Assembly: GCF_000737315.1 (NCBI RefSeq) | Contig: NZ_JMCB01000005.1 | Location: 434,001-498,000, forward strand | Direction of reading: 5' to 3' | Source: Hyalangium minutum | Lineage (GTDB): Bacteria; Myxococcota; Myxococcia; Myxococcales; Myxococcaceae | Length of the DNA stretch: 64,000 nucleotides | Translations under genes and position numbers: made by a program | Notes under the pieces: model-generated | What the model was told of the DNA's origin: nothing | Databases searched by the model: none | The model's input: only the letters and a program-made list of their open reading frames with translations | Shown: piece by piece, positions 1 through 64,000 of the stretch | Layout of the letters: every line of letters begins with the position of its first letter | How positions within the stretch are numbered: position 1 is the stretch's first letter

Positions 1-159
1 CCGCGCGAGGGCGCGGTCGGTGTAGATGGCCTCGTGCGCACGATGGAAGCCTCCCACGCCGATGTGGGCGATGCCGGCGCGCACCTTGCTCCGGTCATAG
101 CCGGAGCGGATGACGGTGGAGGGCAGGCTCGAGAGGTGCGCCTGATCAAGGGTGTGCAT
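1..159 (-). CDS. mtlD: Mannitol dehydrogenase family protein, N-terminal part (runs off the window start)
   Basis: Manual translation from ATG at 159: MHTLDQAHLSSLPTTVIRSGYDRSKVRAGIAHIGVGGFHRAHEAIY; the GIxHIGVGGFHRAH motif is typical; follows the ABC ATPase. Confidence 0.85.
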   Translation of the reverse strand, partial: MHTLDQAHLSSLPSTVIRSGYDRSKVRAGIAHIGVGGFHRAHEAIYTDRALAR

Positions 160-174
160 GGAGCAGCGGAGTCC

Positions 175-1257
<1,083 letters not shown>

Positions 1258-1269
1258 GGACGTGTTCCG

Positions 1270-2103
<834 letters not shown>

Positions 2104-2115
2104 GGGGTGCGGTTC

Positions 2116-2997
2116 CTAGGCCTGGGTGAGGGATTTGCCAAACACGCGCAGCAGGAGGGCGGCGACCACGTTGGCGAGCACCACCGCCACGAGGCCGCCC
2201 GCGGACGCCGTGCCCACGTCGAACTCGAGCAGGGCCTGGGTGAAGACGAGGTAGGGCAGGTTGGTCGTCGAATCCCCCGGCCCGCCGCTGGTGGTGGTGA
2301 AGATCTCCGCGAAGATGTTGAGCAGGAAGATGGCCTCCACCATCACCACCACGGCGATGGGCCGCGCCAGGTGCGGCAGCGTGAGGTAGCGGAAGATGGA
2401 CAGCGGCGTGGCGCCGTCCATCTGCGCCGCCTCCTTCTGCTCCTGGTCCATGGACTGCAGGGACGTGACGAAGATGAGGATGGCGAACGGCAGCCACTCC
2501 CAGGTGACGATGATGATGACGGAGAGCAGCGGCCAGTCGGAGAACCAGTTGATGGGGGTGAGCCCCACCAGCTGGAACATCCACGCGAACAGGCCGGACA
2601 CCGGGTTCATCAACAGGTTCTTCCAGATGAGCGCGCTCACCGTGGGCATGATGAAGAACGGTGAGATGAGCAGCATGCGCACCACGCCCTGGCCCGGGAA
2701 CTTCGTGTCCACCAGCACGCTGATGAGCACGCCCAGCCCCACGGTGAGGGCCAGGACGCTGCCCACCAGCATCAGCGTGACGAGCAGGCTGTTCAGGAAG
2801 CTCGAGGAGGACAGGAAGTAGGTGTAGTTCTCCAGGCCCGCGAAGCCCCGGGTGTCCGGGTCGAGCAGCAGGTAGTTCTGCGTCGAGAAGTACACCGTCA
2901 TCGCCAGCGGGACGATCATCCACACGAACAGCAGGAAGATGGCTGGCGACGCCGTGAGGCGTCCGGCACGCCGGGATTCGCGAGCGGCTTCACTCAT
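2116..2997 (-). CDS. mtlF: Carbohydrate ABC transporter permease
   Basis: TM helices, EAAQMDGA loop, operon position. Confidence 0.88.
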   Translation of the reverse strand: MSEAARESRRAGRLTASPAIFLLFVWMIVPLAMTVYFSTQNYLLLDPDTRGFAGLENYTYFLSSSSFLNSLLVTLMLVGSVLALTVGLGVLISVLVDTKFPGQGVVRMLLISPFFIMPTVSALIWKNLLMNPVSGLFAWMFQLVGLTPINWFSDWPLLSVIIIVTWEWLPFAILIFVTSLQSMDQEQKEAAQMDGATPLSIFRYLTLPHLARPIAVVVMVEAIFLLNIFAEIFTTTSGGPGDSTTNLPYLVFTQALLEFDVGTASAGGLVAVVLANVVAALLLRVFGKSLTQA

Positions 2998-3042
2998 CTC
3001 GAGGGCTCCTGGGACGGCAAGAGAGACGGAGTGGGGACGGCG

Positions 3043-4368
3043 CTACTTCTTGGGGTAGCCCGCGCGCTTCATGGTGCGCTGCACCTGCTCGTTGAGGGAC
3101 TTGAGCTCCGCGTCCGCCTTGGAGGTGCCCGCCAGCACGCCGGAGAGGCTCTTGCCCACGAGCGTGCCGATGGCCTGGAACTCGGGGATGGTGACGAACT
3201 GCAGGCCGGTGTACGGCACGGGCTTGAGCGTGGGCGAGTCCGGGTTGGCCGTCTGGATGGCCTCCTGGGTGACCTTCGCGAAGGGCGTGCTCTTCATGTA
3301 CTCGGCGTTGGCGTACGTGGACAGGCGCGTGCCGGGGGGCATGGCGGAGATGCCGTACTTCTTGGCCACCAGCGTGCTGTACTCCTTGGACGTGGCCCAC
3401 TGGATGAAGTCGAAGGCGGCCTGCTGCTGCTTGGAGCTGGAGGGCACCGCGAGCGCCCACGTCCACAGCCAGGAGCTACCCTTGGGCGTCACCTCGCGCG
3501 GCGCCTTGACGAAGCCCACCTTGTCCGGCACCTGGCTCTGGGTCTTGTCGGTGATGAAGGCGCCCGCCACGCTGGCGTCCACCCACATGGCGCACTTGCC
3601 CGCGTTGAACAGCGTGAGGTTCTCGTTGAAGCCGTTGCTGCTCGGGCCCGGCGGGCCGAACTTGCTCAGCAGGTCCACGTAGAAGTTCACCGTCTGGCTC
3701 CACTCGGGCGAGGTGAGCTGGGGCTCCCACTTCTCGTCGAACCAGCGGCCGCCGAAGGCGTTCACCATGGTGGTGAGCAGCGCCATGTTCTCGCCCCAGC
3801 CCGCCTTGCCGCGCAGGCAGATGCCGTACACGTTCTTGGACGGGTCATGCAGCTTCTCCGCGAAGCCGCGGATCTGCGTCCACGTGGGCTCCTCGGGCAT
3901 CTTCAGCCCCTTCGCCGCGAAGAGATCCGTGCGGTAGAAGGTGATGGAGCCCTCGGAGTAGAAGGGCAGCGCGTAGAGCTTGTTGTCCACGGTGAGCTGC
4001 CGGCGCACGTTGGGCATGAGGTCGTCCACCTCATACGTGGGCGAGAACTTCTCGAGCGGCATGAGCCAGCTCTTGCGCCCCCACATGGGCGCCTCGTAGG
4101 CCCCGATGGTGACGACGTCGAACTGTCCACCGCCGGTGGAGATGTCCGTGGTGAGCCGCTGGCGCAGCGTGTTCTCATCGAGCACCACCCAGCGCAGCTC
4201 CACATCGGGGTGCTGCTCGGAATAGGTTTTTGACAGCGCTTGCATGCGGACCATGTCGCCGTTGTTGACGGTGCCAATGGTCAGCGTGGTGGCGGCCAGG
4301 GCACTTCCTGAACCGAGCAACATGCCCAAACCCATCAGGGCTGTGGGGACTGCGAGCAGCTTCTTCAT
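3043..4368 (-). CDS. mtlE: Sorbitol/mannitol-type ABC substrate-binding protein
   Basis: Signal peptide MKKLLAVP...ALA; TIGTVNNGDM, ENTLRQRLTTDISTGGGQFDV as in SmoE/MtlE; start moved to ATG 4368. Confidence 0.88.
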   Translation of the reverse strand: MKKLLAVPTALMGLGMLLGSGSALAATTLTIGTVNNGDMVRMQALSKTYSEQHPDVELRWVVLDENTLRQRLTTDISTGGGQFDVVTIGAYEAPMWGRKSWLMPLEKFSPTYEVDDLMPNVRRQLTVDNKLYALPFYSEGSITFYRTDLFAAKGLKMPEEPTWTQIRGFAEKLHDPSKNVYGICLRGKAGWGENMALLTTMVNAFGGRWFDEKWEPQLTSPEWSQTVNFYVDLLSKFGPPGPSSNGFNENLTLFNAGKCAMWVDASVAGAFITDKTQSQVPDKVGFVKAPREVTPKGSSWLWTWALAVPSSSKQQQAAFDFIQWATSKEYSTLVAKKYGISAMPPGTRLSTYANAEYMKSTPFAKVTQEAIQTANPDSPTLKPVPYTGLQFVTIPEFQAIGTLVGKSLSGVLAGTSKADAELKSLNEQVQRTMKRAGYPKK

Positions 4369-4424
4369 GGAGCGACTCCGGGGGGAAGGGGCCACGGCAC
4401 ACGCCAGCTGCGTGCCGGGCGGGT

Positions 4425-4439
4425 GAGAAAGCGCTTGCA
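4425..4439. promoter_or_regulatory. Candidate LacI-family operator (GAAAGCGCTTGC) upstream of the polyol operon
   Basis: Near-palindrome with AAGCGCTT core about 60 bp upstream of the mtlE ATG. Confidence 0.4.
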
Positions 4440-4529
4440 GCGCGAGGCGTACTGCTTTGCGCCCGGTCCATCAAACAAATCCCGGTGGCCCGCGTGATGA
4501 CGCGGCGCGGCGATAGCTCCTAAGCCGGA

Positions 4530-5705
4530 TTACCGCACGGGTCGGGGGATGGCTGAGCCCGCGACGGTGCGTGCTTCCTCCACCCAGCGGCCCTGGAGGC
4601 GGGCCTCGGAGGCCAGCGCCTCCTGCCACGAGGGCCCATCCGGCAACAGGCGCTGCGCGTGGGACAGCGCGAGCCGCTCCAGCGCGCGCTCCTCGCACAG
4701 CCGCCGCAGGCCCGGTCCGTCCAGCCCGCACGCCACCAGGAAGGCTTCCCTCGCCGCAGGCCGGATCGGGTGGCGCCGCCACCACTCTGCCTCCGCGCCC
4801 TGTATCTCCTCCTCGGTAGGAACCAGCCCCATCGAGCGAGCCCATCCCGCCAGTAAGGCCCGGCGCAGCCCCGCCTCGGCCAGCTCTACGCTGTCCGGCG
4901 CCCGCTCCAGCGCGGCCAACACCTGGGAAGAAGGCACTGCTTGGCCTGAGATGACAGACACGTCATCGGCCAGCCTCCGGCGCCTCACGAGCGAGGAGGG
5001 CGATGGCCGGGAGGCACCTCGCGGCGGGTGCACAGGCGCTCCCGACCCCAGGAATGCCGCCGCCGCACGGATGCAGGCCTGCGCATCCAAGCGCTTGAGG
5101 TCCTCCACGCCTCGCGAGAACCATCCTTCCCAACCGGCTCGTGCCGCCGCGGTCCACTTGGGAGTCACGGCCTCCAGGAGCCGAGGCCAGCTGCGCTCTT
5201 GGTAGAAGATTCCCGCTGCCGCCGTCACCAGTGCCTGGGCTTGCTTCGGCTTGAGGACTCGCGCCGCTCGCGCCTGGGCAGCCACGTGACGGACATTGAC
5301 CAGCGGCACGGTGAGCGGCTGATACCCAAACTCCGCATCCACGTGCAGCAGCGCCACCTCCGAGTCATCCACCAGCACTCCGTCCCGGTACCACTCGAAG
5401 ATCTGTCCCACGCCCACCATGCCGTGAGCGGACAGCTCCGCAGCGCGCAGCGCTCCCATGCTCGCACCGCCGAAGACGGCCACACCTGCATCCATCGCGG
5501 CGAGCAGCTCGTGGTGCCACACGGAGGGCTGCGCCTCGAACAGTCCATCCACCAGCGCGATGGCCCGGGGCCGCAGCGCGAGCGCCCGCCACACATCTCC
5601 CTGGCGAGCCGGTGGCAGCACGCGGCAGGAGGCCAGCCGGTGCGCCTCGTCCGCGGGCAGCGACGGACCCAGGAAGACGACGAGATCCTCGGGACGGCGT
5701 TTCAT
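4530..5705 (-). CDS. tfuA: TfuA-like protein
   Basis: From ATG 5705: VVFLGPSL, PPARQGDV, ALVDGLF, VWHHELL, GGASMGALRAAEL, DDSEVAL; overlaps the YcaO stop. Confidence 0.9.
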   Translation of the reverse strand: MKRRPEDLVVFLGPSLPADEAHRLASCRVLPPARQGDVWRALALRPRAIALVDGLFEAQPSVWHHELLAAMDAGVAVFGGASMGALRAAELSAHGMVGVGQIFEWYRDGVLVDDSEVALLHVDAEFGYQPLTVPLVNVRHVAAQARAARVLKPKQAQALVTAAAGIFYQERSWPRLLEAVTPKWTAAARAGWEGWFSRGVEDLKRLDAQACIRAAAAFLGSGAPVHPPRGASRPSPSSLVRRRRLADDVSVISGQAVPSSQVLAALERAPDSVELAEAGLRRALLAGWARSMGLVPTEEEIQGAEAEWWRRHPIRPAAREAFLVACGLDGPGLRRLCEERALERLALSHAQRLLPDGPSWQEALASEARLQGRWVEEARTVAGSAIPRPVR

Positions 5706-6868
5706 AGGAGCTCCGAGATGCCCATGCCCGGCACCACCACGCGTTGGACATGCAGGCCCGGGAGAGGTGCTTCGAGCGAGACGGCGGCAGCCCGCGTAAA
5801 GCCCGCTCGCCGGAGCTGGTTCAGCACGCGGCGCACCCCTCGCTCGGGGGATGCACTGTCTCGAGAGAAGTCTGGCATGTCCTGGGGCTGGCGCTTGGGG
5901 CGCACCGATGCGCAGACCGTCGCAAAGTCCCGTGCGGCGCTGTGGTCCGCCGCGGCGACATCCTCCCGCGCGCCGTGAATGTCCGTGAGCCGGGATTGGG
6001 CCGCTTCCAGCAAGGCTCGCAGCAGCGCGTCGTCTCTCCCGAGTGCGCAGGCGTACCCCGCGGTGAGTGGCACGGGCCCTTGTTGCTGGTCCACCAGCAC
6101 CGCCGCGGCCACGGGCAAGCCCACCGCTCCCGTGTTTCGTGAAGGAGGCGTGACATCGAAGAGGTACACACCGAACCCCCGCTCCCACAGTGTTCGCGCC
6201 AGCGCCGCGGTCTGGGGCGCCCCGCGATCGAGTCCGCTGGGGCTCAGCATGCGTCGCAGGACCGCCTCCTCCGTCCAGCCACCCGGCAGGGTACGGGCGA
6301 GCTGATCCCGCTCCGTCGCTTCCAGCAGGGCGTGGAGCAGTGCGCGCCTCGCATCGGGGTGTGCCCCGGAGCCGTTGCTCGTCCAGGCCACGCTGATGGG
6401 GCCCAGCTCTCCCTCGGCCGCGGGCGGGCAATATACGCCCTGGGCTGGGACCCACACGGGACGTCCCGTGTGCAGCTCCTCGGCTTGTCGCCAGGCACAG
6501 CGCACCGAGTCCGCCCACAGCCGGGGATCCACCCCCCTCCCTGCAGAGCCCAGGGCGTTGGCGCTCCAGGCGTCTCCGTCACGGGCCTCCAGCTCGGCCC
6601 GAGTGCTCCAGGTCAGCTGTCCGGAGGGGACGTGCTCCGCCGACCACAGCTCCGCCGTCTCGAAGAGTGCCCCCAGCGCGGCGCTCTCAAAGGTGAGCCC
6701 CTTGCCGTTGCAGACCTGGAGCACGTGCCCGCCCGGGCGCACGGCGCAAGCCACTTCCACCCCCGTGCGGTCCAGTCCCGTGATCCGGGCCACACGCGTG
6801 ACACCCAGGGCCTCGGCCAGCCGGGCTTGAAATACCTGTGAGGTGGCGACGTGTCGGGGAGCGGGCAC
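5702..6868 (-). CDS. ycaO: YcaO-family protein (TfuA-associated, thioamide-forming type)
   Basis: GVTRVARITGLDRTG, NGKGLT, TSNGSGA, LLEATERD, ALLEAAQSRLT..GAREDV. Confidence 0.9.
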   Translation of the reverse strand: MPAPRHVATSQVFQARLAEALGVTRVARITGLDRTGVEVACAVRPGGHVLQVCNGKGLTFESAALGALFETAELWSAEHVPSGQLTWSTRAELEARDGDAWSANALGSAGRGVDPRLWADSVRCAWRQAEELHTGRPVWVPAQGVYCPPAAEGELGPISVAWTSNGSGAHPDARRALLHALLEATERDQLARTLPGGWTEEAVLRRMLSPSGLDRGAPQTAALARTLWERGFGVYLFDVTPPSRNTGAVGLPVAAAVLVDQQQGPVPLTAGYACALGRDDALLRALLEAAQSRLTDIHGAREDVAAADHSAARDFATVCASVRPKRQPQDMPDFSRDSASPERGVRRVLNQLRRAGFTRAAAVSLEAPLPGLHVQRVVVPGMGISELL

Positions 6869-6932
6869 GGCGCGCAGCTTTAACCCAAAAACCGAGGACT
6901 CAGGTCAGCGATCCTCGGTGCCGAAGCGGGGG

Positions 6933-7811
6933 TCAGCGTCGTCCTGCCGACAGCAGCGCTTGAAGGATCTCCTCGGCATGGGTCCACAGCAGGGAGCCTC
7001 CGGCATCGGGGAGCAGATGCCTGCGCGCGGTGGGGATGCGGCGGGACAGCAGCGCCGCATGGTCGGGCGAGTGCACGGTGCTGGTGTCGTGCTCGCCGTA
7101 CCAGAGGTCGACGGGAACCTGGATGCGGGAGAGCTCGAACGGCCAGCGGCCGAAGGCCAGGGTGAGGTCCCGAGCGTATCCCGTGGATCCCTGGGAGAAG
7201 CCTTCCCCGAGTGCCCGTCTGAGGGCGGCCTCGAAGGCGGGTGCGGTGTACACGGCACGGTCGACGCTGGAGCTCGTTCCCGTGATCAGGTTCCACATCA
7301 TGTCCACGGTCGCCATTCGGGCGAACGAGGCCTCGAACCCCTTCGGATCCGCGGCGACGGTCCCCAGCAGTCCCACGACATTGGGGTGCAGCAGGGGCGA
7401 GAGGGTGGGCTCATGGAGATCGTCCTGCCCCGACACCACCGCCACGGCCTCCGGGAGACCGGCTGCCGCGCACGCCAGCGCGAAGGGCGCTCCTTGGGAG
7501 AAGCCCACGATTCTGAAGCCCGGCAACGCCAGAGCCTGGGCCAAGTGCCGGATGTCAGCCACCCAGTCGTTCAGCGTTCGCTCCGGAAAAGGATCGGAGG
7601 CTCCCAGGCCTGGACGATCCACCGCGATGAGCCGCACCCGCTGCTTGCCGAGGATGTCCGCACCAAAGCCCAGGCTCCTCCCCATGGCCGCACCGGAGAA
7701 GAACAGGACGGGGACGCCGTCCTCGGGACCCCACTGGGCCCATCCCAATCCCCTGCCATCGGGCAGCCGGGCTGTTCCGAGGCGCTCGGGTTCTTTGACG
7801 CCATAGATCAT
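6933..7811 (-). CDS. Alpha/beta hydrolase
   Basis: DRPGLGASD, nucleophile elbow GFSQG, VDLWYGEHD. Confidence 0.85.
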   Translation of the reverse strand: MIYGVKEPERLGTARLPDGRGLGWAQWGPEDGVPVLFFSGAAMGRSLGFGADILGKQRVRLIAVDRPGLGASDPFPERTLNDWVADIRHLAQALALPGFRIVGFSQGAPFALACAAAGLPEAVAVVSGQDDLHEPTLSPLLHPNVVGLLGTVAADPKGFEASFARMATVDMMWNLITGTSSSVDRAVYTAPAFEAALRRALGEGFSQGSTGYARDLTLAFGRWPFELSRIQVPVDLWYGEHDTSTVHSPDHAALLSRRIPTARRHLLPDAGGSLLWTHAEEILQALLSAGRR

Positions 7812-7963
7812 AGGACGGGCAGCATAGCGGCCGGTTTGCTCCGAGTCCCAGTTCGCTCACCCGTGCGGGCTGTTGGTTGGCTGACGCCAACGCTTGCTTG
7901 CTCTGTTGCATCCGGAATGGTGACGCCGCACCTCTGTGCACGGGTGGTCTCGCGGGGGCGCGC

Positions 7964-8845
7964 ATGGGCAAGGCGTGGGTGTGGGGGTTGGTGTTGTTCG
8001 CCGTGGGTTGTTCCTCCCCACAGTCTCAGCCATCCGAGGAGCCGCCGCCGCAGGAGCCGCCGCCGGCCGAGCTCCCTCAGCTGTCCGTGGATCCCTACCG
8101 CGCGCTGGTGGTGGTCGATGCGTCCGTCGTCCTGGATGCTCGGGCCTCCAATGCAGCCAACGGTCCGTGGAGCTTCCGGTGGCTCATGGAGCAACTCGCG
8201 GGCGATGAGGCTCGGGCGCCCCAGTTCGTGGAGGCCTGGCTGCGCTCACTGCGCACCTCGTCGCTGAATGGCTTTGCGCTCGAGGACCGGCGAGGCGTGG
8301 AGGTGCTCCTGGGCACGGGTCCCGGTGCATGGCCCCGTACCTCCACGGGAGCGCTGGACCTCTCCCGCGCGCCATTCCGGCTCCTGGCCATCGTGAATCG
8401 CATGGACGTCATCAGCTCCGCCTCCTCGAACGGCGAGGGCCGGTTCGTCTTCGGCTTCGTCGATCCCGCCACCGGGGAGCCGGGCCGGATGACCGTTGCC
8501 TTCGAGTTCCGGCTGCCGCCGCTCGGGACCTCGGATGACCGCAAGGCCTGGGCCCAGCGGTGGTTCGATGCCGCGCAGCAGCCCTGGGGCGAGGCGTACA
8601 ACCGGGCCCTCGAAGAGTTGACGCGCGGTTTCTCCGCGAGAGGCGTGGACCCGAACGGCGCGGGCGGCAGTGCCCTCTCGCAGCTGCGGATGAACGAGGC
8701 GGCGTTCGGTGAGCTCTGGGAGCTGCGCGAGTGGCAGCTGGAGGCCGGGCCCGGAGGCACATTCCTGCGCCTGTCTCCACTCCCGCAGACGCCTGATGGC
8801 GCCATGCACACCTCCAGAGACAAAGTGACCGCAGCGCCCCTGTAG
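7964..8845 (+). CDS. Hypothetical lipoprotein, probably C-terminally truncated
   Basis: Lipobox FAVGC after ATG 7964; APFRLLAIVNRMD/GEGRFVF motifs; ends abruptly after TPD. Confidence 0.6.
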   Translation: MGKAWVWGLVLFAVGCSSPQSQPSEEPPPQEPPPAELPQLSVDPYRALVVVDASVVLDARASNAANGPWSFRWLMEQLAGDEARAPQFVEAWLRSLRTSSLNGFALEDRRGVEVLLGTGPGAWPRTSTGALDLSRAPFRLLAIVNRMDVISSASSNGEGRFVFGFVDPATGEPGRMTVAFEFRLPPLGTSDDRKAWAQRWFDAAQQPWGEAYNRALEELTRGFSARGVDPNGAGGSALSQLRMNEAAFGELWELREWQLEAGPGGTFLRLSPLPQTPDGAMHTSRDKVTAAPL

Positions 8846-9002
8846 GCGTTATCGACTGGGCAGCAGCGGCGGACGCTGCTTTTCTCTCTGTCATGTATTT
8901 CAAGGAGTCCCTCACCCGTACGAGGTGCGGTGCCTACCGTCGTTCCCGCCCAGTTGGGCGCCTCCTCCCTCCCCGAGGAGGCAGCCATACAGGAGGAACT
9001 TC

Positions 9003-10304
9003 GTGAAGAGTCTGTTCAAAGGTGGGTGGGTGGCGGCCGCGTTGGTGGCGTCAGCATGTGGTGCACCCGAGACGGCGGGCTCGGGCGCAAGCAAGGGTCA
9101 GCCGGAGTCCCAGCGGCTTGCCTACTACGATGAGTTGGATCTGACGCCTCCGGTGACGGTGGCGGATGTCTCCCCTGCGCCGGACGCGAGCGGCGAGTAC
9201 CACGGCCAGGTCACCATCACGCTCCGCGCGACGGATGAGTTCAGCGGCGTGGCGAGCATCACCTATGTGCTCAACGGCGCGACGGTCGGCGGGGGCACGG
9301 TCGGGGGCAATGCCGTCGTCCTTCCGCCTCTCACCGTTTCCGGCATCACGACCGTTACCTTCTACGCGGTCGATATCGCCGGGAACATTGAGTCCTCGCA
9401 CGGCATCGATATCAACATCGTCGTGGGAGAGGAGCCTTCTCCTGAGCCGGAACCTGGTCCCGAGCCGACGCCCGAGCCGGAGCCTGGCCCCGAGCCCACG
9501 CCGGAGCCTGGGCCCTGCGTGCAGCTCGATCTGAATGACTACAACGTCTTCCTGCTCGGCAACTACACCGGTGGCACCGACGTGCGCGGCAAGGTGGCGG
9601 CCGGCGGCAACATCGACATGCAGTACTTCTCCGTTGGGGCGGGCCTGGAGGCCAGCGACATCCACAACGTGCTGGTGGCGGGCGGCAACCTGAGCCTCCG
9701 TTCTGGTGGCATCTTCGGCAACACGTCTCACGGGGGCACCGTCTCCGCGGACGGCACGGTGACGATCTACCGAGGCGCGCTGTCGCAGGGCACGCCCATC
9801 AACTTCTCCGCCGAGGGCACCGCGCTGACGCAGCTGTCCGCCACCCTCAACGCGCAGGCGGCCAACGGGACGGTGCGGCTCGAGACCTGGGGCGGCCTCT
9901 TCCTGGAGGGCACGAACCCGGTGCTCAACGTCTTCAGCGTGAACGCCAGCGCCTTCGCCACGACGAAGTACCTGTCCATCAGCGCTCCCGCGTCGTCCCT
10001 GGTGGTGGTGAACGTGGTGGGCGCGTCGGCGACGTTCTCCGGGTTCAGCACGAACTTCGGTGGTGGCATCGACCAGACGGGCGTCCTCTTCAACTTCGTG
10101 AACGCCACGAGCATCACCCTCGCCAACCACGGCTTCTTCGGGACGATCCTGGCTCCGTCGGCGCACATCCACTTCAGCAACGGCAGCTTCGATGGCGGCA
10201 TCTACGCAGGCTCGATGTCGGGCAACGCCGAGGGGCACATCAACCCGCTGAGGGAGATCGACCTCTGCTCGAGCGAGCCGGAGCCGGAGCCGGGGCCGAA
10301 CTGA
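9003..10304 (+). CDS. Lipoprotein with Ig-like domain, PE-rich linker and choice-of-anchor A domain
   Basis: AGGAGG RBS then GTG 9003; lipobox ASAC; YNVFLLG..TDVRGKVAAGGN; GTILAPSA; PEPEPG repeats. Confidence 0.75.
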   Translation: MKSLFKGGWVAAALVASACGAPETAGSGASKGQPESQRLAYYDELDLTPPVTVADVSPAPDASGEYHGQVTITLRATDEFSGVASITYVLNGATVGGGTVGGNAVVLPPLTVSGITTVTFYAVDIAGNIESSHGIDINIVVGEEPSPEPEPGPEPTPEPEPGPEPTPEPGPCVQLDLNDYNVFLLGNYTGGTDVRGKVAAGGNIDMQYFSVGAGLEASDIHNVLVAGGNLSLRSGGIFGNTSHGGTVSADGTVTIYRGALSQGTPINFSAEGTALTQLSATLNAQAANGTVRLETWGGLFLEGTNPVLNVFSVNASAFATTKYLSISAPASSLVVVNVVGASATFSGFSTNFGGGIDQTGVLFNFVNATSITLANHGFFGTILAPSAHIHFSNGSFDGGIYAGSMSGNAEGHINPLREIDLCSSEPEPEPGPN

Positions 10305-10327
10305 GCTTCAGGGATGAGGGATGAACG

Positions 10328-10370
10328 AGCGGCGGAGGCCCAGGAAGTCAGGGGCTTCCGCCGCTTTCAT
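10328..10370 (+). terminator. Rho-independent terminator
   Basis: 14-bp stem agcggcggaggccc/gggcttccgccgct (one G-T pair) followed by TTCATT. Confidence 0.7.
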
Positions 10371-10483
10371 TCCTGAAAAACAGGTAAAAACGACCTATCG
10401 TTTAATTTCTTGTTTCTAAGAAACTAATAAAAGCCCAGCGCGAGAATGGGAGCCGTAGTGCTTCCTCTTTCCCCTGGAGCGAG

Positions 10484-11350
10484 ATGAGAAAGTCATTCCT
10501 GGCCGTCGCGACGTTGACGCTGGTTGCCACCAGCGCCACGGCGGCGGAGCGCATGCACCCCGCGGATCGGCGCCGTGTCGAGAAGGCGCGTGAGCGAATC
10601 GTGCCGGCTGTCGAGAAGGAGTTCGGGCCCAAGGCCCGGTTTGTCCACCTGTTTGGCCAGGGCCGCGGAATGCTGGCGGGGGTCGTCGCCGAGATTCCGG
10701 AGCAGCCGCTGGGAACGGACGAGCTGCCGCTGCTGGCCATCGTTCAGTACGACGAGACGACGGGCGCGGTGAGCGTGGTGGATCGCCAGTTCAAGTACCG
10801 CGAGGCCCGCTCGGTGGGCCCCCATGTGGCGCTGCTCGACGGGCAGGGAAACCTGTACCTGCGCGAGCCCGGTGGCCGCGAGCGGTTGTTGGCCCAGCGA
10901 GTGGGGGGCGACCTGTTCCCGGCAGCCAAGGGCGACGCCCTGGTGGCCACGCTGGAGAGCAGCGGCACCGAGGGCCACGAGACGTCCGTGGGCCTCATCG
11001 ACATGAAGGGCCACGTGAAGGTGCTGGCGGATGGGCCCGGGGTGGATGCGGCGCCTGCCATCTCTCCAGATGGAAAGACGGTGGTCTTCGTGTCCGGCCG
11101 TACGAGCGTGGCCTCGTTCTACGTGACGACGGTGGACGGCGCGGCGCCGAAGCAGCTCACCAATATTGGCCTGGAGGGCTGGATGCTGTTCGAGGGCGTT
11201 CCGGCGAACTTCGTGCCTCCGCCCGTCTCCAGCCACCACATGGAGTGGCTGAACGCGGACGTGCTTCGCTACAACGCGGGCGGCGGCGAGTTCTGGACGA
11301 TCAACGTGCGCACGGGCCAGGCGGCCCCGGATCTGGGAGGTGAGAAGTGA
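10484..11350 (+). CDS. Secreted protein with TolB/PD40-like repeat
   Basis: Signal peptide; PAISPDGKTVVFVSGR. Confidence 0.65.
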   Translation: MRKSFLAVATLTLVATSATAAERMHPADRRRVEKARERIVPAVEKEFGPKARFVHLFGQGRGMLAGVVAEIPEQPLGTDELPLLAIVQYDETTGAVSVVDRQFKYREARSVGPHVALLDGQGNLYLREPGGRERLLAQRVGGDLFPAAKGDALVATLESSGTEGHETSVGLIDMKGHVKVLADGPGVDAAPAISPDGKTVVFVSGRTSVASFYVTTVDGAAPKQLTNIGLEGWMLFEGVPANFVPPPVSSHHMEWLNADVLRYNAGGGEFWTINVRTGQAAPDLGGEK

Positions 11351-12000
11351 GCACCTCCCAGATGAAGAGGCTCTCTGCCCTGCTGGCGTTCGCGCTGCTG
11401 TCCTTGCCGGCGGTCTCCTCGGCGCAGACGTACTTCCGCTTCCCCGCCTCGCAGCTCGCTGATCAGTGCGGCAACGGGGGTTGCACGGTGAGCGCTTACA
11501 AGGACTACGGGGGCCGGGACTACGCCTGTGGCGGCGTGCGCTACGCCGGCCACACCGGGACGGACTACGCCCTGGTCGGTGGGTTCAGCAAGATGGACTA
11601 CGGCGTCTGGGCCATGAACGCCGCCAGCGGCACCATCGAGTCCGCGGTGGATGGCTACTTCGATCGATGCACCTACTGGGATCAGTCCAACCCCTATAAC
11701 GCCTGCGGCCTCTACACCGCCAACTACATCATCATGCGGCACGCGGACGGCACCAAGACGAAGTACTGGCACCTGAAGAAGTACACGCAGCAGTTCGCCG
11801 TGGGCACCTACCTGACCTGCGCCTATTGGATCGCACTCGTGGGCTCGTCAGGCGCCTCTACGGGGCCGCACCTGCACTTCGAGTACTGGGTGCCGGGCTA
11901 TGGCACGGACGATCCCTACGGCGGCTCCTGCGGGACTCCCTACACGCGGTGGACTTCGCAGGGCGCGTACCGCGGCCTGCCAGGCATCGCCTGCCAGTAG
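11347..12000 (+). CDS. Secreted M23-family metallopeptidase
   Basis: HTGTDY (HxxxD) and GASTGPHLHFE (HxH); signal peptide; GTGA overlap with upstream gene. Confidence 0.85.
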   Translation: MSTSQMKRLSALLAFALLSLPAVSSAQTYFRFPASQLADQCGNGGCTVSAYKDYGGRDYACGGVRYAGHTGTDYALVGGFSKMDYGVWAMNAASGTIESAVDGYFDRCTYWDQSNPYNACGLYTANYIIMRHADGTKTKYWHLKKYTQQFAVGTYLTCAYWIALVGSSGASTGPHLHFEYWVPGYGTDDPYGGSCGTPYTRWTSQGAYRGLPGIACQ

Positions 12001-12225
12001 CCTGCTTGCTGGGATAGGTATGAGGGGGAGCCCCGGTCCCAAAACCTGGGGCTCCTCTAGAGCGCCGAGACGCAGCCCGTGGTGCGCAAGCCGAAGCGCG
12101 AGCCTACGGTGGGAAGCCTCTTCGTGCTGCCCGCCGCGCCCGAGGCGAAGCCGCTCAGTCCGAAGGCGAAGCCCCAGAAGCCGCGATAGCTGGTCTTTGG
12201 AGAAGGCCTGGCGCATCCTGGACCC

Positions 12226-13224
12226 ATGAAGGCCTCCTTCCTGTCGCTGTTCGCTGCGTTCGCTCTCCTGGTGGGGACTGCTCCTCGCGCCGAGACGCCT
12301 CCGGCGCCGGTGGCTCCGGCTCCCAAGCCCTCTCAGGTCCGCGTGAAGAACCTGCGCGTGACGGTGCTCTCCACCATGCTGGCGGAAAAGGGCATTGGAG
12401 AGTGGGGCTTCGCTGCGCTGGTCGAGGCCGATGGACGCCGAATCCTTCTTGATACCGGCTACCTGCCCAACACCGTGCTCCAGAATGCCAAGGAGCAGGG
12501 CATCGACCTGTCGGACATCACCGACGTCATCCTCAGCCACAACCACGATGATCACACGGGTGGGCTCGTCACCCTGCGCCGCGAGCTGTCCAAGAAGAAC
12601 CCCGCCGCGCTCTCCCGGGCGCACGTGGCCCCGGGCATCTTCTGGAGCCGGCCCAAGAAGGACGGAGGGGAGGGCAACCCCATGGTGGCCTTCCGCCCCG
12701 AGTATGAGGCCGCGGGAGGCACCTTCATCGAGCACACCGGGCCGGTGGAGCTGGCCCCCGGCGTGTGGCTCACCGGTCCGGTGCCTCGCCCCAACCCCGA
12801 GCGCAACTGGAGCAGCAAGGGCCAGGTGCAGTCCCCCCAGGGGCTCGTCGAGGAAACCATCCCCGAGGATCAGGCGCTCGTCATTGATACGGATCAGGGA
12901 CTCGTGGTCATCACGGGCTGTGGACACGCGGGTGTTGTCAACATCCTCGAGTTCGCGCGGAAGCAGGTGCGCTCCGCTCCCATCCACGCGGTCCTCGGTG
13001 GGCTGCACCTGTTCCGTGCCGATGAGAAGACGCTGGCGTGGACGGGGCGCAAGCTCCGGGAGATGAAGCTCGGCCACCTCATGGGGGCGCACTGCACCGG
13101 CATCGAGACCGTGTTCCGGCTGCGCGAGCTGGCCGGGCTCCAGCGGAGCACCTGTGTCGTCGGCGCCGTGGGTGCCTCGTTCGAGCTGGGTAAGGGGTTG
13201 AATCCGCTGGAACTCGCTCGCTGA
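12226..13224 (+). CDS. MBL-fold metallo-hydrolase, exported
   Basis: LSHNHDDHTGG, GCGHAG, GAHCTG. Confidence 0.85.
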   Translation: MKASFLSLFAAFALLVGTAPRAETPPAPVAPAPKPSQVRVKNLRVTVLSTMLAEKGIGEWGFAALVEADGRRILLDTGYLPNTVLQNAKEQGIDLSDITDVILSHNHDDHTGGLVTLRRELSKKNPAALSRAHVAPGIFWSRPKKDGGEGNPMVAFRPEYEAAGGTFIEHTGPVELAPGVWLTGPVPRPNPERNWSSKGQVQSPQGLVEETIPEDQALVIDTDQGLVVITGCGHAGVVNILEFARKQVRSAPIHAVLGGLHLFRADEKTLAWTGRKLREMKLGHLMGAHCTGIETVFRLRELAGLQRSTCVVGAVGASFELGKGLNPLELAR

Positions 13225-13369
13225 GCGAGTGGGAGGGCTGTCGCCGGGGCGACAGTCTGGGGGCCGCCTGGCAAAGGAGCCGCGCACTGCGCGGGCCGCG
13301 TTCGCACATTTGTCCGAAGAGGAGCCGCTGGAGAGGGCAGGTGGGCTGTCCGGCTCGGGAGCGGTGCGG

Positions 13370-15481
13370 ATGATGCCGGCGCATGCCAGGGATCCGTCGT
13401 ACTGGTGGGATCGATTCATCGCCTCGGACCCGGCGCTTGTCCGGCTGAAGATGGGGCTGCGCGCCATGCTGGGGTTGAGCCTGGGCCTCGCCGCCATCGC
13501 GGGGCTCGGCACGCTCCTTCACCAGTCCATCTCCGTCGCGCTCGTCGGCGTGATGATGGGGATGATGGGCGCCATCAACGTGCAGGATCCGCACCCCCGT
13601 GAGCAGCGGGTCACCTTGCTCTGGGCCATCCCTATCTCCATCGCCGCGGTGGGCGTTGCGGCGCTCTCCGCGCCGAGCCTCGTGGTCAGCGCCATCGTGT
13701 TCCTCGGGGTGATCTTCCTGGCGATCGCCGCTCAGCGCTTCGGTCCTCGCGGGGTGGGGCTGGGGATGATCGGCTTCATGCTCTTCTTCCTCTCGCTCTT
13801 CTTTCACGCGCCCGTGGCGCAGCTCCCGTGGGTGCTCGCCAGCGTCGCCGTGGGAGGCTGTGTCGCCTACGCCGTCCGCTTCTGGCTCGTCCGCGACCGG
13901 CCCGAGGCCTCGGTGCGCCGCGCGTTCGCGTCCTTCCGCCGCTCCCTGGCCCTCTTGATGGTGGACATCGGCGAGGTGCTCGATGTGCCGGATGAGCAGC
14001 GGCGGCTGGCGCTGCTGCGGCGCGCGGCCCGGCAGGTGAACGAGGCCGCGCTGGCGGTGGAGAAAGAGATCGAGAATGCCGACCCCGAGAAGCTCATCCA
14101 CGGATTCCGCCAGGCCGAGCTTCGCGAGTACCTGCTCGAGCTGGAGCTCACCGCCGAGCGGATCGTGTTCGGGATCTACCGGGTGCTGGAGGCTGGGCCT
14201 CTCTCTCCTGAGAAGCGGCAGTCGCTCGTGGCCGAGCTTTCGGTGCTCCGGCGCCAGCTTCGCGACACGGGGGCGGCGCGCGCTCAGCCCGTGCCTCCAT
14301 GGGGCGCCAACTCCGATGGCAGTGCGGCTGCCTCCACGGAGCCTGCCTTTACCGCCCTGGAAGGTTCGCTCAGCTACCTTCGGGAGCTGATCTTCCGGAC
14401 TCCGTCTCAGTCTCGTGCCGCCGCTCCGGTCTCGACAGAGGCGGCACCAGTGCTCGAGTTAGAAGCCCCGGCCTCAGTGGGCTCTGCAGCGCCGCTCCAC
14501 CCCTCGACGCGTCAGGCGATCCAAGCCACGGTCGCGGGGGCGCTTGCCATCCTCGCGGGCCACGCCGTCTCCAGCACCCGTTGGTTCTGGGCGGTGATTG
14601 CCTCGTTCGTGATCTTCAACCGCGCAACCACCCGGGGCGACATCCTCTTGCGCGCCTGGCACCGCATCCTTGGCACGGTAATCGGTGTGCTGGCGGGCAT
14701 CTTTCTCGCCACCGTGGTGCGAGGCCATCGGGATCTGGAGTTCTTGCTCATCTTCGTGTGCGTGTTCCTCGGCTTCTATTTGATCCAGGTCTCCTACGCG
14801 TGGATGGTCTTCTGGTTCACCGCGCTGCTGGCCGTGCTCTACAGCCTGCTCGGCCTCTACTCTCCGGAGCTCCTCTACCTCCGGGTGTGGGAGACGCTCG
14901 TCGGTGCGGGCATCGGCGCGGTGGTCGCGGTGGTGCTGCTCCCGGCTCGCACGGGCGTTGGCGTCAAGCGAGCTGCCACCGAGGCCTTGCTCAGCGTGGC
15001 GTCCTTCCTGGAGGCTGCTGCGACTCTTCCCGGCGGAGAGGTCCTGAAGCGTGTGCGGGAAATGGATGGGAAGCTGCGCGAGGTGAGGGACGCCGCCCGT
15101 CCGCTCACGGATCGCCTGCTCCTCTCGGATCGCCAGGCGCTTCGACTCGTCCATGCGCTTGGCACGCTCGCCTTCTTCGTGAAGCAGCTCGCGCCCGCCT
15201 GTGTCCGGCTCCCCGCAGGGGAGGAGCGGATCCGGCGGCTCGAGATGCTCTTGGCCGAGAACGCCCGCTCCGTGGCCGCTTCCTTCTCCGTCGCAGGCGC
15301 GCCGATGCCCGATGCGCTCGATGCGGCGCTCCAGTCCGTGCGCGAGTCCCTCGCCCAGGCGCGGGAAGGAGAAGCCCGAGGCTTACCCCGAGTGCTCCAC
15401 TGGCTGGAGCGCATCGATGCGGCGCTGCTGGAGGTCTACGCCAGCCGGGGCGTGTTCCTCGCGCGGAGGAAGCTGGCCTGA
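13370..15481 (+). CDS. FUSC-family membrane protein
   Basis: Two TM blocks; RQAIQATVA, RILGTVIG, RVWETLVG. Confidence 0.8.
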   Translation: MMPAHARDPSYWWDRFIASDPALVRLKMGLRAMLGLSLGLAAIAGLGTLLHQSISVALVGVMMGMMGAINVQDPHPREQRVTLLWAIPISIAAVGVAALSAPSLVVSAIVFLGVIFLAIAAQRFGPRGVGLGMIGFMLFFLSLFFHAPVAQLPWVLASVAVGGCVAYAVRFWLVRDRPEASVRRAFASFRRSLALLMVDIGEVLDVPDEQRRLALLRRAARQVNEAALAVEKEIENADPEKLIHGFRQAELREYLLELELTAERIVFGIYRVLEAGPLSPEKRQSLVAELSVLRRQLRDTGAARAQPVPPWGANSDGSAAASTEPAFTALEGSLSYLRELIFRTPSQSRAAAPVSTEAAPVLELEAPASVGSAAPLHPSTRQAIQATVAGALAILAGHAVSSTRWFWAVIASFVIFNRATTRGDILLRAWHRILGTVIGVLAGIFLATVVRGHRDLEFLLIFVCVFLGFYLIQVSYAWMVFWFTALLAVLYSLLGLYSPELLYLRVWETLVGAGIGAVVAVVLLPARTGVGVKRAATEALLSVASFLEAAATLPGGEVLKRVREMDGKLREVRDAARPLTDRLLLSDRQALRLVHALGTLAFFVKQLAPACVRLPAGEERIRRLEMLLAENARSVAASFSVAGAPMPDALDAALQSVRESLAQAREGEARGLPRVLHWLERIDAALLEVYASRGVFLARRKLA

Positions 15482-15530
15482 GCTGCGCTATCATTCGGAA
15501 CTCCAAGGGCCGGTGACAGGAGCGTCCGAC

Positions 15531-15833
15531 GTGCAGAGCAAGAGCTTCGGTGGGTTGATGCTGATGGGACTGATGCTGGGATGTGCCACGGCGGCTCCGC
15601 CGCCGCAGGCCTCGGGCACCACCGCTCAGGGCACCCAGAAGGAAGAGAAGGCCGCGGCCGCTGACGCCCAGAAGAACCCGGACCCAACCCTCATCTGCGA
15701 GAGCGTCGCCGTCACGGGCAGCCACATCCCCCGGAAGGTGTGCCGCACGGCCCGTCAGGTCGAGAAGGAGCGCGATGATGCGCAGAGGGCCGTCCAGAAC
15801 GCGGACAAGGTCAACCGCGACTGGGGCAAGTAG
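15531..15833 (+). CDS. Small lipoprotein
   Basis: AGGAG RBS then GTG; lipobox MLGC; CESVAVTGSHIPRKVC. Confidence 0.7.
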   Translation: MQSKSFGGLMLMGLMLGCATAAPPPQASGTTAQGTQKEEKAAAADAQKNPDPTLICESVAVTGSHIPRKVCRTARQVEKERDDAQRAVQNADKVNRDWGK

Positions 15834-16062
15834 CCTCCGCGCTAGCGCCGCCACATCGCGTCGGCCCTGCGGCCCAGGGTCACCCGTGTTCTGGGAAAGG
15901 TGGGTTGATCACCTACGTTAGCGCGCCTTTGAAGAATGGCTGTGCCGTCAAATTTCAGCTTTCTTGGAAAAAAGAACCTCAATCCCGGTATAGTCAGGGG
16001 CGTCTGAGGGGGGACGGATGATCGGTGTTCGCAGGGCAGTCCATCGGGTTTCGGAGGTCGAT

Positions 16063-17574
16063 ATGCAGTCCCCTCAACGTGTTGAAGACGTCTCCCCGTC
16101 CATGAGGGGTGCTGAGCCATCGAGCTTGGCCCATCCTGGAGTGGAGGCGCGAGGGCTGCCCCTGCCCACGCCCGCCTCGGCGTCGACGCGCGGCCGGCTG
16201 GCCCCGGGCTTCGCCGCGAAGCTGAACCTGTTGGTGGACTTGTTCCTGCTGGTGGGCGCGCTGCTGGGCTCCACGCTGCTGATGGGGCACAAGCTTCAGG
16301 TGAGCAACCTGGACCTGTGGCTGATGGTGGGCATGGCGGGGCTGGGTTGGCTGCTGCTGGGCACCGCGCTGTGCCTGTATGACCCGCGCTTCTCGGATCG
16401 GGCGCCGCTGGACGATTTGGCGCTGGTGTCCATCACCGTGGTGTCCATCACGGGCATGCTTTACCTGGAGCGCCTGCTGATCGCGGGCGGCTATCCGGTG
16501 GTGGCGCTGACGGGGTTCCCGTTGCTGCTGTGGGGCAGCGTGGTGGCGCTGCGGCAATTGGTGTTCCGGCGGCTCGCGGTGCGTGAGGAGCCGCTCGATG
16601 AGGCACTGGTGCTGGGCGTGGGCGCCATGGGCCGGCTCACGGGCGAGGATCTGATCCAGCGCGGCCGCCGTCACGTCATCGGCTACCTGGCCTTCAGCAC
16701 CGAGCAGCTCTTGTCCGCGGTGCCCGGCCCGGTGCTGGGCAAGGTGGATCGCCTGGAGGAGGTGCTGTGCCAGGTGCCGGTCGACATTGTCTACATCTCG
16801 GGCAGCGTGCAGAAGCACGGCGCGGAGATGCAGTCGGCCATCAAGCTGTGCGAGCGCTTTGGCATCCCGTTCGCGCTGCCGGCGCACCCGTTCCGCATGG
16901 ACCGGGCGCGTGCCCAGGACAGCCATGCGGTGTCCGACGGCTACCTGCACTTCGTCACGAACCAGCCTCGGCCGCACCAGATGGCCATCAAGCGCCTGTT
17001 CGACATCATCTCCTCGGCCGCGGCCCTGCTGGCGCTCTCGCCGCTGCTGGTGACGGTGGCGGCGGCGATCAAGCTCACCTCGCGTGGCCCCATCTTCTTC
17101 AAGCAGAAGCGCGTCGGCCTGCACGGGAAGACGTTCGACATGCTCAAGTTCCGCTCCATGGTGGTCAACGCCGAGGAGCTGCGCGCCAAGCTCGAGGCGC
17201 TCAACGAGCAGAGCGGCCCCGTCTTCAAGATCAAGAACGACCCGCGGATCACTTCCATCGGCCGCTTCATCCGCAAGTACTCGATCGACGAGCTGCCTCA
17301 GCTGCTCAACGTGCTGCGCGGTGAGATGAGCGTGGTGGGCCCGCGTCCGCCGCTGCCCAAGGAGGTGGAGAAGTACGCCGCCTGGCAGCGCCGCCGCCTG
17401 TCCGTGCGTCCGGGCCTCACCTGCATCTGGCAGGTCTCCGGCCGCAACCAGATCTCCTTCGAGGAGTGGATGTACCTGGACATGCAGTACATCGACAACT
17501 GGACCCTGCTGACGGACCTGAGCCTCATCGTCAAGACGGTTCCGGTGGTCCTCACCGGCAGCGGCGCCAGCTAG
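16063..17574 (+). CDS. Polyprenyl-phosphate sugar-1-phosphate transferase (WbaP/WcaJ type)
   Basis: KRLFDI, KFRSM, SIDELPQL.NVLRGEMSVVGPRP, RPGLTCIWQVSGRN; GGAGG RBS. Confidence 0.92.
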   Translation: MQSPQRVEDVSPSMRGAEPSSLAHPGVEARGLPLPTPASASTRGRLAPGFAAKLNLLVDLFLLVGALLGSTLLMGHKLQVSNLDLWLMVGMAGLGWLLLGTALCLYDPRFSDRAPLDDLALVSITVVSITGMLYLERLLIAGGYPVVALTGFPLLLWGSVVALRQLVFRRLAVREEPLDEALVLGVGAMGRLTGEDLIQRGRRHVIGYLAFSTEQLLSAVPGPVLGKVDRLEEVLCQVPVDIVYISGSVQKHGAEMQSAIKLCERFGIPFALPAHPFRMDRARAQDSHAVSDGYLHFVTNQPRPHQMAIKRLFDIISSAAALLALSPLLVTVAAAIKLTSRGPIFFKQKRVGLHGKTFDMLKFRSMVVNAEELRAKLEALNEQSGPVFKIKNDPRITSIGRFIRKYSIDELPQLLNVLRGEMSVVGPRPPLPKEVEKYAAWQRRRLSVRPGLTCIWQVSGRNQISFEEWMYLDMQYIDNWTLLTDLSLIVKTVPVVLTGSGAS

Positions 17575-17577
17575 GCC

Positions 17578-18495
17578 TCAGCGGACCCGGATCATCCCCG
17601 TCATGCCCACCGCCGCGTAGAGCCCGTTGCTGTAGATGAAGTCTCCGGCCAGCGGGAAGGTGAAGTCCTTGCGGTCAGAGAAGAAGACGTAGGTGATGGG
17701 CGTGAACGGGGCGCCCGTGGAGATGCTCGCGGGCACCCCCGGCATCAGGCCGTAAGTCTGGAACGGGCCTTGGAAGGAGACCGTCTGGCCCGCCGCGATG
17801 CTCAAGCAGCGCGGGGAGTAGCGGTTCCCGAGCTCGTTCCCGAACCGCACCACGCGCTCCGCGCTGTCCGCGCTCGCGTCCACGAAGTCCTGTGGGGTGC
17901 AGCCCACCACCTCCGAGAAGTCCTCGGGCCCCGGCCGGGGCTCCGGCTCGCGGCAGGCCCCCTCGGGATCCAGCTTGCGGAGCTCTGGAGACGTAAACCC
18001 ATTCCGGATCGCGTATTTCTGCACGGCCCCGAGCCGGGTTACGTCGGAGGTACGGATCTCCACGTCCCAGTCGACCGAGGCCTCGAGCACGCCATTGCGC
18101 AGCGTGACCGTGCCCCCAGTCGTGTAGCCGATCTCCCGGCTCGCGCCGCCAATGCGGCTGTGGGTCGACTCACAGCGAGTCCCCGTCCGGACCACACCCT
18201 GATCGGGCGTGGCGAAGTCCACGAGCAGGGTGCATTGGCCCTCCGGATCGATCATCAGCGCCCGCTCCGTTCCCCCGCATTCCACGAGCGCCATGCAGCG
18301 CTGCTCCTGGGGGAAGTCCTGTTCCACAGGCCCGCTGGAGGGGACGAAGAACTGCTCGTGGACATCTAAGGAGGCGCACCACACGGGGTGCTGGCCCTCC
18401 GAGGGAGTGGAAGGACATCCCCCCGACAGCATGGGGGCCAGTGCCCCCACCGCCGCCAGCAGCTTCATTCTCACGCTGCGCATGCCTGCTTTCAT
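17578..18495 (-). CDS. Exported protein with C-terminal cupredoxin-like domain lacking Cu ligands
   Basis: YSPRCLSIAAGQTVSF...FPLAGDFIY...GMTGMIRV; possible lipoprotein signal (SGGC). Confidence 0.55.
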   Translation of the reverse strand: MKAGMRSVRMKLLAAVGALAPMLSGGCPSTPSEGQHPVWCASLDVHEQFFVPSSGPVEQDFPQEQRCMALVECGGTERALMIDPEGQCTLLVDFATPDQGVVRTGTRCESTHSRIGGASREIGYTTGGTVTLRNGVLEASVDWDVEIRTSDVTRLGAVQKYAIRNGFTSPELRKLDPEGACREPEPRPGPEDFSEVVGCTPQDFVDASADSAERVVRFGNELGNRYSPRCLSIAAGQTVSFQGPFQTYGLMPGVPASISTGAPFTPITYVFFSDRKDFTFPLAGDFIYSNGLYAAVGMTGMIRVR

Positions 18496-18550
18496 GCGCT
18501 CAGTGAAGCCCGGGTCTCAGCGCGGAGGCAAGCTGCCCCGGCCCTCGCGC

Positions 18551-20014
18551 TCACGAGGGGTTGACGCCCGCCACCAGGTAGAAGCGGATCTCCCCCGAGT
18601 TGACGCCGTACGCCACGTCCACGCCCACCAGCGGCAGCACCACGCTGCGCAGGAACAGGCGCAGGCCCAGCCCGAGCCCCTGGGCCACCGTGGCGCTGCC
18701 CACTCCGTCCTTCGAGTCCTCCAGGTAGCCCCGCACCACCCGGCCCGTCACGTCCCGCAGCTGCCGGTCCTCGGGGATGCTCCGCCACATCATCACCCCG
18801 GTGTCCGAGAAGGCCACGCCCCGGAAGGACAGGGAGCGCACGGTGAAGAGCGGGAAGTGGTACTCGGCCGTGAAGGAGGTGCGGGTGTCGCCTCGGAACT
18901 GCCGGTAGATGAAGCCGCGCAGCGAGCTCGCGCCCGCCACGAACTCCTGGTGGAACGGCAGGTCCACGCCCAGGGACACCTCCCCGCGCAGCACCAGGTT
19001 GTGCTCCTCGAAGAAGCGCAGGCCGTGCCGGTACAGCAGTCCGAAGCGCTGGTAGCGGAACTGGCTCCCCACGCCCGGGTTCGACAGCTCCAGCGAGCCC
19101 TCGATGTTCAGGCCCTCCATCACGGCATGGAGGTTCTGCCGGGTATCAATTCCCATCATCAGCCGCAGCGAGGCGTCTCGCTGCACCGGGCCCGGCTCGA
19201 AGGCCGGCTCCGTCACCGGCGTGTCCTGGCTCGGATCCTGGGCATCGATGAGCATCAGCCGGTACTTCGCGCCCACGCGCACCCGCTCGGCGATCATCAC
19301 CGACAGCTCGCTCGCGGCGGAGGCCGAGTTGAGCCGCGTGCGGCGCCGCACCTCGGGCACCTTGGCGCTCGCTCCCGGCTGGTACTCCTCCACCCGGTCG
19401 CTGCGCAGCTGGCCCTCGAAGCTCAGCCGCAGCGGAGGAAAGCCAAACAGGTTCGGATCCAGGAAGCCCACGAAGAGGCCGCTCTCGGCCGTGCTCACCT
19501 GCACCGCCGCCGCGAACTTCTTGCTGCGGCCCCACAGGTTGCTCTCCGCGTACAGCACCCCGCCGCCGATGTTCGAGTTGGACACCGAGAAGGTGGGCGC
19601 TACCACCCATGAGGCCTTGTCCTGCACCTGGAGCACCACCCGCGCCCGGCCGTCGCCCGTGGGCTGTGTGCTGACGTGGACCTCCTGGAAGAGGCCCGTG
19701 GCCAGCAGCCGCCGCTCCACCCGCGTGAGCTCCTCCGGGGTGACGGTGTCTCCCGCATCCAGGCGCGAGTAGTCCTGCACCGTCTCGGGCCGTGTCTTTT
19801 CCGTGCCGAGCACCACGACCTCGCTTACTACCAGGGGGCTCCCGGTGGGCTCGGCCGGCGGGGGCAGGGAAGGGGACAGCTCGGGGGCAGCAGGGGCCTC
19901 GGGAGCGGGAGACGTGTCGGGAGCAGGGGGCGGTTCGGCCTCCTGGGCGCTCGCTCGTGGGGCCGCGAGGCTCAGCGTGACGGCCAGATAAAACCCTACC
20001 CATCCTCTGGTCAT
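18551..20014 (-). CDS. BamA/TamA (Omp85) family outer-membrane protein with POTRA domain
   Basis: Signal peptide; POTRA (GTEKTRPETV..RLLATGLF); SLRGFIYRQFRGD; barrel C-terminus. Confidence 0.8.
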   Translation of the reverse strand: MTRGWVGFYLAVTLSLAAPRASAQEAEPPPAPDTSPAPEAPAAPELSPSLPPPAEPTGSPLVVSEVVVLGTEKTRPETVQDYSRLDAGDTVTPEELTRVERRLLATGLFQEVHVSTQPTGDGRARVVLQVQDKASWVVAPTFSVSNSNIGGGVLYAESNLWGRSKKFAAAVQVSTAESGLFVGFLDPNLFGFPPLRLSFEGQLRSDRVEEYQPGASAKVPEVRRRTRLNSASAASELSVMIAERVRVGAKYRLMLIDAQDPSQDTPVTEPAFEPGPVQRDASLRLMMGIDTRQNLHAVMEGLNIEGSLELSNPGVGSQFRYQRFGLLYRHGLRFFEEHNLVLRGEVSLGVDLPFHQEFVAGASSLRGFIYRQFRGDTRTSFTAEYHFPLFTVRSLSFRGVAFSDTGVMMWRSIPEDRQLRDVTGRVVRGYLEDSKDGVGSATVAQGLGLGLRLFLRSVVLPLVGVDVAYGVNSGEIRFYLVAGVNPS

Positions 20015-20061
20015 GGTGCCGGGGACGATAGACCGATTCGCAGCGCCTCGGGGGCCTTGGT

Positions 20062-21306
20062 ATGCAGTCAGGTATGACGGATGTGAACCAGCAGCTATTG
20101 GATGCCACCGTGGTCCCCCAGAAGAGTGTGACGGGGGATGCGGTGTCTGCTTCAGCCTCCACCAACGCCGCCCGGCGCAGCACGGTCCTCCCGCGGCTGG
20201 AGTGGACGGGTGACCGGCCCCGCATCGTTCCCTTCCAGCGCGAGCGCTTCGAGGAGCTTCGGGCCCTGGGGCAGGGCGGCATGGGCGAGGTGGTGCTGCT
20301 GAAGGACCACGACATCGAGCGCACCGTCGCCCTCAAGCGGCTGTCCGAGAGCCAGGACCTGGATCGGGTGCTGCGCTTCGTGGAGGAGATCCGCACCGTC
20401 GGGCAGCTGGACCACCCGAACATCGTCCCCGTGCATGACGTAGGGGTGGACGAGAGCGGCCGGTACTACTTCTTGATGAAGCACCTGCAGGGAGAGACGC
20501 TCGAGTCCATCATCACCCGGCTTCGGCAGGGAGACCGCGCCGCCCATGCGCAGTACCCCTTCCAGGCGCGGCTCCAGCTCTTCCTGGGCGTGCTGCACGC
20601 GCTGTCGTACGCGCACCGCAAGGGCTTCATCCACCGGGACCTCAAGCCCTCCAACATCATGGTGGGGCCCTTTGGCGAGGTGACGGTGATGGACTGGGGG
20701 CTCGCCCGGAAGTACCGCCGGCCCGGCGACGCGGGCTCCGCCGAGGACAAGGCCAGCGCTCCCAGTGCCCAGGGGCTACGGGAGTCGGCCTCGCTGCTGA
20801 CCCAGGCGGGCGCCGTCATGGGCACGCCGCTCTACATGTCTCCCGAGCAGGCCCGGGGCGAGCACGACTCGCTGGATCCGCGCAGCGACATCTACAGCCT
20901 GAGCGCGCTGCTCTACGAGTTCCTCTTCCTGCGGCACTACCTGGAGGGGCGCGAGTCGATGGCGGACATCCTCGAGGGCGTCAAGACGGTGACTCCCTCG
21001 GTGGAGACGACCCCCGAGCATCCGGCGCAGACGCGCGTGCCCGCCGAGCTGTGCTGGTTCGTCATCCGGGGCCTCGCGAAGAATCCGGCGGAGCGCTACG
21101 CCTCCGTGGATGAGATGGTGGAGGAGCTCCAGAGCATCCAGAGCGGTCGAATCCATGTGATGTGCCAGCGCACCTTCATGAAGAGCGTGCTCCATCGGCT
21201 GTTGAGGAGCGTGGACCAGAACCCGAAGGTGGTCATGCTGGGTTCCGCGGCGGTAGCGGCGCTGATCCTCGCCGCCTTCGCTCAGGCCCTGCTGCGGCTG
21301 TTCTGA
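20062..21306 (+). CDS. Ser/Thr protein kinase with C-terminal TM helix
   Basis: GQGGMGEV, VALK, HRDLKPSN, DWG, GTPLYMSPE. Confidence 0.92.
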   Translation: MQSGMTDVNQQLLDATVVPQKSVTGDAVSASASTNAARRSTVLPRLEWTGDRPRIVPFQRERFEELRALGQGGMGEVVLLKDHDIERTVALKRLSESQDLDRVLRFVEEIRTVGQLDHPNIVPVHDVGVDESGRYYFLMKHLQGETLESIITRLRQGDRAAHAQYPFQARLQLFLGVLHALSYAHRKGFIHRDLKPSNIMVGPFGEVTVMDWGLARKYRRPGDAGSAEDKASAPSAQGLRESASLLTQAGAVMGTPLYMSPEQARGEHDSLDPRSDIYSLSALLYEFLFLRHYLEGRESMADILEGVKTVTPSVETTPEHPAQTRVPAELCWFVIRGLAKNPAERYASVDEMVEELQSIQSGRIHVMCQRTFMKSVLHRLLRSVDQNPKVVMLGSAAVAALILAAFAQALLRLF

Positions 21307-21343
21307 GAGCCCCGGACTGAGCGCCCTCAGGCGGGGCGCTTGC

Positions 21344-23032
21344 TCACAGCGAGCCCACCAAGGCGCGCAGCTCCTCGTCTTCCGGGATGGGAGAGAGCGC
21401 GCCCCCCTGGAGCCCTCGGGAGCGTTGCTGCTCTCCGCCGAGCTGGAGTGACTCCGCCAGCAGCGAGCGCGCCTGATCGCGCTTGCCTTGCAGGAAGGCG
21501 ATGTAGCCCGCATTCCACAGCGCCGTGGGGCCGCGGGGCTGACGCTCCAGCGAGGCGGCGATCTTCGCGCTCGCCCGCTCCAGGAATGCCAGCGCCTGGT
21601 CCCGCTTCTGTACCCAGCACCGCTTCGCCTCGAAGATGAGCACCACGCCCGCGTCGTTGAGGGCCTCGGCGACGCGCTCGCGCACGGAGGCTTCGGGCGC
21701 TCCGTGGTACCGGCGCGCGACCTCCTCGTAGGCCGCCAGGGACTCTTCGAGCCGGTTCAGCTTCCAGAGGATCTCTCCCTTGCAGGCGAGCCCCCGCGCG
21801 ACCTCCTCGCGCACCTCCGGCTCGGTGTCGCCGCCATAGCGGCGGTCGAGCTCGTCGAAGGCGGCCACCTCCTCCTCGCGCCGATCCATCCGGCCGAGGA
21901 ACACGGCCTTGTAGGCCAGAGACTTGGCCATCCGGGCGCGGACCAGGACGGGCTCGCTCGGGCCGCCGTAGCGCGGAATCATCGCCTCGTAGAAGGCGAG
22001 CGCCTCGGGCGTCTGCTTCAGGTTCCCCAGGACGACGCCCTTATAGAGGATGGCCTCGGCCACCGCGTCCCGCAGCGCGGGCTCGGACGCCTTGTCGAAC
22101 CGGCGGAGCACCTCGTCGAAGACGGAGAGCATTTCCTCGGAGCGGTGCTGCTGCCGGAGCACCTCGGCCTTCGCCAGCAGCGCTTGGGCCACTTTCTCGC
22201 GCGCTGCATGCTCCCGGGACTCGCTGTGGTCGCGGAGCACCTGCTCAACCGAGGCCAGCTCCACCTCCGCGCTCTTGAGCATCTCCAGGGTCCGGCCCAG
22301 GCCCTCTTGCGCCGCGGTCACCATGTCCCGGAGCCGGGCATCGCTGGCGCCGCGGAAGTGGTCCATCAGCGTCTCGTAGCAGGAGAGTGCCTCACGCGGG
22401 CGGTTCGAGAGCCGCAGGAAGATGGCCTTGCTCAGGAGCGCCAGGGCTGCGTGGTAGCGCAGCACCACGTCGCTCGCACCGGCGAAGCGGCGGAACACCT
22501 CGTCATAGAGGGGCAGCCCCTCGTCGAGCCGGTTCAGCTCACCCAGCGCATCGGCCTTGGCCAGGAGCGCTCCGGCCATCACCTGCGCCAGGCCCGCCTC
22601 GTCCGCGCCGTCGTGCCGCTGGAGCACCTCGTCGCAGAGGGGCACGGCCGCCTCGGACTGGCCGAGGTTCATCAGCGCGTGGGCCTTGTGGATGAGCACC
22701 TTGGACGTCAGCTCTCGCAGCTTCGTATCGGTGGAAGCCGCGAAGAGCCGGAGCGCCTCGTTGCAGCTGGCCAGGGAGTCCTCGAAGCGCTCCAGCTGCC
22801 CGAGCGTGATGGCCTTGCCGATGAAGGCTCGGGCCACTTGGACTTGCACGGCCTGCGCGCTGGAGCTTCCAAACCGCTGGAACAGCTGGCCCATGAGGGC
22901 CAGGGCCTCCTCGTACTGACGCTGGTCCATGAGCGAGTGGGCGTTGTCGACGAGCGCCTGGGCGGCCTGCTCCGGGGCCTCCCCCATGCTCGCTTCGCCA
23001 GTCCTTCGGCTCACTTCGTTCTCGGCAGCCAT
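21344..23032 (-). CDS. Tetratricopeptide-repeat protein
   Basis: About ten helical repeats such as EVLRRF..ASEPALR..VA.A...KG..L. Confidence 0.8.
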   Translation of the reverse strand: MAAENEVSRRTGEASMGEAPEQAAQALVDNAHSLMDQRQYEEALALMGQLFQRFGSSSAQAVQVQVARAFIGKAITLGQLERFEDSLASCNEALRLFAASTDTKLRELTSKVLIHKAHALMNLGQSEAAVPLCDEVLQRHDGADEAGLAQVMAGALLAKADALGELNRLDEGLPLYDEVFRRFAGASDVVLRYHAALALLSKAIFLRLSNRPREALSCYETLMDHFRGASDARLRDMVTAAQEGLGRTLEMLKSAEVELASVEQVLRDHSESREHAAREKVAQALLAKAEVLRQQHRSEEMLSVFDEVLRRFDKASEPALRDAVAEAILYKGVVLGNLKQTPEALAFYEAMIPRYGGPSEPVLVRARMAKSLAYKAVFLGRMDRREEEVAAFDELDRRYGGDTEPEVREEVARGLACKGEILWKLNRLEESLAAYEEVARRYHGAPEASVRERVAEALNDAGVVLIFEAKRCWVQKRDQALAFLERASAKIAASLERQPRGPTALWNAGYIAFLQGKRDQARSLLAESLQLGGEQQRSRGLQGGALSPIPEDEELRALVGSL

Positions 23033-23188
23033 GGGCTCCTCGTCTTGCTGATGCCTTTGTCCTACTCCCCCTGGCCGTGTCCAGTGGAGCATAGGACGGA
23101 CTCAGCCGCTCATGCGACCCTTGTCGACTTGCCTTTCGGATGCGGAGCATCGAGAGTCCCGGCCCCGCGAGAATCCGCCCGAGCCTTG

Positions 23189-24268
23189 ATGCGACAGGAC
23201 TCCGACCCCTCACCTCCCTCGCGTGGCCGCGTGTGGAGTGTCACCGTTGCGTCACTGCTGGGAGCGGCGCTGGCGGAGGGGCTCCACCTGCCCGCGGGGG
23301 CGTTGCTGGGAGGGATGTTGGTGGCGCTCGTGGGCTCCGTGTTCGCTTCCGTGCGCGTGCCCATTCCGAGAGCCCTGCAAATGGCCGCTCCAGCGGTGCT
23401 GGGGGCCGCTCTGTGCGCGGCCTTCCGGCCCTCTGCCTGGGCCGCGCTCGCCGAGCACTGGCCCATTGCTCTCCTCAACGTGGTGGCGGTGGTGGCCATC
23501 GCACAGGGGGTGGCGCTCGTCTTTGCCCGGTTGAGTGGCCTGGACGTCCGGACCGTCACCCTGGGCCTCATGCCGGGAGGGGCGTCGGCGATGGTGGTGC
23601 TCAGCGAGGAGCTGGGCGCGGACTCACGCCTGGTGACGCTCTTCCAGTACGTGCGCCTGGGCGTCGTCATCCTCGTGGCGGGCGCGGTGGGCCGATGGGC
23701 CATTGATACGCCTCAGCTCCCGGTGGCCTCCGCCTCAGCGCTTCCCGGTGCGCCGCCTCCGGGGCTGGCGTGGGGCGTGACGCTGCTCGTGGCCGCCGTG
23801 GGGGGCTGGGGGGGCATGCGGCTGCGGCTGCCGGCGGGGGCTTTCCTCGGGCCGCTGCTGGTGGGGGTGCCGCTCACGGCGCTGGGCATTCCGGTGGGCG
23901 CGTTGCCGCCGGGACTGCTGGCGCTGTTGATGTGGGTGCTCGGCGTGCGCGTGGGCAGCCAGTTCGATGCCGAGGCCGTGTGGCGGCTGCGGCGCGTGGC
24001 GGTGGGAGCACTCGGGGGCGCGGTGGCGGTGGTGGGCGGCTGCGTGCTGCTGGCCTGGGCGTGGTCCTCGCTCGGAGGCGTGGACTTGCTCACCACCTAC
24101 TTCGCCACCTCACCTGGGGGAGCGGATACGATGCTGGCCATCGCGCTGGGGACGCATGCGAGCTTGCCGCTCGTACTCTCAGTCCAGGTGGGGCGACTAC
24201 TGCTCGTCTTCTTCGTGGTCCCCATCCTCTTTCGGCGCCTGTCTCCGGGCCGCCGCAATCCTTTGTGA
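23189..24268 (+). CDS. abrB: AbrB-family duplicated membrane protein
   Basis: Two repeats of LPAG.LLG.., MPGGASAM/SPGGADTM; start ATG 23189. Confidence 0.8.
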   Translation: MRQDSDPSPPSRGRVWSVTVASLLGAALAEGLHLPAGALLGGMLVALVGSVFASVRVPIPRALQMAAPAVLGAALCAAFRPSAWAALAEHWPIALLNVVAVVAIAQGVALVFARLSGLDVRTVTLGLMPGGASAMVVLSEELGADSRLVTLFQYVRLGVVILVAGAVGRWAIDTPQLPVASASALPGAPPPGLAWGVTLLVAAVGGWGGMRLRLPAGAFLGPLLVGVPLTALGIPVGALPPGLLALLMWVLGVRVGSQFDAEAVWRLRRVAVGALGGAVAVVGGCVLLAWAWSSLGGVDLLTTYFATSPGGADTMLAIALGTHASLPLVLSVQVGRLLLVFFVVPILFRRLSPGRRNPL

Positions 24269-24304
24269 TGTGATCCAAATCTTCCCCCCACTAAAGTCCC
24301 GCGG

Positions 24305-26140
24305 ATGCACTGGCACTTGCTCTTGAAGAGCGCGGTCATGGGGGCCGTGCTGTTCGCGATGTCCGGACTCATCGGGGCCGACGCGCACGCCCAGCAATGC
24401 GGTCCCGAGACGCCTCCGCCGGTCAAGCCGCTCAATGACCAGATGAGCGACACGCGGCTTTTGCGGCGCATCGTGCTCGGGCTTACCGGGACAACGCCGG
24501 CCATCGAGCAGTATGAGGCGATGGCGGCTGCGGCCACACCTGAGGCCCGCGAAGTGCTCCTGCGCTCGGCGCTGGATGACGCGCTCGCCTCGCCGAAGTT
24601 CTACGAGCGGATGCTGCGCTTCGGGCATGAGTGGCTCGCGGTGGGCGCGTACACCACCGGCGCTGCCGGCGACGCCTACCAGGGCGACATGTCCGGCCAC
24701 CTCTTTGCCTGCCCCGCCAACAGCCTGCACCCGGGCGCGTACTACCACGTGAACGAGTTTGGGTCGGGGGACCCGGGCCTGCAGTGCAAGGACCAGAACG
24801 GAGCCGGCAATCCCGCTGTGCCCGAGGTGCACACGGTGGAGCCCTGGTGGGCGCCGGGAACGACGGTCGAGGTGCTCGGCAAGGCCGGCTCCTCCGTCAC
24901 CCAGGTCGTCGACGCCCAGGGGAAGACGCTCGACTGCGGCGTCGCCAGCGGCGGCTACTACGATCCCATGCTGTCCGCCGGGTGCGGCTGTGGACCGAAT
25001 CTGGTGTGGTGCGCACCGCTCGTCGGACTGAACACCAGCAGCAACTTCAATCTCGGCGTTCAACGGCGCCATCCGTACGAGGAGCCCGCGCGCCTCTTCG
25101 CGCACCTCGCGTGGCACGATCGGCCGCTGTCGGACCTCGTCATCGGCAACTACTCCGTGGGAACCAACTGGTTGCGCGCGTTGTACGTGCGCTTCGGTCG
25201 GCAGCAGGGCAGCACCGCGCTGGACGCGAACACGACCTGGTGGCGCCCCGCCGCGGACAACGCACCTCGCGATCCGCTGCACCCGGCGCCGGATGATCCG
25301 CAGGCGTGGCGCGAGTTCGTGGTCGAAGAGCTGGAGCCCTTCCACCTCGCGCTGACCACCGATCGAGCGCGCTCCGGCAGTCTCGAGCGCACCTACCGCT
25401 TCGATCCTCGCACTACGACCGAAGCCCCCCAGGGACTTCCCACCGCCGGGGTGCTCACCATGATGGGCGCGATGTCCTCGTTCCCGCGCGAGCGCGTCCG
25501 AGCCGCGCGCTTCCTGGAGATGTTCGCCTGTCAGAGCTTCTCGCCGCCCCCCTCGGACGTGCACTTCCCTCCATACGAGAGCGATCCTGCGACCGGCGGA
25601 ACGTGCCAGCACTGCCACAAGACGCTCGATCCCGCGGCGATCTCCTTCAAGCGGTGGGACTTCAGTCCGTTCCAGAGCTACTACGTCCCGTGGCCCTTCA
25701 TCCCAGGCGTGGGCCGTCATCGCGTCACGAAAGAGTGGCTGTCCGGGCAGTACCCGCACACGGGCACCTCGCCGGGATACCGCTGGAGAAACGCGTTCCT
25801 TCCCAACACCCTGTTGACCCCGGTCACCCCCGAGCAGATCAAGGCCAATCCGGAAGCGGTGCTGCTCGACACGATGCCCGAGTCATACACGCTGCTCGGT
25901 GAGCACGGCGACGGCACGATGGGCCCGCTCGGGTTCGGAAAGCTCCTCGTCCGCTCCGGTGAGTTCGACCGCTGTGCCTCGCGCAGGCTCTACGCGATGT
26001 TCATCGGCCGCGAGCTGAATCCGGCCACCGAGAAGGGCTTCATCGACAAGCTCGCGAGGGAGTTCGTCGCACGCGACCGCAAGCTCCGTCCCTTCATCCG
26101 TTACCTCTTCGAACAGTCCGAGCTGCGGAGGGGCCTGTGA
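24305..26140 (+). CDS. Exported DUF1585/DUF1588-like protein with CxxCH
   Basis: Signal peptide; RLLRRI.L.LTG..P, AGVLT, CQHCH..LDP, GRE-type C-terminus. Confidence 0.6.
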   Translation: MHWHLLLKSAVMGAVLFAMSGLIGADAHAQQCGPETPPPVKPLNDQMSDTRLLRRIVLGLTGTTPAIEQYEAMAAAATPEAREVLLRSALDDALASPKFYERMLRFGHEWLAVGAYTTGAAGDAYQGDMSGHLFACPANSLHPGAYYHVNEFGSGDPGLQCKDQNGAGNPAVPEVHTVEPWWAPGTTVEVLGKAGSSVTQVVDAQGKTLDCGVASGGYYDPMLSAGCGCGPNLVWCAPLVGLNTSSNFNLGVQRRHPYEEPARLFAHLAWHDRPLSDLVIGNYSVGTNWLRALYVRFGRQQGSTALDANTTWWRPAADNAPRDPLHPAPDDPQAWREFVVEELEPFHLALTTDRARSGSLERTYRFDPRTTTEAPQGLPTAGVLTMMGAMSSFPRERVRAARFLEMFACQSFSPPPSDVHFPPYESDPATGGTCQHCHKTLDPAAISFKRWDFSPFQSYYVPWPFIPGVGRHRVTKEWLSGQYPHTGTSPGYRWRNAFLPNTLLTPVTPEQIKANPEAVLLDTMPESYTLLGEHGDGTMGPLGFGKLLVRSGEFDRCASRRLYAMFIGRELNPATEKGFIDKLAREFVARDRKLRPFIRYLFEQSELRRGL

Positions 26141-27195
26141 TGAGCCAGTTGCGTTCGATGCTGGGAGCCGCAGTGCTGGCCTCTCTCACACTCACCTTGG
26201 GGGCCTGCTTCGGCTCGGCCAGCACCACGGACACGAGAACCCCCAATGCCGAGGAGCCAGACGAGGGGGAGAGCTGCGCGGCCTTGAACAAGAACGATGA
26301 GATCCGGCTCGCGCTCGCGCCCGCATGCCAGGGCTGTCACCTCACCGGTAACAAGCCGTTCTTCGGCTCGCTGTCCGCGTTCGAGAGTGGGCTCGTGTAC
26401 AACGAGAGGTACGTCAAGCGCGGGGACCCCGAGAACAGCTTGCTGGTCCAGCTGCTCAAGGGCGTCGCACCTGGAAGCTATCCCCAGATGCCGCTTGGGC
26501 AGACCTACAGCGAGCTCGTCACCAGCGGCCGTGTCACGCTGACCCTCGAGCAGGTGGAGGCCTGGATTCGCGATCTGCCTGCTCCGCCCGCGCAGCTGGA
26601 GACTCCGTCTCCGGAAGAGTTCCACGTCCGCCGGCTGTCCGCCGACGAGATGGTGGTGAGCTTGATGGAGCAGCTCGGGCTCACGCTCGAGGACTTCGTC
26701 AGCACCAGCGATCCCAACTGGAGGAACAAGGCGTACGTGGTGAATGGCGGCAAGCTCTTCGTATGGCCCGGGGATTGGGCGCCCGGCATCTCGACCGAGT
26801 ATGTCTCCGACTCCCGCAGCGTCGAGCGGTACGAGGCGCTGGGAGGCGGCAACTCGCTCCTGTACCGCAAGCGGGACGTGAGCTTCGGTCCCTCCGCCGC
26901 GCAGACGCTGGTCCAGATGTCGCAAGCCTGGTGCGCGCGCGCGGTGGACAAGAGAAACAACACGGCGGTGTTGCGCTACGTGACGCTCTCCGACAGCTCC
27001 TCCCGCAGCCCGGACGCGGTGCGGAGAAACCTGAGCACGCTCTACCTGCGCATGCTCGGACAGCCGCCTTCGGAGGCGGAAGCGAGCGCGTTGTACGAGC
27101 AGGTCTATCTGCCGCTCGAGGCGCAGAGCACGCGCTTGGCCTGGATTGGCGTCTGCGCGGCGCTCATCCGTCACCCGCTGTGGATCACCTACTGA
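26137..27195 (+). CDS. Lipoprotein with c-type heme motif
   Basis: Lipobox LGAC; CQGCH; YPQMP; C-terminal LGQPPSEAE..WIGVCAALIRHP. Confidence 0.65.
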   Translation: MMSQLRSMLGAAVLASLTLTLGACFGSASTTDTRTPNAEEPDEGESCAALNKNDEIRLALAPACQGCHLTGNKPFFGSLSAFESGLVYNERYVKRGDPENSLLVQLLKGVAPGSYPQMPLGQTYSELVTSGRVTLTLEQVEAWIRDLPAPPAQLETPSPEEFHVRRLSADEMVVSLMEQLGLTLEDFVSTSDPNWRNKAYVVNGGKLFVWPGDWAPGISTEYVSDSRSVERYEALGGGNSLLYRKRDVSFGPSAAQTLVQMSQAWCARAVDKRNNTAVLRYVTLSDSSSRSPDAVRRNLSTLYLRMLGQPPSEAEASALYEQVYLPLEAQSTRLAWIGVCAALIRHPLWITY

Positions 27196-27207
27196 GCCGA
27201 GGACATT

Positions 27208-28788
27208 ATGAGGAACACCTCTCGTCGCACGCTGCTCAAGTGGGCCCTCGGAGCGGGACAGCTCGCGCTCCTCGAACGCGCGGGGCTCCTCGGCTCGAGC
27301 CCTGCTTACGCCGCGGGCATGGACGTCCCCTCACGGCTCGCAGTGCTCTACATCCCGGGTGGCTACCGGCCGGCGTACTACTTCACCCCGATGGAGGACG
27401 CCGACATTCCGCTCTGCGTCCCGGCCCCCTCCAACTACAGCGGCGAGCCCGTCTTCTTCGACGCGAGCAAGGTGGTGGACCTCGCGGCCGCGAACGGACC
27501 CTACAAGCCGCTGCGAACCTGGCAGTCGTGGAACCCCGCCGACCCCGCCGCGCGAGGCAGCTTCAGCCCGCTCATGTATGGCTACACGCACTTCGCGCTG
27601 CATGAGCAGCTGAGCGTCCTGCACGGCATCGACCAGGGCACCAACGACCACGCGAGTGCGTTCATCTCCTCCATGTGCGGTGTCGCCGGTGCGGACTACC
27701 GGGCGCCGGCCGTTCACTCGGTCATCGCCAATCACCTGTTCGAGAGGTACCGCGAGAGCAGACCGCTGCCGTTCGTGGTTGTCGCCGGTGAGCGCGGCAC
27801 GCCGCTGGGAATGGGGCTGCCCTCACACGCCTCGCCCGTTCGCGTGCCGTCCATCGAGTCGCTCAAGCCGCAGCTCTCCGCCAAGCCCGCGGATAACCCC
27901 TGGTGGACGGGGCTTGATGCGCGCACCGAAGCTCCCGAGCTGGACGCACGCGGGCAGCCCACCGGTAGCACCCTGAAGACGACCACGGTGGAGCGCTTCT
28001 CGCTCTCGCGCGCTCAGCCGTTGATGGACCGATCGACGGCGAAGGTGGACAACTACCTCGAAGGTCTGCATGGCTCGCTGGCGTCGGTCTCGCGCGTGCT
28101 CGCGACGGATGTCGTGTCCATGCTGGAGCGCACCAAAGGCATCGACACGCTGACGGCGAACCGCCCCGCGTACCTGTCGAGCTACCTGTCGAACCAATCG
28201 TTCACGTACACCTTCGGTCTCGCGAACTTCCACCTCACCGGGCTCGACCCGCGGATGGATCTCGCGCTGCGCCTGCTCAAGTCGGACCTCTGCACCTCGG
28301 TGCACGTCTCGTTGCAGCTCGACTTCGACACCCACAACGGCCTGGGCCATGGCTACAGCTGCGCACACGGCCGCGGGCTGATGGACTGCGTCGCGCGCTT
28401 CCTGGGCGAGCTCAAGGCTGCTCCGGCTCCCGGTAAGCCGGGCAAGACACTGCTCGATGACACGCTCGTGCTGGTGATGAGCGAGTTCGGCCGCAGCTGG
28501 GCCTCGCGCGGAAGCGACGGCACCTACAGCCTGCCGGATGATCATCACCCCTACACCTCGGTCTGCTTCGCGGGCGGAAACGTAGCGGGGAACCGGCAGG
28601 TGGGCTCGTACACCCCGCGCGGGCTCGGCGTCCCCGTGGACCTCATCGAGGAGACCGGTCAGCCCTCGAGGCGCGTGCCCAGATCCGCGGACGTCGTGAC
28701 CACCGCGCTGCGGATCATGGGCATGGAAGCGCACGACTTCTTCATCCCCGGTGGCTACGGAGAGGTCGTGGGGCTTCGGAAGGCGTGA
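27208..28788 (+). CDS. DUF1501-family protein with Tat signal
   Basis: SRRTLLK; FDTHNG; LLDDTLVLVMSEFGRS; DHHP. Confidence 0.8.
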   Translation: MRNTSRRTLLKWALGAGQLALLERAGLLGSSPAYAAGMDVPSRLAVLYIPGGYRPAYYFTPMEDADIPLCVPAPSNYSGEPVFFDASKVVDLAAANGPYKPLRTWQSWNPADPAARGSFSPLMYGYTHFALHEQLSVLHGIDQGTNDHASAFISSMCGVAGADYRAPAVHSVIANHLFERYRESRPLPFVVVAGERGTPLGMGLPSHASPVRVPSIESLKPQLSAKPADNPWWTGLDARTEAPELDARGQPTGSTLKTTTVERFSLSRAQPLMDRSTAKVDNYLEGLHGSLASVSRVLATDVVSMLERTKGIDTLTANRPAYLSSYLSNQSFTYTFGLANFHLTGLDPRMDLALRLLKSDLCTSVHVSLQLDFDTHNGLGHGYSCAHGRGLMDCVARFLGELKAAPAPGKPGKTLLDDTLVLVMSEFGRSWASRGSDGTYSLPDDHHPYTSVCFAGGNVAGNRQVGSYTPRGLGVPVDLIEETGQPSRRVPRSADVVTTALRIMGMEAHDFFIPGGYGEVVGLRKA

Positions 28789-28803
28789 GGGGCTCTGCTA
28801 GGC

Positions 28804-29748
28804 CTACCCTGGCTTTGAACGCAGGGCCTGGTAGGCGCGCTTCCCCGCCATCACGGCCAGCAGGATGAGTGCCCCGGCAACGATTCCGGACAACGCATCC
28901 ATGATGGTCGGCACCACCGCTTGCAGGACTCCTCCCACCCCCGGCACGTTCCCCGCGCCATGGGCGATCCCCTCGATGAGGTGATGCAGGGGAGGGATGC
29001 CGTGGGTGAGGATGCCGCCGCCGACCATGAACATGGCGGCCGTGCCGGCGATGGACAGCCCCTTCATCAGGTACGGAGAGGCCACCAGGAGCCCGCGGCC
29101 CAGCGTGCGCTGGAATGAGCCCTTCTTCTGGGTGAGATAGAGCCCCGCATCGTCGAGTTTGACGATGCCAGCGACCAGCCCATAGACGCCGACCGTCATG
29201 ATGATGGCGATGCCGATCAGGACGGCGACTCGCTGCCCGAAGGTCGCGTTGACGAGCGTGCCCAGCGAGATGACGACGATCTCCGCCGAGAGGATGAAGT
29301 CCGTACGGATCGCGCCTTGGATCTTGGCCTTCTCGAAGGCAACGAGGTCCACCGCAGGGTCGGCGACGGCCTTGACGAGCTCGCCGTGGTGGGCTTCGTC
29401 CTCGGCCTTGTTGTGCAAGAACTTGTGGGCCAGTTTTTCAAAGCCTTCGAAGCAGAGGAAGGCACCGCCCACCATCAACAGCGGGATGATCGCCCAGGGA
29501 ATAAAGGTGCTGATGGCCAGGGCGGCGGGCACCAGAATGGCCTTGTTGACCAGGGAGCCCTTCGCGACCGCGAAGACGACAGGCAGCTCGCGATCGACGG
29601 TGACGCCGGCCACCTGCTGAGCATTGAGCGCGAGATCGTCACCGAGGACTCCCGCGGTCTTTTGGGTCGCGACCTTGGTCATCGCCGCGACGTCGTCCAG
29701 GAGGCTGGCGATGTCATCAATCAGGGTCAGGAGGTTGCTACCGGCCAA
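28804..29748 (-). CDS. yedI: DUF808 (YedI-like) inner-membrane protein
   Basis: MAGSNLLTLIDDIA, AGVLGDDLALNAQQV, GAIRTDFILSAEI. Confidence 0.9.
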   Translation of the reverse strand: MAGSNLLTLIDDIASLLDDVAAMTKVATQKTAGVLGDDLALNAQQVAGVTVDRELPVVFAVAKGSLVNKAILVPAALAISTFIPWAIIPLLMVGGAFLCFEGFEKLAHKFLHNKAEDEAHHGELVKAVADPAVDLVAFEKAKIQGAIRTDFILSAEIVVISLGTLVNATFGQRVAVLIGIAIIMTVGVYGLVAGIVKLDDAGLYLTQKKGSFQRTLGRGLLVASPYLMKGLSIAGTAAMFMVGGGILTHGIPPLHHLIEGIAHGAGNVPGVGGVLQAVVPTIMDALSGIVAGALILLAVMAGKRAYQALRSKPG

Positions 29749-29793
29749 GAGGGTCTCCCTGTGGGTTGAGTCGAACCACGAATGGCCGCAACA

Positions 29794-31560
29794 CTACTTC
29801 AAAGCTGGCGGCAGTGCCTGTGACAGCGCCTGCTCCAGCTCGCGCCCGTGCGTGGTGTAGAGCTCCCTCCACTCAAACCCCGTGGGCAGCGTTCCTCCCT
29901 GGCCGACGAAGAGGTACACGAACAGATCCAGCAGGAGCCTTTGCGAGGACGTTCCACAGTAGCGCCCCAGGGGGTGGGGCTCTCGCCCCTCCGCTGGGAG
30001 AATCTCTCGCGCCACGCGCTCCAGCTCATCGGCGGTGTGGCGTACAGCCGAGGGAGCCGCCAGCTTGCGGCGCTCGGTAATTTCCTCGGCGAAGGGCGCG
30101 GGCAGCACGCGGCGAGCCACTTCGCGCAGCAACACCTTCCGCGTCCTCCCCCGGACGCGCTGCTCCCAGGGGAGCGAGAGCGCCAGGTCCCGGATCCTTC
30201 GATCCAGGTAGGGCACCCGCACCTCCAGGCCGCTCGCCATGGAGCCTCCATCCCAGACGCGCAGGTGCGCGTCCGTGAGCTGCCCCTCCAAGAAGAAGCG
30301 GTAGAAAGCCTCACGGGCCGCGGCTTCGTCTGGGAGGGCCACCGCCCGCAGAGCCGCCTTGGTGGAGGCGCACTCCTCCACGGGCACCGTGCCCGTCCGA
30401 ATCATCCGGTTGTAGCTCTCCACGCAGGACTTCAGCCATGGCGCGGAGCTCGCGTGGAGGACGTAGCCCGCGAAGAGCTCATCGGCCCCATCCCCGCAGA
30501 GCACCGCCTTGACGTGGTGACGGATGGCAGGAGCCGCCGTCTCCACAATGGTGGGCTCCGAGGGCCCCTCGATCGCGACGAGCGCACGCGGCAGGGACTC
30601 CAGCAGCTCGGCGGGGCGGAAGATGTACTCGTGGTGCCGCGTCCCCAGCGCCTCGGCGAGCCTCCGGCTCATGGCAAGGTCCGCCGACTCCGGATCATCC
30701 GCGAGCGAGAAGGTATGCAGCGCCGGCGAGCCCTCACGCGCCAGCAACGCGGCCAGCAGGGAGCTGTCCACGCCCCCTGAGAGAAAGAGCCCCACCGGGT
30801 GATCCGCCGCTCGCTGCCACCGTACCGAGCTCGTGAGCAGCTCGAGCAGCAACTCGGCCAGCTCCTCCTCACGCGTGGGCAGCGTGAGCGGGCGCGGCGC
30901 GCTGTGGCGGCCGGGGCGAAGCTCCAGGAGCCCATCCGGGCGGCGAGAGATCTCCAGCGTGCCACCGGGCGGCACTTGGCGAATGGCCCGGAAGAGCGTG
31001 CGCTCACCGAGCAGAAAGCGAAAGGTGGCCCACTCGAAGAGCGCCGTGCGATCGAGCTCCCGCGGCAGCGAGGGGTCCACCAGCAGCGCCTTCAGCTCCG
31101 AGGCAAACAGGAGCCGGCGGCCCCCGTCCACGAGCGCGTAGTACAGCGGCTTGATGCCGAAGGCATCCCTCGCCAGGGTGAGCCGCTCGCCGTCCGAGAG
31201 GGCGAAGGCGAACATGCCCTCCATCTCCTCCAGCCAGGCCATGCCCCGGCGCTCCAGGCCGCGCAGCACCACCTCGGTGTCGCTGCGTGTCCTCAAGGGG
31301 GGGCCCTCTCGCTCGAGCTCCCGGCGCAGCTCCACCGTGTTGTAGAGCTCGCCGTTGTAGGCGAGCGTCAACCCGGCCGGGCCGGACATGGGCTGCGCTC
31401 CCCCCTCCATGTCCACGAGGCTCAGGCGCGTGCTGCCCAGGCCCGCGTGGCCTACCACCGCCGTTCCCCATCCGTCCGGGCCCCGGTGCTCGAGCCGGCG
31501 TGTCATGCGCTCGAGCAACGCTCGATCCGGCTCACCAAAAATCCCTGCGATGCCGCACAC
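29794..31560 (-). CDS. Asparagine synthetase (AsnB)-like Gln amidotransferase, putative RiPP tailoring enzyme
   Basis: MCGIAG (catalytic Cys), HRGPDG, LSGGVDSS, GDGADELFAGY, EVRVPYLD. Confidence 0.88.
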   Translation of the reverse strand: MCGIAGIFGEPDRALLERMTRRLEHRGPDGWGTAVVGHAGLGSTRLSLVDMEGGAQPMSGPAGLTLAYNGELYNTVELRRELEREGPPLRTRSDTEVVLRGLERRGMAWLEEMEGMFAFALSDGERLTLARDAFGIKPLYYALVDGGRRLLFASELKALLVDPSLPRELDRTALFEWATFRFLLGERTLFRAIRQVPPGGTLEISRRPDGLLELRPGRHSAPRPLTLPTREEELAELLLELLTSSVRWQRAADHPVGLFLSGGVDSSLLAALLAREGSPALHTFSLADDPESADLAMSRRLAEALGTRHHEYIFRPAELLESLPRALVAIEGPSEPTIVETAAPAIRHHVKAVLCGDGADELFAGYVLHASSAPWLKSCVESYNRMIRTGTVPVEECASTKAALRAVALPDEAAAREAFYRFFLEGQLTDAHLRVWDGGSMASGLEVRVPYLDRRIRDLALSLPWEQRVRGRTRKVLLREVARRVLPAPFAEEITERRKLAAPSAVRHTADELERVAREILPAEGREPHPLGRYCGTSSQRLLLDLFVYLFVGQGGTLPTGFEWRELYTTHGRELEQALSQALPPALK

Positions 31561-31590
31561 GGGACGCTCCTCGCGGATGAACGAGCCGCC

Positions 31591-33561
31591 TCACGCCTGG
31601 GCGGCGGGAGCGGCCTTGGGCTCGGCGAACACCACGAGCCCCTCGCCATGGAATCGCTGGAGCGCCTCCAGCACCGCCTGCTCCACCTTCTGGGCGGGCT
31701 GTTCGCTCCGGCGCCGTTGGCCCTCGAGCAGCTGCCCCACGGTGCGCTCGCCGTCGCACTGCTGGAGCAGCTCCGAAGTCCACGCGTTCACCCGGAAGTG
31801 GTGGCCGTAGAGGTTGGGCCGCTTGTGGAAGAGGACCGTGGCCTCGCCCCCCGTGCCCTGTCCACCCGAGAGCATCCCCGGCGGCAGGGAGTGGAAGCGC
31901 TCCACCCGGACCCACTGGCTGCGCAGCGGCACCAGCGCGCGCAGCGCCTCGGGCGAGCCGTTTCCTCGGAGGGCCGACCACATGTCAGGCCGCTCGAAGG
32001 CAGGCTGCGCCTCCTCCTCAGGGGTGAAGTGCCCCATCCACACCAGCAGCCCGGTATAGCGCGCTGCCTCCGCCACGGCCGGCTCCACCGCTCCTCCCTG
32101 GCCCGAGCCCACCCACTGGCAGAAGGCTGCCGCGTCCGCGAAGAACGTGGGAGGCACCTCCGGGTGCGCCGCCTGGAAGGCCTGGAGCATGGGCTCGGCA
32201 CGCGCCCCGAGCACCTCCACCAGCCCGGGCGCCGTGCGGCGCAGCGCTTCGCCCCGGTTCTCGGGCAGCCCCCGCTCGGCCGGGGACAGCCGCCCTGGCT
32301 GCCCTCGGTGCTTGGCGATGACGTCTTCGAAGAGCCGCGTGAACTCCCCCGCGACATCTCTTCGGGGCAGTCCCTGCACCAGCTCCAGTCCGCGCCGGCC
32401 GATCTCCCGAGCGCCCTCCGGATCCTCGATGGCCTGGCGCAGCGCCCGCGCCAGCTCGCTGTGCACGCGGGGATCCGGCACCAGCAGCACGTTCTTCCCG
32501 GGGGCCAGGTGTTCGCGGAAGGGCTGCTTGGCGGCAATCTCCCCGGAGAGCACCAGGCAGGTGCCGCAGGCGAGCACCTCCCGAGGCACCGTGGGCGCGT
32601 GGAAGGTGATGGGGAAGTCCCGCTCCAGGAAGCACACCGCGCGGCACGCCCGGATGAAGCGCGCCACCTTCCAGTGCGCTACGAAGGGCAGTACCCACGT
32701 CACCTCCGCGAGGCCCTGTTCCTCCACCGCCTTGTGCAGGGGCGCCACCCGCTTGCCCCGCGTGAGCGCCACGAGGTTGAAGCGCAGCCCCTCCTTGCGC
32801 AGCAGGGCCAGCGCGCTCAGCAAGTCATACGTGCCCTTGGTGACTCCCACCTTGCCGTAGATGCCAATCACCGGCAGCGAGGGATCCAACAGGCGCGGGT
32901 TCCGCACCAGCCCCGGGTGTTCCCGGTTCAGCTCCTCGAGGACGCCGTTGATGTCCAGCGGCTCCACCGTGGGGCTGAAGCACTCGCGGATCAGATCGGG
33001 CGGCGGCCCCCGGTAGATGTTGTCGGGGTGGACCCCCATGCCGAGAAACAGCAGGGGATTGCCTGCGCACACGCCGTTCGCGCGGCGGATGATCTCCCGG
33101 TACGTGGTGCCCAGGCCGGGCCGGGTCATCAGCCTTCCGAGATCGCTGCCGGCGTTGCGCACCAGGTAAGGCACTCCGGTCCAGTGCGAGGCCATGTTCG
33201 CGGCGACGCCGTACGGCTCGAAGTAGTAGCTGAAGATGACCTCGCAGCGGTGGCGGCGGACGACGTCGGTGGCGAGGCCCGCGAGCTTGCTGACGTAGGG
33301 GTTCGCCTGCGGCACGTGCAGGAAAGCGGAGGAGCTGCGCTCGGAGAGGTGCAGTCGCACCCGCCCCGCGCCGAAGGTGGGCTCCAGCCACGAGCGATCA
33401 TCGGCCGTGAGCATGAGCCGGTAGTCGTCCTCCACCTCGTCCGCGTTGGTGACGACGTGGACTTCATGGCCGGCCTCGGCCAGCGCGCGGCACATCCAGT
33501 AGGACTGGGCGCTCACGCCACCTTGAATGGGGGGGTATTTGATGAGGGCGCAGATACGCAC
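31591..33561 (-). CDS. GT4-type glycosyltransferase fused to C-terminal MNIO-partner/RRE-like module
   Basis: KYPPIQGGVS, GHEVHVVT, EVLACGTCLV; C-terminus aligns by eye with the MNIO C-terminus. Confidence 0.8.
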   Translation of the reverse strand: MRICALIKYPPIQGGVSAQSYWMCRALAEAGHEVHVVTNADEVEDDYRLMLTADDRSWLEPTFGAGRVRLHLSERSSSAFLHVPQANPYVSKLAGLATDVVRRHRCEVIFSYYFEPYGVAANMASHWTGVPYLVRNAGSDLGRLMTRPGLGTTYREIIRRANGVCAGNPLLFLGMGVHPDNIYRGPPPDLIRECFSPTVEPLDINGVLEELNREHPGLVRNPRLLDPSLPVIGIYGKVGVTKGTYDLLSALALLRKEGLRFNLVALTRGKRVAPLHKAVEEQGLAEVTWVLPFVAHWKVARFIRACRAVCFLERDFPITFHAPTVPREVLACGTCLVLSGEIAAKQPFREHLAPGKNVLLVPDPRVHSELARALRQAIEDPEGAREIGRRGLELVQGLPRRDVAGEFTRLFEDVIAKHRGQPGRLSPAERGLPENRGEALRRTAPGLVEVLGARAEPMLQAFQAAHPEVPPTFFADAAAFCQWVGSGQGGAVEPAVAEAARYTGLLVWMGHFTPEEEAQPAFERPDMWSALRGNGSPEALRALVPLRSQWVRVERFHSLPPGMLSGGQGTGGEATVLFHKRPNLYGHHFRVNAWTSELLQQCDGERTVGQLLEGQRRRSEQPAQKVEQAVLEALQRFHGEGLVVFAEPKAAPAAQA

Positions 33562-33595
33562 GAAGCTCTCCTGGGGAGCGCGAGGGGGGCGGCGG

Positions 33596-35356
33596 TCAGT
33601 TCGCGGGCACCGCGAGGGTGAGGGCGTTGAGCTCCATCAGGCGGCGGACCACCTCGGCGCAGCTCCGGACTTCCTGGGCGCTCGCCTCGCCCGCCGCGCC
33701 GGGTGAGAGCCGTGCGGCGATCTCCGCCGTGGTGCGGCTCCCGTCACACAGCGCGAGCAGGGCGCTCGTCCGCTCGTTGATGGCCAGGTGGCGCACGTTG
33801 CGGAAGCCGGGCGCCTTGCTGAAGAGCACGAGCGAGGGCTTGAGCGGAACCTCCTCCGTGGCCTCGCCCGCGTTGAGGCGCCGCACGAGCTCCACCACAT
33901 CGCAGCCGAACCGCTCCACGCGCACGTGGGGCCCGGAGAGGGGACGCGCGGCCGCCAGCTCTTCGACCCCTGGGGCAGCGCGGCTCTCGAAGGCGCGGCG
34001 GAACTCCAGGGCCGTCTCCACCGGAGCCACCGTCGAGCACAGCTCGAGCTGGACACGCTCGAATCGGAGGATGTCCTCCAGCGGGAAGCGCAGCTCGGGC
34101 CGCTCCTCCAACACGCGGGAGAGCAACTGGAGAAACCAGAAGCCGTCTCGCACGGTGCGGTTGACGAACTCGGGGGAATGGCGAGGGGCGTGCTCCTCGG
34201 TGAAGCGATGCGAGACGTCGTGCCAGAGCTTGTGCAGCTGCAGCCATCGGCAGCTCGCCGGAGCGGCCTTGGTGATCAGCGAGAGCCGCTTGCTGGAGAG
34301 ATCATGCGCGAAGGTGTTCAGGTGCCCTGCCCCCACCGCGAGCAGCGCCTCCACCTGCTCTGGCCCCAAGCCCAGCTCCTCTCCCACGGCAGGGGGCGCG
34401 GCGAAGAACCGCTTGCGCAGTCCGTCCTCCACCAGCAGCCGGGCCAGCGCCGTCTGGAAGACGTGCGCGTCCGTGGGCAGCGGCGTGGAGGGGCGCTCGG
34501 GCCAGGCCGGGAGCGTGCTCCGGTGGGGCGGCCGGGGAGCCGCGCGGTGCGCACGGTGGAGAATCTCCTTGGCCCGATCGATGTCCTCGAGCATCTCCTG
34601 GAACTCCTCGGGGAAGTTCTGGTCCCGCTCGATCAGGACGGCACGGACCTGGCTGCGCTCGGCCACATACTCCAGCAGCTTCCACACCTCCGGGTGCGAG
34701 TCCACGCGCTGGCTGTGGCTGTCAATCCACTGGCCACCCCGCCGCTCGCCTCCCGCCAGGTGCACCTGGACGACCCGCTCCAGCGGCAGCGCGTCCAGGA
34801 AGGCGTACGGATCGTACCGGTGGTTCTGCGAGTTGATGAAGACGTTGGCCAGATCCAGCAGCAGGCCGCAGTCCGCCTCCGTCAGCACCCGGGTGATGAA
34901 CTCCGCCTCGCCCAGCGGGCTGGGGATGGCGAACGCATAGGTGATGTTCTCCAGCAGGAAGGGCACACCGAGGATCTCCTGGACCCGGCGCGCATTGGCG
35001 GCGCATCTGCGGATCGCGGCCTCGGTGAACGGCAGCGGGGTGAGCTGGCCCAGCTCCACGTCCCCCGCCCTCGTCATGCACAGGTGGTCGCTGGAGAAGG
35101 GCGCTCGGACGGCCCGCACCAGCTCGGCCACCTCCTGGCAATACGCCTCATCCAGCGGCGCATCCGTGCCGACGGACGTCTCCAGTGCGTGGGGGATGAG
35201 CGGATGACGCTCCAGCAACGGCAGCGCTCGCTCCATGCTCTCGGGCACGGAGCGCACGTATCTGTCGGCGATCAGCTCGAACCAGTCGATGCGATCGCCG
35301 TGCTTCAGCTGCTGCTCGCGCAGCTCGGGCCGGTAGCCAATACCGACCCCGAGCAT
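33596..35356 (-). CDS. DUF692 multinuclear non-heme iron oxidase (MNIO) fused to partner/RRE-like module
   Basis: GVGIGYR, WFELIADRY, PHAL, SDHLC, LLENI, LLLDLANVFIN, QVHLAGG, IDSH, IERD; ~300-aa C-terminal extension; alternative start GTG 35419. Confidence 0.92.
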   Translation of the reverse strand: MLGVGIGYRPELREQQLKHGDRIDWFELIADRYVRSVPESMERALPLLERHPLIPHALETSVGTDAPLDEAYCQEVAELVRAVRAPFSSDHLCMTRAGDVELGQLTPLPFTEAAIRRCAANARRVQEILGVPFLLENITYAFAIPSPLGEAEFITRVLTEADCGLLLDLANVFINSQNHRYDPYAFLDALPLERVVQVHLAGGERRGGQWIDSHSQRVDSHPEVWKLLEYVAERSQVRAVLIERDQNFPEEFQEMLEDIDRAKEILHRAHRAAPRPPHRSTLPAWPERPSTPLPTDAHVFQTALARLLVEDGLRKRFFAAPPAVGEELGLGPEQVEALLAVGAGHLNTFAHDLSSKRLSLITKAAPASCRWLQLHKLWHDVSHRFTEEHAPRHSPEFVNRTVRDGFWFLQLLSRVLEERPELRFPLEDILRFERVQLELCSTVAPVETALEFRRAFESRAAPGVEELAAARPLSGPHVRVERFGCDVVELVRRLNAGEATEEVPLKPSLVLFSKAPGFRNVRHLAINERTSALLALCDGSRTTAEIAARLSPGAAGEASAQEVRSCAEVVRRLMELNALTLAVPAN

Positions 35357-35406
35357 CGGCAGCTCATCCCATCTCGACAAGGGCTCTCCCGGGTACGCGC
35401 GAGCAC

Positions 35407-35439
35407 GAGCACGCCTCACGGCCCAAGCCGGGCGTGCTC
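35407..35439. promoter_or_regulatory. Stem-loop between precursor and MNIO genes
   Basis: gagcacgcc/ggcgtgctc outer stem plus cggc/gccg inner stem. Confidence 0.55.
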
Positions 35440-35471
35440 ACTTGCGACAGGACGGTACAGGCGTGGGCGCC

Positions 35472-35666
35472 TCAGGCGCTCTGGCTGACACAGCCACAGA
35501 GGCAGCCGGTGCCGCACACACAGCTGATGCACATGCTGCCCGCGTCCGTGAACGAATACGCGGGACCACAGTCCAGCATCTCCAGCTTGAACTCTTCGGT
35601 CTCCAGCGGCTTGGCGTCGGGGGCAATGAACTTCGCGTTCTGGAGGGGCGCGCTGGGGTTTTCCAT
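35472..35666 (-). CDS. Cys-rich RiPP precursor peptide (64 aa)
   Basis: GAGGA RBS; MENPSAPLQNAKFIAPDAKPLETEEFKLEMLDCGPAYSFTDAGSMCISCVCGTGCLCGCVSQSA; directly upstream of the MNIO. Confidence 0.88.
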   Translation of the reverse strand: MENPSAPLQNAKFIAPDAKPLETEEFKLEMLDCGPAYSFTDAGSMCISCVCGTGCLCGCVSQSA

Positions 35667-35736
35667 TTTTTCCTCAGAAGTCCTAGGGGGAAGGACTGAG
35701 ATTTTTACTCTGCGTGGACTTCCTGTCAATGCGCTT

Positions 35737-36921
35737 TCACCCAGGTTTCTCCTCCGGTGCCCCCATCCGGGCGCCCGTGAGGCAAGCCACGGCCGTCCCC
35801 ACGCCATCGCGAGGCGTCAGGACGGCGGCGAGCGCACGGGCCTGGTGCCGCAGGCGCTCGTCCGTCAGCGCCTGTTGTATCGAGGCGATCAGCTGAGGGG
35901 CCTTCACGCCTCGTGCAAAGAAGGGGGCCGGAGCGATGCCCAGGCGGTAGGCGCGCTCGGCCCAGAAAGGCTGATCATACGCATGGGGCACGAGGACCTG
36001 GGGGACGCCCGCACGCGCGGCCGCCGCGAAGGTCCCCGCCCCGCCATGGTGCACCACCGCCGCGACGCGAGCGAAGAGCGGGCGATGCGCGGCATGGCCA
36101 ATGCGAAGGAGGGGGCCCTCCACCTGAGGACGAGCGGGAGCGTTCCGCCCCGCATGGAAGACAGCGCGGCACCCCACGGCCTCCACCACCTCGCGCAGGA
36201 GCTGCTCGTTGAGCGCTGGCTCGCTCCCGGCGAGGCTGCCAAAGCCGATGTAGATCGGGGGCTCGCCGGCTGCCAGGAACGCCTCCAGCTCGTCCTCGAG
36301 TGGGCGGGGATCCTCGAGCAGCAGTGCTCCCGTAGGAGGCGCCCACACCTGCACGCCCCCCAGCGAGCCCAGGAGCTCCTCATCCGCGGCGAGCAGGACC
36401 CGCTCCGGAGGAAAGGCGTAGGCGAGCAGATCCTCCACGGGCGGTAGCCCACGCCGGGCGTGGAAGTCCCGCACCGTCTGGAGCAAGACCGGGGGCACGA
36501 AGATGGAGGTGCGCCCGCGGGGCATGAAGAGCCCCGGCGCGTAGACGACCGCCAGGTAGGGCGCGCCCACCGCCGCCGCCGCGGAACGAACCGCCATCGC
36601 CATTCCCGCGCCGAGCACGAAATCCACCCCCTCCGCGAGCGCGGGCAGACACTCGAGCTGAGCCCGACACTCCTGATCGAGGAAGGCCTCGATGGTGCCC
36701 GGAGGCAGGTAGCCCGGGGCGCCCCCGGCCCGCCCGCGAAGGAACTCCTCCACATCCTGTCCCATCGGCACGAAGGGCACCTGAAAGGCGGCGGCATCGG
36801 AGGCGTAGAGCGGCCGCGCCGCGAGGATGGCCTCGTGCCCCGCCGAGCGCAGGCCCAGGGCGAGGGCCAGCATGGGCTGGAAATCTCCACGAGAGCCAGG
36901 AGCTGCGAGCAGGAACTTCAC
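35737..36921 (-). CDS. GT1-family glycosyltransferase (GtfB/sterol glycosyltransferase-like)
   Basis: GGAGG RBS then GTG 36921; GSRGDFQPM, IYIGFGS, VVHHGGAGT, YDQPFWA. Confidence 0.88.
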   Translation of the reverse strand: MKFLLAAPGSRGDFQPMLALALGLRSAGHEAILAARPLYASDAAAFQVPFVPMGQDVEEFLRGRAGGAPGYLPPGTIEAFLDQECRAQLECLPALAEGVDFVLGAGMAMAVRSAAAAVGAPYLAVVYAPGLFMPRGRTSIFVPPVLLQTVRDFHARRGLPPVEDLLAYAFPPERVLLAADEELLGSLGGVQVWAPPTGALLLEDPRPLEDELEAFLAAGEPPIYIGFGSLAGSEPALNEQLLREVVEAVGCRAVFHAGRNAPARPQVEGPLLRIGHAAHRPLFARVAAVVHHGGAGTFAAAARAGVPQVLVPHAYDQPFWAERAYRLGIAPAPFFARGVKAPQLIASIQQALTDERLRHQARALAAVLTPRDGVGTAVACLTGARMGAPEEKPG

Positions 36922-36974
36922 GGCGTCCTCCCTGGCCGGCTGGACACGGGGCGCATCCGCGACGGCCTTTTGCG

Positions 36975-37028
36975 GTGACATGTCACACGCGCAGGTTGCC
37001 ATGTCACCCGTCCAGGATGGCATGTCAG
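36975..37028. promoter_or_regulatory. Three CATGTCA direct repeats with 21-bp period; the first lies in a GTGACATGTCAC palindrome
   Basis: Copies at 36979, 37000 and 37021, upstream of the GT1 start. Confidence 0.65.
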
Positions 37029-37203
37029 CCGTGGGATATCGTGGACGCTTTGAGCGCACAGCGGCGTGGCGCAGGGCGTGGGAGGCTACGGCAGGCAGCC
37101 CACGCCACGGTCATACGTGTGCTTCTGGCAGGACACTCCGATGTCCGTATGGAGGGCAGAAAAGGAGCGGAAAATTCGGGTCAAACACTTCCTCGCGAGT
37201 TGC

Positions 37204-38346
37204 TCACGGGCGGGTTCGGAGGCCGGGACACGCGTTGCCCAGTCCCTGCACATCCGAGTCGTAGTGGATGGACAAGTCCCCAGCTGTGTCCACCCGCCGG
37301 GCGAAGAGCGAGCCGAAGAGCTCGAAGCCCGTTCCCAGGTTGAACGGGGCGAGGGGCGCGTAGAAGTGACCCACCACCCGGCTCTGCGCGGGTTCCTGGA
37401 TGGGTTGGCTCCCACCCACGTAGACGCGCAGGCGCGAGGGGAAGCGCGGTGAGTCCAGGCCGAGCCGGTTCTTCACCGCCAGGCTTCCGGAGATGAAGAG
37501 ATCCAGCTCGCCCGTCTCTTCCAGGTGGACGTCGAGGCTCTCCACGTCCACTTCCCCTTCCACGAACAACGCGGCCCGCCCGGTCACGACGAGCGCCGCC
37601 GTGCCGGAGCCTGTGATGCCGCGCAGGTAGAAGCGCCCCTTCGCCAGTTGGAGCGTGCGCGCGCCCATGAAGCCCGAGAGTGCTTCCGGGTCCACCGAGA
37701 GCAAGGCGTTGTCGTTGTCCGTGATGTGGGCGCGGACCCACGCGGCGATGTCCTCGAGCTCGCCGGCGGCGCAGGGGCAGGGAGGTGCTCGTGGGGGAAC
37801 AGGCTCTCGCCTCCGCTCGGCCACCTCGAGCGTGCCGGAGACGGAGAGGTTGCGCTCGGGGGGGAGCACCAGGGCGTCACGGACCTTCAGCTCGGCCAGC
37901 TCGATGTCGCCCGCGATCCACGCCGGTCCTTCCACTTGCACAGAGGCCAGGGGCCCGTTGAGCGGGCCCGCGCTGTACAGCGCCCCGGCGACGGACAGGG
38001 GCCGTGCCACGAGCTGGATGCCCGCAGCCGTGCCTCCCACGGAGAGGGAGCCTCCCACCTGCACCTGCTCGGTGGCGGTCAGGTCTCCGTTCGTTGCGAC
38101 TGACGCGCCGCGTCCCCCAGGCACCCAGGGGCCAGCCGAACTCTGGAAGCCATCGGTCAGGAAGGGGGCACTGGTCGTCAGGCTCTCGCAGGTACACAGG
38201 GCATTTGGGAAGACCCGGCCGGCCAGCTCTCCCCGCTCACAGGCTTCCGGTTCTGACTCGGGCAGCACCGCCACGGTGTCGCTCACGGTGCAACTGGTGC
38301 CTTCCACCAGGAGTGCCAGGAGAAGAAGTCGGTGGCTCCATCGCAT
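37204..38346 (-). CDS. Hypothetical exported/lipoprotein, beta-rich
   Basis: Signal with GTSC; beta-strand-rich; G..YAP.A..L....FG motif; divergent from ECF cluster. Confidence 0.6.
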   Translation of the reverse strand: MRWSHRLLLLALLVEGTSCTVSDTVAVLPESEPEACERGELAGRVFPNALCTCESLTTSAPFLTDGFQSSAGPWVPGGRGASVATNGDLTATEQVQVGGSLSVGGTAAGIQLVARPLSVAGALYSAGPLNGPLASVQVEGPAWIAGDIELAELKVRDALVLPPERNLSVSGTLEVAERRREPVPPRAPPCPCAAGELEDIAAWVRAHITDNDNALLSVDPEALSGFMGARTLQLAKGRFYLRGITGSGTAALVVTGRAALFVEGEVDVESLDVHLEETGELDLFISGSLAVKNRLGLDSPRFPSRLRVYVGGSQPIQEPAQSRVVGHFYAPLAPFNLGTGFELFGSLFARRVDTAGDLSIHYDSDVQGLGNACPGLRTRP

Positions 38347-38440
38347 GCATCGCTCCTTGGAAGGGCCCTCAGGACGGGCCGGTTCGGGCCCGCGCCGGAC
38401 ATGTTAGGCTCACCGCCCTTTGCGCAGCCTCCTTGCCTTC

Positions 38441-39517
38441 ATGAGCCGCCTCTTCCTCGTCTGTGTCCTTGTGGGGTGGGGGACAGCCCGAGGAGACGAG
38501 ACAAAGGCTCCTTGGATCGCAGTGCTCCGAACGTCCTCTCCGGAGGATGAGTCCCTGGCGAGCCGGGTCCAGGGGCAGCTCAGCGATCTGCCCGTGGTGC
38601 TCCGCGTGAGCCCGGGGCCGTCGCTCGGGACGAGCGACGCGGAGCAGTGGCGCAGCGCCGTGGAGCTGGCACGCAGCGAGTCCGCCCGGGTGGCCATCTG
38701 GTTCAGCCATGAGACCGAGGCCATCGTCGTCTCCATCGCGGAGCCGTCCACCCAGCACCTGTTCGTGCGGCGCATCCAGGCGGACGGGGCTGGGGGACGG
38801 TTGGGCCACTCCGCGCTGGCCGAGGCCGCGGCCCTGGCGGTGCGCTCGGCGGTGAAGGCCCTGGAGGCGGGGCACGAAGTGGGAGTGATCGTCGAGCCTC
38901 CGCCCGAACCCCCGTCGGCACCGCCTCCCGAAGCGCCACCTCCCGTGTCGCCGCCTCCCAGTCCTCCGGCTCCCAGCTCTCCCGTCCGCGAGGGAAGCTG
39001 GGTGCTGGACTTGGGGTGGCAGGCCGCCGTGGATGGGAGCAGCCCCCGAGGCCAGCAGGGGCCGCGGCTGGGCATCGCAAGGGAGGGCTCCACGTGGCGA
39101 GCGCGTGCGCAGCTCCTGGCGAGCCTCCAGGCCCAGCTCTCCGACGCGTACACCCGCGTCTCCCTGTCCCGGCATTCCGTCATCGTGGGCGCAGGGGTCT
39201 GCTCGAAGCCTACAGAGCGGCTTCGGCTGGGCGCGGACCTGGGCGTCGGCCTCTCGGGCTTCCGCCGAAGCACCGTGGCCCTGGCCTCGGAGGTCTCCGC
39301 CGTTCCTCCTCGACTGACCCTGGCCCCCTTTGTGAGCCCGGAGCTCTCGGCGCGCTGGCGAGCCGGTGCCGTGGCCCTGGAGGCCTCCATCTCGGTGGAT
39401 GTGCTGGCGGGCGTGCCGACCCTTGGCTACCAGCGGGGGGAGGAGTTCATCCCCCGGAACACCCTGTGGTGGGCGCAACCCCGGCTCGGATTGGCGATAC
39501 TCGTGGGCTCTCCATGA
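38441..39517 (+). CDS. Hypothetical exported protein with Pro-rich linker and putative beta-barrel C-terminus
   Basis: Signal peptide; PPPEPPSAPPPEAPPP linker; alternating hydrophobic strands. Confidence 0.55.
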   Translation: MSRLFLVCVLVGWGTARGDETKAPWIAVLRTSSPEDESLASRVQGQLSDLPVVLRVSPGPSLGTSDAEQWRSAVELARSESARVAIWFSHETEAIVVSIAEPSTQHLFVRRIQADGAGGRLGHSALAEAAALAVRSAVKALEAGHEVGVIVEPPPEPPSAPPPEAPPPVSPPPSPPAPSSPVREGSWVLDLGWQAAVDGSSPRGQQGPRLGIAREGSTWRARAQLLASLQAQLSDAYTRVSLSRHSVIVGAGVCSKPTERLRLGADLGVGLSGFRRSTVALASEVSAVPPRLTLAPFVSPELSARWRAGAVALEASISVDVLAGVPTLGYQRGEEFIPRNTLWWAQPRLGLAILVGSP

Positions 39518-40149
39518 ATTCTCGTGACCCGAAATCCGACGCACCGGACTCCGTGCCAGGGATGCGGGCGCTCAGAAGCGAGAACCTGGCGGTGAACACC
39601 CCTCAGCAGAGTCGCATTCAGGCCGTCATCGCGGGAGACCGGCGGGCGACGGAGTCGCTCCTAGCGGAGCTGTTGCCCCGTGTGCGCAACCTGGTGCGCT
39701 ACCTGCTGCGCGGGGATGACGTGGACGACACCGCCCAGGAGGCGCTGATCGCCATCCTGCGGGGCCTGCCGACCTGGCGCGCGGAGGGCTCCTTCAAGTC
39801 CTGGGCGGATCGGGTCGTGGTCCGGGTCGTCTTTGCCTCGCGGAGGAAGGTGCGCGCCGACCAGCGCGTGGCGGCCCTGGAGCCCGTGGAGATGGTGGCG
39901 GTGCCCTCGGACGATGTCGCACCGGATGACTACGTCTTCCGGCGGGACATGGCACGGCTGTTGGATCAGCTCTCCGACGAGCAGCGGCATGCCTTGGTGC
40001 TCCATTACGTGTTGGGGATGAGCGTGCCGGAGATGACCGAGCATCTCAGTATTCCCTTCGAGACAGTGCGCAGCCGGCTTCGCCTGGGGCGTGCCCGGCT
40101 TCGGGAACTCTATGAGCAGGAGTCGGCCAGCGCGGGAGGTAGGAAATGA
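39514..40149 (+). CDS. ECF RNA polymerase sigma factor
   Basis: DDTAQEALIAI, SFKSWADRV, LSDEQRHALVLHY, ETVRSRLRLGR; ATG 39514. Confidence 0.9.
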   Translation: MNSRDPKSDAPDSVPGMRALRSENLAVNTPQQSRIQAVIAGDRRATESLLAELLPRVRNLVRYLLRGDDVDDTAQEALIAILRGLPTWRAEGSFKSWADRVVVRVVFASRRKVRADQRVAALEPVEMVAVPSDDVAPDDYVFRRDMARLLDQLSDEQRHALVLHYVLGMSVPEMTEHLSIPFETVRSRLRLGRARLRELYEQESASAGGRK

Positions 40150-40970
40150 GTCAGGACTCCCATGAGCATGAGGAGCCTTTCGATTTACTCGGTCCTCTGG
40201 ATGAGCGTTCCGGGCCCGCGCAGCGCATCTCCCAGAAGCGCTCGGCCGAGCTCATTCAGGGAGTGCTCGCGGTCATGGAGGCTCCTGCCGCGCCGCCACC
40301 GAAGCGCGGCAGGTTCCGCCGAGGGGTTTGGGTCACGGGGGCCTGTCTGGTGCTGGCGGGTGCGGCGGCGGCCAGCTACTGGAGCCTCCGGACGTCTCCG
40401 CCCGAGGTGCTGCCCGTCCCCCGGGTTGCCGAGGTCCAGCCACCCGTGGCTCCCGCGCCTCAGGCGGTGCAGCCAGCACCAGAGCCGGCCGTGCCGCCTC
40501 CACCTCCGAGCGCTCCCACCGAGCCGGCCGTCGCTCCTGCCCAGGAGCCGGTGGTGCGCCAGCGGCCTGCAGCTCCCGCAACGGAGCCCGAGGATCTGCT
40601 GCGCCGGGCGAACGAGCGCCGGGCCGCGGGCGCATGGCGTGAGGCGGACGCGCTCTACCAGCGGGTCATCCAGTCCCATCCCGGGACGGCTTCGGCCTAC
40701 GTGGCGCGCGTGGCCTCCGCGGAGCTGCGGTTGAAGCAGTTAGGAGATGCGCAGGGGGCGCTGCGTCAGTTCCAGCAGGCGCTGCGCATGCAGCCCCACG
40801 GAACGCTGAGCGAGGAGGCCCGGCATGGCGTGGCCGAGGCCTTCCAGGCGCTCGGAGATCCGGTGCGCGAAGCGCAGGCCCTGAAGGACTTCCTCCAGGC
40901 GCACCCGGAATCGCTGCTCGCCGAGCCCGCGCGACGCCGGCTGCAGGCGCTGTCTCCGCCCGCGCCGTAG
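40146..40970 (+). CDS. Putative anti-sigma factor with TM helix and periplasmic TPR
   Basis: Single TM after RRG; Pro-rich linker; TPR-like helices; ATGA overlap with sigma gene. Confidence 0.65.
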   Translation: MSQDSHEHEEPFDLLGPLDERSGPAQRISQKRSAELIQGVLAVMEAPAAPPPKRGRFRRGVWVTGACLVLAGAAAASYWSLRTSPPEVLPVPRVAEVQPPVAPAPQAVQPAPEPAVPPPPPSAPTEPAVAPAQEPVVRQRPAAPATEPEDLLRRANERRAAGAWREADALYQRVIQSHPGTASAYVARVASAELRLKQLGDAQGALRQFQQALRMQPHGTLSEEARHGVAEAFQALGDPVREAQALKDFLQAHPESLLAEPARRRLQALSPPAP

Positions 40971-41079
40971 TTTTCTGCCGTGCCCGTTGACCCGATCATT
41001 CTGCTGCCTCCTTCCTTTCCTGAAAACACAGGACGCGCCTGCACGCAGGCGCTGGGCACGAAGGCCCAAGGAGGAAGCC

Positions 41080-42582
41080 GTGCACGAGACCTTGAAGGCT
41101 CCGCGGAAGCTCGCAGTGGACGGGAGCCACTCGCTCCCGCTCGTGCGAGGCGGGGTGTTGCTGCTGGCGGCGTGGTTCCTGCTGTGCCCTCCAGAGGCGG
41201 AGGCCCGCGGTCGCTATTACAACCACTCCAGCACCATCGAGACGTCGCATCCGGACTGGATGAGCTGGGTTCCCGGCCAGACGAACCTGGCCGCGCTCTC
41301 CCTCCCGGGCACGCACGACACGATGTCGTTCCATGGCGGCGTCCTCGTGCAGACGCAGTCGATGCCGCTGCGCACCCAGCTCGAGGCGGGCATCCGGGTC
41401 CTGGACATCCGGTGCCGCCACATCGACGACCGCTTCACCATCCATCACGGCGAGGTCTACCAGCAGGCGAACTTCGATGACGTGCTGCAGGCCACCATCC
41501 AGTTCCTGCGCGAGCATCCGACAGAGACGGTGCTGATGAAGGTGCAGCAGGAGCATGAGGCGGAGAACACCACCCGTTCGTTCGCGGAGACCTTCGCGTG
41601 GTACCGGAGCCAGTCCGCCTACAGCCCCTATCTCTGGACGGGCACTTATCTCCCCTCGCTCGATCAGGTGCGGGGCCGGATCGTCATCCTGCAGGCCTTC
41701 AGCGGTGGCTCCTACGGAGTGAGGTGGCCTTCGGACGGGTCGAGCGCCTCTTTCGACATCCAGGATGAGTGGGAGGTCACCTGGGTCTGGAACATCCCCG
41801 CGAAGTGGGAGCAAGCAAGGGCGCAGTTCATGGAGACGAACAGCGGCTCTGCTTCGGTGATGTACGTGAACTTCCTGAGCGGCTCGTCGCACACGGGCGG
41901 GGTCTATCCCTACACGGTGGCGAGCGGAGAAGGGTCCGTCTACCGAGGCACGAATGATCAGGCGCTCGAGTACCTGGTGGCGGGCAACGTGCAGCGCACG
42001 GGCGTGGTGATGATGGACTTCCCGGGGGCGGGGCTGATCGATGCCATCATCGCTCACAACTTCCGCCTGGTGCCGGTCACCGTACAGCCCCGGAGCGACT
42101 TCGATTTCATCTTCAAGAGCGTCGCCTGGTCGTTCTCGGGTGACGCCCAGGAGCGATGGAACCAGGAAAAGACGTTCCTCTCCAACGTTCTGCCTGGGCG
42201 AACCTGGCAGTGGATGGCGCTCAAGAGCCAGGCGAGCTTCGTGCAGTACAGCGAGGGCCTGTCCTCTGAGTCGAGCGAGATCGACGGCTACACCCACGCT
42301 GCCTTGACTGTCCGCTCGTTGAGCACCGCCGTGAGCCAGAGCAGCCTGCAGGCCGCCGTGATCAGCCGTCTCCCCTTACTGACGGGAGAGGCGCAGAGCC
42401 GGGCGATCGGGTTGTACGGGCACCTGGCGACGAGCTTTCCGTTCCAGTCCTGGATGGTGGTGGTCAAGAAGGCACCGGGAGGCCTGGAGAACTGGGCTTA
42501 CGCCACCTACGGCATCAACCCTGTCTACAAGGTCCAGCTCGGGGACTACCTTTACGCGGTCTGGGGCTATGACGCGCAGTAG
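41080..42582 (+). CDS. Phosphatidylinositol-specific phospholipase C with C-terminal extension
   Basis: LSLPGTHDT, QLEAGIRVLDIR, FTIHHG, RGRIVIL, GVVMMDFP; AGGAGG RBS then GTG. Confidence 0.88.
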   Translation: MHETLKAPRKLAVDGSHSLPLVRGGVLLLAAWFLLCPPEAEARGRYYNHSSTIETSHPDWMSWVPGQTNLAALSLPGTHDTMSFHGGVLVQTQSMPLRTQLEAGIRVLDIRCRHIDDRFTIHHGEVYQQANFDDVLQATIQFLREHPTETVLMKVQQEHEAENTTRSFAETFAWYRSQSAYSPYLWTGTYLPSLDQVRGRIVILQAFSGGSYGVRWPSDGSSASFDIQDEWEVTWVWNIPAKWEQARAQFMETNSGSASVMYVNFLSGSSHTGGVYPYTVASGEGSVYRGTNDQALEYLVAGNVQRTGVVMMDFPGAGLIDAIIAHNFRLVPVTVQPRSDFDFIFKSVAWSFSGDAQERWNQEKTFLSNVLPGRTWQWMALKSQASFVQYSEGLSSESSEIDGYTHAALTVRSLSTAVSQSSLQAAVISRLPLLTGEAQSRAIGLYGHLATSFPFQSWMVVVKKAPGGLENWAYATYGINPVYKVQLGDYLYAVWGYDAQ

Positions 42583-42619
42583 CGGGCCCACGTGAGCCCG
42601 CGTCCGCCGGGCCGGCTCT

Positions 42620-43541
42620 CGAGGGGGCCACCTCTCGCTCCGGACCTGGATGGTGCCGCCGAGCGACTCCACGATCGTCCGCGAAATGTACAGCCCGAGC
42701 CCGAGGCCGCCGTAGTTCCGCTCGGACACAGCGCGCTCGAAGCGCTCGAAGATCCGCGAGAGGTTCTCCGGCTCCACGCCGATGCCTTGGTCGACGACGG
42801 TGAAGCGCGCGAACTCCCCCTCGCGCTCGAGCGTCACCGAGATCGGCGCGCCGGCGCCATACTTGATCGCATTATCGACGAGGTTGGTGAACACCTGCTC
42901 GACACGCAGCTTCGCGGACCGAGCGGTCAGGGAGGGCGGCGCGTGCAGCTCCAGCGATGAGCCAGCGCGCTGCGCCTCCGGCTCGAAGCGCGTCACCACG
43001 TCCCGAGCGAGCGCCGCCAGATCCGTCGGCTCCAGCTCCATCCGGAACCTCCCGGAGGAGATCCGCGACACGTCGAGCAGGTCGTTGACCAGCGCCGCGA
43101 GCTTGTCGATCTGCCGCTTCGCGCCTTCGGCGTACGAGCGCATCTGTTGCACGAGAGGGGGGCAGCCTGTTTGTCGAGAGAGCGCGCGAGCCCCTGGAGG
43201 CGGATCGCCATCGGCGTGAGCGGCGTCTTGCGCTCGTGGCTAGCGACCGAGAGAAAGACGTCGCGGAAGCGCGCGCCGAGGGCTGCCGGGTGCTTGGCGC
43301 CCAGGATCTCCGCGTACGCGTCGTTGTAGAGAAACCCGAGCACCGGGCCCCACGCGACGAACATCGGACACTTCGACGTCAGCAGCAGACCGACGACCGA
43401 GCGGAGCGGCTGCGGCCAGCTCGAAGGTGGCCCCAGCGGGGATCTCGTCCAATCGTGCGCGCGCATCAACGCACCGACCTCGCCCCCGCCCTGGATGAAG
43501 AAGTGAGCCTTTTCGCTGGAGGTGTCTTCGTCGTTGCTCAC
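42620..43541 (-). pseudogene. Sensor histidine kinase pseudogene (internal deletion, frameshift, truncated C-terminus)
   Basis: PAS-like GGGEVGALMRAHDW joined directly to H-box SHERKTPLT; frameshift at G6 run 43157-43162; NLVDNAIKY, DQGIG, GLGLGL; ends after GGTIQVRS. Confidence 0.8.
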
Positions 43542-43730
43542 TGTCGAGTCCCGTGTCCGCTCGGAGCGTAGAGCCGAACCGAGCGGCTGCCCAACCATTC
43601 CGTTCCGCGAGCACGGCTCCAGTGTTTGGGGCAGCACGTCGCACGGCCGATCACGGCGTCCTCGCGCGAGCGCGGCTCGGTCACGCAAGCCGTAGCGCGG
43701 GGTCCGCAGCGCCCGGCGTGACAGGCCCGT

Positions 43731-45389
43731 TCAGAAATTCTTGGGATCCAGCCCCGCCTTCTTCAGCTTGCTGACCCAGCGCTTGCGGGCCGACTTACCC
43801 ATGTCTTTGAGGGGAACCGGAGGTCTCAGATCCGGCGAGGGGAGTGTGTAGCCGACCGGCAGCCGGTTCACCACGAGGGGGGCGGTGCGGAGAGGAGTGG
43901 TCGTGAGGGTGGGCGTCGTCACGATCGTCTCTACACGCGGCGGCGTGATCGTCGGCTCCGGGACGTCATCCTCGTCATCATCCGGGAGCTCGGGATCCGG
44001 CATCAGCACATTCAGCTTCTCCATGATGGAGTCGAGATCGTCTGAGACGAATCCTCCCCTTTCTTCGGCGCCTTTCTTCTCCACGCGCAGGCTGTACCAC
44101 TGGCCCGCCTTCCGGCGGATGGTGCCCGCAGCCTGGGGATATGTTGCCGAGAAGTCCCTCCAAGTGAAGCAGTCCTCGTCGAGCTTCTCCCAGAGGTCCC
44201 CCGCGAGCTGGAGATAGATGCTGAAGAATTCGCCATACGAAGTCTTGCCCGTCCGGTGGTACTCGGCCCTGGCTGCGGCCAACCGGTCGCGGTTCGTGCC
44301 AGCTGCCTCTGTCGTGGTCTCGTCGAGCACCTTGGCGATCGCGCTGGGATCGTTCGATCCCACCGAGGCCTTGATCGCCTGGCCCGTGCGGGTTGGCAGT
44401 GTGCTCAGCGCCAGCCGGTGATACGAGGAATCGCCCTGGTGCAGGCGCACCGGCCCGACCCACTTCTTCATGCGGTCCTGCTGGGGGTTGTCCGTCTCCT
44501 CCATGTAGATGGTGGGGATGCCGATCAGCGCCGGGCCTTCCAAGCCGCCGCTGCGCATGCCCAGGTTGACCATCTTGGCGTTGCGGCCGTACAGGTACGC
44601 GAAGGCCGTGAGCTGTCCGCACCGGCCCCACGCCTTGTTCCAGCCCGGGGCGTTCCAGAACTCCATCATGTTGACGCAGTGGTCCTTGAGGACCTTGTTC
44701 TTCAGGGCATTCAGATCGATGCTGTCGCCCGTCAGTGCGATGATCCACTCCGGGATGCCCGCCGCCTTCCGCACGGCGTTCTCCTCGACAATGCGCCTCG
44801 TGATCTGACGCAGCCCCTCGACGCTGGTGTCCAGTTCCAGGTGCGCGGTGGCTTTGGGCTTGCGCTTGTTGATGCGGACCCAGAGGAAGATGCGGGGCGA
44901 CTCACTGTTCAGCAGCGCCTTGAAGCGGGCACCTTCCAGGAAGACCCGGATGTTCCCCTGAAGATTGTCACGGAGGAACTTGTCCGTGATCTTCCCCCAG
45001 TTGAAATTCGCGGAGACGATCGCCGTGGCCGTACCGATGCGCTGGAGGACCACGGTGTCGGTGGTCTTCATGGAGGAGAAGAGCCTTCGGATGGACGCAG
45101 CCTTGGACGGGTCCATCTTGCCACCCTCGAGCGTGATTCCCTTGATGTACGTCTGAGGGTTGGCGATGGTGCCGACCGCCACGCGCTTGGCAAACTCCAC
45201 GTCGCCGAGCACCTCTTTGTAGAACGCCGTGAGCCGCTCTGTCTGATCGTCCATGACGTCCAGGTACGCCCTGTCCGTGCCCCGCAGGATGATGACGGAG
45301 ACCGAGGGGTCGAGGATCATCGCTGCGGCGACCCCAAACATGTCGCCGCTCATGTATCCGCCCTGAACAATGACGTGGTACGTGGCCAT
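43731..45389 (-). CDS. Hypothetical protein (552 aa), no recognised family
   Basis: Long ORF with protein-like composition, acidic/PT-rich tail and basic end. Confidence 0.7.
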   Translation of the reverse strand: MATYHVIVQGGYMSGDMFGVAAAMILDPSVSVIILRGTDRAYLDVMDDQTERLTAFYKEVLGDVEFAKRVAVGTIANPQTYIKGITLEGGKMDPSKAASIRRLFSSMKTTDTVVLQRIGTATAIVSANFNWGKITDKFLRDNLQGNIRVFLEGARFKALLNSESPRIFLWVRINKRKPKATAHLELDTSVEGLRQITRRIVEENAVRKAAGIPEWIIALTGDSIDLNALKNKVLKDHCVNMMEFWNAPGWNKAWGRCGQLTAFAYLYGRNAKMVNLGMRSGGLEGPALIGIPTIYMEETDNPQQDRMKKWVGPVRLHQGDSSYHRLALSTLPTRTGQAIKASVGSNDPSAIAKVLDETTTEAAGTNRDRLAAARAEYHRTGKTSYGEFFSIYLQLAGDLWEKLDEDCFTWRDFSATYPQAAGTIRRKAGQWYSLRVEKKGAEERGGFVSDDLDSIMEKLNVLMPDPELPDDDEDDVPEPTITPPRVETIVTTPTLTTTPLRTAPLVVNRLPVGYTLPSPDLRPPVPLKDMGKSARKRWVSKLKKAGLDPKNF

Positions 45390-45745
45390 TCCACGTCAGG
45401 TTTTCACGGAAACAGGCCCTCGTCGCGATTCTGGCCAGCGCGCGGCGCCTTGGGTCAAGCACTGCATGGCTCAGCTGCCGCTGCACCTGCCCAAGGGGCC
45501 GCCGGACGTCGCCACCTCAGCCTGAGCGCGCTCCGATCCGTCCTCAACGCACACCTGTCCCCCTTGAGCTCGCGATCTTCGCCGAGCATGGCGCCCGCCC
45601 GTCCTCAATCCCCTCCAGCACATCGCTGACCGGACGGATACAGATAGACCATGGGTGAGGGGCATGCACTCGGGGTGGAAGACTTCAGGCAAGCTCGCTA
45701 CGAACACTGCGAGGGGCTGCTGCGCCTGCCCGAACCGAGGCGGGC

Positions 45746-46651
45746 TCAGCTCTTCTCTTCCGAGCGCTGGCGAGCGAGGACGGCGTTGATCTCGGCGCCC
45801 AGCAGCAGCGCGAGCGAGGAGATCCACATCCACAGCAGCAGGACGATGATCCCTCCCAAGGCCCCATAGGTGACGCCGAAGGTGCCGAAGTGAGAGACAT
45901 AGAAGGAGAAGCCCAGCGAAGCGGCGAGCCAGACGAGCACCCCTATCACGGACCCGGGAGTCATGAACTTGAACCTCTGCCGGGAATCCGGGAGCACGGA
46001 GTAGAGGGTCGCCCAGAGGATCATCATCAGCAGCGCTGCCAGGGGCAACCTCAGCCAGCCTGCGAGCGTTGTCCAAGGTGCTCCCAGCCGGAGGGCAAGA
46101 AGGGGAGTGGCCACCGCAACGAGCCCGGCGAGCAGCGCCAGGATGGCTCCCGCCAGCATCATCCCGAGCGCGATCCCGTAGACCTTCCGACGCGGACGGC
46201 TCTCCGTCACACCGTAGGCGGTGTTGAGGGCCGTCATGAGGCTCACCACCCCGGCGGTCGCCGACCACACCGCGGTCAGTGCGCTGAACGTGAGCAGCCC
46301 CCTGCTGGGCCCGGAGGTGAGCTGCGCGAGCTGCGCATAGGGGAGTTGGCTGAATGCCGGGGGGACCTCGCGCCCCAGCGCGCCGATGAGCGCTTGCGCC
46401 TGCGCGGGTTGAATGACGAGGCCCGCCAGGGCAACGATGAAGAGCAGGAAGGGAAAGAGGGACAGGACACCGTAGAACGTGAGGGCCGCCGCCGCGTCAC
46501 TCAGCTTGTTGCGCTTCCACTCCTGTCTCAACCTCCCCAGGGTGCTCTTCCACTTCGCGGCTCTGCCAGGCCGGCCCCGGCATGGCGCGACAGGGCTTCT
46601 CACCCTGCCGGACATGTCCTTGCCAACCCGGCCGTAGGGCACGCTTTCCAT
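45746..46651 (-). CDS. YihY/virulence factor BrkB family membrane protein
   Basis: AAALTFYGVLSLFP, SLMTALN.AY, TYGALGGIIVLLLWMW, LLGAEINA. Confidence 0.88.
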   Translation of the reverse strand: MESVPYGRVGKDMSGRVRSPVAPCRGRPGRAAKWKSTLGRLRQEWKRNKLSDAAAALTFYGVLSLFPFLLFIVALAGLVIQPAQAQALIGALGREVPPAFSQLPYAQLAQLTSGPSRGLLTFSALTAVWSATAGVVSLMTALNTAYGVTESRPRRKVYGIALGMMLAGAILALLAGLVAVATPLLALRLGAPWTTLAGWLRLPLAALLMMILWATLYSVLPDSRQRFKFMTPGSVIGVLVWLAASLGFSFYVSHFGTFGVTYGALGGIIVLLLWMWISSLALLLGAEINAVLARQRSEEKS

Positions 46652-46720
46652 GGTTATCTCCCAAACGAAAGGTAGCCTCTCCCCGCCTGACGGCAGCGCT
46701 TGGTGGGCTAGGACGAGGCC

Positions 46721-47827
46721 ATGCCCGCTCCCGAGTCATCGAACCGGCTGTCCTCACAGGTCACTGTCAAGACGGTCTTCACGGTGTGCTTCACGGTCCT
46801 GGCGGTCACGGCCCTGGTCTATTTCCTCCTGAAGACCACCGTGTCGCTCGTGCTCACGCTGGGCGCGGTGATGGTGGCCATCGCGTTGAATCATGCGGTC
46901 GAGGTGCTGACCCGGCGAGGGCTGAGGCGCTCGCTGGCCATCGCCGCAGTGGTCATTGGGGTGCTTGCGGTCGGGGTGGGGTTGGGCTTTCTGCTCATCC
47001 CGCCGGCCGTCAGCCAGGGGCGTGCCCTGGTGGCCGAGGCCCCCTCGCTCTGGGAGAAGCTGCAACAGACCCGGTTCTTCCTGGCGCTCAACGCCCGGTT
47101 CGATGTGCAGGAGCAGCTTCGGCAAGGCAGCCAGACGGCGACGGGTGCGATCAGCCCGGTGCTCTCCGCCATTGGTGGCGCCCTCAGCGTGCTGGGCGGC
47201 TTGGTGACGCTCCTGTTCCTGACCATCTTCGTCCTGATCTTCGGACCCGATCTCAAGACCGCGCTGCTGGCCGAACTCAGCCCCGATAGCCGCGAGCGCT
47301 ACCAGCGGATCGTTGCCAGCATCTATCGCTCGGTGGGCGGATACCTTCAGGGGTTGCTGGGCATCTGCACGATCAACGTGGCCCTGACGACCGTCTTCCT
47401 GGCCATCATCCGGATGCCCTTCTTCCTCCCACTCGCGATCCTCAGCGGGACCTCGAGCCTGATTCCCTACGCCGGGCCGCTGGTGGTGGGCTTGATGATC
47501 ACCTTGTTGGCGCTGATCACGGGCGGGCTCTGGAAGGCGGTGGCGACGGCCATCTACTTCGTCCTCTACGGGCAGCTGGAGGGCAATATCCTCGGGCCGC
47601 TGGTCTACCGCCGTACCGCGCACGTGAACCCGCTGGTGACCCTGCTTGCCATCCTGTTCCTGGCGGAGTTCATGGGCATCGCGGGGGCGATCATTGCGGT
47701 CCCCATTGCCGCCGCGGCCCAGATCGTCGTGCGCGAACTCCTCACGCTGCGCACGGAGCGACTCGCACAGGAGACTCCTGGCGAAGGTGCGCCGCCAGGC
47801 GCCGGTAAGGTGGATGAGAAGCCCTGA
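46721..47827 (+). CDS. AI-2E family transporter
   Basis: IPYAGP, QLEGNILGP, GAIIAVP. Confidence 0.88.
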   Translation: MPAPESSNRLSSQVTVKTVFTVCFTVLAVTALVYFLLKTTVSLVLTLGAVMVAIALNHAVEVLTRRGLRRSLAIAAVVIGVLAVGVGLGFLLIPPAVSQGRALVAEAPSLWEKLQQTRFFLALNARFDVQEQLRQGSQTATGAISPVLSAIGGALSVLGGLVTLLFLTIFVLIFGPDLKTALLAELSPDSRERYQRIVASIYRSVGGYLQGLLGICTINVALTTVFLAIIRMPFFLPLAILSGTSSLIPYAGPLVVGLMITLLALITGGLWKAVATAIYFVLYGQLEGNILGPLVYRRTAHVNPLVTLLAILFLAEFMGIAGAIIAVPIAAAAQIVVRELLTLRTERLAQETPGEGAPPGAGKVDEKP

Positions 47828-47868
47828 GTCAGGAGCTTCCCCACGAGTTTCTTTCCAGCCTCAGGACC

Positions 47869-47936
47869 AGTCGCATCGAGGCGCTGAGCGATGGAACCTT
47901 CGCCATCGCGATGACCCTGCTGATCCTGCACATCCG
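47869..47936 (+). pseudogene. TMEM175-family (DUF1211) channel N-terminal remnant
   Basis: SRIEALSDGTFAIAMTLLILHI resembles RxxxFSDGVFAIAxTLL; no in-frame start; cut off just before the att repeat. Confidence 0.55.
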
Positions 47937-47955
47937 TAAAGACGTACTAAACAAG

Positions 47956-47980
47956 TGGAGGCGGCGGGAATCGAACCCGC
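47956..47980 (-). repeat. att core repeat (tmRNA 3'-end-like), left copy
   Basis: TGGAGGCGGCGGGAATCGAACCCGC; reverse complement is a T-arm plus CGCCTCCA acceptor strand. Confidence 0.85.
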
Positions 47981-48104
47981 ATCAAGGCGGAAGCAAAACC
48001 CCAAGCAGGTCGCGCTGTTACCGGCTAACGCCTTGATCTCTCATCGGTTCGTTCTGCCGTCCCATCCCGTTTCGTTCCGTCTCGTCCCGTTCTCACCCCC
48101 GCTG

Positions 48105-48127
48105 GAGGGGCACACTGGGGGCACATG
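48105..48127 (+). repeat. Putative integrase arm-binding tandem GGGCACA site (left)
   Basis: gaggggcacactgggggcacatg; 22/23 identical to 62816-62838. Confidence 0.65.
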
Positions 48128-48351
48128 CGGGTCCCTCTCCGCTCACCGAGTGCTGTCGAGAGAGCATCTGGGATACCCACCAACTGAGGCCTCCCTCTAG
48201 CCGTGGTAGCATTGGGTACATGGCTTCACTCCTCATTGAAGAGCGATGGCGCGAGCTACTCCGGGAAATCCGTCTCGGGGCCCCTCCCCACGATATGAGG
48301 CTCTACGTGAAGCCCGGGCATGGGTGCGCGGACGAGGTCGTTCGTGACTTC

Positions 48352-48455
48352 CTTTCGGACGATCTAGGCGAGCGAGGCGGCGCAATAGGCGGCGTTTCTC
48401 GGGCGCATCATTCAAATTGGGCGGCACTGTGTTTGCCCCAGGAGCGCTCTGCTCA
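48352..48455 (-). pseudogene. Remnant of XRE regulator C-terminus
   Basis: EQSAPGANTVPPNLNDAPEKRRLLRRLARLD vs EQSAPGANTVPPGLSDTPEKRRLLRLLARLD at 55574-55674. Confidence 0.7.
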
Positions 48456-48519
48456 GAGCCTGCCTCAAGAAACCAGCTACGCAAGCCCACCTTCAACGTC
48501 ACTGCTGAGTCGCCAGCAC

Positions 48520-49065
48520 TCACTCGATCGACGTTCGACAAGCCCCAAGCAGTACCAACTTGGCCTTCAGCAGATGGACTAGTTCACCGGCGCTTCCGAT
48601 GCCGAGCAGTTCCCGTCGAGTAAGGACGATAACCGAGATACCCCGATCAAGGGCGTTCGCGATTCGTTCGTGAGCGTTTCGCAGTTCATGCGCCTTGCCA
48701 CTGATACCGGATGCTGCAACCAAGAATCCAACGGGGCAACCACGGTTCCTAAGTTTTGCGACAAAGACATCTATCTCATTGCTGCCGACAGGTTGATCCC
48801 AGTTCTTGCACTCTGCGATCAGGACGTTTGGGAGGAACTCCAATCCTTCATCCAAGCGGTCATTCCACATTGTTACGTCTATCTCTTGCGAGACTTGGTG
48901 GTTTGTCGAGTTCCGCCTCATCAACTTTTGCGGAACTCCCTTCACCTTTGAGAACATAAAGACCACAATCTCTTCGAGGACGATTCCTTTGGCGTCGGCC
49001 GTTTTCGCCTTGTCGCCCTTCTTAAACAAGGCCGCAACCTTCGCGCGCAGAGCAGAGGTCGGCAT
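48520..49065 (-). CDS. Mrr-like PD-(D/E)XK restriction endonuclease domain protein
   Basis: QEIDV..IAECKNW..PVGSNEIDVFVAKL..GFLVAASGIS; TAATG coupling with upstream gene. Confidence 0.8.
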   Translation of the reverse strand: MPTSALRAKVAALFKKGDKAKTADAKGIVLEEIVVFMFSKVKGVPQKLMRRNSTNHQVSQEIDVTMWNDRLDEGLEFLPNVLIAECKNWDQPVGSNEIDVFVAKLRNRGCPVGFLVAASGISGKAHELRNAHERIANALDRGISVIVLTRRELLGIGSAGELVHLLKAKLVLLGACRTSIE

Positions 49066-49955
49066 TATCGGTGCCCGTGAGCTGCGGCGTTGCGGAGTTG
49101 GATGAGAGTCTCAAGTAGCGTTCCAGACCGAACTAACTTCACGAGGTCGTCGAATGAGAGAGTTACCGAGATTGGCAGGTGAGCAGTAACCTCCGGAACT
49201 ACGTCGGGCATTGACGGATAGTAGACGAGTAACCCCGACCCGAGAGGTCGCCGAGCCAGCAGGAGCATCATCTGATGCTGCGCAGCGACAAGGTCGTCAC
49301 GCGTCGTGACCCGTTTCACTTCGACTAGAATTGGATTACCAAGGATCGACTGTGTCGCGTCGAACCAAGCCGCCAAGTCAATGTCGAGATCCCCATCTCG
49401 GGCCTGGCGCTGGACCATAGACGCACCCGCCTTACGCAGTAGTGCCTCTATAGCCTCCTCAACACGACTACCTTCTACTGCATCGCCTCGGGCGAGCGCG
49501 GTTACGATCCGCTCGGCTTCAGGGACCGAGCCGCCCTTCGGCTTCAGGCGACGCTGAGGCGCATCCTTACGAGTACGTCGCCGTGAGAGTGCGTTGTGCA
49601 ACTTCCACTCGAGGGTCTCCTCCTCGCCCTTCTGCAGGGCGATCAGGACCTCACCCTGTGCAACGAGGGGCACCGTGACTCGATCGTTCGCGGCAACCAG
49701 CACCACAGGTTTTTTGAGGGCTTTCGCAGCCCCGACCGCGTACCACAGAGCGGGCGGCTCCCCATCCTTGGAGACGTACGCGCAAACCGCGTCAGCACCA
49801 GCAATGGCCTGCATTAGCTCGACGGGGAACGGGGCTGCCACATGTGGAGACTCCCAGGTCACCTCGAACCCTGCTTTGCGCAGCCCCTCCACTAGTTCCG
49901 GTGGCGGTTCCGCCCCGCTTGATAGGAAGCACCGCTGAGGTCGTCTATTGCGCAA
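49065..49955 (-). CDS. TIR/nucleoside-deoxyribosyltransferase-like domain fused to PD-(D/E)XK-like domain
   Basis: GGAGG RBS then TTG 49955; CFLSS..AIAGADAVCAYVS..WYAVGAAKALKKPVVLV; DIDLAAW..GNPILVEVK. Confidence 0.6.
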   Translation of the reverse strand: MRNRRPQRCFLSSGAEPPPELVEGLRKAGFEVTWESPHVAAPFPVELMQAIAGADAVCAYVSKDGEPPALWYAVGAAKALKKPVVLVAANDRVTVPLVAQGEVLIALQKGEEETLEWKLHNALSRRRTRKDAPQRRLKPKGGSVPEAERIVTALARGDAVEGSRVEEAIEALLRKAGASMVQRQARDGDLDIDLAAWFDATQSILGNPILVEVKRVTTRDDLVAAQHQMMLLLARRPLGSGLLVYYPSMPDVVPEVTAHLPISVTLSFDDLVKLVRSGTLLETLIQLRNAAAHGHR

Positions 49956-50097
49956 ATTGGCCTCCAGTGAATCTATCCGTGTGGCTGCTTTCCGGCGGCT
50001 CGGAGGCGCGGTGGTACATGGCAACGAAGTCAAGCATGGGCGAACCCTACGCCCCCTGCGCGGCGGTTCGTGCTGGTGAAGCGAGAGGAGTGGGAAC

Positions 50098-51975
50098 TCA
50101 TCGACCACTCCCGATGCTAGGGAAGAGGCCATAGCGGCCCGCGTCCGACTTCGAGAAGTGATGATGCACGACGCCCCGCGAGAGGTCCGGGGGCGGCTCT
50201 TGGTTCTCGAGGACAATCACCTGCCCTGGACACAGATCTCCCGCGAGAGCACGGTAGAAAGCCTCCCTCACGCCGGCCTGCCGGAACCGGGCGCCGTCGG
50301 TGCCGGGCGAATCCGGATCCTTGTACGCCACCAGTGGTGAATCAAGAACGACCAGTCCCGGATGAGCGCGGCCACTCCGAGCGCAGTGACGCAAAATGCC
50401 TGTGATGAACGCTGCGCACGTCAACGCGCGAACGCCCTTGCCGTGTGAGGCCCGGTCCTGACCACCGATCACTAGGTCCTGCGCATCCTCAGAGAAGACT
50501 ACGCGTCCCGCTTCTGGGTAATTCCATGCAGAGAGAACTTGCTGGACATTGAGAGCAAAGGCTTCCATCTCCGATGTGCTGACCTTCGGCATTTCCAGCG
50601 TTGATGCTGCTCGCGTTCGCTTGGCCGCTGCTTCTGCGGTGGCCCGTCGCTTCCCAAGTTCGTCCAAGTGCTCGACGAGTGTGCGTGCGCGCAAGAGAAG
50701 ATCTCGGCGGGAATCCTGTTCCTTCATCTTCTCCGCAGAAGTTCGTGTTCGCGGCGCCAACTCCGTATCGATGCGCGATTGGAGAGCCCCCAGTTCGCTG
50801 CGGACACGCGTGCGAACCCCAGCCTTCTCCTCGTGCTCCACTCGGAGCTCATTGAGGACATCTTGAAGATCAGTACGGAGGCGTGCAGTCTTCTGGCGTT
50901 CCAGCGCCGCAGCGGACCGTACGCGCTCAAGACCAAAATGGTCGGCTGCGTCACTGGGCCGGTGAGCGGTCGGATCGGCACCGCATACAGGGCACGCCTT
51001 CGCAGGCATCTGCTCAAGCATCGAGCCTGTCTCCTGAATGGCCTCGAGCCGAGCTATGTCCATCTCATAGTGGCGGTCGAGCAGCTCGAAGCGCGCGATG
51101 AGCCCTTCGACGACAGTGATGCGAGATTCGGCCTCCCTGAGCGCGCGCCCAAGTTCGGCCCGCTCGCGCTCACGAGACACGAGCTCCACACGAGACGCTT
51201 CGTACTCCTTGAGGAGCTCTCTACGGGTGGCGTCGATGCGTTGCGTCTCTTCTTGGACAACCTCGGGTTGCACGCCGAGGCCGACGATCTCACTCCGCAC
51301 TTGCTCTTCCAGTTGGGCGAGCAATTCGGACTGCGCCTTGGCTGCTTTGGACGTCGTCTTCTTCGGGACGGCGATCGGCTCTGCCGACGGATGCCCCGTG
51401 ATTACTAGCCGGAGTACGTCGCCCTCGGCTGTTGCCTCTACTGGGCTCCCCGAGAGGTGCGGCGGCAACTCAGCGATGATGCGCGTCTCGTCGACGACAG
51501 CGAGGAATGCGATGTCACGGAAGCTCAGGGTTCGTGTCTCGCCCTTCTTGTTCTTCCGCACCTTCGTCGGCGTAAAGCCCGAGAGCGAGAGCAGGAAGGC
51601 CGACAGCGTCCGGTCGCTGTCAGCGCTGTGCTTGGCAGCGAGAAGTTGTTCGCTCTCGGTAGTCCCGTCCGCCCGGAGCAGGCGAACGATGGCGTCGCCT
51701 CCAGTGAGGCTGCGCTCGACTTGGTGACGGCGCTTCGATCCTCGTTCCTGCAGGACGACGAGAACGCGCTCGTAACCGGCCGCCGCTTGAATCTTCCTAG
51801 GCGGCTTCGACGCACCGAACGCAAAGTCAATCAGCTCGCCAAGAAACGACTTGCCGGTATCGGATGCGCCTTCGACAACGTTCAGCCCATCACGAAACAA
51901 GAGGTCGGCGTCGGGAAGACCTGTCCCCTTGACGGTGATGCGCTCGATGAAGAAGCCGCGCTCGTAGACGGTCAT
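50098..51975 (-). CDS. lmuB: ABC-three-component (Lamassu LmuB-like) SMC-type ATPase
   Basis: Walker A GASDTGKS, coiled coils, CPVC hook, SHGKG signature, VVLDSP; ATGA coupling. Confidence 0.82.
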   Translation of the reverse strand: MTVYERGFFIERITVKGTGLPDADLLFRDGLNVVEGASDTGKSFLGELIDFAFGASKPPRKIQAAAGYERVLVVLQERGSKRRHQVERSLTGGDAIVRLLRADGTTESEQLLAAKHSADSDRTLSAFLLSLSGFTPTKVRKNKKGETRTLSFRDIAFLAVVDETRIIAELPPHLSGSPVEATAEGDVLRLVITGHPSAEPIAVPKKTTSKAAKAQSELLAQLEEQVRSEIVGLGVQPEVVQEETQRIDATRRELLKEYEASRVELVSRERERAELGRALREAESRITVVEGLIARFELLDRHYEMDIARLEAIQETGSMLEQMPAKACPVCGADPTAHRPSDAADHFGLERVRSAAALERQKTARLRTDLQDVLNELRVEHEEKAGVRTRVRSELGALQSRIDTELAPRTRTSAEKMKEQDSRRDLLLRARTLVEHLDELGKRRATAEAAAKRTRAASTLEMPKVSTSEMEAFALNVQQVLSAWNYPEAGRVVFSEDAQDLVIGGQDRASHGKGVRALTCAAFITGILRHCARSGRAHPGLVVLDSPLVAYKDPDSPGTDGARFRQAGVREAFYRALAGDLCPGQVIVLENQEPPPDLSRGVVHHHFSKSDAGRYGLFPSIGSGR

Positions 51976-52457
51976 ACAACTTCGCTTTCCGGCAGCAGAT
52001 CCACGAATTCTGTCCGCCACCGCGACAGACTCGCTTCAAGAGTCTGGTGAAGCTCCCCGGCTTCAAGGAGCGCAAAGCTTGCGATGACCCACTCGGCACG
52101 TACGCGCAGGCGCTCGACATAGCCGGAGCGAAGGGCATCGAGGAAGGCACCTGCGCCGCTCTCTGCAGAGTAGGCGAATCCTGTCTCCACCAGGCTCTGC
52201 TGAACCAAGCCGCGGAACTTGTATAAACTCAAGCCCTCCTCGATGAGTGCTCGGCGAACGGCCACCTCACCGGAGCGGAGCGGGCTCGGCGGATGCAGAC
52301 TTTCGGGTCCACCGTCGATGTCTCCTGAGTGAACGAGGAAGTAGTCGAGCGTGACCAGTTGCTGGAGGTCGAGCGAATGCGGAGACGACTCTAGCAGCAA
52401 CACGAGTGCGCGGAGTCCTACCTCCACCGGGCCATTGAGGACGCGTGCAGAACTCAT
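51972..52457 (-). CDS. lmuC: ABC-three-component middle component (LmuC-like)
   Basis: NGPVEVGLRALVLL, LDYFLVHSGD, SLHPPSPLR.GE; ATGA overlaps on both sides. Confidence 0.78.
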   Translation of the reverse strand: MSSARVLNGPVEVGLRALVLLLESSPHSLDLQQLVTLDYFLVHSGDIDGGPESLHPPSPLRSGEVAVRRALIEEGLSLYKFRGLVQQSLVETGFAYSAESGAGAFLDALRSGYVERLRVRAEWVIASFALLEAGELHQTLEASLSRWRTEFVDLLPESEVV

Positions 52458-53533
52458 CGACGCCACCTCAATCGCAGATCGTTGGCGAGTTGGTGGCACA
52501 TCCCGCCTCGGTCGGAGGTTCGCGTGCGCGTAATAAGCGCGTTGGAAGTGATCTGGAGTCCCTTGGCGTGCTGCACGACGGCGAGCACGCGCGCCACCGC
52601 GTCTGTGTGGCCTGCCTGTTCGACGTCCACTACGCCGCTGTGAATCTCGTCGAGAAGGTCCTCGAACGTGCCGTGCGGAACGTTGTCGCGAGAGAACTCT
52701 CGAAGGGACTCCGCGCTATAGAACTCCCTGCGCGACCGAAAGAAGTGATCTCCCAACTCCTGATGGACGAGGTCCGTCGGCGAAGTCAGCGTCACACCGA
52801 GCCGGTGCTCATACGCATCAAGCAATGCGCGGACGTAGTTCGTTTCGTGCGAGCCAACGCCCGTGGGCGGCGCGGGCGGCGCGCCGCGCTCCGGCAACCC
52901 GCCGCCAAAACGAGCGACGTACCAAGGCGTCTTGCGGTGTTCTTCGATCAGCGTCAGTGGCGAAACCGCTGTCACGATGCTGAAGTTGAAGCCGTCGATG
53001 TGCCTCTTCAGACCGTCATCGAGCACGATCTCGCGGGTCGAGGTGATCTTCGTTCGACAGTGCTTGTCCCACGCATCGAGCAGGCCAGCACGAACTTCTT
53101 CCGGCTTGCGCAGCAGCTTCGAGAGCATGTTCCCTGCTCCTTGCGGAGCCACGAAACGGTAGCTCCTCGGCACGGAGTACTCACCGCTGAACGTGTAGAA
53201 AACCAGCTTACCGAGCTCGATCCAGACATCACTCGGAGCAAGCGCATGGTCGTAGTGCTTGCACTGGTAGTTGTCCCAAGGATCGTCGGCGGTCGCAGAC
53301 TCGAAAGCGATGACGTCGAGTCCCAGGTCGCCGCTGCTGGCGTGCTTCTCGACACGGGCGTACTTCTTCTTCAGCGAATGAACCCACTCAAGGACGAGGT
53401 CTTCCCAAGTCGCGGCCGACATGTGCCGGAGTCGCTCAAGCGGTGGCACAACGGGGCCCGCAGCCGCCACGTCCGGGCTGAGGGTAGACGCGGAAGGCGT
53501 GAGATTCGGTAGGGGCTTGGTCTTCAGCGCCAC
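52454..53533 (-). CDS. lmuA: ABC-three-component effector (LmuA-like): nuclease-like N-terminus plus CTD
   Basis: AAGGAG RBS then GTG; GDLGLDV..YQCKHY; C-terminal DRGGMCHQLAND. Confidence 0.8.
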   Translation of the reverse strand: MALKTKPLPNLTPSASTLSPDVAAAGPVVPPLERLRHMSAATWEDLVLEWVHSLKKKYARVEKHASSGDLGLDVIAFESATADDPWDNYQCKHYDHALAPSDVWIELGKLVFYTFSGEYSVPRSYRFVAPQGAGNMLSKLLRKPEEVRAGLLDAWDKHCRTKITSTREIVLDDGLKRHIDGFNFSIVTAVSPLTLIEEHRKTPWYVARFGGGLPERGAPPAPPTGVGSHETNYVRALLDAYEHRLGVTLTSPTDLVHQELGDHFFRSRREFYSAESLREFSRDNVPHGTFEDLLDEIHSGVVDVEQAGHTDAVARVLAVVQHAKGLQITSNALITRTRTSDRGGMCHQLANDLRLRWRR

Positions 53534-53624
53534 GGCAAGACTCCTTGACGAGCATCCATCGCGTGCTGCAGTCGCATGCAATGAAGATGCTCGGACCACG
53601 ACATAGCCTTGGCGCACGACGACA

Positions 53625-53813
53625 TCATCCCCGGCCTCCGCACGGTTTCAGGCTTACGCCGTCCGACAACCTCAACTCGCGCAGGGCCATCTTCGTTTCC
53701 CCGGCCTTCGACATCGTCGTGCCGCCGGGAGGCTCGACGTCTACCGTCGCGGTGAGCTTCAGGCCGCCGATGGTCGCGAAGCGCGAAAGGACCTTCTTGT
53801 AGAATTTCATCCA
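53625..53813 (-). pseudogene. C-terminal remnant of a DUF499-like AAA protein
   Basis: WMKFYKKVLSRFATIGGLKLTATVDVEPPGG..ETKMALREL resembles the DUF499 C-terminus as recalled; cut at the IS91 remnant. Confidence 0.5.
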
Positions 53814-53816
53814 CTT

Positions 53817-54303
53817 CTGCTCCCCAAGCAGGAGAGGAAGAGGCGAGCGTAACGCCCCAGGCGGCGGCCAGCAAGGAGCAGCAGAAGGAGAGGACGCCGC
53901 AAGTAGACCTGGCGGGGTTGCTCAGGAGGACTTTCGACTTCGACGTGTTCGCCTGCGTGAGGTGTGGAGGCAGGCGCCGGGTGTTGGCGTACGTGAAGGG
54001 AGCACGAGGGGTGCGCGCGACTCTGAAGCACCTGGGCCTGGCCACTGCAGGTGCGAGGCGAGCCCCGGCGCGAAGGCCACCCCAGGCAGCGTGGTGTTGA
54101 GGCGCTCAAGACAACCCACAGGCCCATCTCAGGCTCTTGCCGCGCCCTGATGGGAGGGCGGCCTGGGCAGCAGTGTGCCCTATGGGGGTGCTCGGCCCCC
54201 TACACGGGCCTGGCACACAGCTCGGGCGGCTCCCGTCCGCGGCCCGCCTCGGCCCCTCCGCTCCAGCCCTCTCCTTCAACCGGCCTCCCATTTTTCTTAT
54301 GCT
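53817..54303 (+). mobile_element. IS91-family transposase 3' remnant with downstream end region
   Basis: LLRRTFDFDVFACVRCGGRRRVLAYV..LKHLGL..APARRPPQ; possible oriIS-like end near 54285-54303. Confidence 0.7.
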
Positions 54304-54381
54304 CCGGCCAGTACCTCGTTATGTTGAGCCTGCGCGCTAGGTCGAAGAGTGCAGTGACCGCAAGAAAGCCTAGGGATTGCT

Positions 54382-55164
54382 ATGGAATCCTTTTCCAGAA
54401 GACACGGCTTGAACCGGCCAGATGCCGACATCAGCATCCGGTATGAGGCTCCGGACGAGGTGCGAGATGCAGCGATATCTATCGCGTATCAGTGTAAGCT
54501 GCAGCCTAGCGATGTAAGGCAAGTGCTTTGTGCATTGCTTTTCCGGGCGCCTGACTCGAACAACTGGTCTGAGTTTCCGAACGTGGACGGTGAGGTCCGC
54601 GATTTGATCCGCGATTGCGAGTGGTTCGAGGTCTATGACCTGATCGAGTTGCTTGCGGAACGTTGCGAGCGCCGGGGTTGCGACTTCGCTGGCGAGATCA
54701 ATCGCATGTTCCGCATCAAGGGCGTAGGCTGGCAACTTGTAGGCAATCGTCTCGAAGTTCGGGGCTCTGAGGCGTTCGAGCTTGCCGTCAAAGAGGGGCA
54801 GGCGGAGCTTTCCCGTCGGGGTAACAGCACCGCAGCAAACGAGCTGCATGAAGCCATCTTGGACCTCTCGAGGCGGCCAAGTCCAGAAGTGAGCGGTGCT
54901 ATCCAGCATGCGATGGCGGCGCTTGAATGCGTTGCGCGCGACGTATGTGGGAGCAAGGACACTCTGGGTGACTTGCTACGCCGAAACCCCGACTTGTTCC
55001 CCAAGCCTGTGGATCAAATCGTAGACAAGGCTTGGGGCTACACGTCGAACTACGGTCGACACCTCACAGAAGGGAAACCCCCCGCGTTCGATGAAGCGGA
55101 GCTTGTGGTCGGATTGAGCGGTGTGCTTTCCCGTTACTTGGCCCGCAGATTCCCGAAACAGTGA
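54382..55164 (+). CDS. AbiJ N-terminal-domain (NTD4-like) protein with Abi/HEPN-like C-terminus
   Basis: FSRRHG, CEWFEVYDLIE, AIQHAMAALECVAR, WGYTSNYGRH. Confidence 0.7.
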   Translation: MESFSRRHGLNRPDADISIRYEAPDEVRDAAISIAYQCKLQPSDVRQVLCALLFRAPDSNNWSEFPNVDGEVRDLIRDCEWFEVYDLIELLAERCERRGCDFAGEINRMFRIKGVGWQLVGNRLEVRGSEAFELAVKEGQAELSRRGNSTAANELHEAILDLSRRPSPEVSGAIQHAMAALECVARDVCGSKDTLGDLLRRNPDLFPKPVDQIVDKAWGYTSNYGRHLTEGKPPAFDEAELVVGLSGVLSRYLARRFPKQ

Positions 55165-55222
55165 TGGCACAGGACTTCCTCAAGCTGTATGGCTCGATCA
55201 AGCTCACTATGTCTGCGGCGGA

Positions 55223-55470
55223 CTGCTCCCCCAAGCAGGTGAGGAGGAGGCGAGAGCGGGGAAGGAGGCAGCGGCCAGAACGGAGCGGATGAAGCAGAGG
55301 ACGCCCCGAGTGGACTTTTGCCGAGTTGCTGAGGAGGACGTTGGACTTCGACGTGTTGGCCTGTGTGAGGTGTGGAGGCAGGCTTAAGGGTGTTGGCGTA
55401 CGTGAAGGGAGCACGCGGGGTGCGCGCGATTCTGAAGCACCTGGGGTTGCGCACGGCGAGTGCGCACCTG
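55223..55470 (+). mobile_element. Second, frameshifted IS91-family 3' remnant
   Basis: Homologous to 53817-54050; starts at the same ctgctcccc(c)aagcagg. Confidence 0.7.
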
Positions 55471-55524
55471 GGCTGCTGGCTCGGTAAAAGCCCACGAGGA
55501 TGGCGGCCCCGCAGCCCTTGGCGT

Positions 55525-55947
55525 TCAGCGCCCCGGCAGAAGTAAGGTGACCAACCGCGCCAGTGCCTTGATCCTCGGACTGTCCAGGCGAGCGAGGAGG
55601 CGCAAGAGGCGGCGCTTCTCGGGCGTGTCACTCAGGCCGGGGGGCACCGTGTTTGCCCCGGGGGCACTCTGCTCCGGATCCACCCCGGCAAACCCCATCA
55701 GTTCATTTGGTCCGCTGCCGAGAATCAGGCACATGCGCAACAGCGTTGGAACGCTCGGCAGCACGCCCCCCCGCTCCATGCGCCCGTACACCTCGGGAGC
55801 GATGCCGATGCCCTCGGCTGCTTCAGCTTGAGTCATGCCTGCCCGCTTGCGTGCCTGCTTCAAGGCCGCGCTCAGGGTGACGGGTAACCGGCGCTGCCGG
55901 ATCTCGATGTGTCGCGGCAGTGGGGAGGGCTTGCGGTTACGCTCCAT
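55525..55947 (-). CDS. XRE-family HTH regulator
   Basis: LKQARKRAGMTQAEAAEGIGIAPEVYGRMERG..PSVPTL. Confidence 0.88.
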   Translation of the reverse strand: MERNRKPSPLPRHIEIRQRRLPVTLSAALKQARKRAGMTQAEAAEGIGIAPEVYGRMERGGVLPSVPTLLRMCLILGSGPNELMGFAGVDPEQSAPGANTVPPGLSDTPEKRRLLRLLARLDSPRIKALARLVTLLLPGR

Positions 55948-56134
55948 GGGGCGCCGGGAGCGTGCAGCGGCGGGAGGTTTCGCGGGGGCTCTTGGCATAC
56001 GGAACCTGCGGGCGTTGTCCTGTCGGACGGGTGAAGGCCCCAAGGGCCAGCGGCGGACGGCGAGGGTCAGAGGGGAGACGCCACGACGCCGAAGCAGGGC
56101 CTGCGGGGAGCGTGAGAGCGGGCGCGGCGGGTAG

Positions 56135-57334
56135 CTAGGGAGTGCTGTCCCGCTCGTTGATGATGTCCTCTTCCGTCACCATGTTGGGCGGTAGCTGGCT
56201 CTCGCTCGTGGGCCCGAGAACGCCCCGGCTCATGCTGGCCCCCGTCAGAGAGAGCAGCACCTCGTCTAGCGCCTCCTTGGGCCCGTAGGGGGCTCCTAGC
56301 GCAGCAAGGCCCGCCCGAAGTTCCGCCTCCACTTCAGCCGCCGACTGATAGCGATCTTCCGGGCTCCGCTGGATCAACCTGCGGACGATGGCGCGCAGCG
56401 GGTGCGCCAGCGGCTGGGTGAGCTCGTCCACTTCTTCCCGGGTGAACGTGGCAGCCCGCAGGATGCAGTCTTCGGCATGGTCCGGTAGGTCTGCCTCCAT
56501 GGCCGTCATCGCCGCGTCCAGAACCTTCCCCTTTACCTTCTCCGTTAGCGCCTCCTCCAAGTCGTCGGGCCGCACGGTGGCGGTGCTGTAGAGGTGTCGC
56601 CACGTGGCCAGTTCCAGCAGCACCAACCCCAGTGAGAACAGATCCGAGCGCGGATCCGTCTCCTCGCAGAGCAACGCCTCGGGGGAGCAATAGAACACGT
56701 CGCCTTGAGGGCGCGGCAGCGTCGTTGCCACGCGGCCCGGTAGCAGGGAGCGCGCGCGGGCAAAGTCCGTCAGTATCACCCCTCCCTCTGGCTCCAGGAA
56801 GATGCGGGCGGGGTTCAAGTCCCGATGAACGATGCCCAGCGGGGCGCCGTTCTCGTCCTTGCAGGTGTGTGCGTAGTGCAGGGCTCCCGCGACTTCGGCG
56901 CCCACGTAGAGGCAGAACGCCGGGGAGAGGAGTTTCTCGCGCATCTGCGAGTAGGTGATCAGGGTGTTGAGCGATGTGCCCTCTACACGGTCAGACACGA
57001 TGTAGAGAACGCCTTGGACTTCGTAGGGCCCGAGGGTGCGGGCGATTCTCGGGTGTTGCAGGTACGTGGCGAGGTGCGCCTCTTCCCGGAGCCGCGCGCG
57101 CATCCTTTCCAGCGTTTCGGGCTCGTCTGACGACATGGGCGACAGAGAGCGGACGATGACTTCCCGCAGGCGCTTCTTCTCGGTGCGCTCCCAGGCTGGG
57201 ACGGTCATTTCCCCGAGCCTGGATTGCGCCAACTCTTCGACCAACGGAGGCGACAGATCCACCTCATACGAGAGATCGCCGTGAGAGAAGAGAATCACCC
57301 CCGGGACGCTCCAGGGTTGGCGAGAAGTAGCCAT
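56135..57334 (-). CDS. Ser/Thr kinase-like protein, probable pseudokinase
   Basis: HRDLNPARI, DFA, YCSPE, DLFSLG; no Gly-rich loop; beta3 Lys apparently replaced (VIVR). Confidence 0.8.
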   Translation of the reverse strand: MATSRQPWSVPGVILFSHGDLSYEVDLSPPLVEELAQSRLGEMTVPAWERTEKKRLREVIVRSLSPMSSDEPETLERMRARLREEAHLATYLQHPRIARTLGPYEVQGVLYIVSDRVEGTSLNTLITYSQMREKLLSPAFCLYVGAEVAGALHYAHTCKDENGAPLGIVHRDLNPARIFLEPEGGVILTDFARARSLLPGRVATTLPRPQGDVFYCSPEALLCEETDPRSDLFSLGLVLLELATWRHLYSTATVRPDDLEEALTEKVKGKVLDAAMTAMEADLPDHAEDCILRAATFTREEVDELTQPLAHPLRAIVRRLIQRSPEDRYQSAAEVEAELRAGLAALGAPYGPKEALDEVLLSLTGASMSRGVLGPTSESQLPPNMVTEEDIINERDSTP

Positions 57335-57666
57335 GTGGGATCGGCTCCTGGCAGCACGCGAAAGGGCGCCGCGCAACGGAGGGAAACACTACCTGGCATG
57401 TGCAGGGACATGGAACGATGCCCAAGGTTAGACGCGGCGCGATCTCTGGCTACAGCATCAGCGGAACGCCCCGGCAGGCCCACCTCGATGCGGGAGGGAG
57501 CCACCAGGCCAACTTCTCCTAGCCGACGCGCGGGAAGGCTCCACGGGCAGCAGGCCCACCTCGACGCGTGAGGGCTACACGGACCCAGCAGGCGAGCCTG
57601 GACGTGTGAGGGCTTCACCGAGCCCGCTGCGCCTGTCCGACACTCACGTGCTCTATCGGGCCTGCC

Positions 57667-59640
57667 TCACCTCCACCGCTCAACGGCTTGCGTCTCGGAC
57701 ACCTTGGAGGCCACCGGGGCGCCTGGCTTCGAGCCCTCGCGCTTTTCCGAGCCCAAATCGTTCGCGTTCTCCAGTTCGAGGCAGATCGGCACGGTACGCC
57801 CGCCTGGAAGGTGGGCGCGGACATAGCGCCCATAGATGCGATCACCCGTCGTCCACAGGTGCCCATCGATCCGCATCCCCGCAGGCGCCTTGCCTTGCGG
57901 CCTGATCAGCGCACCCGTCACGGGCCCATCCTTCCAGACGGTCAAGGGTTCCTCGCGCGCCTCTTCAGCGCTCCCCTTGGTCACGTCCAGCAGGATGAAG
58001 GGCCCATAGGTGCCCACGGGCCACCCTAGCTCTTGCCGCATCGCCTTGATGGCTTCCTCGGGGCATGGCTCGGGATCCGGGCGTGTCTGCACGCCAGTGC
58101 AGCCCGCTTCAAGCCATGCGACGGAGGCCACAAGCGCCGCGCACTTCTTGATGAGGGCGCGCCGCGCGCTGACTCTCTGGGCTTGCTGTGGGTCGGGTAC
58201 GCCGTTGGTGAGCGTTGGAGAGTTGTCGGGCAGCTTCACGGACAGGCTCGCCTCCTTCTGGGTAGGGCGAGGCGAGGCTAACCGTTCGGGGCGGCTTGTC
58301 GGCTTTTCGGCCAGGGTGCTGGAGGCTGGCGGTTGCTCCGCTGGTGCGCTCCTGGCCATGGGGGGCGGCTCGGGGGGGACTGGCCTGTGCAGCAGGGAGG
58401 CGGCCATGACTGCCGCAAAGACGGAGAGCGCTAGCGGCCCGACGAACACCGGACGCAGCCACGCACGGCGCGGGCTGTGCAGTGCAGCAACCCCCGCAGC
58501 AGAAGGCGCGGGCGCTGCATCCGCTGGCACTGACACCTGCACGGGAGCAGGCACGGGCGCTGCTGGCGCTACCAGCACCGGAGAAGCCACGGGCGCCGCA
58601 TCCGCTGGCGCTACCTGCACCGGGAGCGGATGGGAAAGGATCGGCTCCTGCGGGCCGTCGGGTTCTCGCGCTTCGACTGGCACCGGTTCCCCTTCGGCGC
58701 GTTCTGGCGGTAGCTGCGCGGATGCCGGGTGAGTCGAGAACTTGCGCCAGTCATCCCCCTCGAAGCGCTCCAAGTCCACCAGCGGGCGCCGCGCATCCTT
58801 GGCCGTCGCGGGCCGCACCTCCAAGTCGCGGCTGATCAGCTTCATCGCGTAGGCGCTCAACTCCACCGGAACGCGCCCATTGGCACGGTGCGGGGTGGGC
58901 GGAGTCATCAGCATGTTCCCGAGGAGGGGCCGTGTCTCGCCGCGCGTCGGCGACGGGTTCGTCAGCACGTCATAGAGGTTGGCCCCGAGCGCGAAAATAT
59001 CGTCCGTCGCCTTGAACGTGTAACGGGCCCCGGGCTTGAGGCGGTGTTCATCCCAGAAAGCTTGAGCCTCGGGGCTGCGGTTGCGCGGCGTTCCAGGGGG
59101 AAGCGGCCCATCCGTCAAATCCTCGGCGGTCGCGTGGTCCGCCGCTCCAAAGTCGATGATCACCGGCTCGCCGTCTTTGGTGACCATGATGTTTCTCAAG
59201 CTCAAGTCCCGATGGAACACGTTCTTACCGTGCATGTGCTCCAGGGCTTCAAACAGCTTGAGGAACAGGACGACGACTTCATGCGGCGTCGGGTTGGTCC
59301 GCTCCACCCAGCGGGCGAGCGTGTAGCCGTCCACGAAGTCTAGAACGATGTAGTGGAAGCCTGAGAGCGTGTCCGGCCACCGGCCTTGCCCCCGCATGCG
59401 GATGATGTGGCGGTGGTTGAGGAGTTGGAGACAGGCTGCCTCGCGCCGCGCGCGCGCGTCTGTCTGCTTCGGATCAAGGCTGCGCTCTGTCTGACAGGCC
59501 AGTTTGAGCGCGAAGCGCTGGCCGTCCTTCTCCACCTCGTAGACGACGGCATAACCGCCCCTGCCGATGCGTCGGACAATGCGCCAGTGGCTCACCATCT
59601 GGCCGGGCTTCAAGTCCAAGGGATCAAAATCCGCGAACAT
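57667..59640 (-). CDS. Ser/Thr protein kinase with TM helix and Cys-containing C-terminal domain
   Basis: GRGGYAVV, ALK, HRDLSLRN, DFG; PA-rich linker; AGCTGVQ. Confidence 0.85.
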   Translation of the reverse strand: MFADFDPLDLKPGQMVSHWRIVRRIGRGGYAVVYEVEKDGQRFALKLACQTERSLDPKQTDARARREAACLQLLNHRHIIRMRGQGRWPDTLSGFHYIVLDFVDGYTLARWVERTNPTPHEVVVLFLKLFEALEHMHGKNVFHRDLSLRNIMVTKDGEPVIIDFGAADHATAEDLTDGPLPPGTPRNRSPEAQAFWDEHRLKPGARYTFKATDDIFALGANLYDVLTNPSPTRGETRPLLGNMLMTPPTPHRANGRVPVELSAYAMKLISRDLEVRPATAKDARRPLVDLERFEGDDWRKFSTHPASAQLPPERAEGEPVPVEAREPDGPQEPILSHPLPVQVAPADAAPVASPVLVAPAAPVPAPVQVSVPADAAPAPSAAGVAALHSPRRAWLRPVFVGPLALSVFAAVMAASLLHRPVPPEPPPMARSAPAEQPPASSTLAEKPTSRPERLASPRPTQKEASLSVKLPDNSPTLTNGVPDPQQAQRVSARRALIKKCAALVASVAWLEAGCTGVQTRPDPEPCPEEAIKAMRQELGWPVGTYGPFILLDVTKGSAEEAREEPLTVWKDGPVTGALIRPQGKAPAGMRIDGHLWTTGDRIYGRYVRAHLPGGRTVPICLELENANDLGSEKREGSKPGAPVASKVSETQAVERWR

Positions 59641-59662
59641 GCTGGACACCTCGCGCCAGTGG

Positions 59663-60568
59663 CTACAGCTTCACTTTGGGAACGGACAGACAGCGGCTCC
59701 CGTCACCGTCGCACACCCGCACGGTGTGCAGCGCCCGCAGCCATTCTTCGGGCTTCTCACGCGCGGGCATCTCCACCTCCACGGCCACACTCACCACACC
59801 GCCCGGGGGTATGGTTGCCTGCCCTGAGAGCAGCGCGCGAGCGCGGCGCGGCTCCCCTCCTGTGGGCGTCACTTCGGCCCACGCAGGCGCCCATGGCTCC
59901 CTCCCGGTGTTGCTCACCTCGAGGACCACCACGCTCCACGTTGCCCCCCCGAGGCCCCAGCACATTACGGGGCGAAACTCACCCCCGCGCGCCTCGTAAC
60001 ACGCTTGCTCAAACCCGGCTCCCCTCAGGCCCTGCTTACCCACGAACCCCGCGAGCGCCACGGCTGCCGGACTCAGTGCTGCGGGCCGTGCCTTCAACGC
60101 CTCCAGTTCCTTGGCTTGTGCCTCGCATCGCTCGCGCGTGGCGGACAGTTCCACGCGGCACGTATCCAAGGTTTGCTGCGGGCGGCTCACGTTCACCAAG
60201 CCATCCGCCTTGCCCGGCAGCCCTGTGAGCAGGAACACGACGCTTGCGGGCGAGCCCTCGCGGTAAGTGACCCGCAGCGCGAGCCGTTCGCCCGTTCCGA
60301 GCGCCACGGCGGGCGAGAGCGTCACGCCTGCATCACCCACCTCGAACACAGGGAACCGGTCGCGCCCCTCTACCTGGACAGACTCACGCACAATCGGAGC
60401 GCCCAGCAGAATCGCCGTGACAGTGCCAGGCGCGACGTAGATCAGAGGGGACTCGCCAGCCTTGCCCGCGAGAACGACGGAACGCCCTGCGGGCGCAGGC
60501 TGTGCCGTCGCTGTGAGGCCCACCAGCAGGGAAGCGAGCGCAAAACTTGGGGCGAACGGTCGGAACAA
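59663..60568 (-). CDS. DUF2381-family exported protein
   Basis: GGGAGG RBS then TTG; signal peptide; IYVAPGTVTAILL, LRVTYREG, coiled coil, PWAP. Confidence 0.8.
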   Translation of the reverse strand: MFRPFAPSFALASLLVGLTATAQPAPAGRSVVLAGKAGESPLIYVAPGTVTAILLGAPIVRESVQVEGRDRFPVFEVGDAGVTLSPAVALGTGERLALRVTYREGSPASVVFLLTGLPGKADGLVNVSRPQQTLDTCRVELSATRERCEAQAKELEALKARPAALSPAAVALAGFVGKQGLRGAGFEQACYEARGGEFRPVMCWGLGGATWSVVVLEVSNTGREPWAPAWAEVTPTGGEPRRARALLSGQATIPPGGVVSVAVEVEMPAREKPEEWLRALHTVRVCDGDGSRCLSVPKVKL

Positions 60569-60856
60569 GACGGGGGAACCTCCCAGGTAGGCCCCCAGAG
60601 TAGCAGACAGGGGAGCCCACCCGCGTCGAAGTCAGGCGCTGTCCATGCGCCAGACGTCGGCGTCCTTTCCGCGTGCCGTTCACGGCTCCACCGCGCACGC
60701 CACGACTCATGCGCGAGCGCTCCACGCGCTCAGCAGGTGAGCCTGGACGCGGGAGACTCCACCGGGCGCAACTTCACCTGTCCGACGCGAGGGTCCCATT
60801 GGCGCACAGGCCTGCCGCGATACGCGCATGATGGCGCCGGGCGTGGGGCCGTTGGT

Positions 60857-60922
60857 GGGCTCCAGTGGCGCCGGGCGTGGGCTCCGGTGGCGCCGGGCGT
60901 GGGCTCCGGTGGTGCCGGGCGT
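60857..60922 (+). repeat. 22-bp tandem repeat x3
   Basis: gggctccRgtggYgccgggcgt at 60857, 60879, 60901. Confidence 0.85.
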
Positions 60923-60949
60923 GGCACCGGCCGTGGCGCCGAACTCCAT

Positions 60950-60982
60950 CCCGTAGAAGTCCCGTAGAAGTCCCGTAGAAGC
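60950..60982 (+). repeat. 11-bp tandem repeat x3
   Basis: cccgtagaagt at 60950, 60961, 60972 (last copy ends in c). Confidence 0.85.
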
Positions 60983-61399
60983 CCCGTCACCGCTCTGCGT
61001 CCGCCACGGTTCAGCCGCCCCATGCCCTGCACCGCGCACGCTCCATCCACCCGCCCGCATGGGCCCTTGGTTGCCCGGCCGCACGCTTGCCAATCGCCGC
61101 TCGCGCTTCGCCCCGCGTCTGGACACAAGGCGCAGCGCTGTGTCACTCCTGCTTTGGGTAGTTCTGGGCAGGTTGGCGAGTTTGTGAAGGGCGGGCAGGG
61201 CGATGGGTGGGATCAACTCCCTGGAGGGGCAACCCTCCATGTGCGGCGCAGTCGTGCGCCGTTGGCTAGCCGGTGACACCACCAGCAGAAACGCCGAGAA
61301 CACTGGCAGAAGCTCCGGTGACACCGCGAGGAACGCCAGCAGCAACGCCAGGACGCGTCGCTGGGCACTCCAGACGACGCCGCAGGAGGGGGAACGGCC

Positions 61400-61624
61400 A
61401 TGAGCGCGCCCCCGCTGGCTGCGAACACCGCGCCCGCGTTTCTCACCGTGGAGGAAGCCGCCGAACTTCTGCGGGTGAACCGGAAAACCCTCTACGAGGC
61501 GATCCGGCTCGAACAGGTGCCCGGAGTTGCACGGCTCGGGCGAATCCTCCGCATCCACCGGGACACGCTGCTAACGTGGAGCCCCGGTAACAGCAGACCT
61601 GCGCTCGGAGACACGAAGTCATGA
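61400..61624 (+). CDS. xis: Excisionase-like HTH DNA-binding protein
   Basis: FLTVEEAAELLRVNRKTLYEAI..VPG..RLGRILRI; ATGA overlap with integrase. Confidence 0.85.
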   Translation: MSAPPLAANTAPAFLTVEEAAELLRVNRKTLYEAIRLEQVPGVARLGRILRIHRDTLLTWSPGNSRPALGDTKS

Positions 61625-62807
61625 GCGTCAGACTGCGGCAGTGGAAGACCCAGGAGGGCAAGGTGCAAGAGGCGTGGTGGGTGGACGTCAAGTACCAGCA
61701 CCCCAGCGGCAGGGTGGAGCGCATCCGCAAGGCCTCGCCCATCAAAACCCGCCGGGGGGCTGAAGAGTACGAGCGTCAGATCCGACATGCACTTCTCACC
61801 GGAACCTTCGGAAAGGAGAACAGCGCGGGTCGCATCCCCACCCTCGGGGAGTTCGTTCCGCGCTTCCTGACGTACAGCGAGAACAACAACAAGCACTCCA
61901 GCGTCGTCACCAAGCGGCAGATCCTGGATGATCACCTGATCCCCATGTTCGGCAACACGCCCCTTGATGCCATCGGTCCAGCAGAGATCGAAGACTTCAA
62001 GGCGGCCATGCGTAAGAAGCCCTCGGGCGCGAGAGCACGGAAGGAAGCCCCCACGCGGGCGGCCCTCCTCAAGCGCAGGGGCTCTGGTGGGGTGAAGTTG
62101 CTGTCTCTCAAGTCGATCAACAACGTTCTGACGGTCCTGCACAAGTTGCTGGCACTGGCTCAAGAACAGGGCGTGCTCCAACACGTCCCGCGCGTCAAGC
62201 TGTTCAAGACGGACAAGCCCGCCTTTGACTTCCTCTCCTTCGAGGAAGCCGAGCGCATGATCAATGCCGCTGAGCCGGAGTGGCGGACGTTGATCCTCGT
62301 GGCGCTCAAGACGGGCTGCGGCTTGGAGAGTTGATCGGGCTCCAGTGGGCAGACCTGGACTTGCAGCGCGGCAAACTCAACGTACGCCGAACGATCTGGC
62401 GCGGCGTGGTGGGACTGCCCAAGGGTGGACGGGAAAGGACCGTGGACCTGCCCACATCGGCGGTGGAAGCACTCAAGGCACACCGCCACCTGTGCGGCTC
62501 TTACGTGTTCTGCCAGCCGGACGCTCGCCCGCTCACCGCTGGGATGACCAAGCACCCGCTCCTGCGGGCGCTGCGTAGGGCGGGAGTCAGCCGCCCAGAG
62601 GGCTGCATCGGCTGGCACGACCTACGGCACACCTACGGCAGCCACCTTGCGATGCGGGGCGTTGCCCTCAAGGTCATTCAGGAGTTGATGGGGCACGCGA
62701 CCATCGAGATGACCATGAGGTACGCGCACCTGTCACCCGAGGCGCGGGAGAGCGCGGTCCAGGAACTAGATCGGCCCATCCCCCAACCGCGCGCCGCTCT
62801 GGGCTAG
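61621..62807 (+). pseudogene. int: Tyrosine integrase, frameshifted near 62316
   Basis: KTG|LRLGELIGLQW split across frames (ggc ctg read as ggctg); K, HDLRH, MGH and RY catalytic motifs in the second frame. Confidence 0.88.
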
Positions 62808-62815
62808 AGACGCCA

Positions 62816-62838
62816 GAGGGGCACACTGAGGGCACATG
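62816..62838 (+). repeat. Putative integrase arm-binding tandem GGGCACA site (right)
   Basis: gaggggcacactgagggcacatg. Confidence 0.65.
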
Positions 62839-62852
62839 ATGAAAACGAGGAC

Positions 62853-62891
62853 AAAGAAAAACCCAGCAACCCGTTAAGATTGCTGGGCTTC
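62853..62891 (-). terminator. Rho-independent terminator downstream of the tmRNA-like core
   Basis: Stem cccagcaa/ttgctggg followed by TTTTTCTTT on the minus strand. Confidence 0.65.
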
Positions 62892-62897
62892 TCGGGA

Positions 62898-62922
62898 TGG
62901 AGGCGGCGGGAATCGAACCCGC
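62898..62922 (-). repeat. att core repeat (tmRNA 3'-end-like), right copy
   Basis: Identical 25-mer to 47956-47980. Confidence 0.85.
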
Positions 62923-62961
62923 TGCCGCGCATATACTCGGCGCTCTTCCAGGGAGTCATCC

Positions 62962-64000
62962 ATGCGCCGAGTCCTTGCCTTTTCGCTGCTCTTCCTGCCC
63001 CTGGCAGCCACTTCGATTGCTGGCTGTGGCGGAAGCAGCACCTTGCCCGAGACGCCCCCGGTCTCCGGCGATCCCATCGACACGCCGAAGAACACCTGGA
63101 CCTGGATCGACTTTCCCGACTCGGCCTGCGACGACGGCTCGCCCACGGGCATCGCCGTGAGCCAGAGCGACAGCAAGAACCTCCTCGTGTTCATGAACGG
63201 CGGCGGTGCCTGCTGGAACTTCCTCACCTGCTTCCAGCTCAACACCGCCTCGCACGGCCCCTTCGGCAAGACGCAGTTCGAGGCGCTCTCCGCTCAATTG
63301 GGCGGCACCATTCTCGATCGCAACCTGCCGAACAACCCGTTCGCAGATTGGAACCTCGTCTTCGTCCCCTACTGCACGGGCGATGTCCACGCCGGCGACA
63401 ACGTCATCGACTACAAGGACAGCAACGGTGCCTCTCGCACCTACCACCACGTCGGCCGCGCCAACATCGCTGCCTACCTTCAGCGGCTCGGTGCCACCTT
63501 CTCCCCGGAGAAACTCGTCGTGAGCGGCAGCAGTGCTGGTGGGTTCGGCGCCGCCTTCGGCTATGAACTCTTCCGCTCCACCTTCCCGAATGCTCAGGGC
63601 TATCTCGTCGATGATGCGGGTCCGGTGCTCAAGGGAGACGCGATCGCGAGCAGCCTCCGGGAGGCTTGGTACCAGTCGTGGCGGCTCGACAAGGCGCTGG
63701 AGGCCACCTGCCCCGAGTGCCGCAGCGACTTGTCGCAGGCGCTGAAGCACACCGCGCAGCGCTTCCCCCAGGACCGCATGGCACTGCTCTCCTCGACGCA
63801 GGACTCGGTCATTCGCAGCTACTTCATGCTCAGCGCCGACAGCTTCCAAGCCGCGCTGAACACCACGCTGACGGATGTCTTCGAGCCCCAGCCCCACTTC
63901 CGCGCCTACATCTCGCCGGGCCAGTTCCACACCTTCCTTGGGACACCGGATGCGCACCCGGCACAGGGCGTGAAGCTCACCGACTGGCTCGGCCAGATGG
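62962..64000 (+). CDS. Pectinacetylesterase/Notum-family lipoprotein (3' partial)
   Basis: Manual translation: MRRVLAF..IAGC lipobox; ACDDGSPTG, FMNGGGACW, FVPYCTGDVH, GSSAGGFG. Confidence 0.8.
   Translation, partial: MRRVLAFSLLFLPLAATSIAGCGGSSTLPETPPVSGDPIDTPKNTWTWIDFPDSACDDGSPTGIAVSQSDSKNLLVFMNGGGACWNFLTCFQLNTASHGPFGKTQFEALSAQLGGTILDRNLPNNPFADWNLVFVPYCTGDVHAGDNVIDYKDSNGASRTYHHVGRANIAAYLQRLGATFSPEKLVVSGSSAGGFGAAFGYELFRSTFPNAQGYLVDDAGPVLKGDAIASSLREAWYQSWRLDKALEATCPECRSDLSQALKHTAQRFPQDRMALLSSTQDSVIRSYFMLSADSFQAALNTTLTDVFEPQPHFRAYISPGQFHTFLGTPDAHPAQGVKLTDWLGQM

Follow-up and report, generated by a model that had tools for sequence, protein, structure and literature searches.

A 64,000-nt stretch of the Hyalangium minutum genome (GCF_000737315.1, NZ_JMCB01000005.1, positions 434,001-498,000 of the forward strand), hereafter the window, very probably carries a RiPP biosynthetic gene cluster, one of a widespread family that is apparently uncharacterised. 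In this family, a Cys-rich precursor would be modified by a leader-guided pathway that combines an MNIO and its partner with a GT4 glycosyltransferase fused to an RRE (GT4-RRE) and, in most members, an enzyme resembling asparagine synthetase B (AsnB-like). What was observed directly comprises the gene content, the domain architectures, the intactness of the catalytic motifs, the conservation of the precursor and the joint occurrence of these genes. Five genes lie on the minus strand between positions 29794 and 36921, in the order GT1 > precursor > MNIO-partner > GT4-RRE > AsnB-like, with intergenic gaps of 30-92 bp. All five members of the tight minus-strand operon that the original prediction had proposed were found at the following coordinates:

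29794..31560, minus strand: asparagine-synthetase-B-like glutamine-dependent amidotransferase, 588 aa (GATase_7 and Asn_synthase, 1.7e-60)
31591..33561, minus strand: GT4 glycosyltransferase extended at its C-terminus by a helical linker and a PqqD-type RRE, 656 aa (Pfam, AF2 and fold search)
33596..35419, minus strand: MNIO (DUF692) TIM barrel fused to a predicted partner domain of the TglI/ApyI-like type with a terminal RRE, 594-607 aa (Pfam, HMM, AF2 and Foldseek)
35472..35666, minus strand: precursor peptide of 64 aa, 7 of them Cys, taken straight from the sequence: MENPSAPLQNAKFIAPDAKPLETEEFKLEMLDCGPAYSFTDAGSMCISCVCGTGCLCGCVSQSA
35701..35729, minus strand: putative sigma-70-like promoter shortly upstream of the precursor gene, TTGACA-17-AAAAAT (consensus match only)
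35737..36921, minus strand: GT1 natural-product glycosyltransferase (GT-B, inverting), about 394 aa (Pfam EryCIII-like_C and Glyco_transf_28)

The putative promoter was the single such match in the 10 kb searched, where 0.2 were expected. A candidate attenuator hairpin between the precursor and MNIO genes (-42.9 kcal/mol) was rejected, since shuffled sequence folds just as well (z -0.2). No peptidase or exporter was found within approximately 8 kb on either side of the operon, in agreement with what had been claimed. A DUF808 gene is located 45 bp downstream of the operon on the same strand and a DUF7305 gene is located upstream; both were considered as transport or proteolysis members of the cluster and neither was counted in, because conservation of DUF808 does not extend to the related loci searched. 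The low-GC stretch at 48-56 kb of the window gave no Rfam match to rRNA.

The precursor gene, which encodes exactly 64 aa and 7 Cys as originally predicted, starts with the ATG at 35666, which is preceded by a GAGGA ribosome-binding site, and lies 53-92 bp upstream of the MNIO gene. Its leader is acidic and carries the motif ETEEFKLEMLDCGPAY, and its core is CISCVCGTGCLCGC; the corresponding motifs in relatives are EEFxLxMLDCGxxY for the leader and C-x-S-C-x-C-G-S/T-G-C-x-C-G-C/S for the core. The precursor matched no Pfam or NCBIfam model and is the sole copy within the window. Since a small Cys-rich ORF with the conserved motif occupies the same position in every related locus, adjoining the MNIO gene in all relatives, and since the differences between orthologues are mostly synonymous and third-codon-position changes, the precursor ORF is, judged by these comparisons, more than a chance reading frame. 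Cys-rich precursors were found beside clusters throughout the family, and no residue other than Cys is shared by all of their cores. The C-termini vary across the family, with the window precursor ending in VSQSA.

The MNIO-partner fusion starts either at a GTG at 35419 or at residue 14, at 35380. Residues 24-287 matched PF05114 (263 bits against a cut-off of 25, E 2.7e-78) and are followed by a C-terminal extension of 300 aa. The motifs PH, SDH, LEN, LDLxN, HLAG, DSH and ERD align with their counterparts in MbnB and TglH, and the metal-ligand motifs are invariant in 14 orthologues. The set of iron ligands is complete (His, Asp, Glu and Asn motifs, including the third-site D-x-H), with ligand identities that we take to be those of the published MbnB and TglH structures. 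In the AF2 model of the fusion (pLDDT 87.8), the N-terminal half matched TglH, 3BWW and MbnB in Foldseek (TM 0.81-0.86, E 2e-17 to 1e-10), and the inferred C-terminal half matched the other TglHI chain, which is taken to be TglI (E 1.4e-6, TM 0.63). The ApyI partner model also matched residues 429-586 of the fusion (E 1.2e-8). By comparison, DUF2063 (PF09836) gave no match at E<0.01, the HvfC model scored 17.5 bits (E 0.0028) against a cut-off of 142, and 3DEE was absent from the best 50 fold matches of the fusion model. These profile and model matches suggest that the fused partner domain resembles TglI/ApyI and not the DUF2063 type.

The best-scoring NCBIfam models for the MNIO itself were HvfB (206 bits, cut-off 360), BufB (204 bits, cut-off 310) and ApyH, each below its cut-off, and the equivalog cut-offs of ChrH and MbnB (TIGR04159; 38 bits, cut-off 325) were missed as well. 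Nine other GT4-linked MNIOs likewise fell below the BufB and HvfB cut-offs, and every GT4-linked MNIO scored closest to these two enzymes, both of which form 5-thiooxazoles (PMC11626156; PMC13419390; bioRxiv 10.1101/2025.11.18.689057). Sequence does not predict MNIO chemistry (PMC13060819). Conversion of Cys to 5-thiooxazole, as in the captophorins, is our best guess for the window MNIO; the reaction could nevertheless differ, given the missed cut-offs and a partner of the TglI/ApyI-like type instead of the DUF2063 type of the thiooxazole formers.

In the GT4-RRE protein, Pfam identified Glycos_transf_1, Glyco_trans_4_4 and, at residues 582-643, PqqD. The AF2 model (pLDDT 92) was nearest in fold to BshA, MshA, GlgM and sucrose-phosphate synthase, all of them retaining GT4 enzymes (E 4e-17 for BshA/MshA). 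The protein has a GT-B fold with the N-terminal Gly-rich loop, the Lys/Arg motif for diphosphate binding and, from EX7E, the C-terminal Glu, whereas an insertion displaces the first Glu of EX7E; K8-Y-P-P-I-x-G-G15, K237, K242, E313 and E328 are invariant. The C-termini of GT4 and of the MNIO fusion are homologous to each other (E 8e-8). Because both proteins end in a peptide-binding RRE domain, a peptide substrate is well supported by the domain architecture. The matches listed included at least 120 full-length relatives of GT4-RRE, 640-710 aa in length. Many GT4 homologues carry the JGI name "glycosyltransferase involved in cell wall biosynthesis".

The longest ORF for GT1 extends to 37059. 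Its start was set at 36921 (V47) because the homologues, which are 379-382 aa long, and the GtfA alignment begin near V47. The best solved relatives of GT1 are GtfA, GtfB and GtfD of the vancomycin group (E 1e-51 to 6e-39), which glycosylate a peptide aglycone or extend the first sugar, although their substrates are non-ribosomal glycopeptides. Among the related loci compared, GT1 was present only in the window, L001, L007, L008/L009 and L012. The claim of two glycosyltransferases holds for the genes of this cluster, but GT1 is accessory to one myxobacterial clade and is outside the family core.

The AsnB-like enzyme scored 365 bits against TIGR01536 (cut-off 267), and its nearest solved structures are the hydroxyamidotransferase 7YLZ and then E. 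coli AsnB (1CT9). Among 21 cluster-linked AsnB orthologues, conservation is at least 95% in the (M/V)CGIAG N-terminus, in the PP-loop S261-G-G-x-D-S266 and in the dyad D360-E361...Y366, and both the glutaminase nucleophile Cys2 and the full GATase domain are intact and conserved. The enzyme carries no RRE and is missing from approximately 40% of the family clusters. In other RiPP pathways, C-terminal amidation or nitrilation by asparagine-synthetase-like (AS-like) enzymes is represented by TsrC, ScdTA and PesC (PMC13060819). In two clusters that contain AsnB (L024 and L004), the precursor cores have neither Asp nor Glu, so the C-terminus is their only peptide carboxylate.

Precursor, MNIO, GT4-RRE and AsnB recur together in Stigmatella, Corallococcus, Myxococcus, Sorangium, Kofleriaceae and Acidobacteriota, and the operon is thus conserved as a four-gene core across phyla (Myxococcota and Acidobacteriota). 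Of 19 loci from metagenomes or genomes, chosen through GT4 alone and flanked by at least 3 kb on both sides, an MNIO was found in 18, a partner in 16 and AsnB in 11, with a median GT4-MNIO gap of about 350 bp. In six loci with a stand-alone MNIO, nothing resembles a partner except the C-terminal half of the adjoining GT4 protein; GT4 and MNIO are therefore tied to one substrate. AsnB never occurred without GT4 in the related loci compared. RiPP accessories, namely a membrane M50 peptidase, ABC exporters and methyltransferases, were found in some family members; we read this peptidase as PqqD-fused, with Pfam supporting the M50 part only. Of the first 600 metagenome candidates, 420 were confirmed. 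A search with the C-terminal region of GT4 alone (256 aa) against 1.84 billion representatives returned 34 matches at E<=1e-3, a number that gives no usable estimate of family size because the domain evolves too rapidly to be followed with a single query sequence.

The closeness of the MNIO to BufB and HvfB raises the question of whether the cluster encodes a captophorin- or bufferin-type copper buffer, in which MNIO-formed 5-thiooxazoles chelate copper and the glycosyltransferases and AsnB are mere decorations of a known class. The captophorins (bufferins, oxazolin and fontiphorin, made by BufB, HvfB or FonB with a DUF2063 partner) have the MNIO nearest in sequence; their substrates are likewise rich in Cys, and they require a partner protein with an RRE at its end. 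The cores of the present family also contain the Cys-Gly dyads preferred by FonBC (bioRxiv 10.1101/2025.11.18.689057), and an MbnP and MauG-like pair is encoded 2.6 kb downstream in the Sorangium locus L010. However, the MNIO falls below both the BufB and HvfB cut-offs, and its partner, which is naturally fused to it, is of the TglI/ApyI-like type with no DUF2063 (PME1) domain. While captophorin precursors carry a Sec signal peptide, the N-terminus of the window precursor is an acidic, non-hydrophobic leader without one, and no EGKCG, DUF2282 or Cys-Lys motif was found in this peptide. There are no DoxX or copper-regulon genes near the operon. GT4-RRE is obligatory, being as universal in the family as the MNIO and hence not an occasional decoration, AsnB is frequent, and GT1 is added in the window's clade. 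We consider a copper buffer of the known class unlikely. An ordinary role in envelope or exopolysaccharide glycosylation, with a spurious small ORF and an MNIO as a coincidental neighbour, is extremely improbable: genes for GT4, GT1 and AsnB-like enzymes are common in polysaccharide loci, and the JGI names of the GT4 homologues point the same way, but this reading is largely refuted by the RRE fused to GT4, by the conservation of the small ORF with its signature of purifying selection and by the joint presence of GT4 and MNIO in 18 of the 19 loci. A domain scan of the neighbourhood also found no flippase, polymerase or sugar-nucleotide gene around the operon.

Other roles can be conceived for the AsnB-like enzyme. 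Lasso cyclases are homologues of asparagine synthetase, and a weak match to NF033535 (E 5.9e-43) could indicate a lasso-peptide-type or macrolactam cyclase that closes an isopeptide ring instead of amidating. This is very improbable, as the match reached 147 bits against a cut-off of 525, the cluster encodes no transglutaminase-like leader peptidase (B protein) and cores without Asp or Glu occur in the AsnB-containing L024 and L004; identity as a lasso cyclase was rejected on the score together with the intact Cys2 and GATase domain. It is distinctly unlikely that AsnB amidates a uronic-acid sugar placed on the peptide by GT4, giving a uronamide as in some O-antigens, and not the C-terminus. 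The lack of an RRE on AsnB, its constant association with GT4 and its second-best NCBIfam match, an XrtA/PEP-CTERM exopolysaccharide amidotransferase (291 bits), are consistent with a sugar substrate, but this match is far under its cut-off of 817, the cluster lacks a UDP-sugar dehydrogenase and the AS-like precedents in RiPPs target the peptide C-terminus (PMC13060819).

Further comparison placed the proposed leader-guided RiPP pathway apart from other known systems. TglHI (pearlin, 3-thiaglutamate) and MbnBC (methanobactin) share the MNIO fold, the metal-ligand set and action on Cys, and the chain taken to be TglI is the structural match to the C-terminal half of the window fusion. By contrast, sequence similarity to these systems is low (94 bits to TglH and, for the MbnB model, a score far under its cut-off) and the window cluster has neither a PEARL ligase nor MbnT, MbnM and MbnN. 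Dedicated glycosyltransferases also act on ribosomal peptides in glycocins such as sublancin and glycocin F and in glycosylated thiopeptides and lanthipeptides, and S-glycosylation of Cys is precedented in glycocins. The glycocin enzymes (SunS/ThuS type), however, belong to GT2, have a GT-A fold and are leader-independent, whereas both glycosyltransferases of the window are GT-B enzymes (GT4 and GT1), and GT4 is retaining, RRE-fused and genetically locked to the MNIO. The only characterised RiPP pathway found to combine an MNIO with an AS-like enzyme is that of the nitrilobacillins (pes), with the MNIO PesH/PesI and the nitrile synthetase PesC, which targets the peptide's C-terminal carboxylate by adenylation and glutamine-derived ammonia (PMC13060819). 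The Pes MNIO differs in that it hydroxylates Asp, and the Pes precursor, which has R(V/T)DN at its C-terminus, is not rich in Cys. The pes cluster, found in Bacillus relatives only, has no glycosyltransferase and contains M16 peptidases, a transporter and a pseudo-MNIO (PesX), while neither an M16 peptidase nor a second MNIO-like gene is present around the operon studied here.

The novelty asserted in the original prediction accordingly needs to be divided. No MNIO/DUF692 pathway with a glycosyltransferase is described in the full-text literature searched, and the cluster type is likewise undescribed in the literature on MNIO with asparagine synthase, MNIO in Myxococcus, RiPPs with GT4, and thiooxazole; the pairing of MNIO and AS-like enzyme, by comparison, has its precedent in the nitrilobacillins. 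In the MNIO landscape paper, "glyco" and "asparagine" are absent from the main text, and the Pfam domain and genus names searched are absent from the supplements covered. Together with the missed equivalog cut-offs, these searches gave no match to a characterised cluster. With the operon conserved as well, sequence data support the original interpretation and show none of the refuting outcomes that it named.

From this evidence we infer the chemical steps, their order and a biological role in metal binding or antibiosis. Leader-guided oxidation of Cys would be followed by glycosylation and then by C-terminal amidation. The leader would be bound by the RRE that ends the MNIO-partner fusion, and the multi-iron TIM barrel would oxidise core Cys residues, most likely in a four-electron oxidation to 5-thiooxazoles, with the isomeric oxazolone-thioamide as an alternative. 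GT4-RRE would bind the same leader and move a sugar from a nucleotide sugar onto the core. Because Cys alone is common to all family cores, the sugar probably goes onto a Cys sulphur or onto the thiol of a Cys-derived heterocycle, with Ser or Thr as an alternative. In the window's clade, GT1 may add a second sugar. The AsnB-like enzyme would adenylate a carboxylate, most likely the C-terminus, and amidate it with glutamine-derived ammonia, and genes outside the cluster would supply leader removal and export.

Within the MNIO RiPPs, the cluster can credibly be put forward as a candidate new RiPP class. Tentatively, as a real but minor possibility, the family could represent a new class widespread in soil Myxococcota, Acidobacteriota and Actinomycetota, in which the MNIO turns several Cys residues into thiol-bearing heterocycles, a leader-guided GT4, itself the MNIO partner in some members, caps the sulphurs with sugars, and the AS-like enzyme makes a C-terminal amide or possibly a nitrile. 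If true, such S-glycosylated 5-thiooxazole (or related) chemistry would be without precedent.

MNIO reactions are unpredictable from sequence and only a handful have been studied out of more than 14,000, while the present family has hundreds of members in soil metagenomes and presents an MNIO genetically locked to a glycosyltransferase, a pairing that is new in the literature searched. Characterisation of one member would probably reveal new post-translational Cys chemistry. A leader-guided GT-B peptide glycosyltransferase from the family could serve peptide engineering, and the natural MNIO-partner fusion parallels the artificial HvfBC fusion, which has been of use in spectroscopy. The family also bears on whether glycosylated thiol-heterocycle peptides are metallophores or antibiotics in predatory myxobacteria.

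Five closely spaced genes on the minus strand (29794-36921) make up the cluster, in a window with a G+C content of about 68%. In transcription order, they are:

35737-36921, minus strand: GT1 glycosyltransferase, first, matching Pfam EryCIII-like_C and Glyco_transf_28
35472-35666, minus strand: precursor, a 64-aa ORF, second, with a GAGGA ribosome-binding site
33596-35419, minus strand: MNIO (DUF692 iron oxidase) fusion, third, its N-terminal 290 residues matching PF05114 (MbnB_TglH_ChrH; 2.7e-78)
31591-33561, minus strand: 656-aa GT4 fusion (GT4-RRE), fourth, with GT4 domains and a PqqD domain at residues 582-643
29794-31560, minus strand: 588-aa AsnB-like protein, last, with glutamine amidotransferase and asparagine synthase matches

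The longest GT1 ORF extends to 37059; the likely start codon is at 36921, since homologues are 379-382 aa long and the alignment with GtfA begins at residue 50. Neighbors within approximately 8 kb encode DUF808, DUF1501, PSCyt2 and DUF7305 proteins, an ECF sigma factor, a TPR protein, a PI-PLC and a Ser/Thr kinase, and no peptidase or exporter genes were found among them. Given this gene content, the five-gene operon without peptidase or exporter described in the original prediction was confirmed in every particular by ORFs, Pfam matches and neighbors. A putative σ70-type promoter, identified as a consensus match only (TTGACA-17-AAAAAT, 35701-35729, minus strand; the sole match in 10 kb), lies directly ahead of the precursor gene, after the GT1 stop, and would provide a separate transcript start for the precursor.

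Elsewhere in the window, three plus-strand genes unrelated to the cluster (24305-28788) encode PSCyt2/PSD2/DUF1800-like and DUF1501 proteins, which are commonly paired in Planctomycetes-type genomes. In a 926-aa ORF (21488-24268), an AbrB-family (PF05145) membrane domain is confined to the C-terminal third, while its N-terminal 600 residues are unmatched and show very high G+C at first codon positions; a misplaced start codon or a faulty gene model is possible. The stretch at 48000-56000, where G+C is 0.59-0.63 compared to about 0.68, has no Rfam match and probably represents an anti-phage island gained by horizontal transfer, with the following defense-like genes:

52454-53617, minus strand: ABC-3C system CTD6-domain protein (6e-38)
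50098-52020, minus strand: weak AAA_23 match
49065-50216, minus strand: weak Mrr_cat match
54382-55164, plus strand: AbiJ_NTD4 protein (1e-21)

The precursor, found as a single copy within the window, is MENPSAPLQNAKFIAPDAKPLETEEFKLEMLDCGPAYSFTDAGSMCISCVCGTGCLCGCVSQSA, with a ETEEFKLEMLDCGPAY leader, and is not matched by any Pfam or NCBIfam model. Its 64 aa and seven Cys are as originally described, and a homologous small ORF was found directly upstream of the MNIO gene in every related locus (related genome and metagenome loci carry L numbers), namely those of Corallococcus exercitus (L001), Stigmatella sp. (L007), Myxococcus sp. (L005) and Sorangium sp. (L004), metagenomic contigs L008 and L012, a Kofleriaceae MAG (L006) and Acidobacteriota MAGs (L002, L003). 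The alignment revealed a conserved leader motif, (E)EFxLx(M/L)(L/V)D(C/F)Gx-x-Y, and a core motif, C-x-(S/R)-C-x-C-(G/A)-x-x-C-x-C-G-(C/S/T), in which five Cys are essentially invariant. Comparison of the precursor gene with four orthologues showed that third-position differences dominate (e.g., 8/13, 19/34), and in three of the four comparisons there were more synonymous than non-synonymous codon changes. As far as sequence can tell, this small ORF is a genuine gene. Cys-rich small ORFs occur beside related clusters throughout (e.g., ...ASCGSCSGCSGCSTSGCGGCGSCSAATA, ...RTCACHAECACHGGLCACSCACIA, ...SSCIVCFVCFVCVVCL... and ...SSCDGCHGCSGCSM, the last in two copies); across the family, Cys is the sole residue common to all cores, and the window core contains two Cys-Gly dyads.

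The MNIO domain aligns with 3BWW, TglH and MbnB and retains all metal-ligand motifs (PH, SDH, LEN, LDLxN, HLAG, DSH and ERD), which are invariant in 14 orthologues. An AlphaFold2 model of the fusion protein (pLDDT 87.8) superposes on TglH, 3BWW and MbnB with TM 0.81-0.86, and a further match (E 1.4e-6, TM 0.63) is to the other chain of TglHI, which we take to be the partner TglI. Because the NCBIfam model for the partner ApyI matches residues 429-586 (E 1.2e-8), this second match was assigned to the C-terminal half, and together the two matches indicate that the window protein is a natural MNIO-partner fusion. Such fusions are rare, with about 17 full-length relatives found, mostly in Myxococcota. 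An artificial fusion of HvfB, a captophorin/bufferin-type MNIO, with HvfC was recently built to stabilize the HvfB-HvfC complex (PMC13419390).

The GT4 model (pLDDT 92) most closely resembles the retaining GT4 enzymes BshA, MshA, GlgM, sucrose-phosphate synthase and PimB'. The GT4 protein and the MNIO fusion share homology at their C-terminal ends (E 8e-8; about the last 80 residues of GT4), and both enzymes are therefore predicted to bear related leader-binding RREs (PqqD-type peptide-binding domains). The GT4-RRE family is far larger than the set of MNIO-partner fusions and gave 959 matches at E<=1e-10; among the at least 120 matches listed, most were full-length (about 640-710 aa) with 38-75% identity, and hosts included Sorangium, Plesiocystis, Acidobacteriota and actinomycetes such as Nonomuraea, Sphaerisporangium and Spongiactinospora. 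The best solved relatives of GT1 are the vancomycin-group enzymes GtfA, GtfB and GtfD (E 1e-51 to 6e-39). Of the two glycosyltransferases originally proposed, GT4 is found family-wide, whereas GT1 is restricted to the window, L001, L007, L008/L009 and L012 among the loci compared.

The AsnB-like protein passes TIGR01536 (365 vs. a cut-off of 267), falls far under the lasso-cyclase model (147 vs. 525), and has the natural-product hydroxyamidotransferase 7YLZ as its nearest structure. Conserved across 21 cluster-linked orthologues are its glutaminase Cys2, its PP-loop and its Glu-Tyr dyad, the last of these highlighted for AS-like peptide amidases (PMC13060819). The cores of two AsnB-containing clusters (L024 and L004) contain neither Asp nor Glu. 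In one of two near-identical metagenome contigs (L008:13797-15547, compared with L009:13797-15548), AsnB is split by a frameshift, reflecting an assembly error or else a pseudogene.

Scanning metagenomes with a 30-sequence GT4 alignment yielded 80 loci, and of the first 600 candidates, 420 proved to be relatives; ORFs were called in all loci and searched with the window proteins. In 19 loci selected by GT4 only, with at least 3 kb on each side, MNIO was found in 18, the partner in 16, AsnB in 11 and GT1 in one, with a median GT4-MNIO gap of about 350 bp. MNIO, partner and GT4-RRE are separate genes in 23 loci, MNIO and partner form one protein, like that of the window, in eight, and partner and GT4 share one ORF in 13. 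In six of these 13 (L034, L036, L041-L043, L067), a stand-alone MNIO gene adjoins the GT4-partner ORF, the partner domain (matches down to E 1e-18) is at the C-terminus of a 711-763 aa GT4 protein (e.g., L041:522-2657), and no other partner-like ORF was found. This architecture suggests that the glycosyltransferase protein itself would have to act as MNIO partner in some members, which would tie GT4 and MNIO to one substrate.

Recurrent accessories include a second GT4 (~540 aa, acidobacterial clade), a membrane M50 peptidase, several methyltransferases, ABC exporters and an MBL-fold protein. The HExxH membrane protein of M50 type, missing from the window, was found by Pfam at L002:15779-17017, L023:10036-11436 and L024:9998-11284; its N-terminal region looks PqqD-like by reading of the sequence, with Pfam confirming the M50 part only. 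In the acidobacterial branch, this protein is a candidate for leader removal.

In gene content, the cluster shows every testable feature of the MNIO-dependent RiPPs and belongs among them in the wider sense of the term. It falls outside the captophorins/bufferins, methanobactins, lasso peptides, nitrilobacillins and glycocins. Consistent with the original prediction, no characterized MNIO pathway with a glycosyltransferase was found in the full-text literature searched, subscription-only literature being outside its reach. In the 2025 MNIO landscape survey, "glyco" and "asparagine" are absent from the main text and the Pfam names searched are absent from the supplements. As the survey notes many small uncharacterized MNIO clusters, with their co-encoded Pfam families shown solely in a figure, this family may already have been seen though not described.

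A precursor with conserved leader and core, two RRE enzymes, intact catalytic motifs in four enzymes and tight co-occurrence support the original interpretation as a modified-peptide cluster at the genomic level; the chemistry it named (Cys oxidation, glycosylation and amidation) we infer as follows. The MNIO would convert core Cys to 5-thiooxazole, a leading guess to which we give somewhat less than an even chance. All GT4-linked MNIOs score best against the BufB/HvfB models (190-257 bits, yet under the cut-offs), BufB, HvfB and FonB make 5-thiooxazole from Cys (PMC11626156; PMC13419390; bioRxiv 10.1101/2025.11.18.689057), and the core has the Cys-Gly preferred by FonBC (bioRxiv 10.1101/2025.11.18.689057). 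The partner type, TglI/ApyI and not DUF2063, calls for caution, with an oxazolone-thioamide or a new reaction as the alternatives to 5-thiooxazole.

GT4 would then transfer a sugar, probably onto a Cys sulfur or the nucleophilic exocyclic thiol of a heterocycle, since GT4 matches MNIO in its universality and no core residue other than Cys is shared family-wide; Ser or Thr would be the alternative acceptor. A second sugar would be added by GT1 here and by the second GT4 in the acidobacterial clade. AsnB would most likely amidate the peptide C-terminus, for which TsrC, ScdTA and PesC offer RiPP precedents of AS-like C-terminal amidation or nitrilation (PMC13060819); the rival target is a uronic-acid sugar. 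In myxococcal clusters, leader removal and export would fall to unlinked genes.

In Sorangium sp. So ce375, a related MNIO-GT4-AsnB cluster is followed 2.6 kb downstream by genes for MbnP and a MauG/MbnH-like di-haem peroxidase (L010:14622-16543), a pair typical of copper-related operons, which could point to a copper link or be a coincidence. This pair is the sole hint to function, for which metal binding and antibiosis are the candidate roles. The window cluster may credibly be put forward as a candidate new RiPP class, and is better viewed as belonging to a large MNIO-GT4 family than as a one-off five-gene curiosity.

Follow-up and report, generated by a model that had tools for sequence, protein, structure and literature searches.

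A GT4 glycosyltransferase fused to a paralogue of MNIO partner proteins, a likely leader-guided RiPP tailoring enzyme of Hyalangium minutum

The gene cluster in the analysed window

The window, a stretch of 64,000 nucleotides from Hyalangium minutum, contains a cluster of minus-strand genes in which a glycosyltransferase of the GT4 type lies between an asparagine-synthetase-like amidotransferase and an MNIO enzyme, an iron oxidase. The features considered here are the following.

29794..31560, minus strand: asparagine-synthetase-like amidotransferase, 30 nt downstream of the GT4 gene (PF00733 and GATase_7)
31591..33561, minus strand: GT4 glycosyltransferase with an MNIO-partner-like (helical plus RRE) module, 656 aa and stop, GTG start
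31594..32316, minus strand: C-terminal tail of the GT4 fusion, aa 416-656, a helical subdomain followed by an RRE, MNIO-partner paralogue (HMM, hhalign, AF2, Foldseek)
31624..31932, minus strand: PqqD-like RRE winged helix within this tail, about aa 544-646, three strands, three helices and one terminal strand (Pfam, DSSP, Foldseek)
32317..33561, minus strand: GT4 catalytic region, aa 1-415, GT-B fold, retaining type (Pfam, Foldseek, motif residues)
33596..35419, minus strand: MNIO (DUF692) fused to its own partner module (PF05114, NCBIfam)
33599-34522, minus strand: partner-like tail of the MNIO, about aa 300-607 (NCBIfam and profile matches)
34559-35350, minus strand: MNIO domain, aa 24-287 (PF05114, 263 bits, E 2.7e-78)
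35472..35666, minus strand: precursor peptide gene, 64 aa, MENPSAPLQNAKFIAPDAKPLETEEFKLEMLDCGPAYSFTDAGSMCISCVCGTGCLCGCVSQSA (ORF with a GAGGA ribosome-binding site 5 nt before the ATG)
35701..35729, minus strand: candidate sigma-70-like promoter, TTGACA-17-AAAAAT, before the precursor gene (consensus match only)
35737..37059, minus strand: second glycosyltransferase, GT1, macrolide/rifamycin-GT-like, upstream of the precursor (PF06722 and PF03033)

The interval singled out in the original prediction, 31591-33561, coincides exactly with one minus-strand ORF of 656 aa, whose GC3 is 0.90 and whose first residue lines up with that of full-length homologues. Such homologues, 40-75% identical, occur in Corallococcus, Stigmatella, Sorangium, Acidobacteriota and Actinomycetota. 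The gene starts 34 nt downstream of the end of the MNIO gene, and the gaps on its two sides are 30-34 nt. In databases, many records of the family are named “glycosyltransferase involved in cell wall biosynthesis”, and some members carry the NCBI label “PqqD family peptide modification chaperone”.

The window MNIO scores below the cut-offs of the NCBIfam equivalogs HvfB (205.7 bits vs 360) and BufB (204.3 bits vs 310). Its tail is matched by the NCBIfam models ApyI (1.2e-8) and HvfC (2.8e-3) and, when searched alone, by no Pfam family even at E<=10, while the profile of the MNIO-tail family matches PqqD (5vrd/5sxy, E 4e-5). The counterpart of this tail is encoded by a separate gene in most related loci and, judged by sequence, the MNIO tail is a fused partner protein. 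The amidotransferase exceeds the cut-off of TIGR01536 (365 bits vs 267) and keeps the N-terminal Cys2; it is probably a tailoring enzyme responsible for amidation or lactam formation.

The promoter candidate is the sole site of its kind between 28.5 and 37.5 kb, with 0.3 expected from shuffles. A five-gene core of the cluster is also found in Corallococcus exercitus, where the ortholog of the precursor is a called gene of 57 aa. The GT1 is matched by the NCBIfam Rgt model at E 5e-42, under the cut-off of that model, and among the related loci its counterpart is kept only in the C. exercitus cluster; no RRE was detected in the protein. This GT1 could itself decorate the peptide, which counts against ascribing that role to the GT4 fusion.

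The catalytic region and the tail of the GT4 fusion

The N-terminal part of the fusion is matched by PF00534 (Glycos_transf_1; 43.4 bits vs a gathering cut-off of 26.4) and PF13579 (Glyco_trans_4_4; 37.5 bits vs 29.7), and the GT2 family PF00535, of the GT-A fold, finds no match in the protein. In the AF2 model of the full-length fusion (pLDDT 93.7, pTM 0.92), the catalytic region adopts the two-Rossmann GT-B fold of solved GT4 enzymes, the best Foldseek matches, with a probability of 1.00, being MshA (3c4q), BshA (3mbo/6d9t), GlgM, sucrose-phosphate synthase and PimB'. The view that the enzyme is not of the GT2 glycocin type is thus borne out by both Pfam and Foldseek. Sequence identity to solved GT4 enzymes is low (12-19%), and between phyla the domain is kept at 40-50% identity. 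Residues K237, K242, G243, E313 and E328, which align with the R/K...KG and E...E motifs of PDB 5i45, are invariant in 66 diverse homologues; the glutamates of the E-x7-E-type motif are separated by 14 residues, compared with the canonical 7. From these residues and the Pfam and structural matches, the GT4 domain appears intact, with catalytic-type residues retained.

The closest solved structures, MshA and BshA (E about 1e-17, TM(target) 0.67-0.73), are retaining, UDP-GlcNAc-dependent GT4 enzymes that share nucleotide-sugar-binding motif positions with the fusion at an identity of only 15-18%; they differ from it in using small-molecule acceptors (inositol phosphate, malate) and in lacking a C-terminal peptide-binding module. 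A UDP-GlcNAc donor, suggested by this likeness, was set aside because at this identity the two enzymes are generic top matches for GT4 queries.

The original prediction held that the GT4 and the MNIO end in the same RRE module. The sequence strings quoted for this similarity occur in both proteins, and pairwise BLASTP aligns aa 538-611 of the GT4 with aa 486-567 of the MNIO at 37% identity over 82 columns (E 1e-6). A partner-only HMM, trained on 55 sequences that are MNIO partner proteins or tails of MNIOs and that are free of GT4 domains, matches the GT4 tail of the window from position 54 to position 282 of its 283 (E 2e-27) and recognizes 69 of the 73 GT4 tails of the related loci. Alignment of the GT4-tail profile with the partner profile by hhalign gives a probability of 99.9% (E 9e-36, 251 aligned columns). 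Both matches extend beyond the RRE, so the additional remark that the preceding helical segments correspond was correct. The homology of the tails and the PqqD/RRE-type winged helix at their ends therefore stand, whereas the module they share goes beyond an RRE: it makes up nearly all (about 80%) of a TglI/NGO1945-like MNIO partner, the type called “PME-type 2” in PMC12452194. What most GT4 tails lack is the N-terminal stretch of 55-70 residues of the partner.

The fold agrees with this assignment. The tail-only AF2 model (pLDDT 94.2, pTM 0.88), computed from an alignment of exact substrings of the search matches, retrieves in Foldseek, at ranks 1-3, 8hci_A, 8hi7_A (TglI) and 3dee (NGO1945), with 225-229 aligned columns, followed by lasso RREs; chain A of 8hci is the partner, since 8hci_D is the DUF692 chain. 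Like the GT4 tail, these best PDB matches consist of a helical domain and, after it, a winged helix of the RRE type. TglI/NGO1945-like partners are free-standing and encoded after the MNIO gene, whereas the GT4 tail is fused to the C-terminus of a glycosyltransferase; in most clusters, including the one in the window, it is a second copy of the module. Partners adjacent to the MNIOs of related loci are homologous to the GT4 tail at the profile level. The Pfam family DUF2063 finds no match in the GT4 tail even at E<=10, and PME-type 2 proteins likewise lack a DUF2063 match (PMC12452194). The example of that type given there, WP_006975235, has a published length of 276 aa, with which neither possible ORF length (308 or 290 aa) of the Plesiocystis partner in the related locus L005 agrees.

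Within the tail, the RRE is recognized by the Pfam model PqqD (PF05402), which covers aa 582-643 and scores 24.6 bits for the whole protein and 26.7 bits for the tail alone (cut-off 23.4). Against PDB, the tail profile matches PqqD (5sxy, E 3e-7) and also TbiB1 (5v1u). DSSP assigns strands at 551-559, 572-579 and 587-590 and helices at 593-601, 608-618 and 623-639 (order E-E-E-H-H-H), and the tail model superimposes on the TbiB1-leader complexes 5v1v/5v1u with TM(target) 0.75-0.79. By profile and structure comparison alike, then, the tail is RRE-like. The last ~100 residues form the same three-strand, three-helix winged helix as PqqD and the lasso B1 RREs (PF05402; TbiB1 5v1v), which differ in that the RRE of the tail sits inside a larger partner-type module on a glycosyltransferase. 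The most conserved tail residues, F-x-K-x-P-N-L and N-x-x-T-x-x-L-L-x-x-C-D-G-x-R-T, fall in this part. These likenesses suggest that the tail RRE binds a precursor leader.

A search of 1.84 billion representative proteins with the tail profile returned 1311 matches. Most of the best 150 are either GT4 fusions or discrete partners (260-310 aa), alongside some shorter fragments, and each of the 10 mid-length proteins checked contains Glycos_transf_1. The neighbour-joining tree of GT4 tails and partners is only partly resolved, with 48 of the 67 GT4 tails in one clade that also holds two partners. Tail and partner are no more similar within a locus (19.7% identity) than in random pairs (19.0%), which argues against a recent within-genome duplication, the only reading taken from the tree. 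The C-terminal 240 residues of the fusion are best explained as an ancient paralogue of the MNIO partner.

Related loci and their precursors

For comparison, 79 related loci from many phyla were collected, an MNIO being counted when encoded within 10 kb. A tailed GT4 is present in 72 of them and is accompanied by an MNIO in 65 of these 72, from Myxococcota to Actinomycetota. Among the seven loci without a tailed GT4 (five with a tail-less enzyme, L064 with a split tail and L029 without a complete ORF), the MNIO is absent from five. The predicted tie of the GT4 to a RiPP pathway is supported by this synteny across phyla. An asparagine-synthetase-like gene accompanies the GT4 in 25 of the 79 loci.

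In the window, and in 59 of the 65 tailed loci with an MNIO, that enzyme comes with a partner of its own, fused or discrete. In four loci (L037, L061, L067 and L076) the GT4 tail, which here spans the full partner profile, is the only partner-like module found; searches of these loci down to E<=10 found no other partner-like ORF, and the GT4 and MNIO genes abut or overlap.

Precursors homologous to that of the window adjoin the MNIO in L001-L006 and share a conserved EEFKLEMLDxGPxY leader and a CxSCxCG[ST]GCxCG core. Family-wide, the leader motif is F-x-hydrophobic-acidic-x-hydrophobic (EEFKLEML in the window), followed by a Cys-rich core. Sixty-six small ORFs combine this motif with a Cys-rich end, and 61 of them lie within 3.5 kb of a GT4 or MNIO gene (48 loci). 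Every core contains some Ser or Thr, at positions that are partly conserved across the family, and Cys is the only core residue constant in position. Ser/Thr conservation therefore cannot name the acceptor, which weighs against the glycosylation proposed below.

Proposed function and alternative explanations

Taken together, the ORF is likely to encode a RiPP tailoring enzyme, a retaining GT4 glycosyltransferase with an MNIO-partner-paralogue tail that is guided by the leader and acts on the precursor. Its most likely function, as far as sequence and models indicate, would be leader-guided retaining glycosylation of the precursor encoded at 35472-35666 (minus strand). The tail RRE would bind the precursor leader, probably via the F-x-hydrophobic-acidic-x-hydrophobic stretch (EEFKLEML), and leader binding would hold the Cys/Gly/Ser/Thr-rich core in the GT-B cleft, where the GT-B domain would move a sugar from a nucleotide sugar onto a core residue, which the original prediction put at Ser, Thr or Cys. 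The MNIO, via its own fused copy of the module, would recognize the same leader and oxidatively modify core cysteines, and the asparagine-synthetase-like enzyme would then amidate or cyclise a carboxylate. Leader binding and glycosylation of the peptide are what we infer from the genes and models, as are the nature of acceptor and donor and the sequence of these steps.

Since the shared module amounts to almost the whole partner protein, the tail may also, or instead, dock to the MNIO. It might be chiefly an MNIO-docking or activating module, with the GT4 fusion and the MNIO forming one multi-enzyme complex comparable to TglI-TglH and MbnC-MbnB; leader recognition may then fall to the MNIO's own partner, and such an arrangement is compatible with peptide glycosylation. 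The match of the tail to almost the entire partner protein beyond the RRE, its best structural match to TglI in the TglHI holoenzyme and the four loci with abutting or overlapping genes, in which a full-profile GT4 tail is the sole partner-like module found, all favor docking. Moreover, MNIO partner proteins of this type bind the MNIO itself too, which counts against the main reading and, considered together with the four loci, implies that the tail could serve mainly to form a complex with the MNIO and not to bring substrate to the GT4. However, the MNIO already possesses a partner in the window and in most other loci, the first 55-70 partner residues are absent from most GT4 tails, and conservation of the tail is strongest in its RRE part, so a primarily docking role is rather unlikely.

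Leader-guided glycosylation also presupposes an active transferase. That the GT4 domain is a non-catalytic scaffold, the fusion being merely a second leader-binding chaperone, would suit the “chaperone” name given to some members by NCBI and the low (12-19%) similarity to solved GT4 enzymes, but is very improbable given the invariance of the nucleotide-sugar-binding and catalytic-type residues K237, K242/G243, E313 and E328 in the 66 homologues, the confident GT-B model and the conservation of the domain across phyla. Even harder to credit is an ordinary envelope or polysaccharide glycosyltransferase with an unrelated winged-helix regulator as its tail and an MNIO nearby by coincidence: the cell-wall names of many records point that way, whereas the MNIO neighbourhood recurs in 65 of the 72 tailed loci from Myxococcota to Actinomycetota, the tail is specifically a paralogue of MNIO partners, and the flanking genes are at operon distances.

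The glycocin S/O-glycosyltransferases SunS, ThuS, GccA and ThgS are CAZy GT2 enzymes of the GT-A fold and are inverting. Like them, the GT4 fusion is expected to glycosylate a Cys/Ser/Thr-rich ribosomal precursor before leader removal; in contrast to them, it is a GT-B enzyme of the retaining type, MshA/BshA-like, with a fused recognition module and a place in an MNIO pathway. Its precursors differ as well, having CxxC-type cores in place of the two-helix disulfide-stapled fold of glycocins.

Fusions of RREs with glycosyltransferases have been noted by genome mining (RRE-Finder, PMC7470986; PF00535 fusions, PMC12710340), in reports that name PF00535 (GT2) or give no family and characterise no fusion. 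They embody the same idea, a putative RiPP cluster in which a sugar transferase carries a leader-binding RRE, and differ from the present case, in which a GT4 domain is joined to a whole MNIO-partner-type module. No characterised GT4-RRE or MNIO-associated glycosyltransferase was found in the searchable literature (subscription journals lie outside this scope), and the MNIO landscape paper does not mention glycosyltransferases. The original prediction regarded a GT4-RRE as new chemistry; because such fusions had already been reported bioinformatically, the idea of an RRE-guided glycosyltransferase is not new, and what remains of the claim is that the fusion of a GT4 with an MNIO partner appears uncharacterised.

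RiPP engineering builds on leader-guided tailoring enzymes, and a retaining GT-B transferase with built-in recognition would, if confirmed, provide a new, portable means of peptide glycosylation whose stereochemical outcome is the reverse of that of the GT2 enzymes of glycocins. These findings show the MNIO partner module to be a reusable adaptor, which can stand alone or form part of the MNIO or of a second enzyme. To our knowledge, the MNIO products known so far are metal-binding or antimetabolites, and Cys-rich MNIO peptides carrying a sugar would add a new type. More speculatively, GT4-partner fusions could mark a large unstudied RiPP class with the F-x-hydrophobic-acidic-x-hydrophobic leader, CxxC-type Cys-rich cores and an MNIO and a retaining GT4 as core enzymes, in which an alpha-linked sugar is attached, possibly on Cys sulfur or on an MNIO-made heterocycle, and in which, in some lineages, one GT4-fused partner is shared by transferase and MNIO within a single complex; this combined proposal is possible, though we would not expect all of it to hold. 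An alpha linkage to Cys sulfur or to an MNIO-made heterocycle would be without known precedent among ribosomal peptides. The family is testable, counts hundreds of members from soil and marine phyla, and needs few genes in its minimal sets (precursors, partner, MNIO and GT4 fusion). One Thermoanaerobaculia locus consists of nothing but 12 precursors, a single partner, a single MNIO and two GT4 fusions.

The gene cluster and its precursor peptides

Genes in the window (G+C ~68%) were distinguished from spurious ORFs by third-position GC, and among them a co-directional block is prominent on the minus strand:

35737-37059 (-), GT1-type glycosyltransferase, 440 aa
35472-35666 (-), small Cys-rich ORF (precursor), 64 aa
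33596-35419 (-), MNIO (DUF692) protein, 607 aa
31591-33561 (-), GT4 fusion studied here, 656 aa
29794-31560 (-), asparagine-synthetase-like protein, 588 aa

The interval 31591-33561 is exactly the 656-aa ORF, with a GTG start and the N-terminus MRICALIKYPPIQGG, which aligns to residue 1 of full-length homologues. Gaps of 30-34 nt separate the MNIO, GT4 fusion and asparagine-synthetase-like genes, and the same five genes are found in Corallococcus exercitus. The precursor ORF is preceded by a GAGGA ribosome-binding site (35667-35680 (-)) and, between it and the GT1 stop, by a sigma-70-like site (TTGACA-17-AAAAAT, 35701-35729 (-)), the sole one in 28.5-37.5 kb, suggesting that the precursor and the downstream enzymes have their own promoter. 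The asparagine-synthetase-like protein is of the glutamine-dependent type (Cys2 kept; TIGR01536, 365 bits) and, by analogy with related enzymes that amidate or cyclise carboxylates in other RiPPs (PMC13060819), probably amidates or cyclises a carboxylate.

The GT1, encoded directly upstream of the precursor (35737-37059 (-)), resembles macrolide and rifamycin glycosyltransferases (PF06722, PF03033; NCBIfam Rgt E 5e-42, below the cut-off), and no RRE was found in it. It is conserved in the Corallococcus exercitus cluster only and may therefore add a second, different sugar to the peptide or act on another target. The asparagine-synthetase-like gene is closely followed, on its own strand, by a gene for a DUF808 membrane protein (28804-29748 (-), E 9e-112), which is absent from all 79 related loci in tblastn searches and is therefore probably outside the cluster.

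Precursors of close relatives have a common leader, EEFKLEMLDxGPxY, and the core CxSCxCG[ST]GCxCG. Among 10,432 small ORFs from the related loci, 66 have both an F-x-hydrophobic-acidic-x-hydrophobic motif and a Cys-rich end, and 61 of these 66, distributed over 48 loci, lie no more than 3.5 kb from a GT4 or MNIO gene. Cys is the sole constant residue of the cores; Ser and Thr are frequent, at positions that are not fixed. A Thermoanaerobaculia locus (L007 / L081, 3752-13664) comprises 12 tandem precursor genes, whose leaders end in an LDDVSGG-type double-glycine sequence, together with two GT4 fusions and a single gene each for the partner and the MNIO. It has no asparagine synthetase and nothing else obviously biosynthetic, and this minimal gene set points to the MNIO and the GT4 fusion as the class's core enzymes.

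The module shared by the GT4 fusion and the MNIO

The window MNIO (PF05114, E 2.7e-78) has ~300 extra C-terminal residues, and the original prediction was that the ends of the two proteins align and that the preceding helical segments correspond as well. The sequence strings quoted in its favor are indeed aligned by BLASTP (37% identity over 82 columns, E 1e-6). An HMM of 55 sequences (MNIO partner proteins or MNIO-fused tails), all without a GT4 domain, matches the window GT4 tail with E 2e-27 (profile positions 54-282 of 283) and 69 of 73 GT4 tails overall, and hhalign of the GT4-tail and partner alignments yields a probability of 99.9% (E 9e-36, 251 columns). The similarity is therefore real, and it spans the helical part plus the winged helix.

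The shared module had been taken for an RRE. Its RRE character was borne out: Pfam PqqD is matched at aa 582-643 of the GT4 fusion (24.6 bits versus a cut-off of 23.4), both tail profiles match PqqD in PDB (5sxy, 5vrd, 3g2b), and that of the GT4 tail also matches the lasso peptide RRE TbiB1. The description was nevertheless incomplete. The MNIO tail matches the NCBIfam families ApyI (E 1.2e-8) and HvfC (E 2.8e-3), both MNIO partner proteins, and is a fused partner. For the GT4 tail (aa 416-656), the AlphaFold2 model based on an alignment of 39 sequences (pLDDT 94.2, pTM 0.88) has a helical subdomain and, after it, three strands and three helices. A Foldseek search of PDB with this model ranked TglI first (8hci_A, 8hi7_A; 225-229 aligned columns; in 8hci the DUF692 protein is chain D, hence chain A is the partner) and NGO1945 (3dee) third, with the leader-bound TbiB1 RRE lower (TM(target) 0.78). 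MNIO partner proteins are defined in PMC12452194 by reference to the structures of NGO1945 and TglI. Taken together, the profile, model and Foldseek matches indicate that the GT4 carries ~80% of an MNIO partner protein, beyond an RRE. There is no Pfam DUF2063 match in the GT4 tail, which in this respect fits the "PME-type 2" group of PMC12452194.

The partner segment missing from most GT4 tails, represented in the MNIO by aa 322-376 (34292-34456 (-); profile positions 4-66), weakly resembles nitrile-hydratase-type leader peptides (for the first 55-70 partner residues, NCBIfam NF038399 E 5e-4 and PDB 6lk7 E 0.045). Part of the GT4 tail model (31594-32316) also matches the carbamoyltransferases GdmN and NovN in Foldseek (111-127 columns, E ~1e-3); given the reported RRE fusions to carbamoyltransferases (PMC12710340), those enzymes may contain a related sub-fold.

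Distribution and architectures in related loci

Full-length relatives (40-75% identity, 93-100% coverage) occur in Corallococcus, Stigmatella, Sorangium, Acidobacteriota, Nonomuraea and others, and some are already named "PqqD family peptide modification chaperone" by NCBI. We collected 79 related loci, with 10-kb flanks, and counted a GT4 as tailed if its tail was at least 150 aa. Tailed GT4s are present in 72 loci, 65 of which have an MNIO in the flanks; several of the remaining seven sit on contigs of only 4-7 kb. The other seven loci comprise five with a tail-less GT4, one with a split tail (L064) and one with no complete ORF (L029), and five of these seven have no MNIO nearby. The predicted role of the GT4 in RiPP biosynthesis is supported by the nearby MNIO genes and by the candidate precursors found in 48 loci.

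Partner architectures in the 65 loci with a tailed GT4 and an MNIO
Discrete partner, initial 55-70 partner positions missing from the GT4 tail: 55
MNIO-fused partner (the architecture seen in the window): 4
Discrete partner, GT4 tail spanning the whole partner profile: 1 (L058)
GT4 tail spanning the whole partner profile, no other partner-like ORF even at E<=10: 4 (L037, L061, L067, L076)
Neither a clear partner nor a full-length GT4 tail: 1

Similarity between GT4 tails and partners is no higher within a locus (19.7%) than for random pairs (19.0%), pointing to an old duplication. The tail profile has 1311 matches at E<=1e-3, 304 of them at E<=1e-10, among 1.84 billion representative proteins. 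GT4 fusions and discrete partners (the latter 260-310 aa long) make up most of the best 150 of the 1311, which also include shorter fragments; Glycos_transf_1 was found in all 10 mid-length matches checked.

Predicted function of the GT4 fusion

Pfam assigns aa 14-396 to GT4 (Glycos_transf_1, 43.4 bits; Glyco_trans_4_4, 37.5 bits; both above cut-off). In the full-length model (pLDDT 93.7, pTM 0.92), this domain is closest, among solved structures, to those of retaining GT4 enzymes: MshA, BshA, GlgM, sucrose-phosphate synthase and PimB'. K237, K242, G243, E313 and E328 are invariant among 66 homologues, and in an alignment to a solved GT4, K237 corresponds to the basic residue, K242/G243 to the KG motif, and E313 and E328 to the two glutamates. 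From these structural matches and residues we expect an active glycosyltransferase; a dead GT4 domain is unlikely in view of the invariant catalytic-type residues, as is an unrelated envelope enzyme in view of the conserved synteny.

In the best-supported reading, the GT4 fusion is a glycosyltransferase guided by the leader: its tail, through the RRE part, would bind the conserved leader motif of the precursor and present the core to the GT-B cleft. The MNIO, which has a copy of the module itself, would act on the same precursor. The main rival, compatible with this reading, gives the tail a role in docking of the GT4 to the MNIO. It is favored by the four loci in which the GT4 tail is the only partner-like module; there the GT4 gene overlaps or directly adjoins the MNIO gene (L037 807-3814, L061 8673-12118, L067 8922-12064, L076 9929-13019), and the fusion may serve as the sole partner of the MNIO.

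Glycocin transferases are GT2 enzymes of the GT-A fold. The GT4 fusion, in contrast, has a GT-B fold and no Pfam match to PF00535, which places it outside that family, as predicted. Uncharacterised RRE fusions to glycosyltransferases were noted with RRE-Finder (PMC7470986), and likewise fusions to PF00535 glycosyltransferases (PMC12710340); the MNIO landscape paper does not mention glycosyltransferases. In the full-text literature searched, which covers few subscription journals, we found no characterised GT4-RRE or MNIO-linked glycosyltransferase. Sequence comparison and modelling partly support the GT4 fusion as a candidate RRE-guided RiPP tailoring enzyme that combines a GT4 with an MNIO-partner module.

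Elsewhere in the window, three co-directional genes with weak Planctomycete-type domains (24305-28788 (+); one PSCyt2/PSD2/DUF1800-like, one unknown, one DUF1501) seem to have no connection with the peptide cluster. At 21344-24268, a TPR-repeat ORF (21344-23092 (-)) overlaps, on the opposite strand, a 926-aa ORF (21488-24268 (+)) whose C-terminal part is an AbrB-family membrane domain and whose true start is probably well downstream. The region 48000-56000, with a G+C of 0.59-0.63 versus ~0.68 elsewhere, may be foreign DNA or sequence of another kind.

Follow-up and report, generated by a model that had tools for sequence, protein, structure and literature searches.

A short open reading frame on the minus strand of Hyalangium minutum DNA is confirmed as a real, conserved gene, and it probably encodes the precursor of a leader-dependent RiPP, the cysteines of which would be oxidised by an MNIO before the peptide is glycosylated and amidated, a chemistry that we infer. 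In the window, i.e., the whole stretch of 64,000 nucleotides that was analysed, the gene lies 91 nt upstream of the gene for a fused MNIO, and each of the 14 related loci for which DNA context was recovered, in Myxococcota and an Acidobacteriota MAG, has a homologous peptide gene directly adjoining the orthologous fused MNIO. An MNIO-associated RiPP precursor, as proposed in the earlier note, is thus supported: rather than a lack of conservation beside orthologous MNIOs, the opposite was found at each of these loci.

A short gene conserved beside MNIO genes

The precursor gene, its parts and the signals around it are as follows.

35472..35666, minus strand: precursor peptide gene, 64 aa plus stop codon, by translation
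35556..35603, minus strand: predicted leader recognition motif, residues E22-Y37 (ETEEFKLEMLDCGPAY), by the family pattern
35490..35531, minus strand: core, residues C46-C59 (CISCVCGTGCLCGC), by the family motif
35672..35675, minus strand: ribosome-binding site GAGG, 5 nt 5' of the ATG at 35666, read from the sequence
35679..35697, minus strand: inverted repeat AGTCCTTCCCCCTAGGACT, lying within the predicted 5' UTR, 3' of the -10 element and 5' of the ribosome-binding site
35701..35729, minus strand: predicted sigma-70-like promoter TTGACA-17 nt-AAAAAT, 5' of the precursor gene, by consensus match only

The minus-strand location corrects the earlier note. Translation of 35472..35666 gives MENPSAPLQNAKFIAPDAKPLETEEFKLEMLDCGPAYSFTDAGSMCISCVCGTGCLCGCVSQSA followed by a stop codon and includes the motif LETEEFKLEMLD; as had been read before, there are cysteines at positions 33, 46, 49, 51, 55, 57 and 59, seven Ser/Thr beyond residue 33 (38, 40, 44, 48, 53, 61 and 63) and no His. 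The N-terminus contains no hydrophobic stretch (highest 11-residue Kyte-Doolittle mean 0.41 over the first 30 windows), and the precursor is, judged by its sequence, without a signal peptide, in line with the earlier reading of no Sec signal. The window holds a single copy, with no further one found, and an Rfam scan of its full length at gathering thresholds gave zero matches. The gene had been described as easily missed, which is partly true: the source collection lists the ORF as a called gene, and gene callers pick up its homologues in related genomes, but under the label "hypothetical", and the precursor matches neither Pfam nor NCBIfam models.

Because the gene lies in GC-rich DNA between two real genes, it might be suspected to be a chance ORF, the more so as three other frames of the window also reach 6 Cys per 14 residues. 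At least that density occurs in 4 of the 702 stop-to-stop frames of at least 50 aa, the other three being out-of-frame Arg/Ser/Pro junk; in DNA of 67% GC, with four frames equally dense, we rejected Cys density as stand-alone evidence. The precursor is nevertheless placed above chance by its GC3, by synonymous change, by its homologues and by its kept position beside orthologous MNIO genes. GC3 is 0.846 in the precursor frame and in that frame only, the two other ORFs overlapping the locus having 0.547 and 0.556 and the neighbouring genes 0.81-0.90. Over the 31 codons that align with the Corallococcus exercitus orthologue, 8 changes are synonymous and 5 non-synonymous, i.e., there is conservation at the protein level alongside synonymous change, and homologues, which number 38 and occupy the same genomic position, match at E 1e-13 to 1e-21. 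A ribosome-binding site and a promoter-like site are also present. Given the conservation data, we regard the chance origin as already refuted and give it almost no credence.

The GAGG agrees with the strong RBS noted before. The promoter fits 10 of 12 consensus positions and is the sole promoter-like site in 28.5-38.5 kb (shuffled mean, 0.4 sites); TTGAC elements also occur 5' of the precursor in loci L081, L082, L084 and L086, at differing distances, and the upstream regions of the related loci fail to align in a check of promoter conservation. The inverted repeat was also flagged by a terminator scan, on the opposite strand. A hairpin in the 91-nt spacer between precursor and MNIO was rejected as an attenuator, its stability being similar to that of shuffled sequence (z = -0.32). 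We likewise rejected a longer, 111-aa form of the precursor (start 35807), which is unlikely because it runs into the GT1 gene and the promoter and because homologues begin M-[E/D/N]-N; its additional N-terminus is not conserved.

Leader and core of the precursor family

The precursor family is rare (24 clusters in 1.84 billion representative proteins) and comprises 38 distinct homologues of 48-74 aa. Its most conserved part is the local stretch EEFKLEMLD-x-G-x-x-Y, which commonly takes the form F-x-L-E-M-L-D-x-G-x-x-Y. The pattern F-x-[LFIM]-[EKD]-[MLIV]-x-D-x-G-x-x-Y is kept in 35 of the 38 sequences, with the motif residues invariant among the close homologue set, which bears out the leader-like stretch seen earlier.

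In the core, the family conserves the cysteines at 46, 49, 51, 55 and 57 together with two Cys-Gly dyads, and at least two such dyads are found in 35 of the 38 precursors. The strict motif C..C.CG.GC.CG[CST] occurs in 26 members and a loose one in 33. Of the core motif first drawn, the cysteines from C46 to C57 stand; Cys33 falls into the leader, at a hydrophobic position that is C, F, L or M in relatives, and position 59 is Cys, Ser or Thr across the family and not a fixed Cys. Three homologues terminate exactly at CGS. Apart from position 59, none of the Ser/Thr candidates is invariant in the 38 members, and across the related loci the presence of GT1 shows no correlation with the identity of residue 59 (Cys versus Ser/Thr).

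The conserved gene cluster

The following genes adjoin the precursor or its neighbours.

33596..35380, minus strand: MNIO fused to a partner protein, 594 aa if the TTG at 35380 is the start; Pfam PF05114, E 2.7e-78
31591..33561, minus strand: GT4 glycosyltransferase of 656 aa with a fused helical-plus-RRE module, predicted to bind the leader; Pfam Glycos_transf_1, Glyco_trans_4_4 and PqqD
29794..31560, minus strand: glutamine-dependent asparagine-synthetase-like (AsnS-like) amidotransferase, 588 aa; Pfam GATase_7 and Asn_synthase
28804..29748, minus strand: DUF808 membrane protein, 45 nt 3' of the amidotransferase; Pfam DUF808, E 9e-112
35737..37059, minus strand: accessory GT1-family (EryCIII/MGT-like) glycosyltransferase; Pfam EryCIII-like_C and Glyco_transf_28

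Besides precursor and MNIO, the GT4-RRE and the AsnS-like amidotransferase are present in all 13 loci long enough to show them, the amidotransferase gene lying directly 3' of that for the GT4-RRE in 13 related loci. In the window the precursor heads this small operon, and the same order (precursor, fused MNIO, GT4-RRE, AsnS-like) is kept in Corallococcus, Stigmatella, Myxococcus, Sorangium, Kofleriaceae, Plesiocystis and metagenomic contigs; in the Acidobacteriota MAG the precursor heads a GT4-RRE/AsnS operon that is divergent from the MNIO. Neither a protease, exporter or metal-related gene nor an immunity gene is conserved in the cluster across the related loci. The window and loci L001, L082, L083, L084, L085 and L086 carry the GT1 gene 5' of the precursor, and L081, L087, L088, L008, L009 and L075 lack it; since GT1 homologues are 378-387 aa long, its true start is probably internal, near 36921. 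The DUF808 gene may be co-transcribed with the cluster. It was not found beside the cluster in other related loci, and we rejected it as a dedicated exporter because it is not kept there.

A literature search (MNIO with glycosyltransferase, asparagine synthase or Myxococcota genera, and GT4 with RRE) returned no description of the cluster, although coverage of subscription journals was thin and a prior description is possible. The enzyme combination of MNIO, GT4 and amidotransferase is undescribed in the searchable literature.

The fused MNIO and its partner module

In the AF2 model (pLDDT 87), the fused protein consists of a TIM-barrel MNIO (~1-280), a helical domain (~306-477) and an RRE (~480-589); the ORF lister extends it to a GTG at 35419 (607 aa). 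Residues H64, H99, E144, D176, N179, H207, D220, H222 and E251 (594-aa numbering) are invariant in an alignment of 13 family sequences, and the MNIO motifs PH, DH, EN, D..N, H.AG, D.H and ERD align with those of MbnB, TglH and 3BWW; the role of these residues as ligands is one that we assume from the MbnB and TglH structures. With its metal-ligand motifs conserved, the MNIO looks functional. NCBIfam models score it at 205.7 bits for HvfB (cut-off 360), 204.3 for BufB (310), 115 for ApyH, 56 for ChrH and 38.2 for MbnB/TIGR04159 (325), i.e., below the cut-off of every curated named family, and against the sequences of solved structures it reaches 147 bits with 3BWW, 96 with TglH and 51 with MbnB. 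By sequence, the MNIO domain thus appears closest to the 5-thiooxazole-forming group of BufB, HvfB and 3BWW, at scores under the curated cut-offs.

For the partner module, NCBIfam matches of the C-terminal half are to ApyI (E 1.2e-8) and HvfC (E 0.003), the latter pointing only to remote homology; Pfam was negative for DUF2063 (PF09836) up to E 5, and hhalign comparison with modules bearing DUF2063 in fused MNIOs was weak (probability 0.2-49%). In Foldseek searches with the model of the fused protein, TglH (2.9e-17) and 3BWW (4.5e-17) were level, and a match at E 8e-7 was to the second chain (269 residues) in the entry for the TglHI holoenzyme, which chain we take to be TglI, with a TM-score of 0.64.

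MNIOs of similar fold catalyse widely differing reactions. A real RiPP precursor could meet another MNIO reaction at its cysteines, namely TglH-like carbon excision, ChrH-like thioether/imidazolidinedione macrocyclisation or a new C-x-C cross-link, and the product, a rigid polycyclic glycopeptide, would then serve as an antibiotic or signal and not as a metal binder. This would agree with scores under all curated family cut-offs, with the level Foldseek results and with a partner module that resembles TglI and not a Pfam-recognisable DUF2063; moreover, accessory enzymes such as these (two glycosyltransferases, one amidotransferase) typically belong to pathways for bioactive natural products, antibiotics are made in abundance by the host phylum, and the cluster stands near PKS or ACP genes in two loci. 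We nonetheless hold it to be unlikely, as the BufB/HvfB/3BWW group is clearly nearer by sequence than TglH, ChrH or MbnB, the cluster has no conserved immunity or exporter gene, and the Cys-Gly dyads match the known preference of 5-thiooxazole-forming MNIOs for a small residue, above all Gly, following the target Cys (PMC13097082).

The glycosyltransferases and the amidotransferase

The GT4-RRE model (pLDDT 92) shows a GT-B fold (1-420), helices (436-541) and an RRE (544-646), with BshA and MshA as best Foldseek matches. The last 220 aa of the enzyme share homology with the partner module of the MNIO (hhalign 99.5%, E 2e-23, 211 columns), and GT4-RRE co-occurs with the fused MNIO across four phyla. 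The family-invariant residues K8-Y-P-P-I-x-G-G, G236-K237, K242-G243, E313 and E328 presumably occupy the expected donor-binding/catalytic motif positions, an assignment of motifs that is our own reading.

The amidotransferase scores 365 bits with TIGR01536, the model for Gln-hydrolysing AsnB, over the cut-off of 267, and keeps the N-terminal MCGIAG with its Cys2 nucleophile and the SGGVDSS PP-loop; its best solved relative is 7YLZ, a hydroxyamidotransferase. We rejected a lasso peptide reading, because the cyclase model gives 147 bits (cut-off 525), TIGR01536 is passed and the Cys2 nucleophile is kept; lasso clusters have a B1/B2 protease and leader-binding pair, and no transglutaminase-like protease gene was found in the cluster. 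AsnS-like enzymes acting on RiPP carboxylates have been described, i.e., TsrC, ScdTA and PesC (PMC13060819).

The GT4 and AsnS-like enzymes also bear on the possibility that the peptide is an unmodified metallothionein-like or Fe-S/Zn-binding small protein while its neighbours act elsewhere, e.g., on polysaccharide. The two are commonly paired in exopolysaccharide loci, the AsnS-like protein reaches 291 bits on the XrtA/PEP-CTERM amidotransferase model (under its cut-off), and the peptide has 5-7 Cys per 14 residues; the term "metallothionein-like" in the earlier note, however, describes the composition of the precursor only. We consider an unmodified peptide very improbable. The MNIO and the GT4 each bear a peptide-binding RRE module, the two modules share homology, and the peptide gene is kept beside the enzymes across phyla, including the rearranged locus in which it heads the GT4/AsnS operon. 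Moreover, conservation is as strong in the N-terminal motif as in the Cys core, a pattern that fits a leader but would be unexpected in a metallothionein.

Comparison with known systems

Captophorins (bufferins, oxazolin/HvfA and fontiphorin) are metallophores with 5-thiooxazoles, formed by MNIOs of the BufB/HvfB/FonB type that work with DUF2063-RRE partners. The system described here shares with them a Cys-rich precursor with small residues (Gly) after Cys, an MNIO domain that scores best with this group, if under its cut-offs, and an RRE-bearing partner module, but it has a conserved leader of cytoplasmic type instead of a Sec signal peptide. Hence, with neither a signal peptide nor a Pfam/NCBIfam match, the distinction drawn earlier from signal-peptide-bearing bufferin/oxazolin precursors holds. 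Further, the partner is fused to the MNIO and lacks a Pfam DUF2063, whereas captophorins have a separate DUF2063 plus RRE protein, PME1; EGKCG, Lys-Cys and DUF2282 motifs are missing from the precursor, in which no Lys adjoins Cys and there are no repeats; the cluster additionally encodes a GT4-RRE glycosyltransferase and an AsnS-like amidotransferase; and the hosts are mainly Myxococcota and Acidobacteriota, as opposed to Pseudomonadota. No DoxX or DUF2282 genes occur among the Pfam-annotated neighbours of the related loci.

Methanobactins (MbnA/MbnB/MbnC) resemble the system in their short, leader-bearing precursor without signal peptide, in a C-terminal core with Cys followed by small residues and in the pairing of an MNIO with a partner; their product binds metal, as ours may. 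The separation from MbnA made in the earlier note is sustained, since the MNIO is not of the MbnB family (38.2 bits against a cut-off of 325), and we take the leader and core motifs to be unrelated to those of MbnA. Unlike in methanobactin clusters, glycosyltransferase and amidotransferase genes are present, and methanobactin transport/accessory genes were not found among the Pfam-annotated neighbours of the related loci.

As TglH and the presumed TglI chain can both be superposed on the fused protein in its AF2 model, the fusion seems to mimic the TglHI heterodimer of the 3-thiaglutamate (pearlin) pathway. TglA has a single C-terminal Cys, which is added by a peptide-aminoacyl-tRNA ligase; here, by contrast, a multi-Cys core is genetically encoded, TglH is more distant by sequence than 3BWW, and no such ligase occurs among the annotated neighbours.

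As in glycocins and other glycosylated RiPPs (sublancin SunS, thurandacin ThuS, NAI-112 and cacaoidin), a peptide glycosyltransferase stands beside a Cys-containing precursor, and by this analogy S- or O-glycosylation of Cys/Ser/Thr would be the obvious expectation. To our knowledge, the known S-glycosyltransferases are inverting GT2 enzymes of GT-A fold, and we know of no earlier GT-B/GT4 peptide (possibly S-) glycosyltransferase in RiPP biosynthesis. Unlike the SunS/ThuS-type GT2 enzymes of glycocins, those encoded here are a GT4 (retaining GT-B, BshA/MshA-like) on an RRE module and a GT1 (EryCIII-like). A survey of RRE proteins lists fusions to PF00535 (GT2) but not to GT4 (PMC12710340). 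The nitrilobacillin (pes) clusters likewise join an MNIO plus partner to an AsnS-like enzyme (PMC13060819), but in the pes system the precursors are not rich in Cys, the MNIO acts as an Asp hydroxylase, and the distribution is limited to Bacillus-related genera.

Proposed pathway

For the leader-dependent RiPP that we favour, we propose that residues 1 to ~40 form the leader, in which the stretch E-x-F-x-L-E-M-L-D-x-G-x-x-Y would be bound by the two helical-plus-RRE modules, on the MNIO and on the GT4, and that the substrate is the C-terminal core C-x2-C-x-C-G-x-G-C-x-C-G-[C/S/T]. The fused MNIO would oxidise core cysteines with O2, its likeliest targets being the two Cys-Gly dyads, which may be converted to 5-thiooxazoles (or oxazolone/thioamides). 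The GT4, a retaining enzyme with the GT-B fold of BshA/MshA type, would add a sugar, likely at the always-nucleophilic position 59 or else at another Cys/Ser/Thr, and in the subclade with GT1 this leaderless enzyme may add or extend the sugar. The glutamine-dependent AsnS-like enzyme could then amidate a carboxylate, either that of the C-terminus or that of a uronic-acid sugar. The product would be a glycosylated peptide with sulfur heterocycles, most plausibly metal-binding. As the precursor lacks a signal peptide and the cluster has neither a conserved protease nor a conserved exporter, the peptide is expected to mature in the cytoplasm.

We put forward more tentatively, as a possibility to which we give slightly less than even weight, that the cluster represents a new RiPP class, in which one duplicated leader-binding module serves, by fusion, both the MNIO and the retaining GT4, two unrelated enzymes, and in which a glycosylated, amidated product with several MNIO-made sulfur heterocycles matures in the cytoplasm. 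The GT4 would then be the first GT-B/GT4 RiPP peptide glycosyltransferase, and the product the first glycosylated MNIO product, known to us.

Significance

MNIO enzymes are under intense mining, and each new subfamily has so far given unusual peptide chemistry. The cluster joins an MNIO to two enzyme types that are unlinked to MNIO products in the literature searched, i.e., an RRE-bearing GT4 and a glutamine-dependent amidotransferase, on a Cys-rich core. It is a compact system of four genes (precursor, fused MNIO, GT4-RRE and AsnS-like), directly testable and with natural variants in several phyla. The common leader-binding module on two catalysts clearly illustrates the recruitment of new tailoring enzymes by RiPP pathways, and might be put to use in engineering. 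Should the product prove to be a glycosylated peptide with thiooxazoles, the range of metal-binding chemistry of the captophorin/methanobactin type would come to include peptides of Myxococcota and Acidobacteriota that depend on a leader and not on Sec.

The Precursor Gene and Its Cluster

A conserved leader-plus-core peptide is tightly linked to a fused MNIO (an MNIO domain joined to a TglI-like partner/RRE module), to a GT4 glycosyltransferase with a homologous module (GT4-RRE) and to a glutamine-dependent amidotransferase (AsnS-like). The neighbourhood reads as follows:

35737 to about 36921-37059, minus strand: GT1-family glycosyltransferase
35729..35701, minus strand: sigma-70-like promoter match TTGACA-17-AAAAAT, just upstream of the precursor gene
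35679-35697, minus strand: 19-nt inverted repeat AGTCCTTCCCCCTAGGACT, separating the predicted -10 element from the precursor RBS
35472..35666, minus strand: precursor gene, between the GT1 and fused MNIO genes
33596..35380, minus strand: fused MNIO, 594-607 aa (PF05114, E 2.7e-78)
31591..33561, minus strand: GT4 glycosyltransferase, 656 aa, PqqD/RRE match at the C-terminus
29794..31560, minus strand: asparagine synthase plus glutaminase domain, 588 aa
minus strand, last in the listed neighbourhood: DUF808 gene

The translated precursor, MENPSAPLQNAKFIAPDAKPLETEEFKLEMLDCGPAYSFTDAGSMCISCVCGTGCLCGCVSQSA*, has Cys at positions 33, 46, 49, 51, 55, 57 and 59, seven Ser/Thr after residue 33, no His and no hydrophobic stretch at its N-terminus, and its RBS (GAGG) lies 5 nt from the ATG; all the sequence features listed in the earlier note were present. 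The promoter match is the only sigma-70-like one across 28.5-38.5 kb, and the inverted repeat may serve as an operator or form a hairpin in the 5' UTR. The gene is single-copy in the window, and no Pfam or NCBIfam model matched its product.

Cysteine density alone was rejected as evidence for a gene, as six Cys within 14 residues are reached by 4 of the 702 window frames of at least 50 aa, the precursor included; the remaining three are spurious out-of-frame readings of the sort that 67% GC DNA typically yields. We consider the precursor a real gene because of its GC3 (0.846, against 0.547 and 0.556 in two further ORFs that overlap it and 0.81-0.90 in the neighbouring genes), its codon changes relative to the Corallococcus orthologue (8 synonymous, 5 non-synonymous) and its strong conservation, which effectively excludes a spurious ORF.

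Searching 5.8 billion proteins by word index returned five homologues beyond the window's own product, among them a Stigmatella sp. protein already annotated as hypothetical, which partly corrects the earlier view of the peptide as easily missed. A profile search of all 1.84 billion cluster representatives gave 24 clusters at E <=0.001, with members of 48-74 aa. Database homologues and peptides read from fetched loci together made 38 distinct sequences, whose common layout is a variable N-terminus followed by the leader motif, a variable linker of 8-13 residues and then the core. Of the 38, 35 carry the leader motif F-x-[LFIM]-[EKD]-[MLIV]-x-D-x-G-x-x-Y, 26 the strict and 33 the loose form of the core C-x2-C-x-C-G-x-G-C-x-C-G-[C/S/T], and 35 at least two Cys-Gly dyads; three peptides terminate exactly at CGS. 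Residue 33 varies among C, F, L and M in relatives, which makes it a hydrophobic position of the leader and no site of modification, so that Cys33 drops out of the cysteines singled out earlier; the listing of Cys59 is corrected too, its position holding Cys, Ser or Thr in every member keeping the strict core.

The core set of four genes recurs in Corallococcus exercitus, Stigmatella sp., Myxococcus sp., Sorangium sp., Plesiocystis pacifica, a Kofleriaceae MAG and five metagenomic contigs. It is also found in an Acidobacteriota MAG, where the precursor comes first in a GT4-RRE/AsnS operon divergent from the MNIO; by this rearrangement, the link of the peptide with the glycosyltransferase is as firm as its link with the MNIO. 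Such conservation supports the interpretation, proposed by a model from sequence alone, of an MNIO-associated RiPP precursor. The GT1 is accessory (7 of 14 loci, window counted), methyltransferases, a flavoenzyme, ABC transporters and peptidases are sporadic, and no protease or exporter is conserved among the precursor loci.

Enzymes of the Cluster

The fused MNIO looks functional by sequence, its MNIO domain retaining the conserved metal-ligand motifs. It scores 206 bits with the NCBIfam model HvfB, 204 with BufB, 115 with ApyH, 56 with ChrH and 38 with MbnB, under the curated cut-off in every case; against sequences of solved structures it scores 147 bits with 3BWW, 96 with TglH and 51 with MbnB. 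The C-terminal half gives weak matches to the partner models ApyI and HvfC, and a confident AF2 model (pLDDT 87) gives it a helical domain and an RRE. In Foldseek, the model superposes on TglH and on the 269-residue second chain of the TglHI entry (E 8e-7, TM-score 0.64 for the latter), which we take to be TglI; the fused protein is therefore a covalent version of an MNIO-partner heterodimer.

The AF2 model of GT4-RRE (pLDDT 92) comprises a GT-B fold (1-420), a helical domain (436-541) and an RRE (544-646), its nearest structures being the retaining UDP-GlcNAc enzymes BshA and MshA. Full-length homologues number in the hundreds (959 proteins at E <=1e-10), and residues at the expected donor-binding and catalytic motif positions, assigned by our own reading, are invariant across 43 homologues. 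The C-terminal 220 residues align with the fused-MNIO partner module over 211 columns (hhalign probability 99.5%, E 2e-23), with common motifs including VERF and IN..T..LL..CDG.RT. By this comparison, a homologous, predicted leader-binding module (helical domain plus RRE) is duplicated onto two different catalysts. A role for the precursor as an unmodified metallothionein is effectively ruled out by the RRE modules on the enzymes, together with the conservation of the peptide.

The AsnS-like protein lies above the TIGR01536 cut-off, retains the Cys2 nucleophile (MCGIAG) and the SGGVDSS PP-loop, and best matches, among solved relatives, the hydroxyamidotransferase 7YLZ. Its assignment as a lasso cyclase was rejected (the score of 147 bits is under the cut-off of 525). 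In two metagenomic loci, L083 (5908-7658) and L084 (9797-11547), the gene call is split into two overlapping parts, GATase apart from synthase, reflecting either a frameshift/assembly error or a genuine split.

Proposed Maturation and Known Systems

We propose that both RRE modules would bind the precursor stretch F-x-L-E-M-L-D-x-G-x-x-Y and that the MNIO, with O2, would oxidise core Cys. The most probable targets would be the invariant dyads C51-G52 and C57-G58, which may be converted to 5-thiooxazoles, because the nearest characterised MNIO relatives form these and favour Gly after Cys (PMC13097082). The main alternative keeps the architecture and assumes that the MNIO catalyses something else (excision, macrocyclisation or a new cross-link), which would lead to a rigid glycopeptide antibiotic. 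The GT4 would glycosylate a nucleophile, position 59, always C/S/T under the strict motif, being the best candidate, and in the window's subclade the GT1 might add or extend a sugar. The amidotransferase may amidate the C-terminal carboxylate, as do TsrC, ScdTA and PesC (PMC13060819), or alternatively a uronic-acid sugar.

The closest in their way of working are the captophorin/bufferin and methanobactin systems, with a Cys-rich precursor and an MNIO plus partner as here. However, the precursor has neither a signal peptide nor the captophorin DUF2282/EGKCG/Cys-Lys type, Pfam does not recognise the captophorin partner domain DUF2063 in the fused MNIO, and the latter, though nearest by sequence to the captophorin MNIOs HvfB and BufB, falls below their cut-offs; for methanobactin, its MbnB score is 38 against a cut-off of 325. 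Glycocins employ a GT2 enzyme, whereas the precursor cluster has a GT4 and is not of glycocin identity; nor is it of the lasso kind. The MNIO landscape paper makes no mention of glycosyltransferases, asparagine synthases or Myxococcota (PMC12452194), and a survey of RREs lists fusions of the domain to GT2 (PF00535), not GT4 (PMC12710340). The cluster is undescribed in the searchable literature on MNIOs with glycosyltransferases, a scope that leaves out most subscription journals and so gives no proof. New is the combination of a fused MNIO-partner, a GT4 with the same binding module and a true amidotransferase.

Other Features of the Window

Positions 48000-56000 have a GC content of 0.59-0.63 (0.66-0.71 elsewhere) and few high-GC3 ORFs, and are probably a horizontally acquired defence island. 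We also noted a 552-aa ORF (43731-45389, minus strand) with good coding statistics (GC3 0.86) and no Pfam matches; the kinases and the PI-PLC-X-domain protein are typical for a myxobacterial genome.

40987-42582, plus strand: PI-PLC-X-domain protein
49065..50216, minus strand: Mrr_cat nuclease (weak match), near the CTD6 protein gene
50098..52020, minus strand: AAA_23 ATPase (weak match), adjoining the CTD6 protein gene
52454..53617, minus strand: CTD6 domain protein of ABC-three-component (ABC-3C) conflict systems (E 6e-38)
56135-57376 and 57667-59649, minus strand: two Ser/Thr protein kinases of eukaryotic type

A Wider Group of Fused MNIOs

Fused MNIOs that are more distantly related, some accompanied by GT4-RRE and some not, adjoin other short peptides in Sorangium, Terriglobales, Acidobacteriaceae and Nonomuraea; these peptides combine an F-x-F-E-hydrophobic leader with C-terminal cores such as HCHCCGCGC, HHCCHCCHH, KCYCHCHC and ACCYGSCC. 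In the recovered loci (L002, L003 and L007 from Sorangium, L011 and L023 from Acidobacteriota, L058 from Nonomuraea) the peptide genes sit just upstream of MNIO or GT4-RRE genes, and the Cys/His-rich C-termini are HCHCCGCGCVNDE, CCRCCYGRVSDE, HHCCHCCHH, KCYCHCHCERPN, CNCGCIACGTGHTCSCVTSQCYG and ACCYGSCC. The precursor belongs to a branch of MNIO-dependent RiPPs that is rare and apparently undescribed. Since distant fused MNIOs adjoin other Cys-rich peptides, its family is a single branch within a wider group that targets Cys, likely a larger, uncharted superfamily of fused MNIO-partner genes and short peptides.
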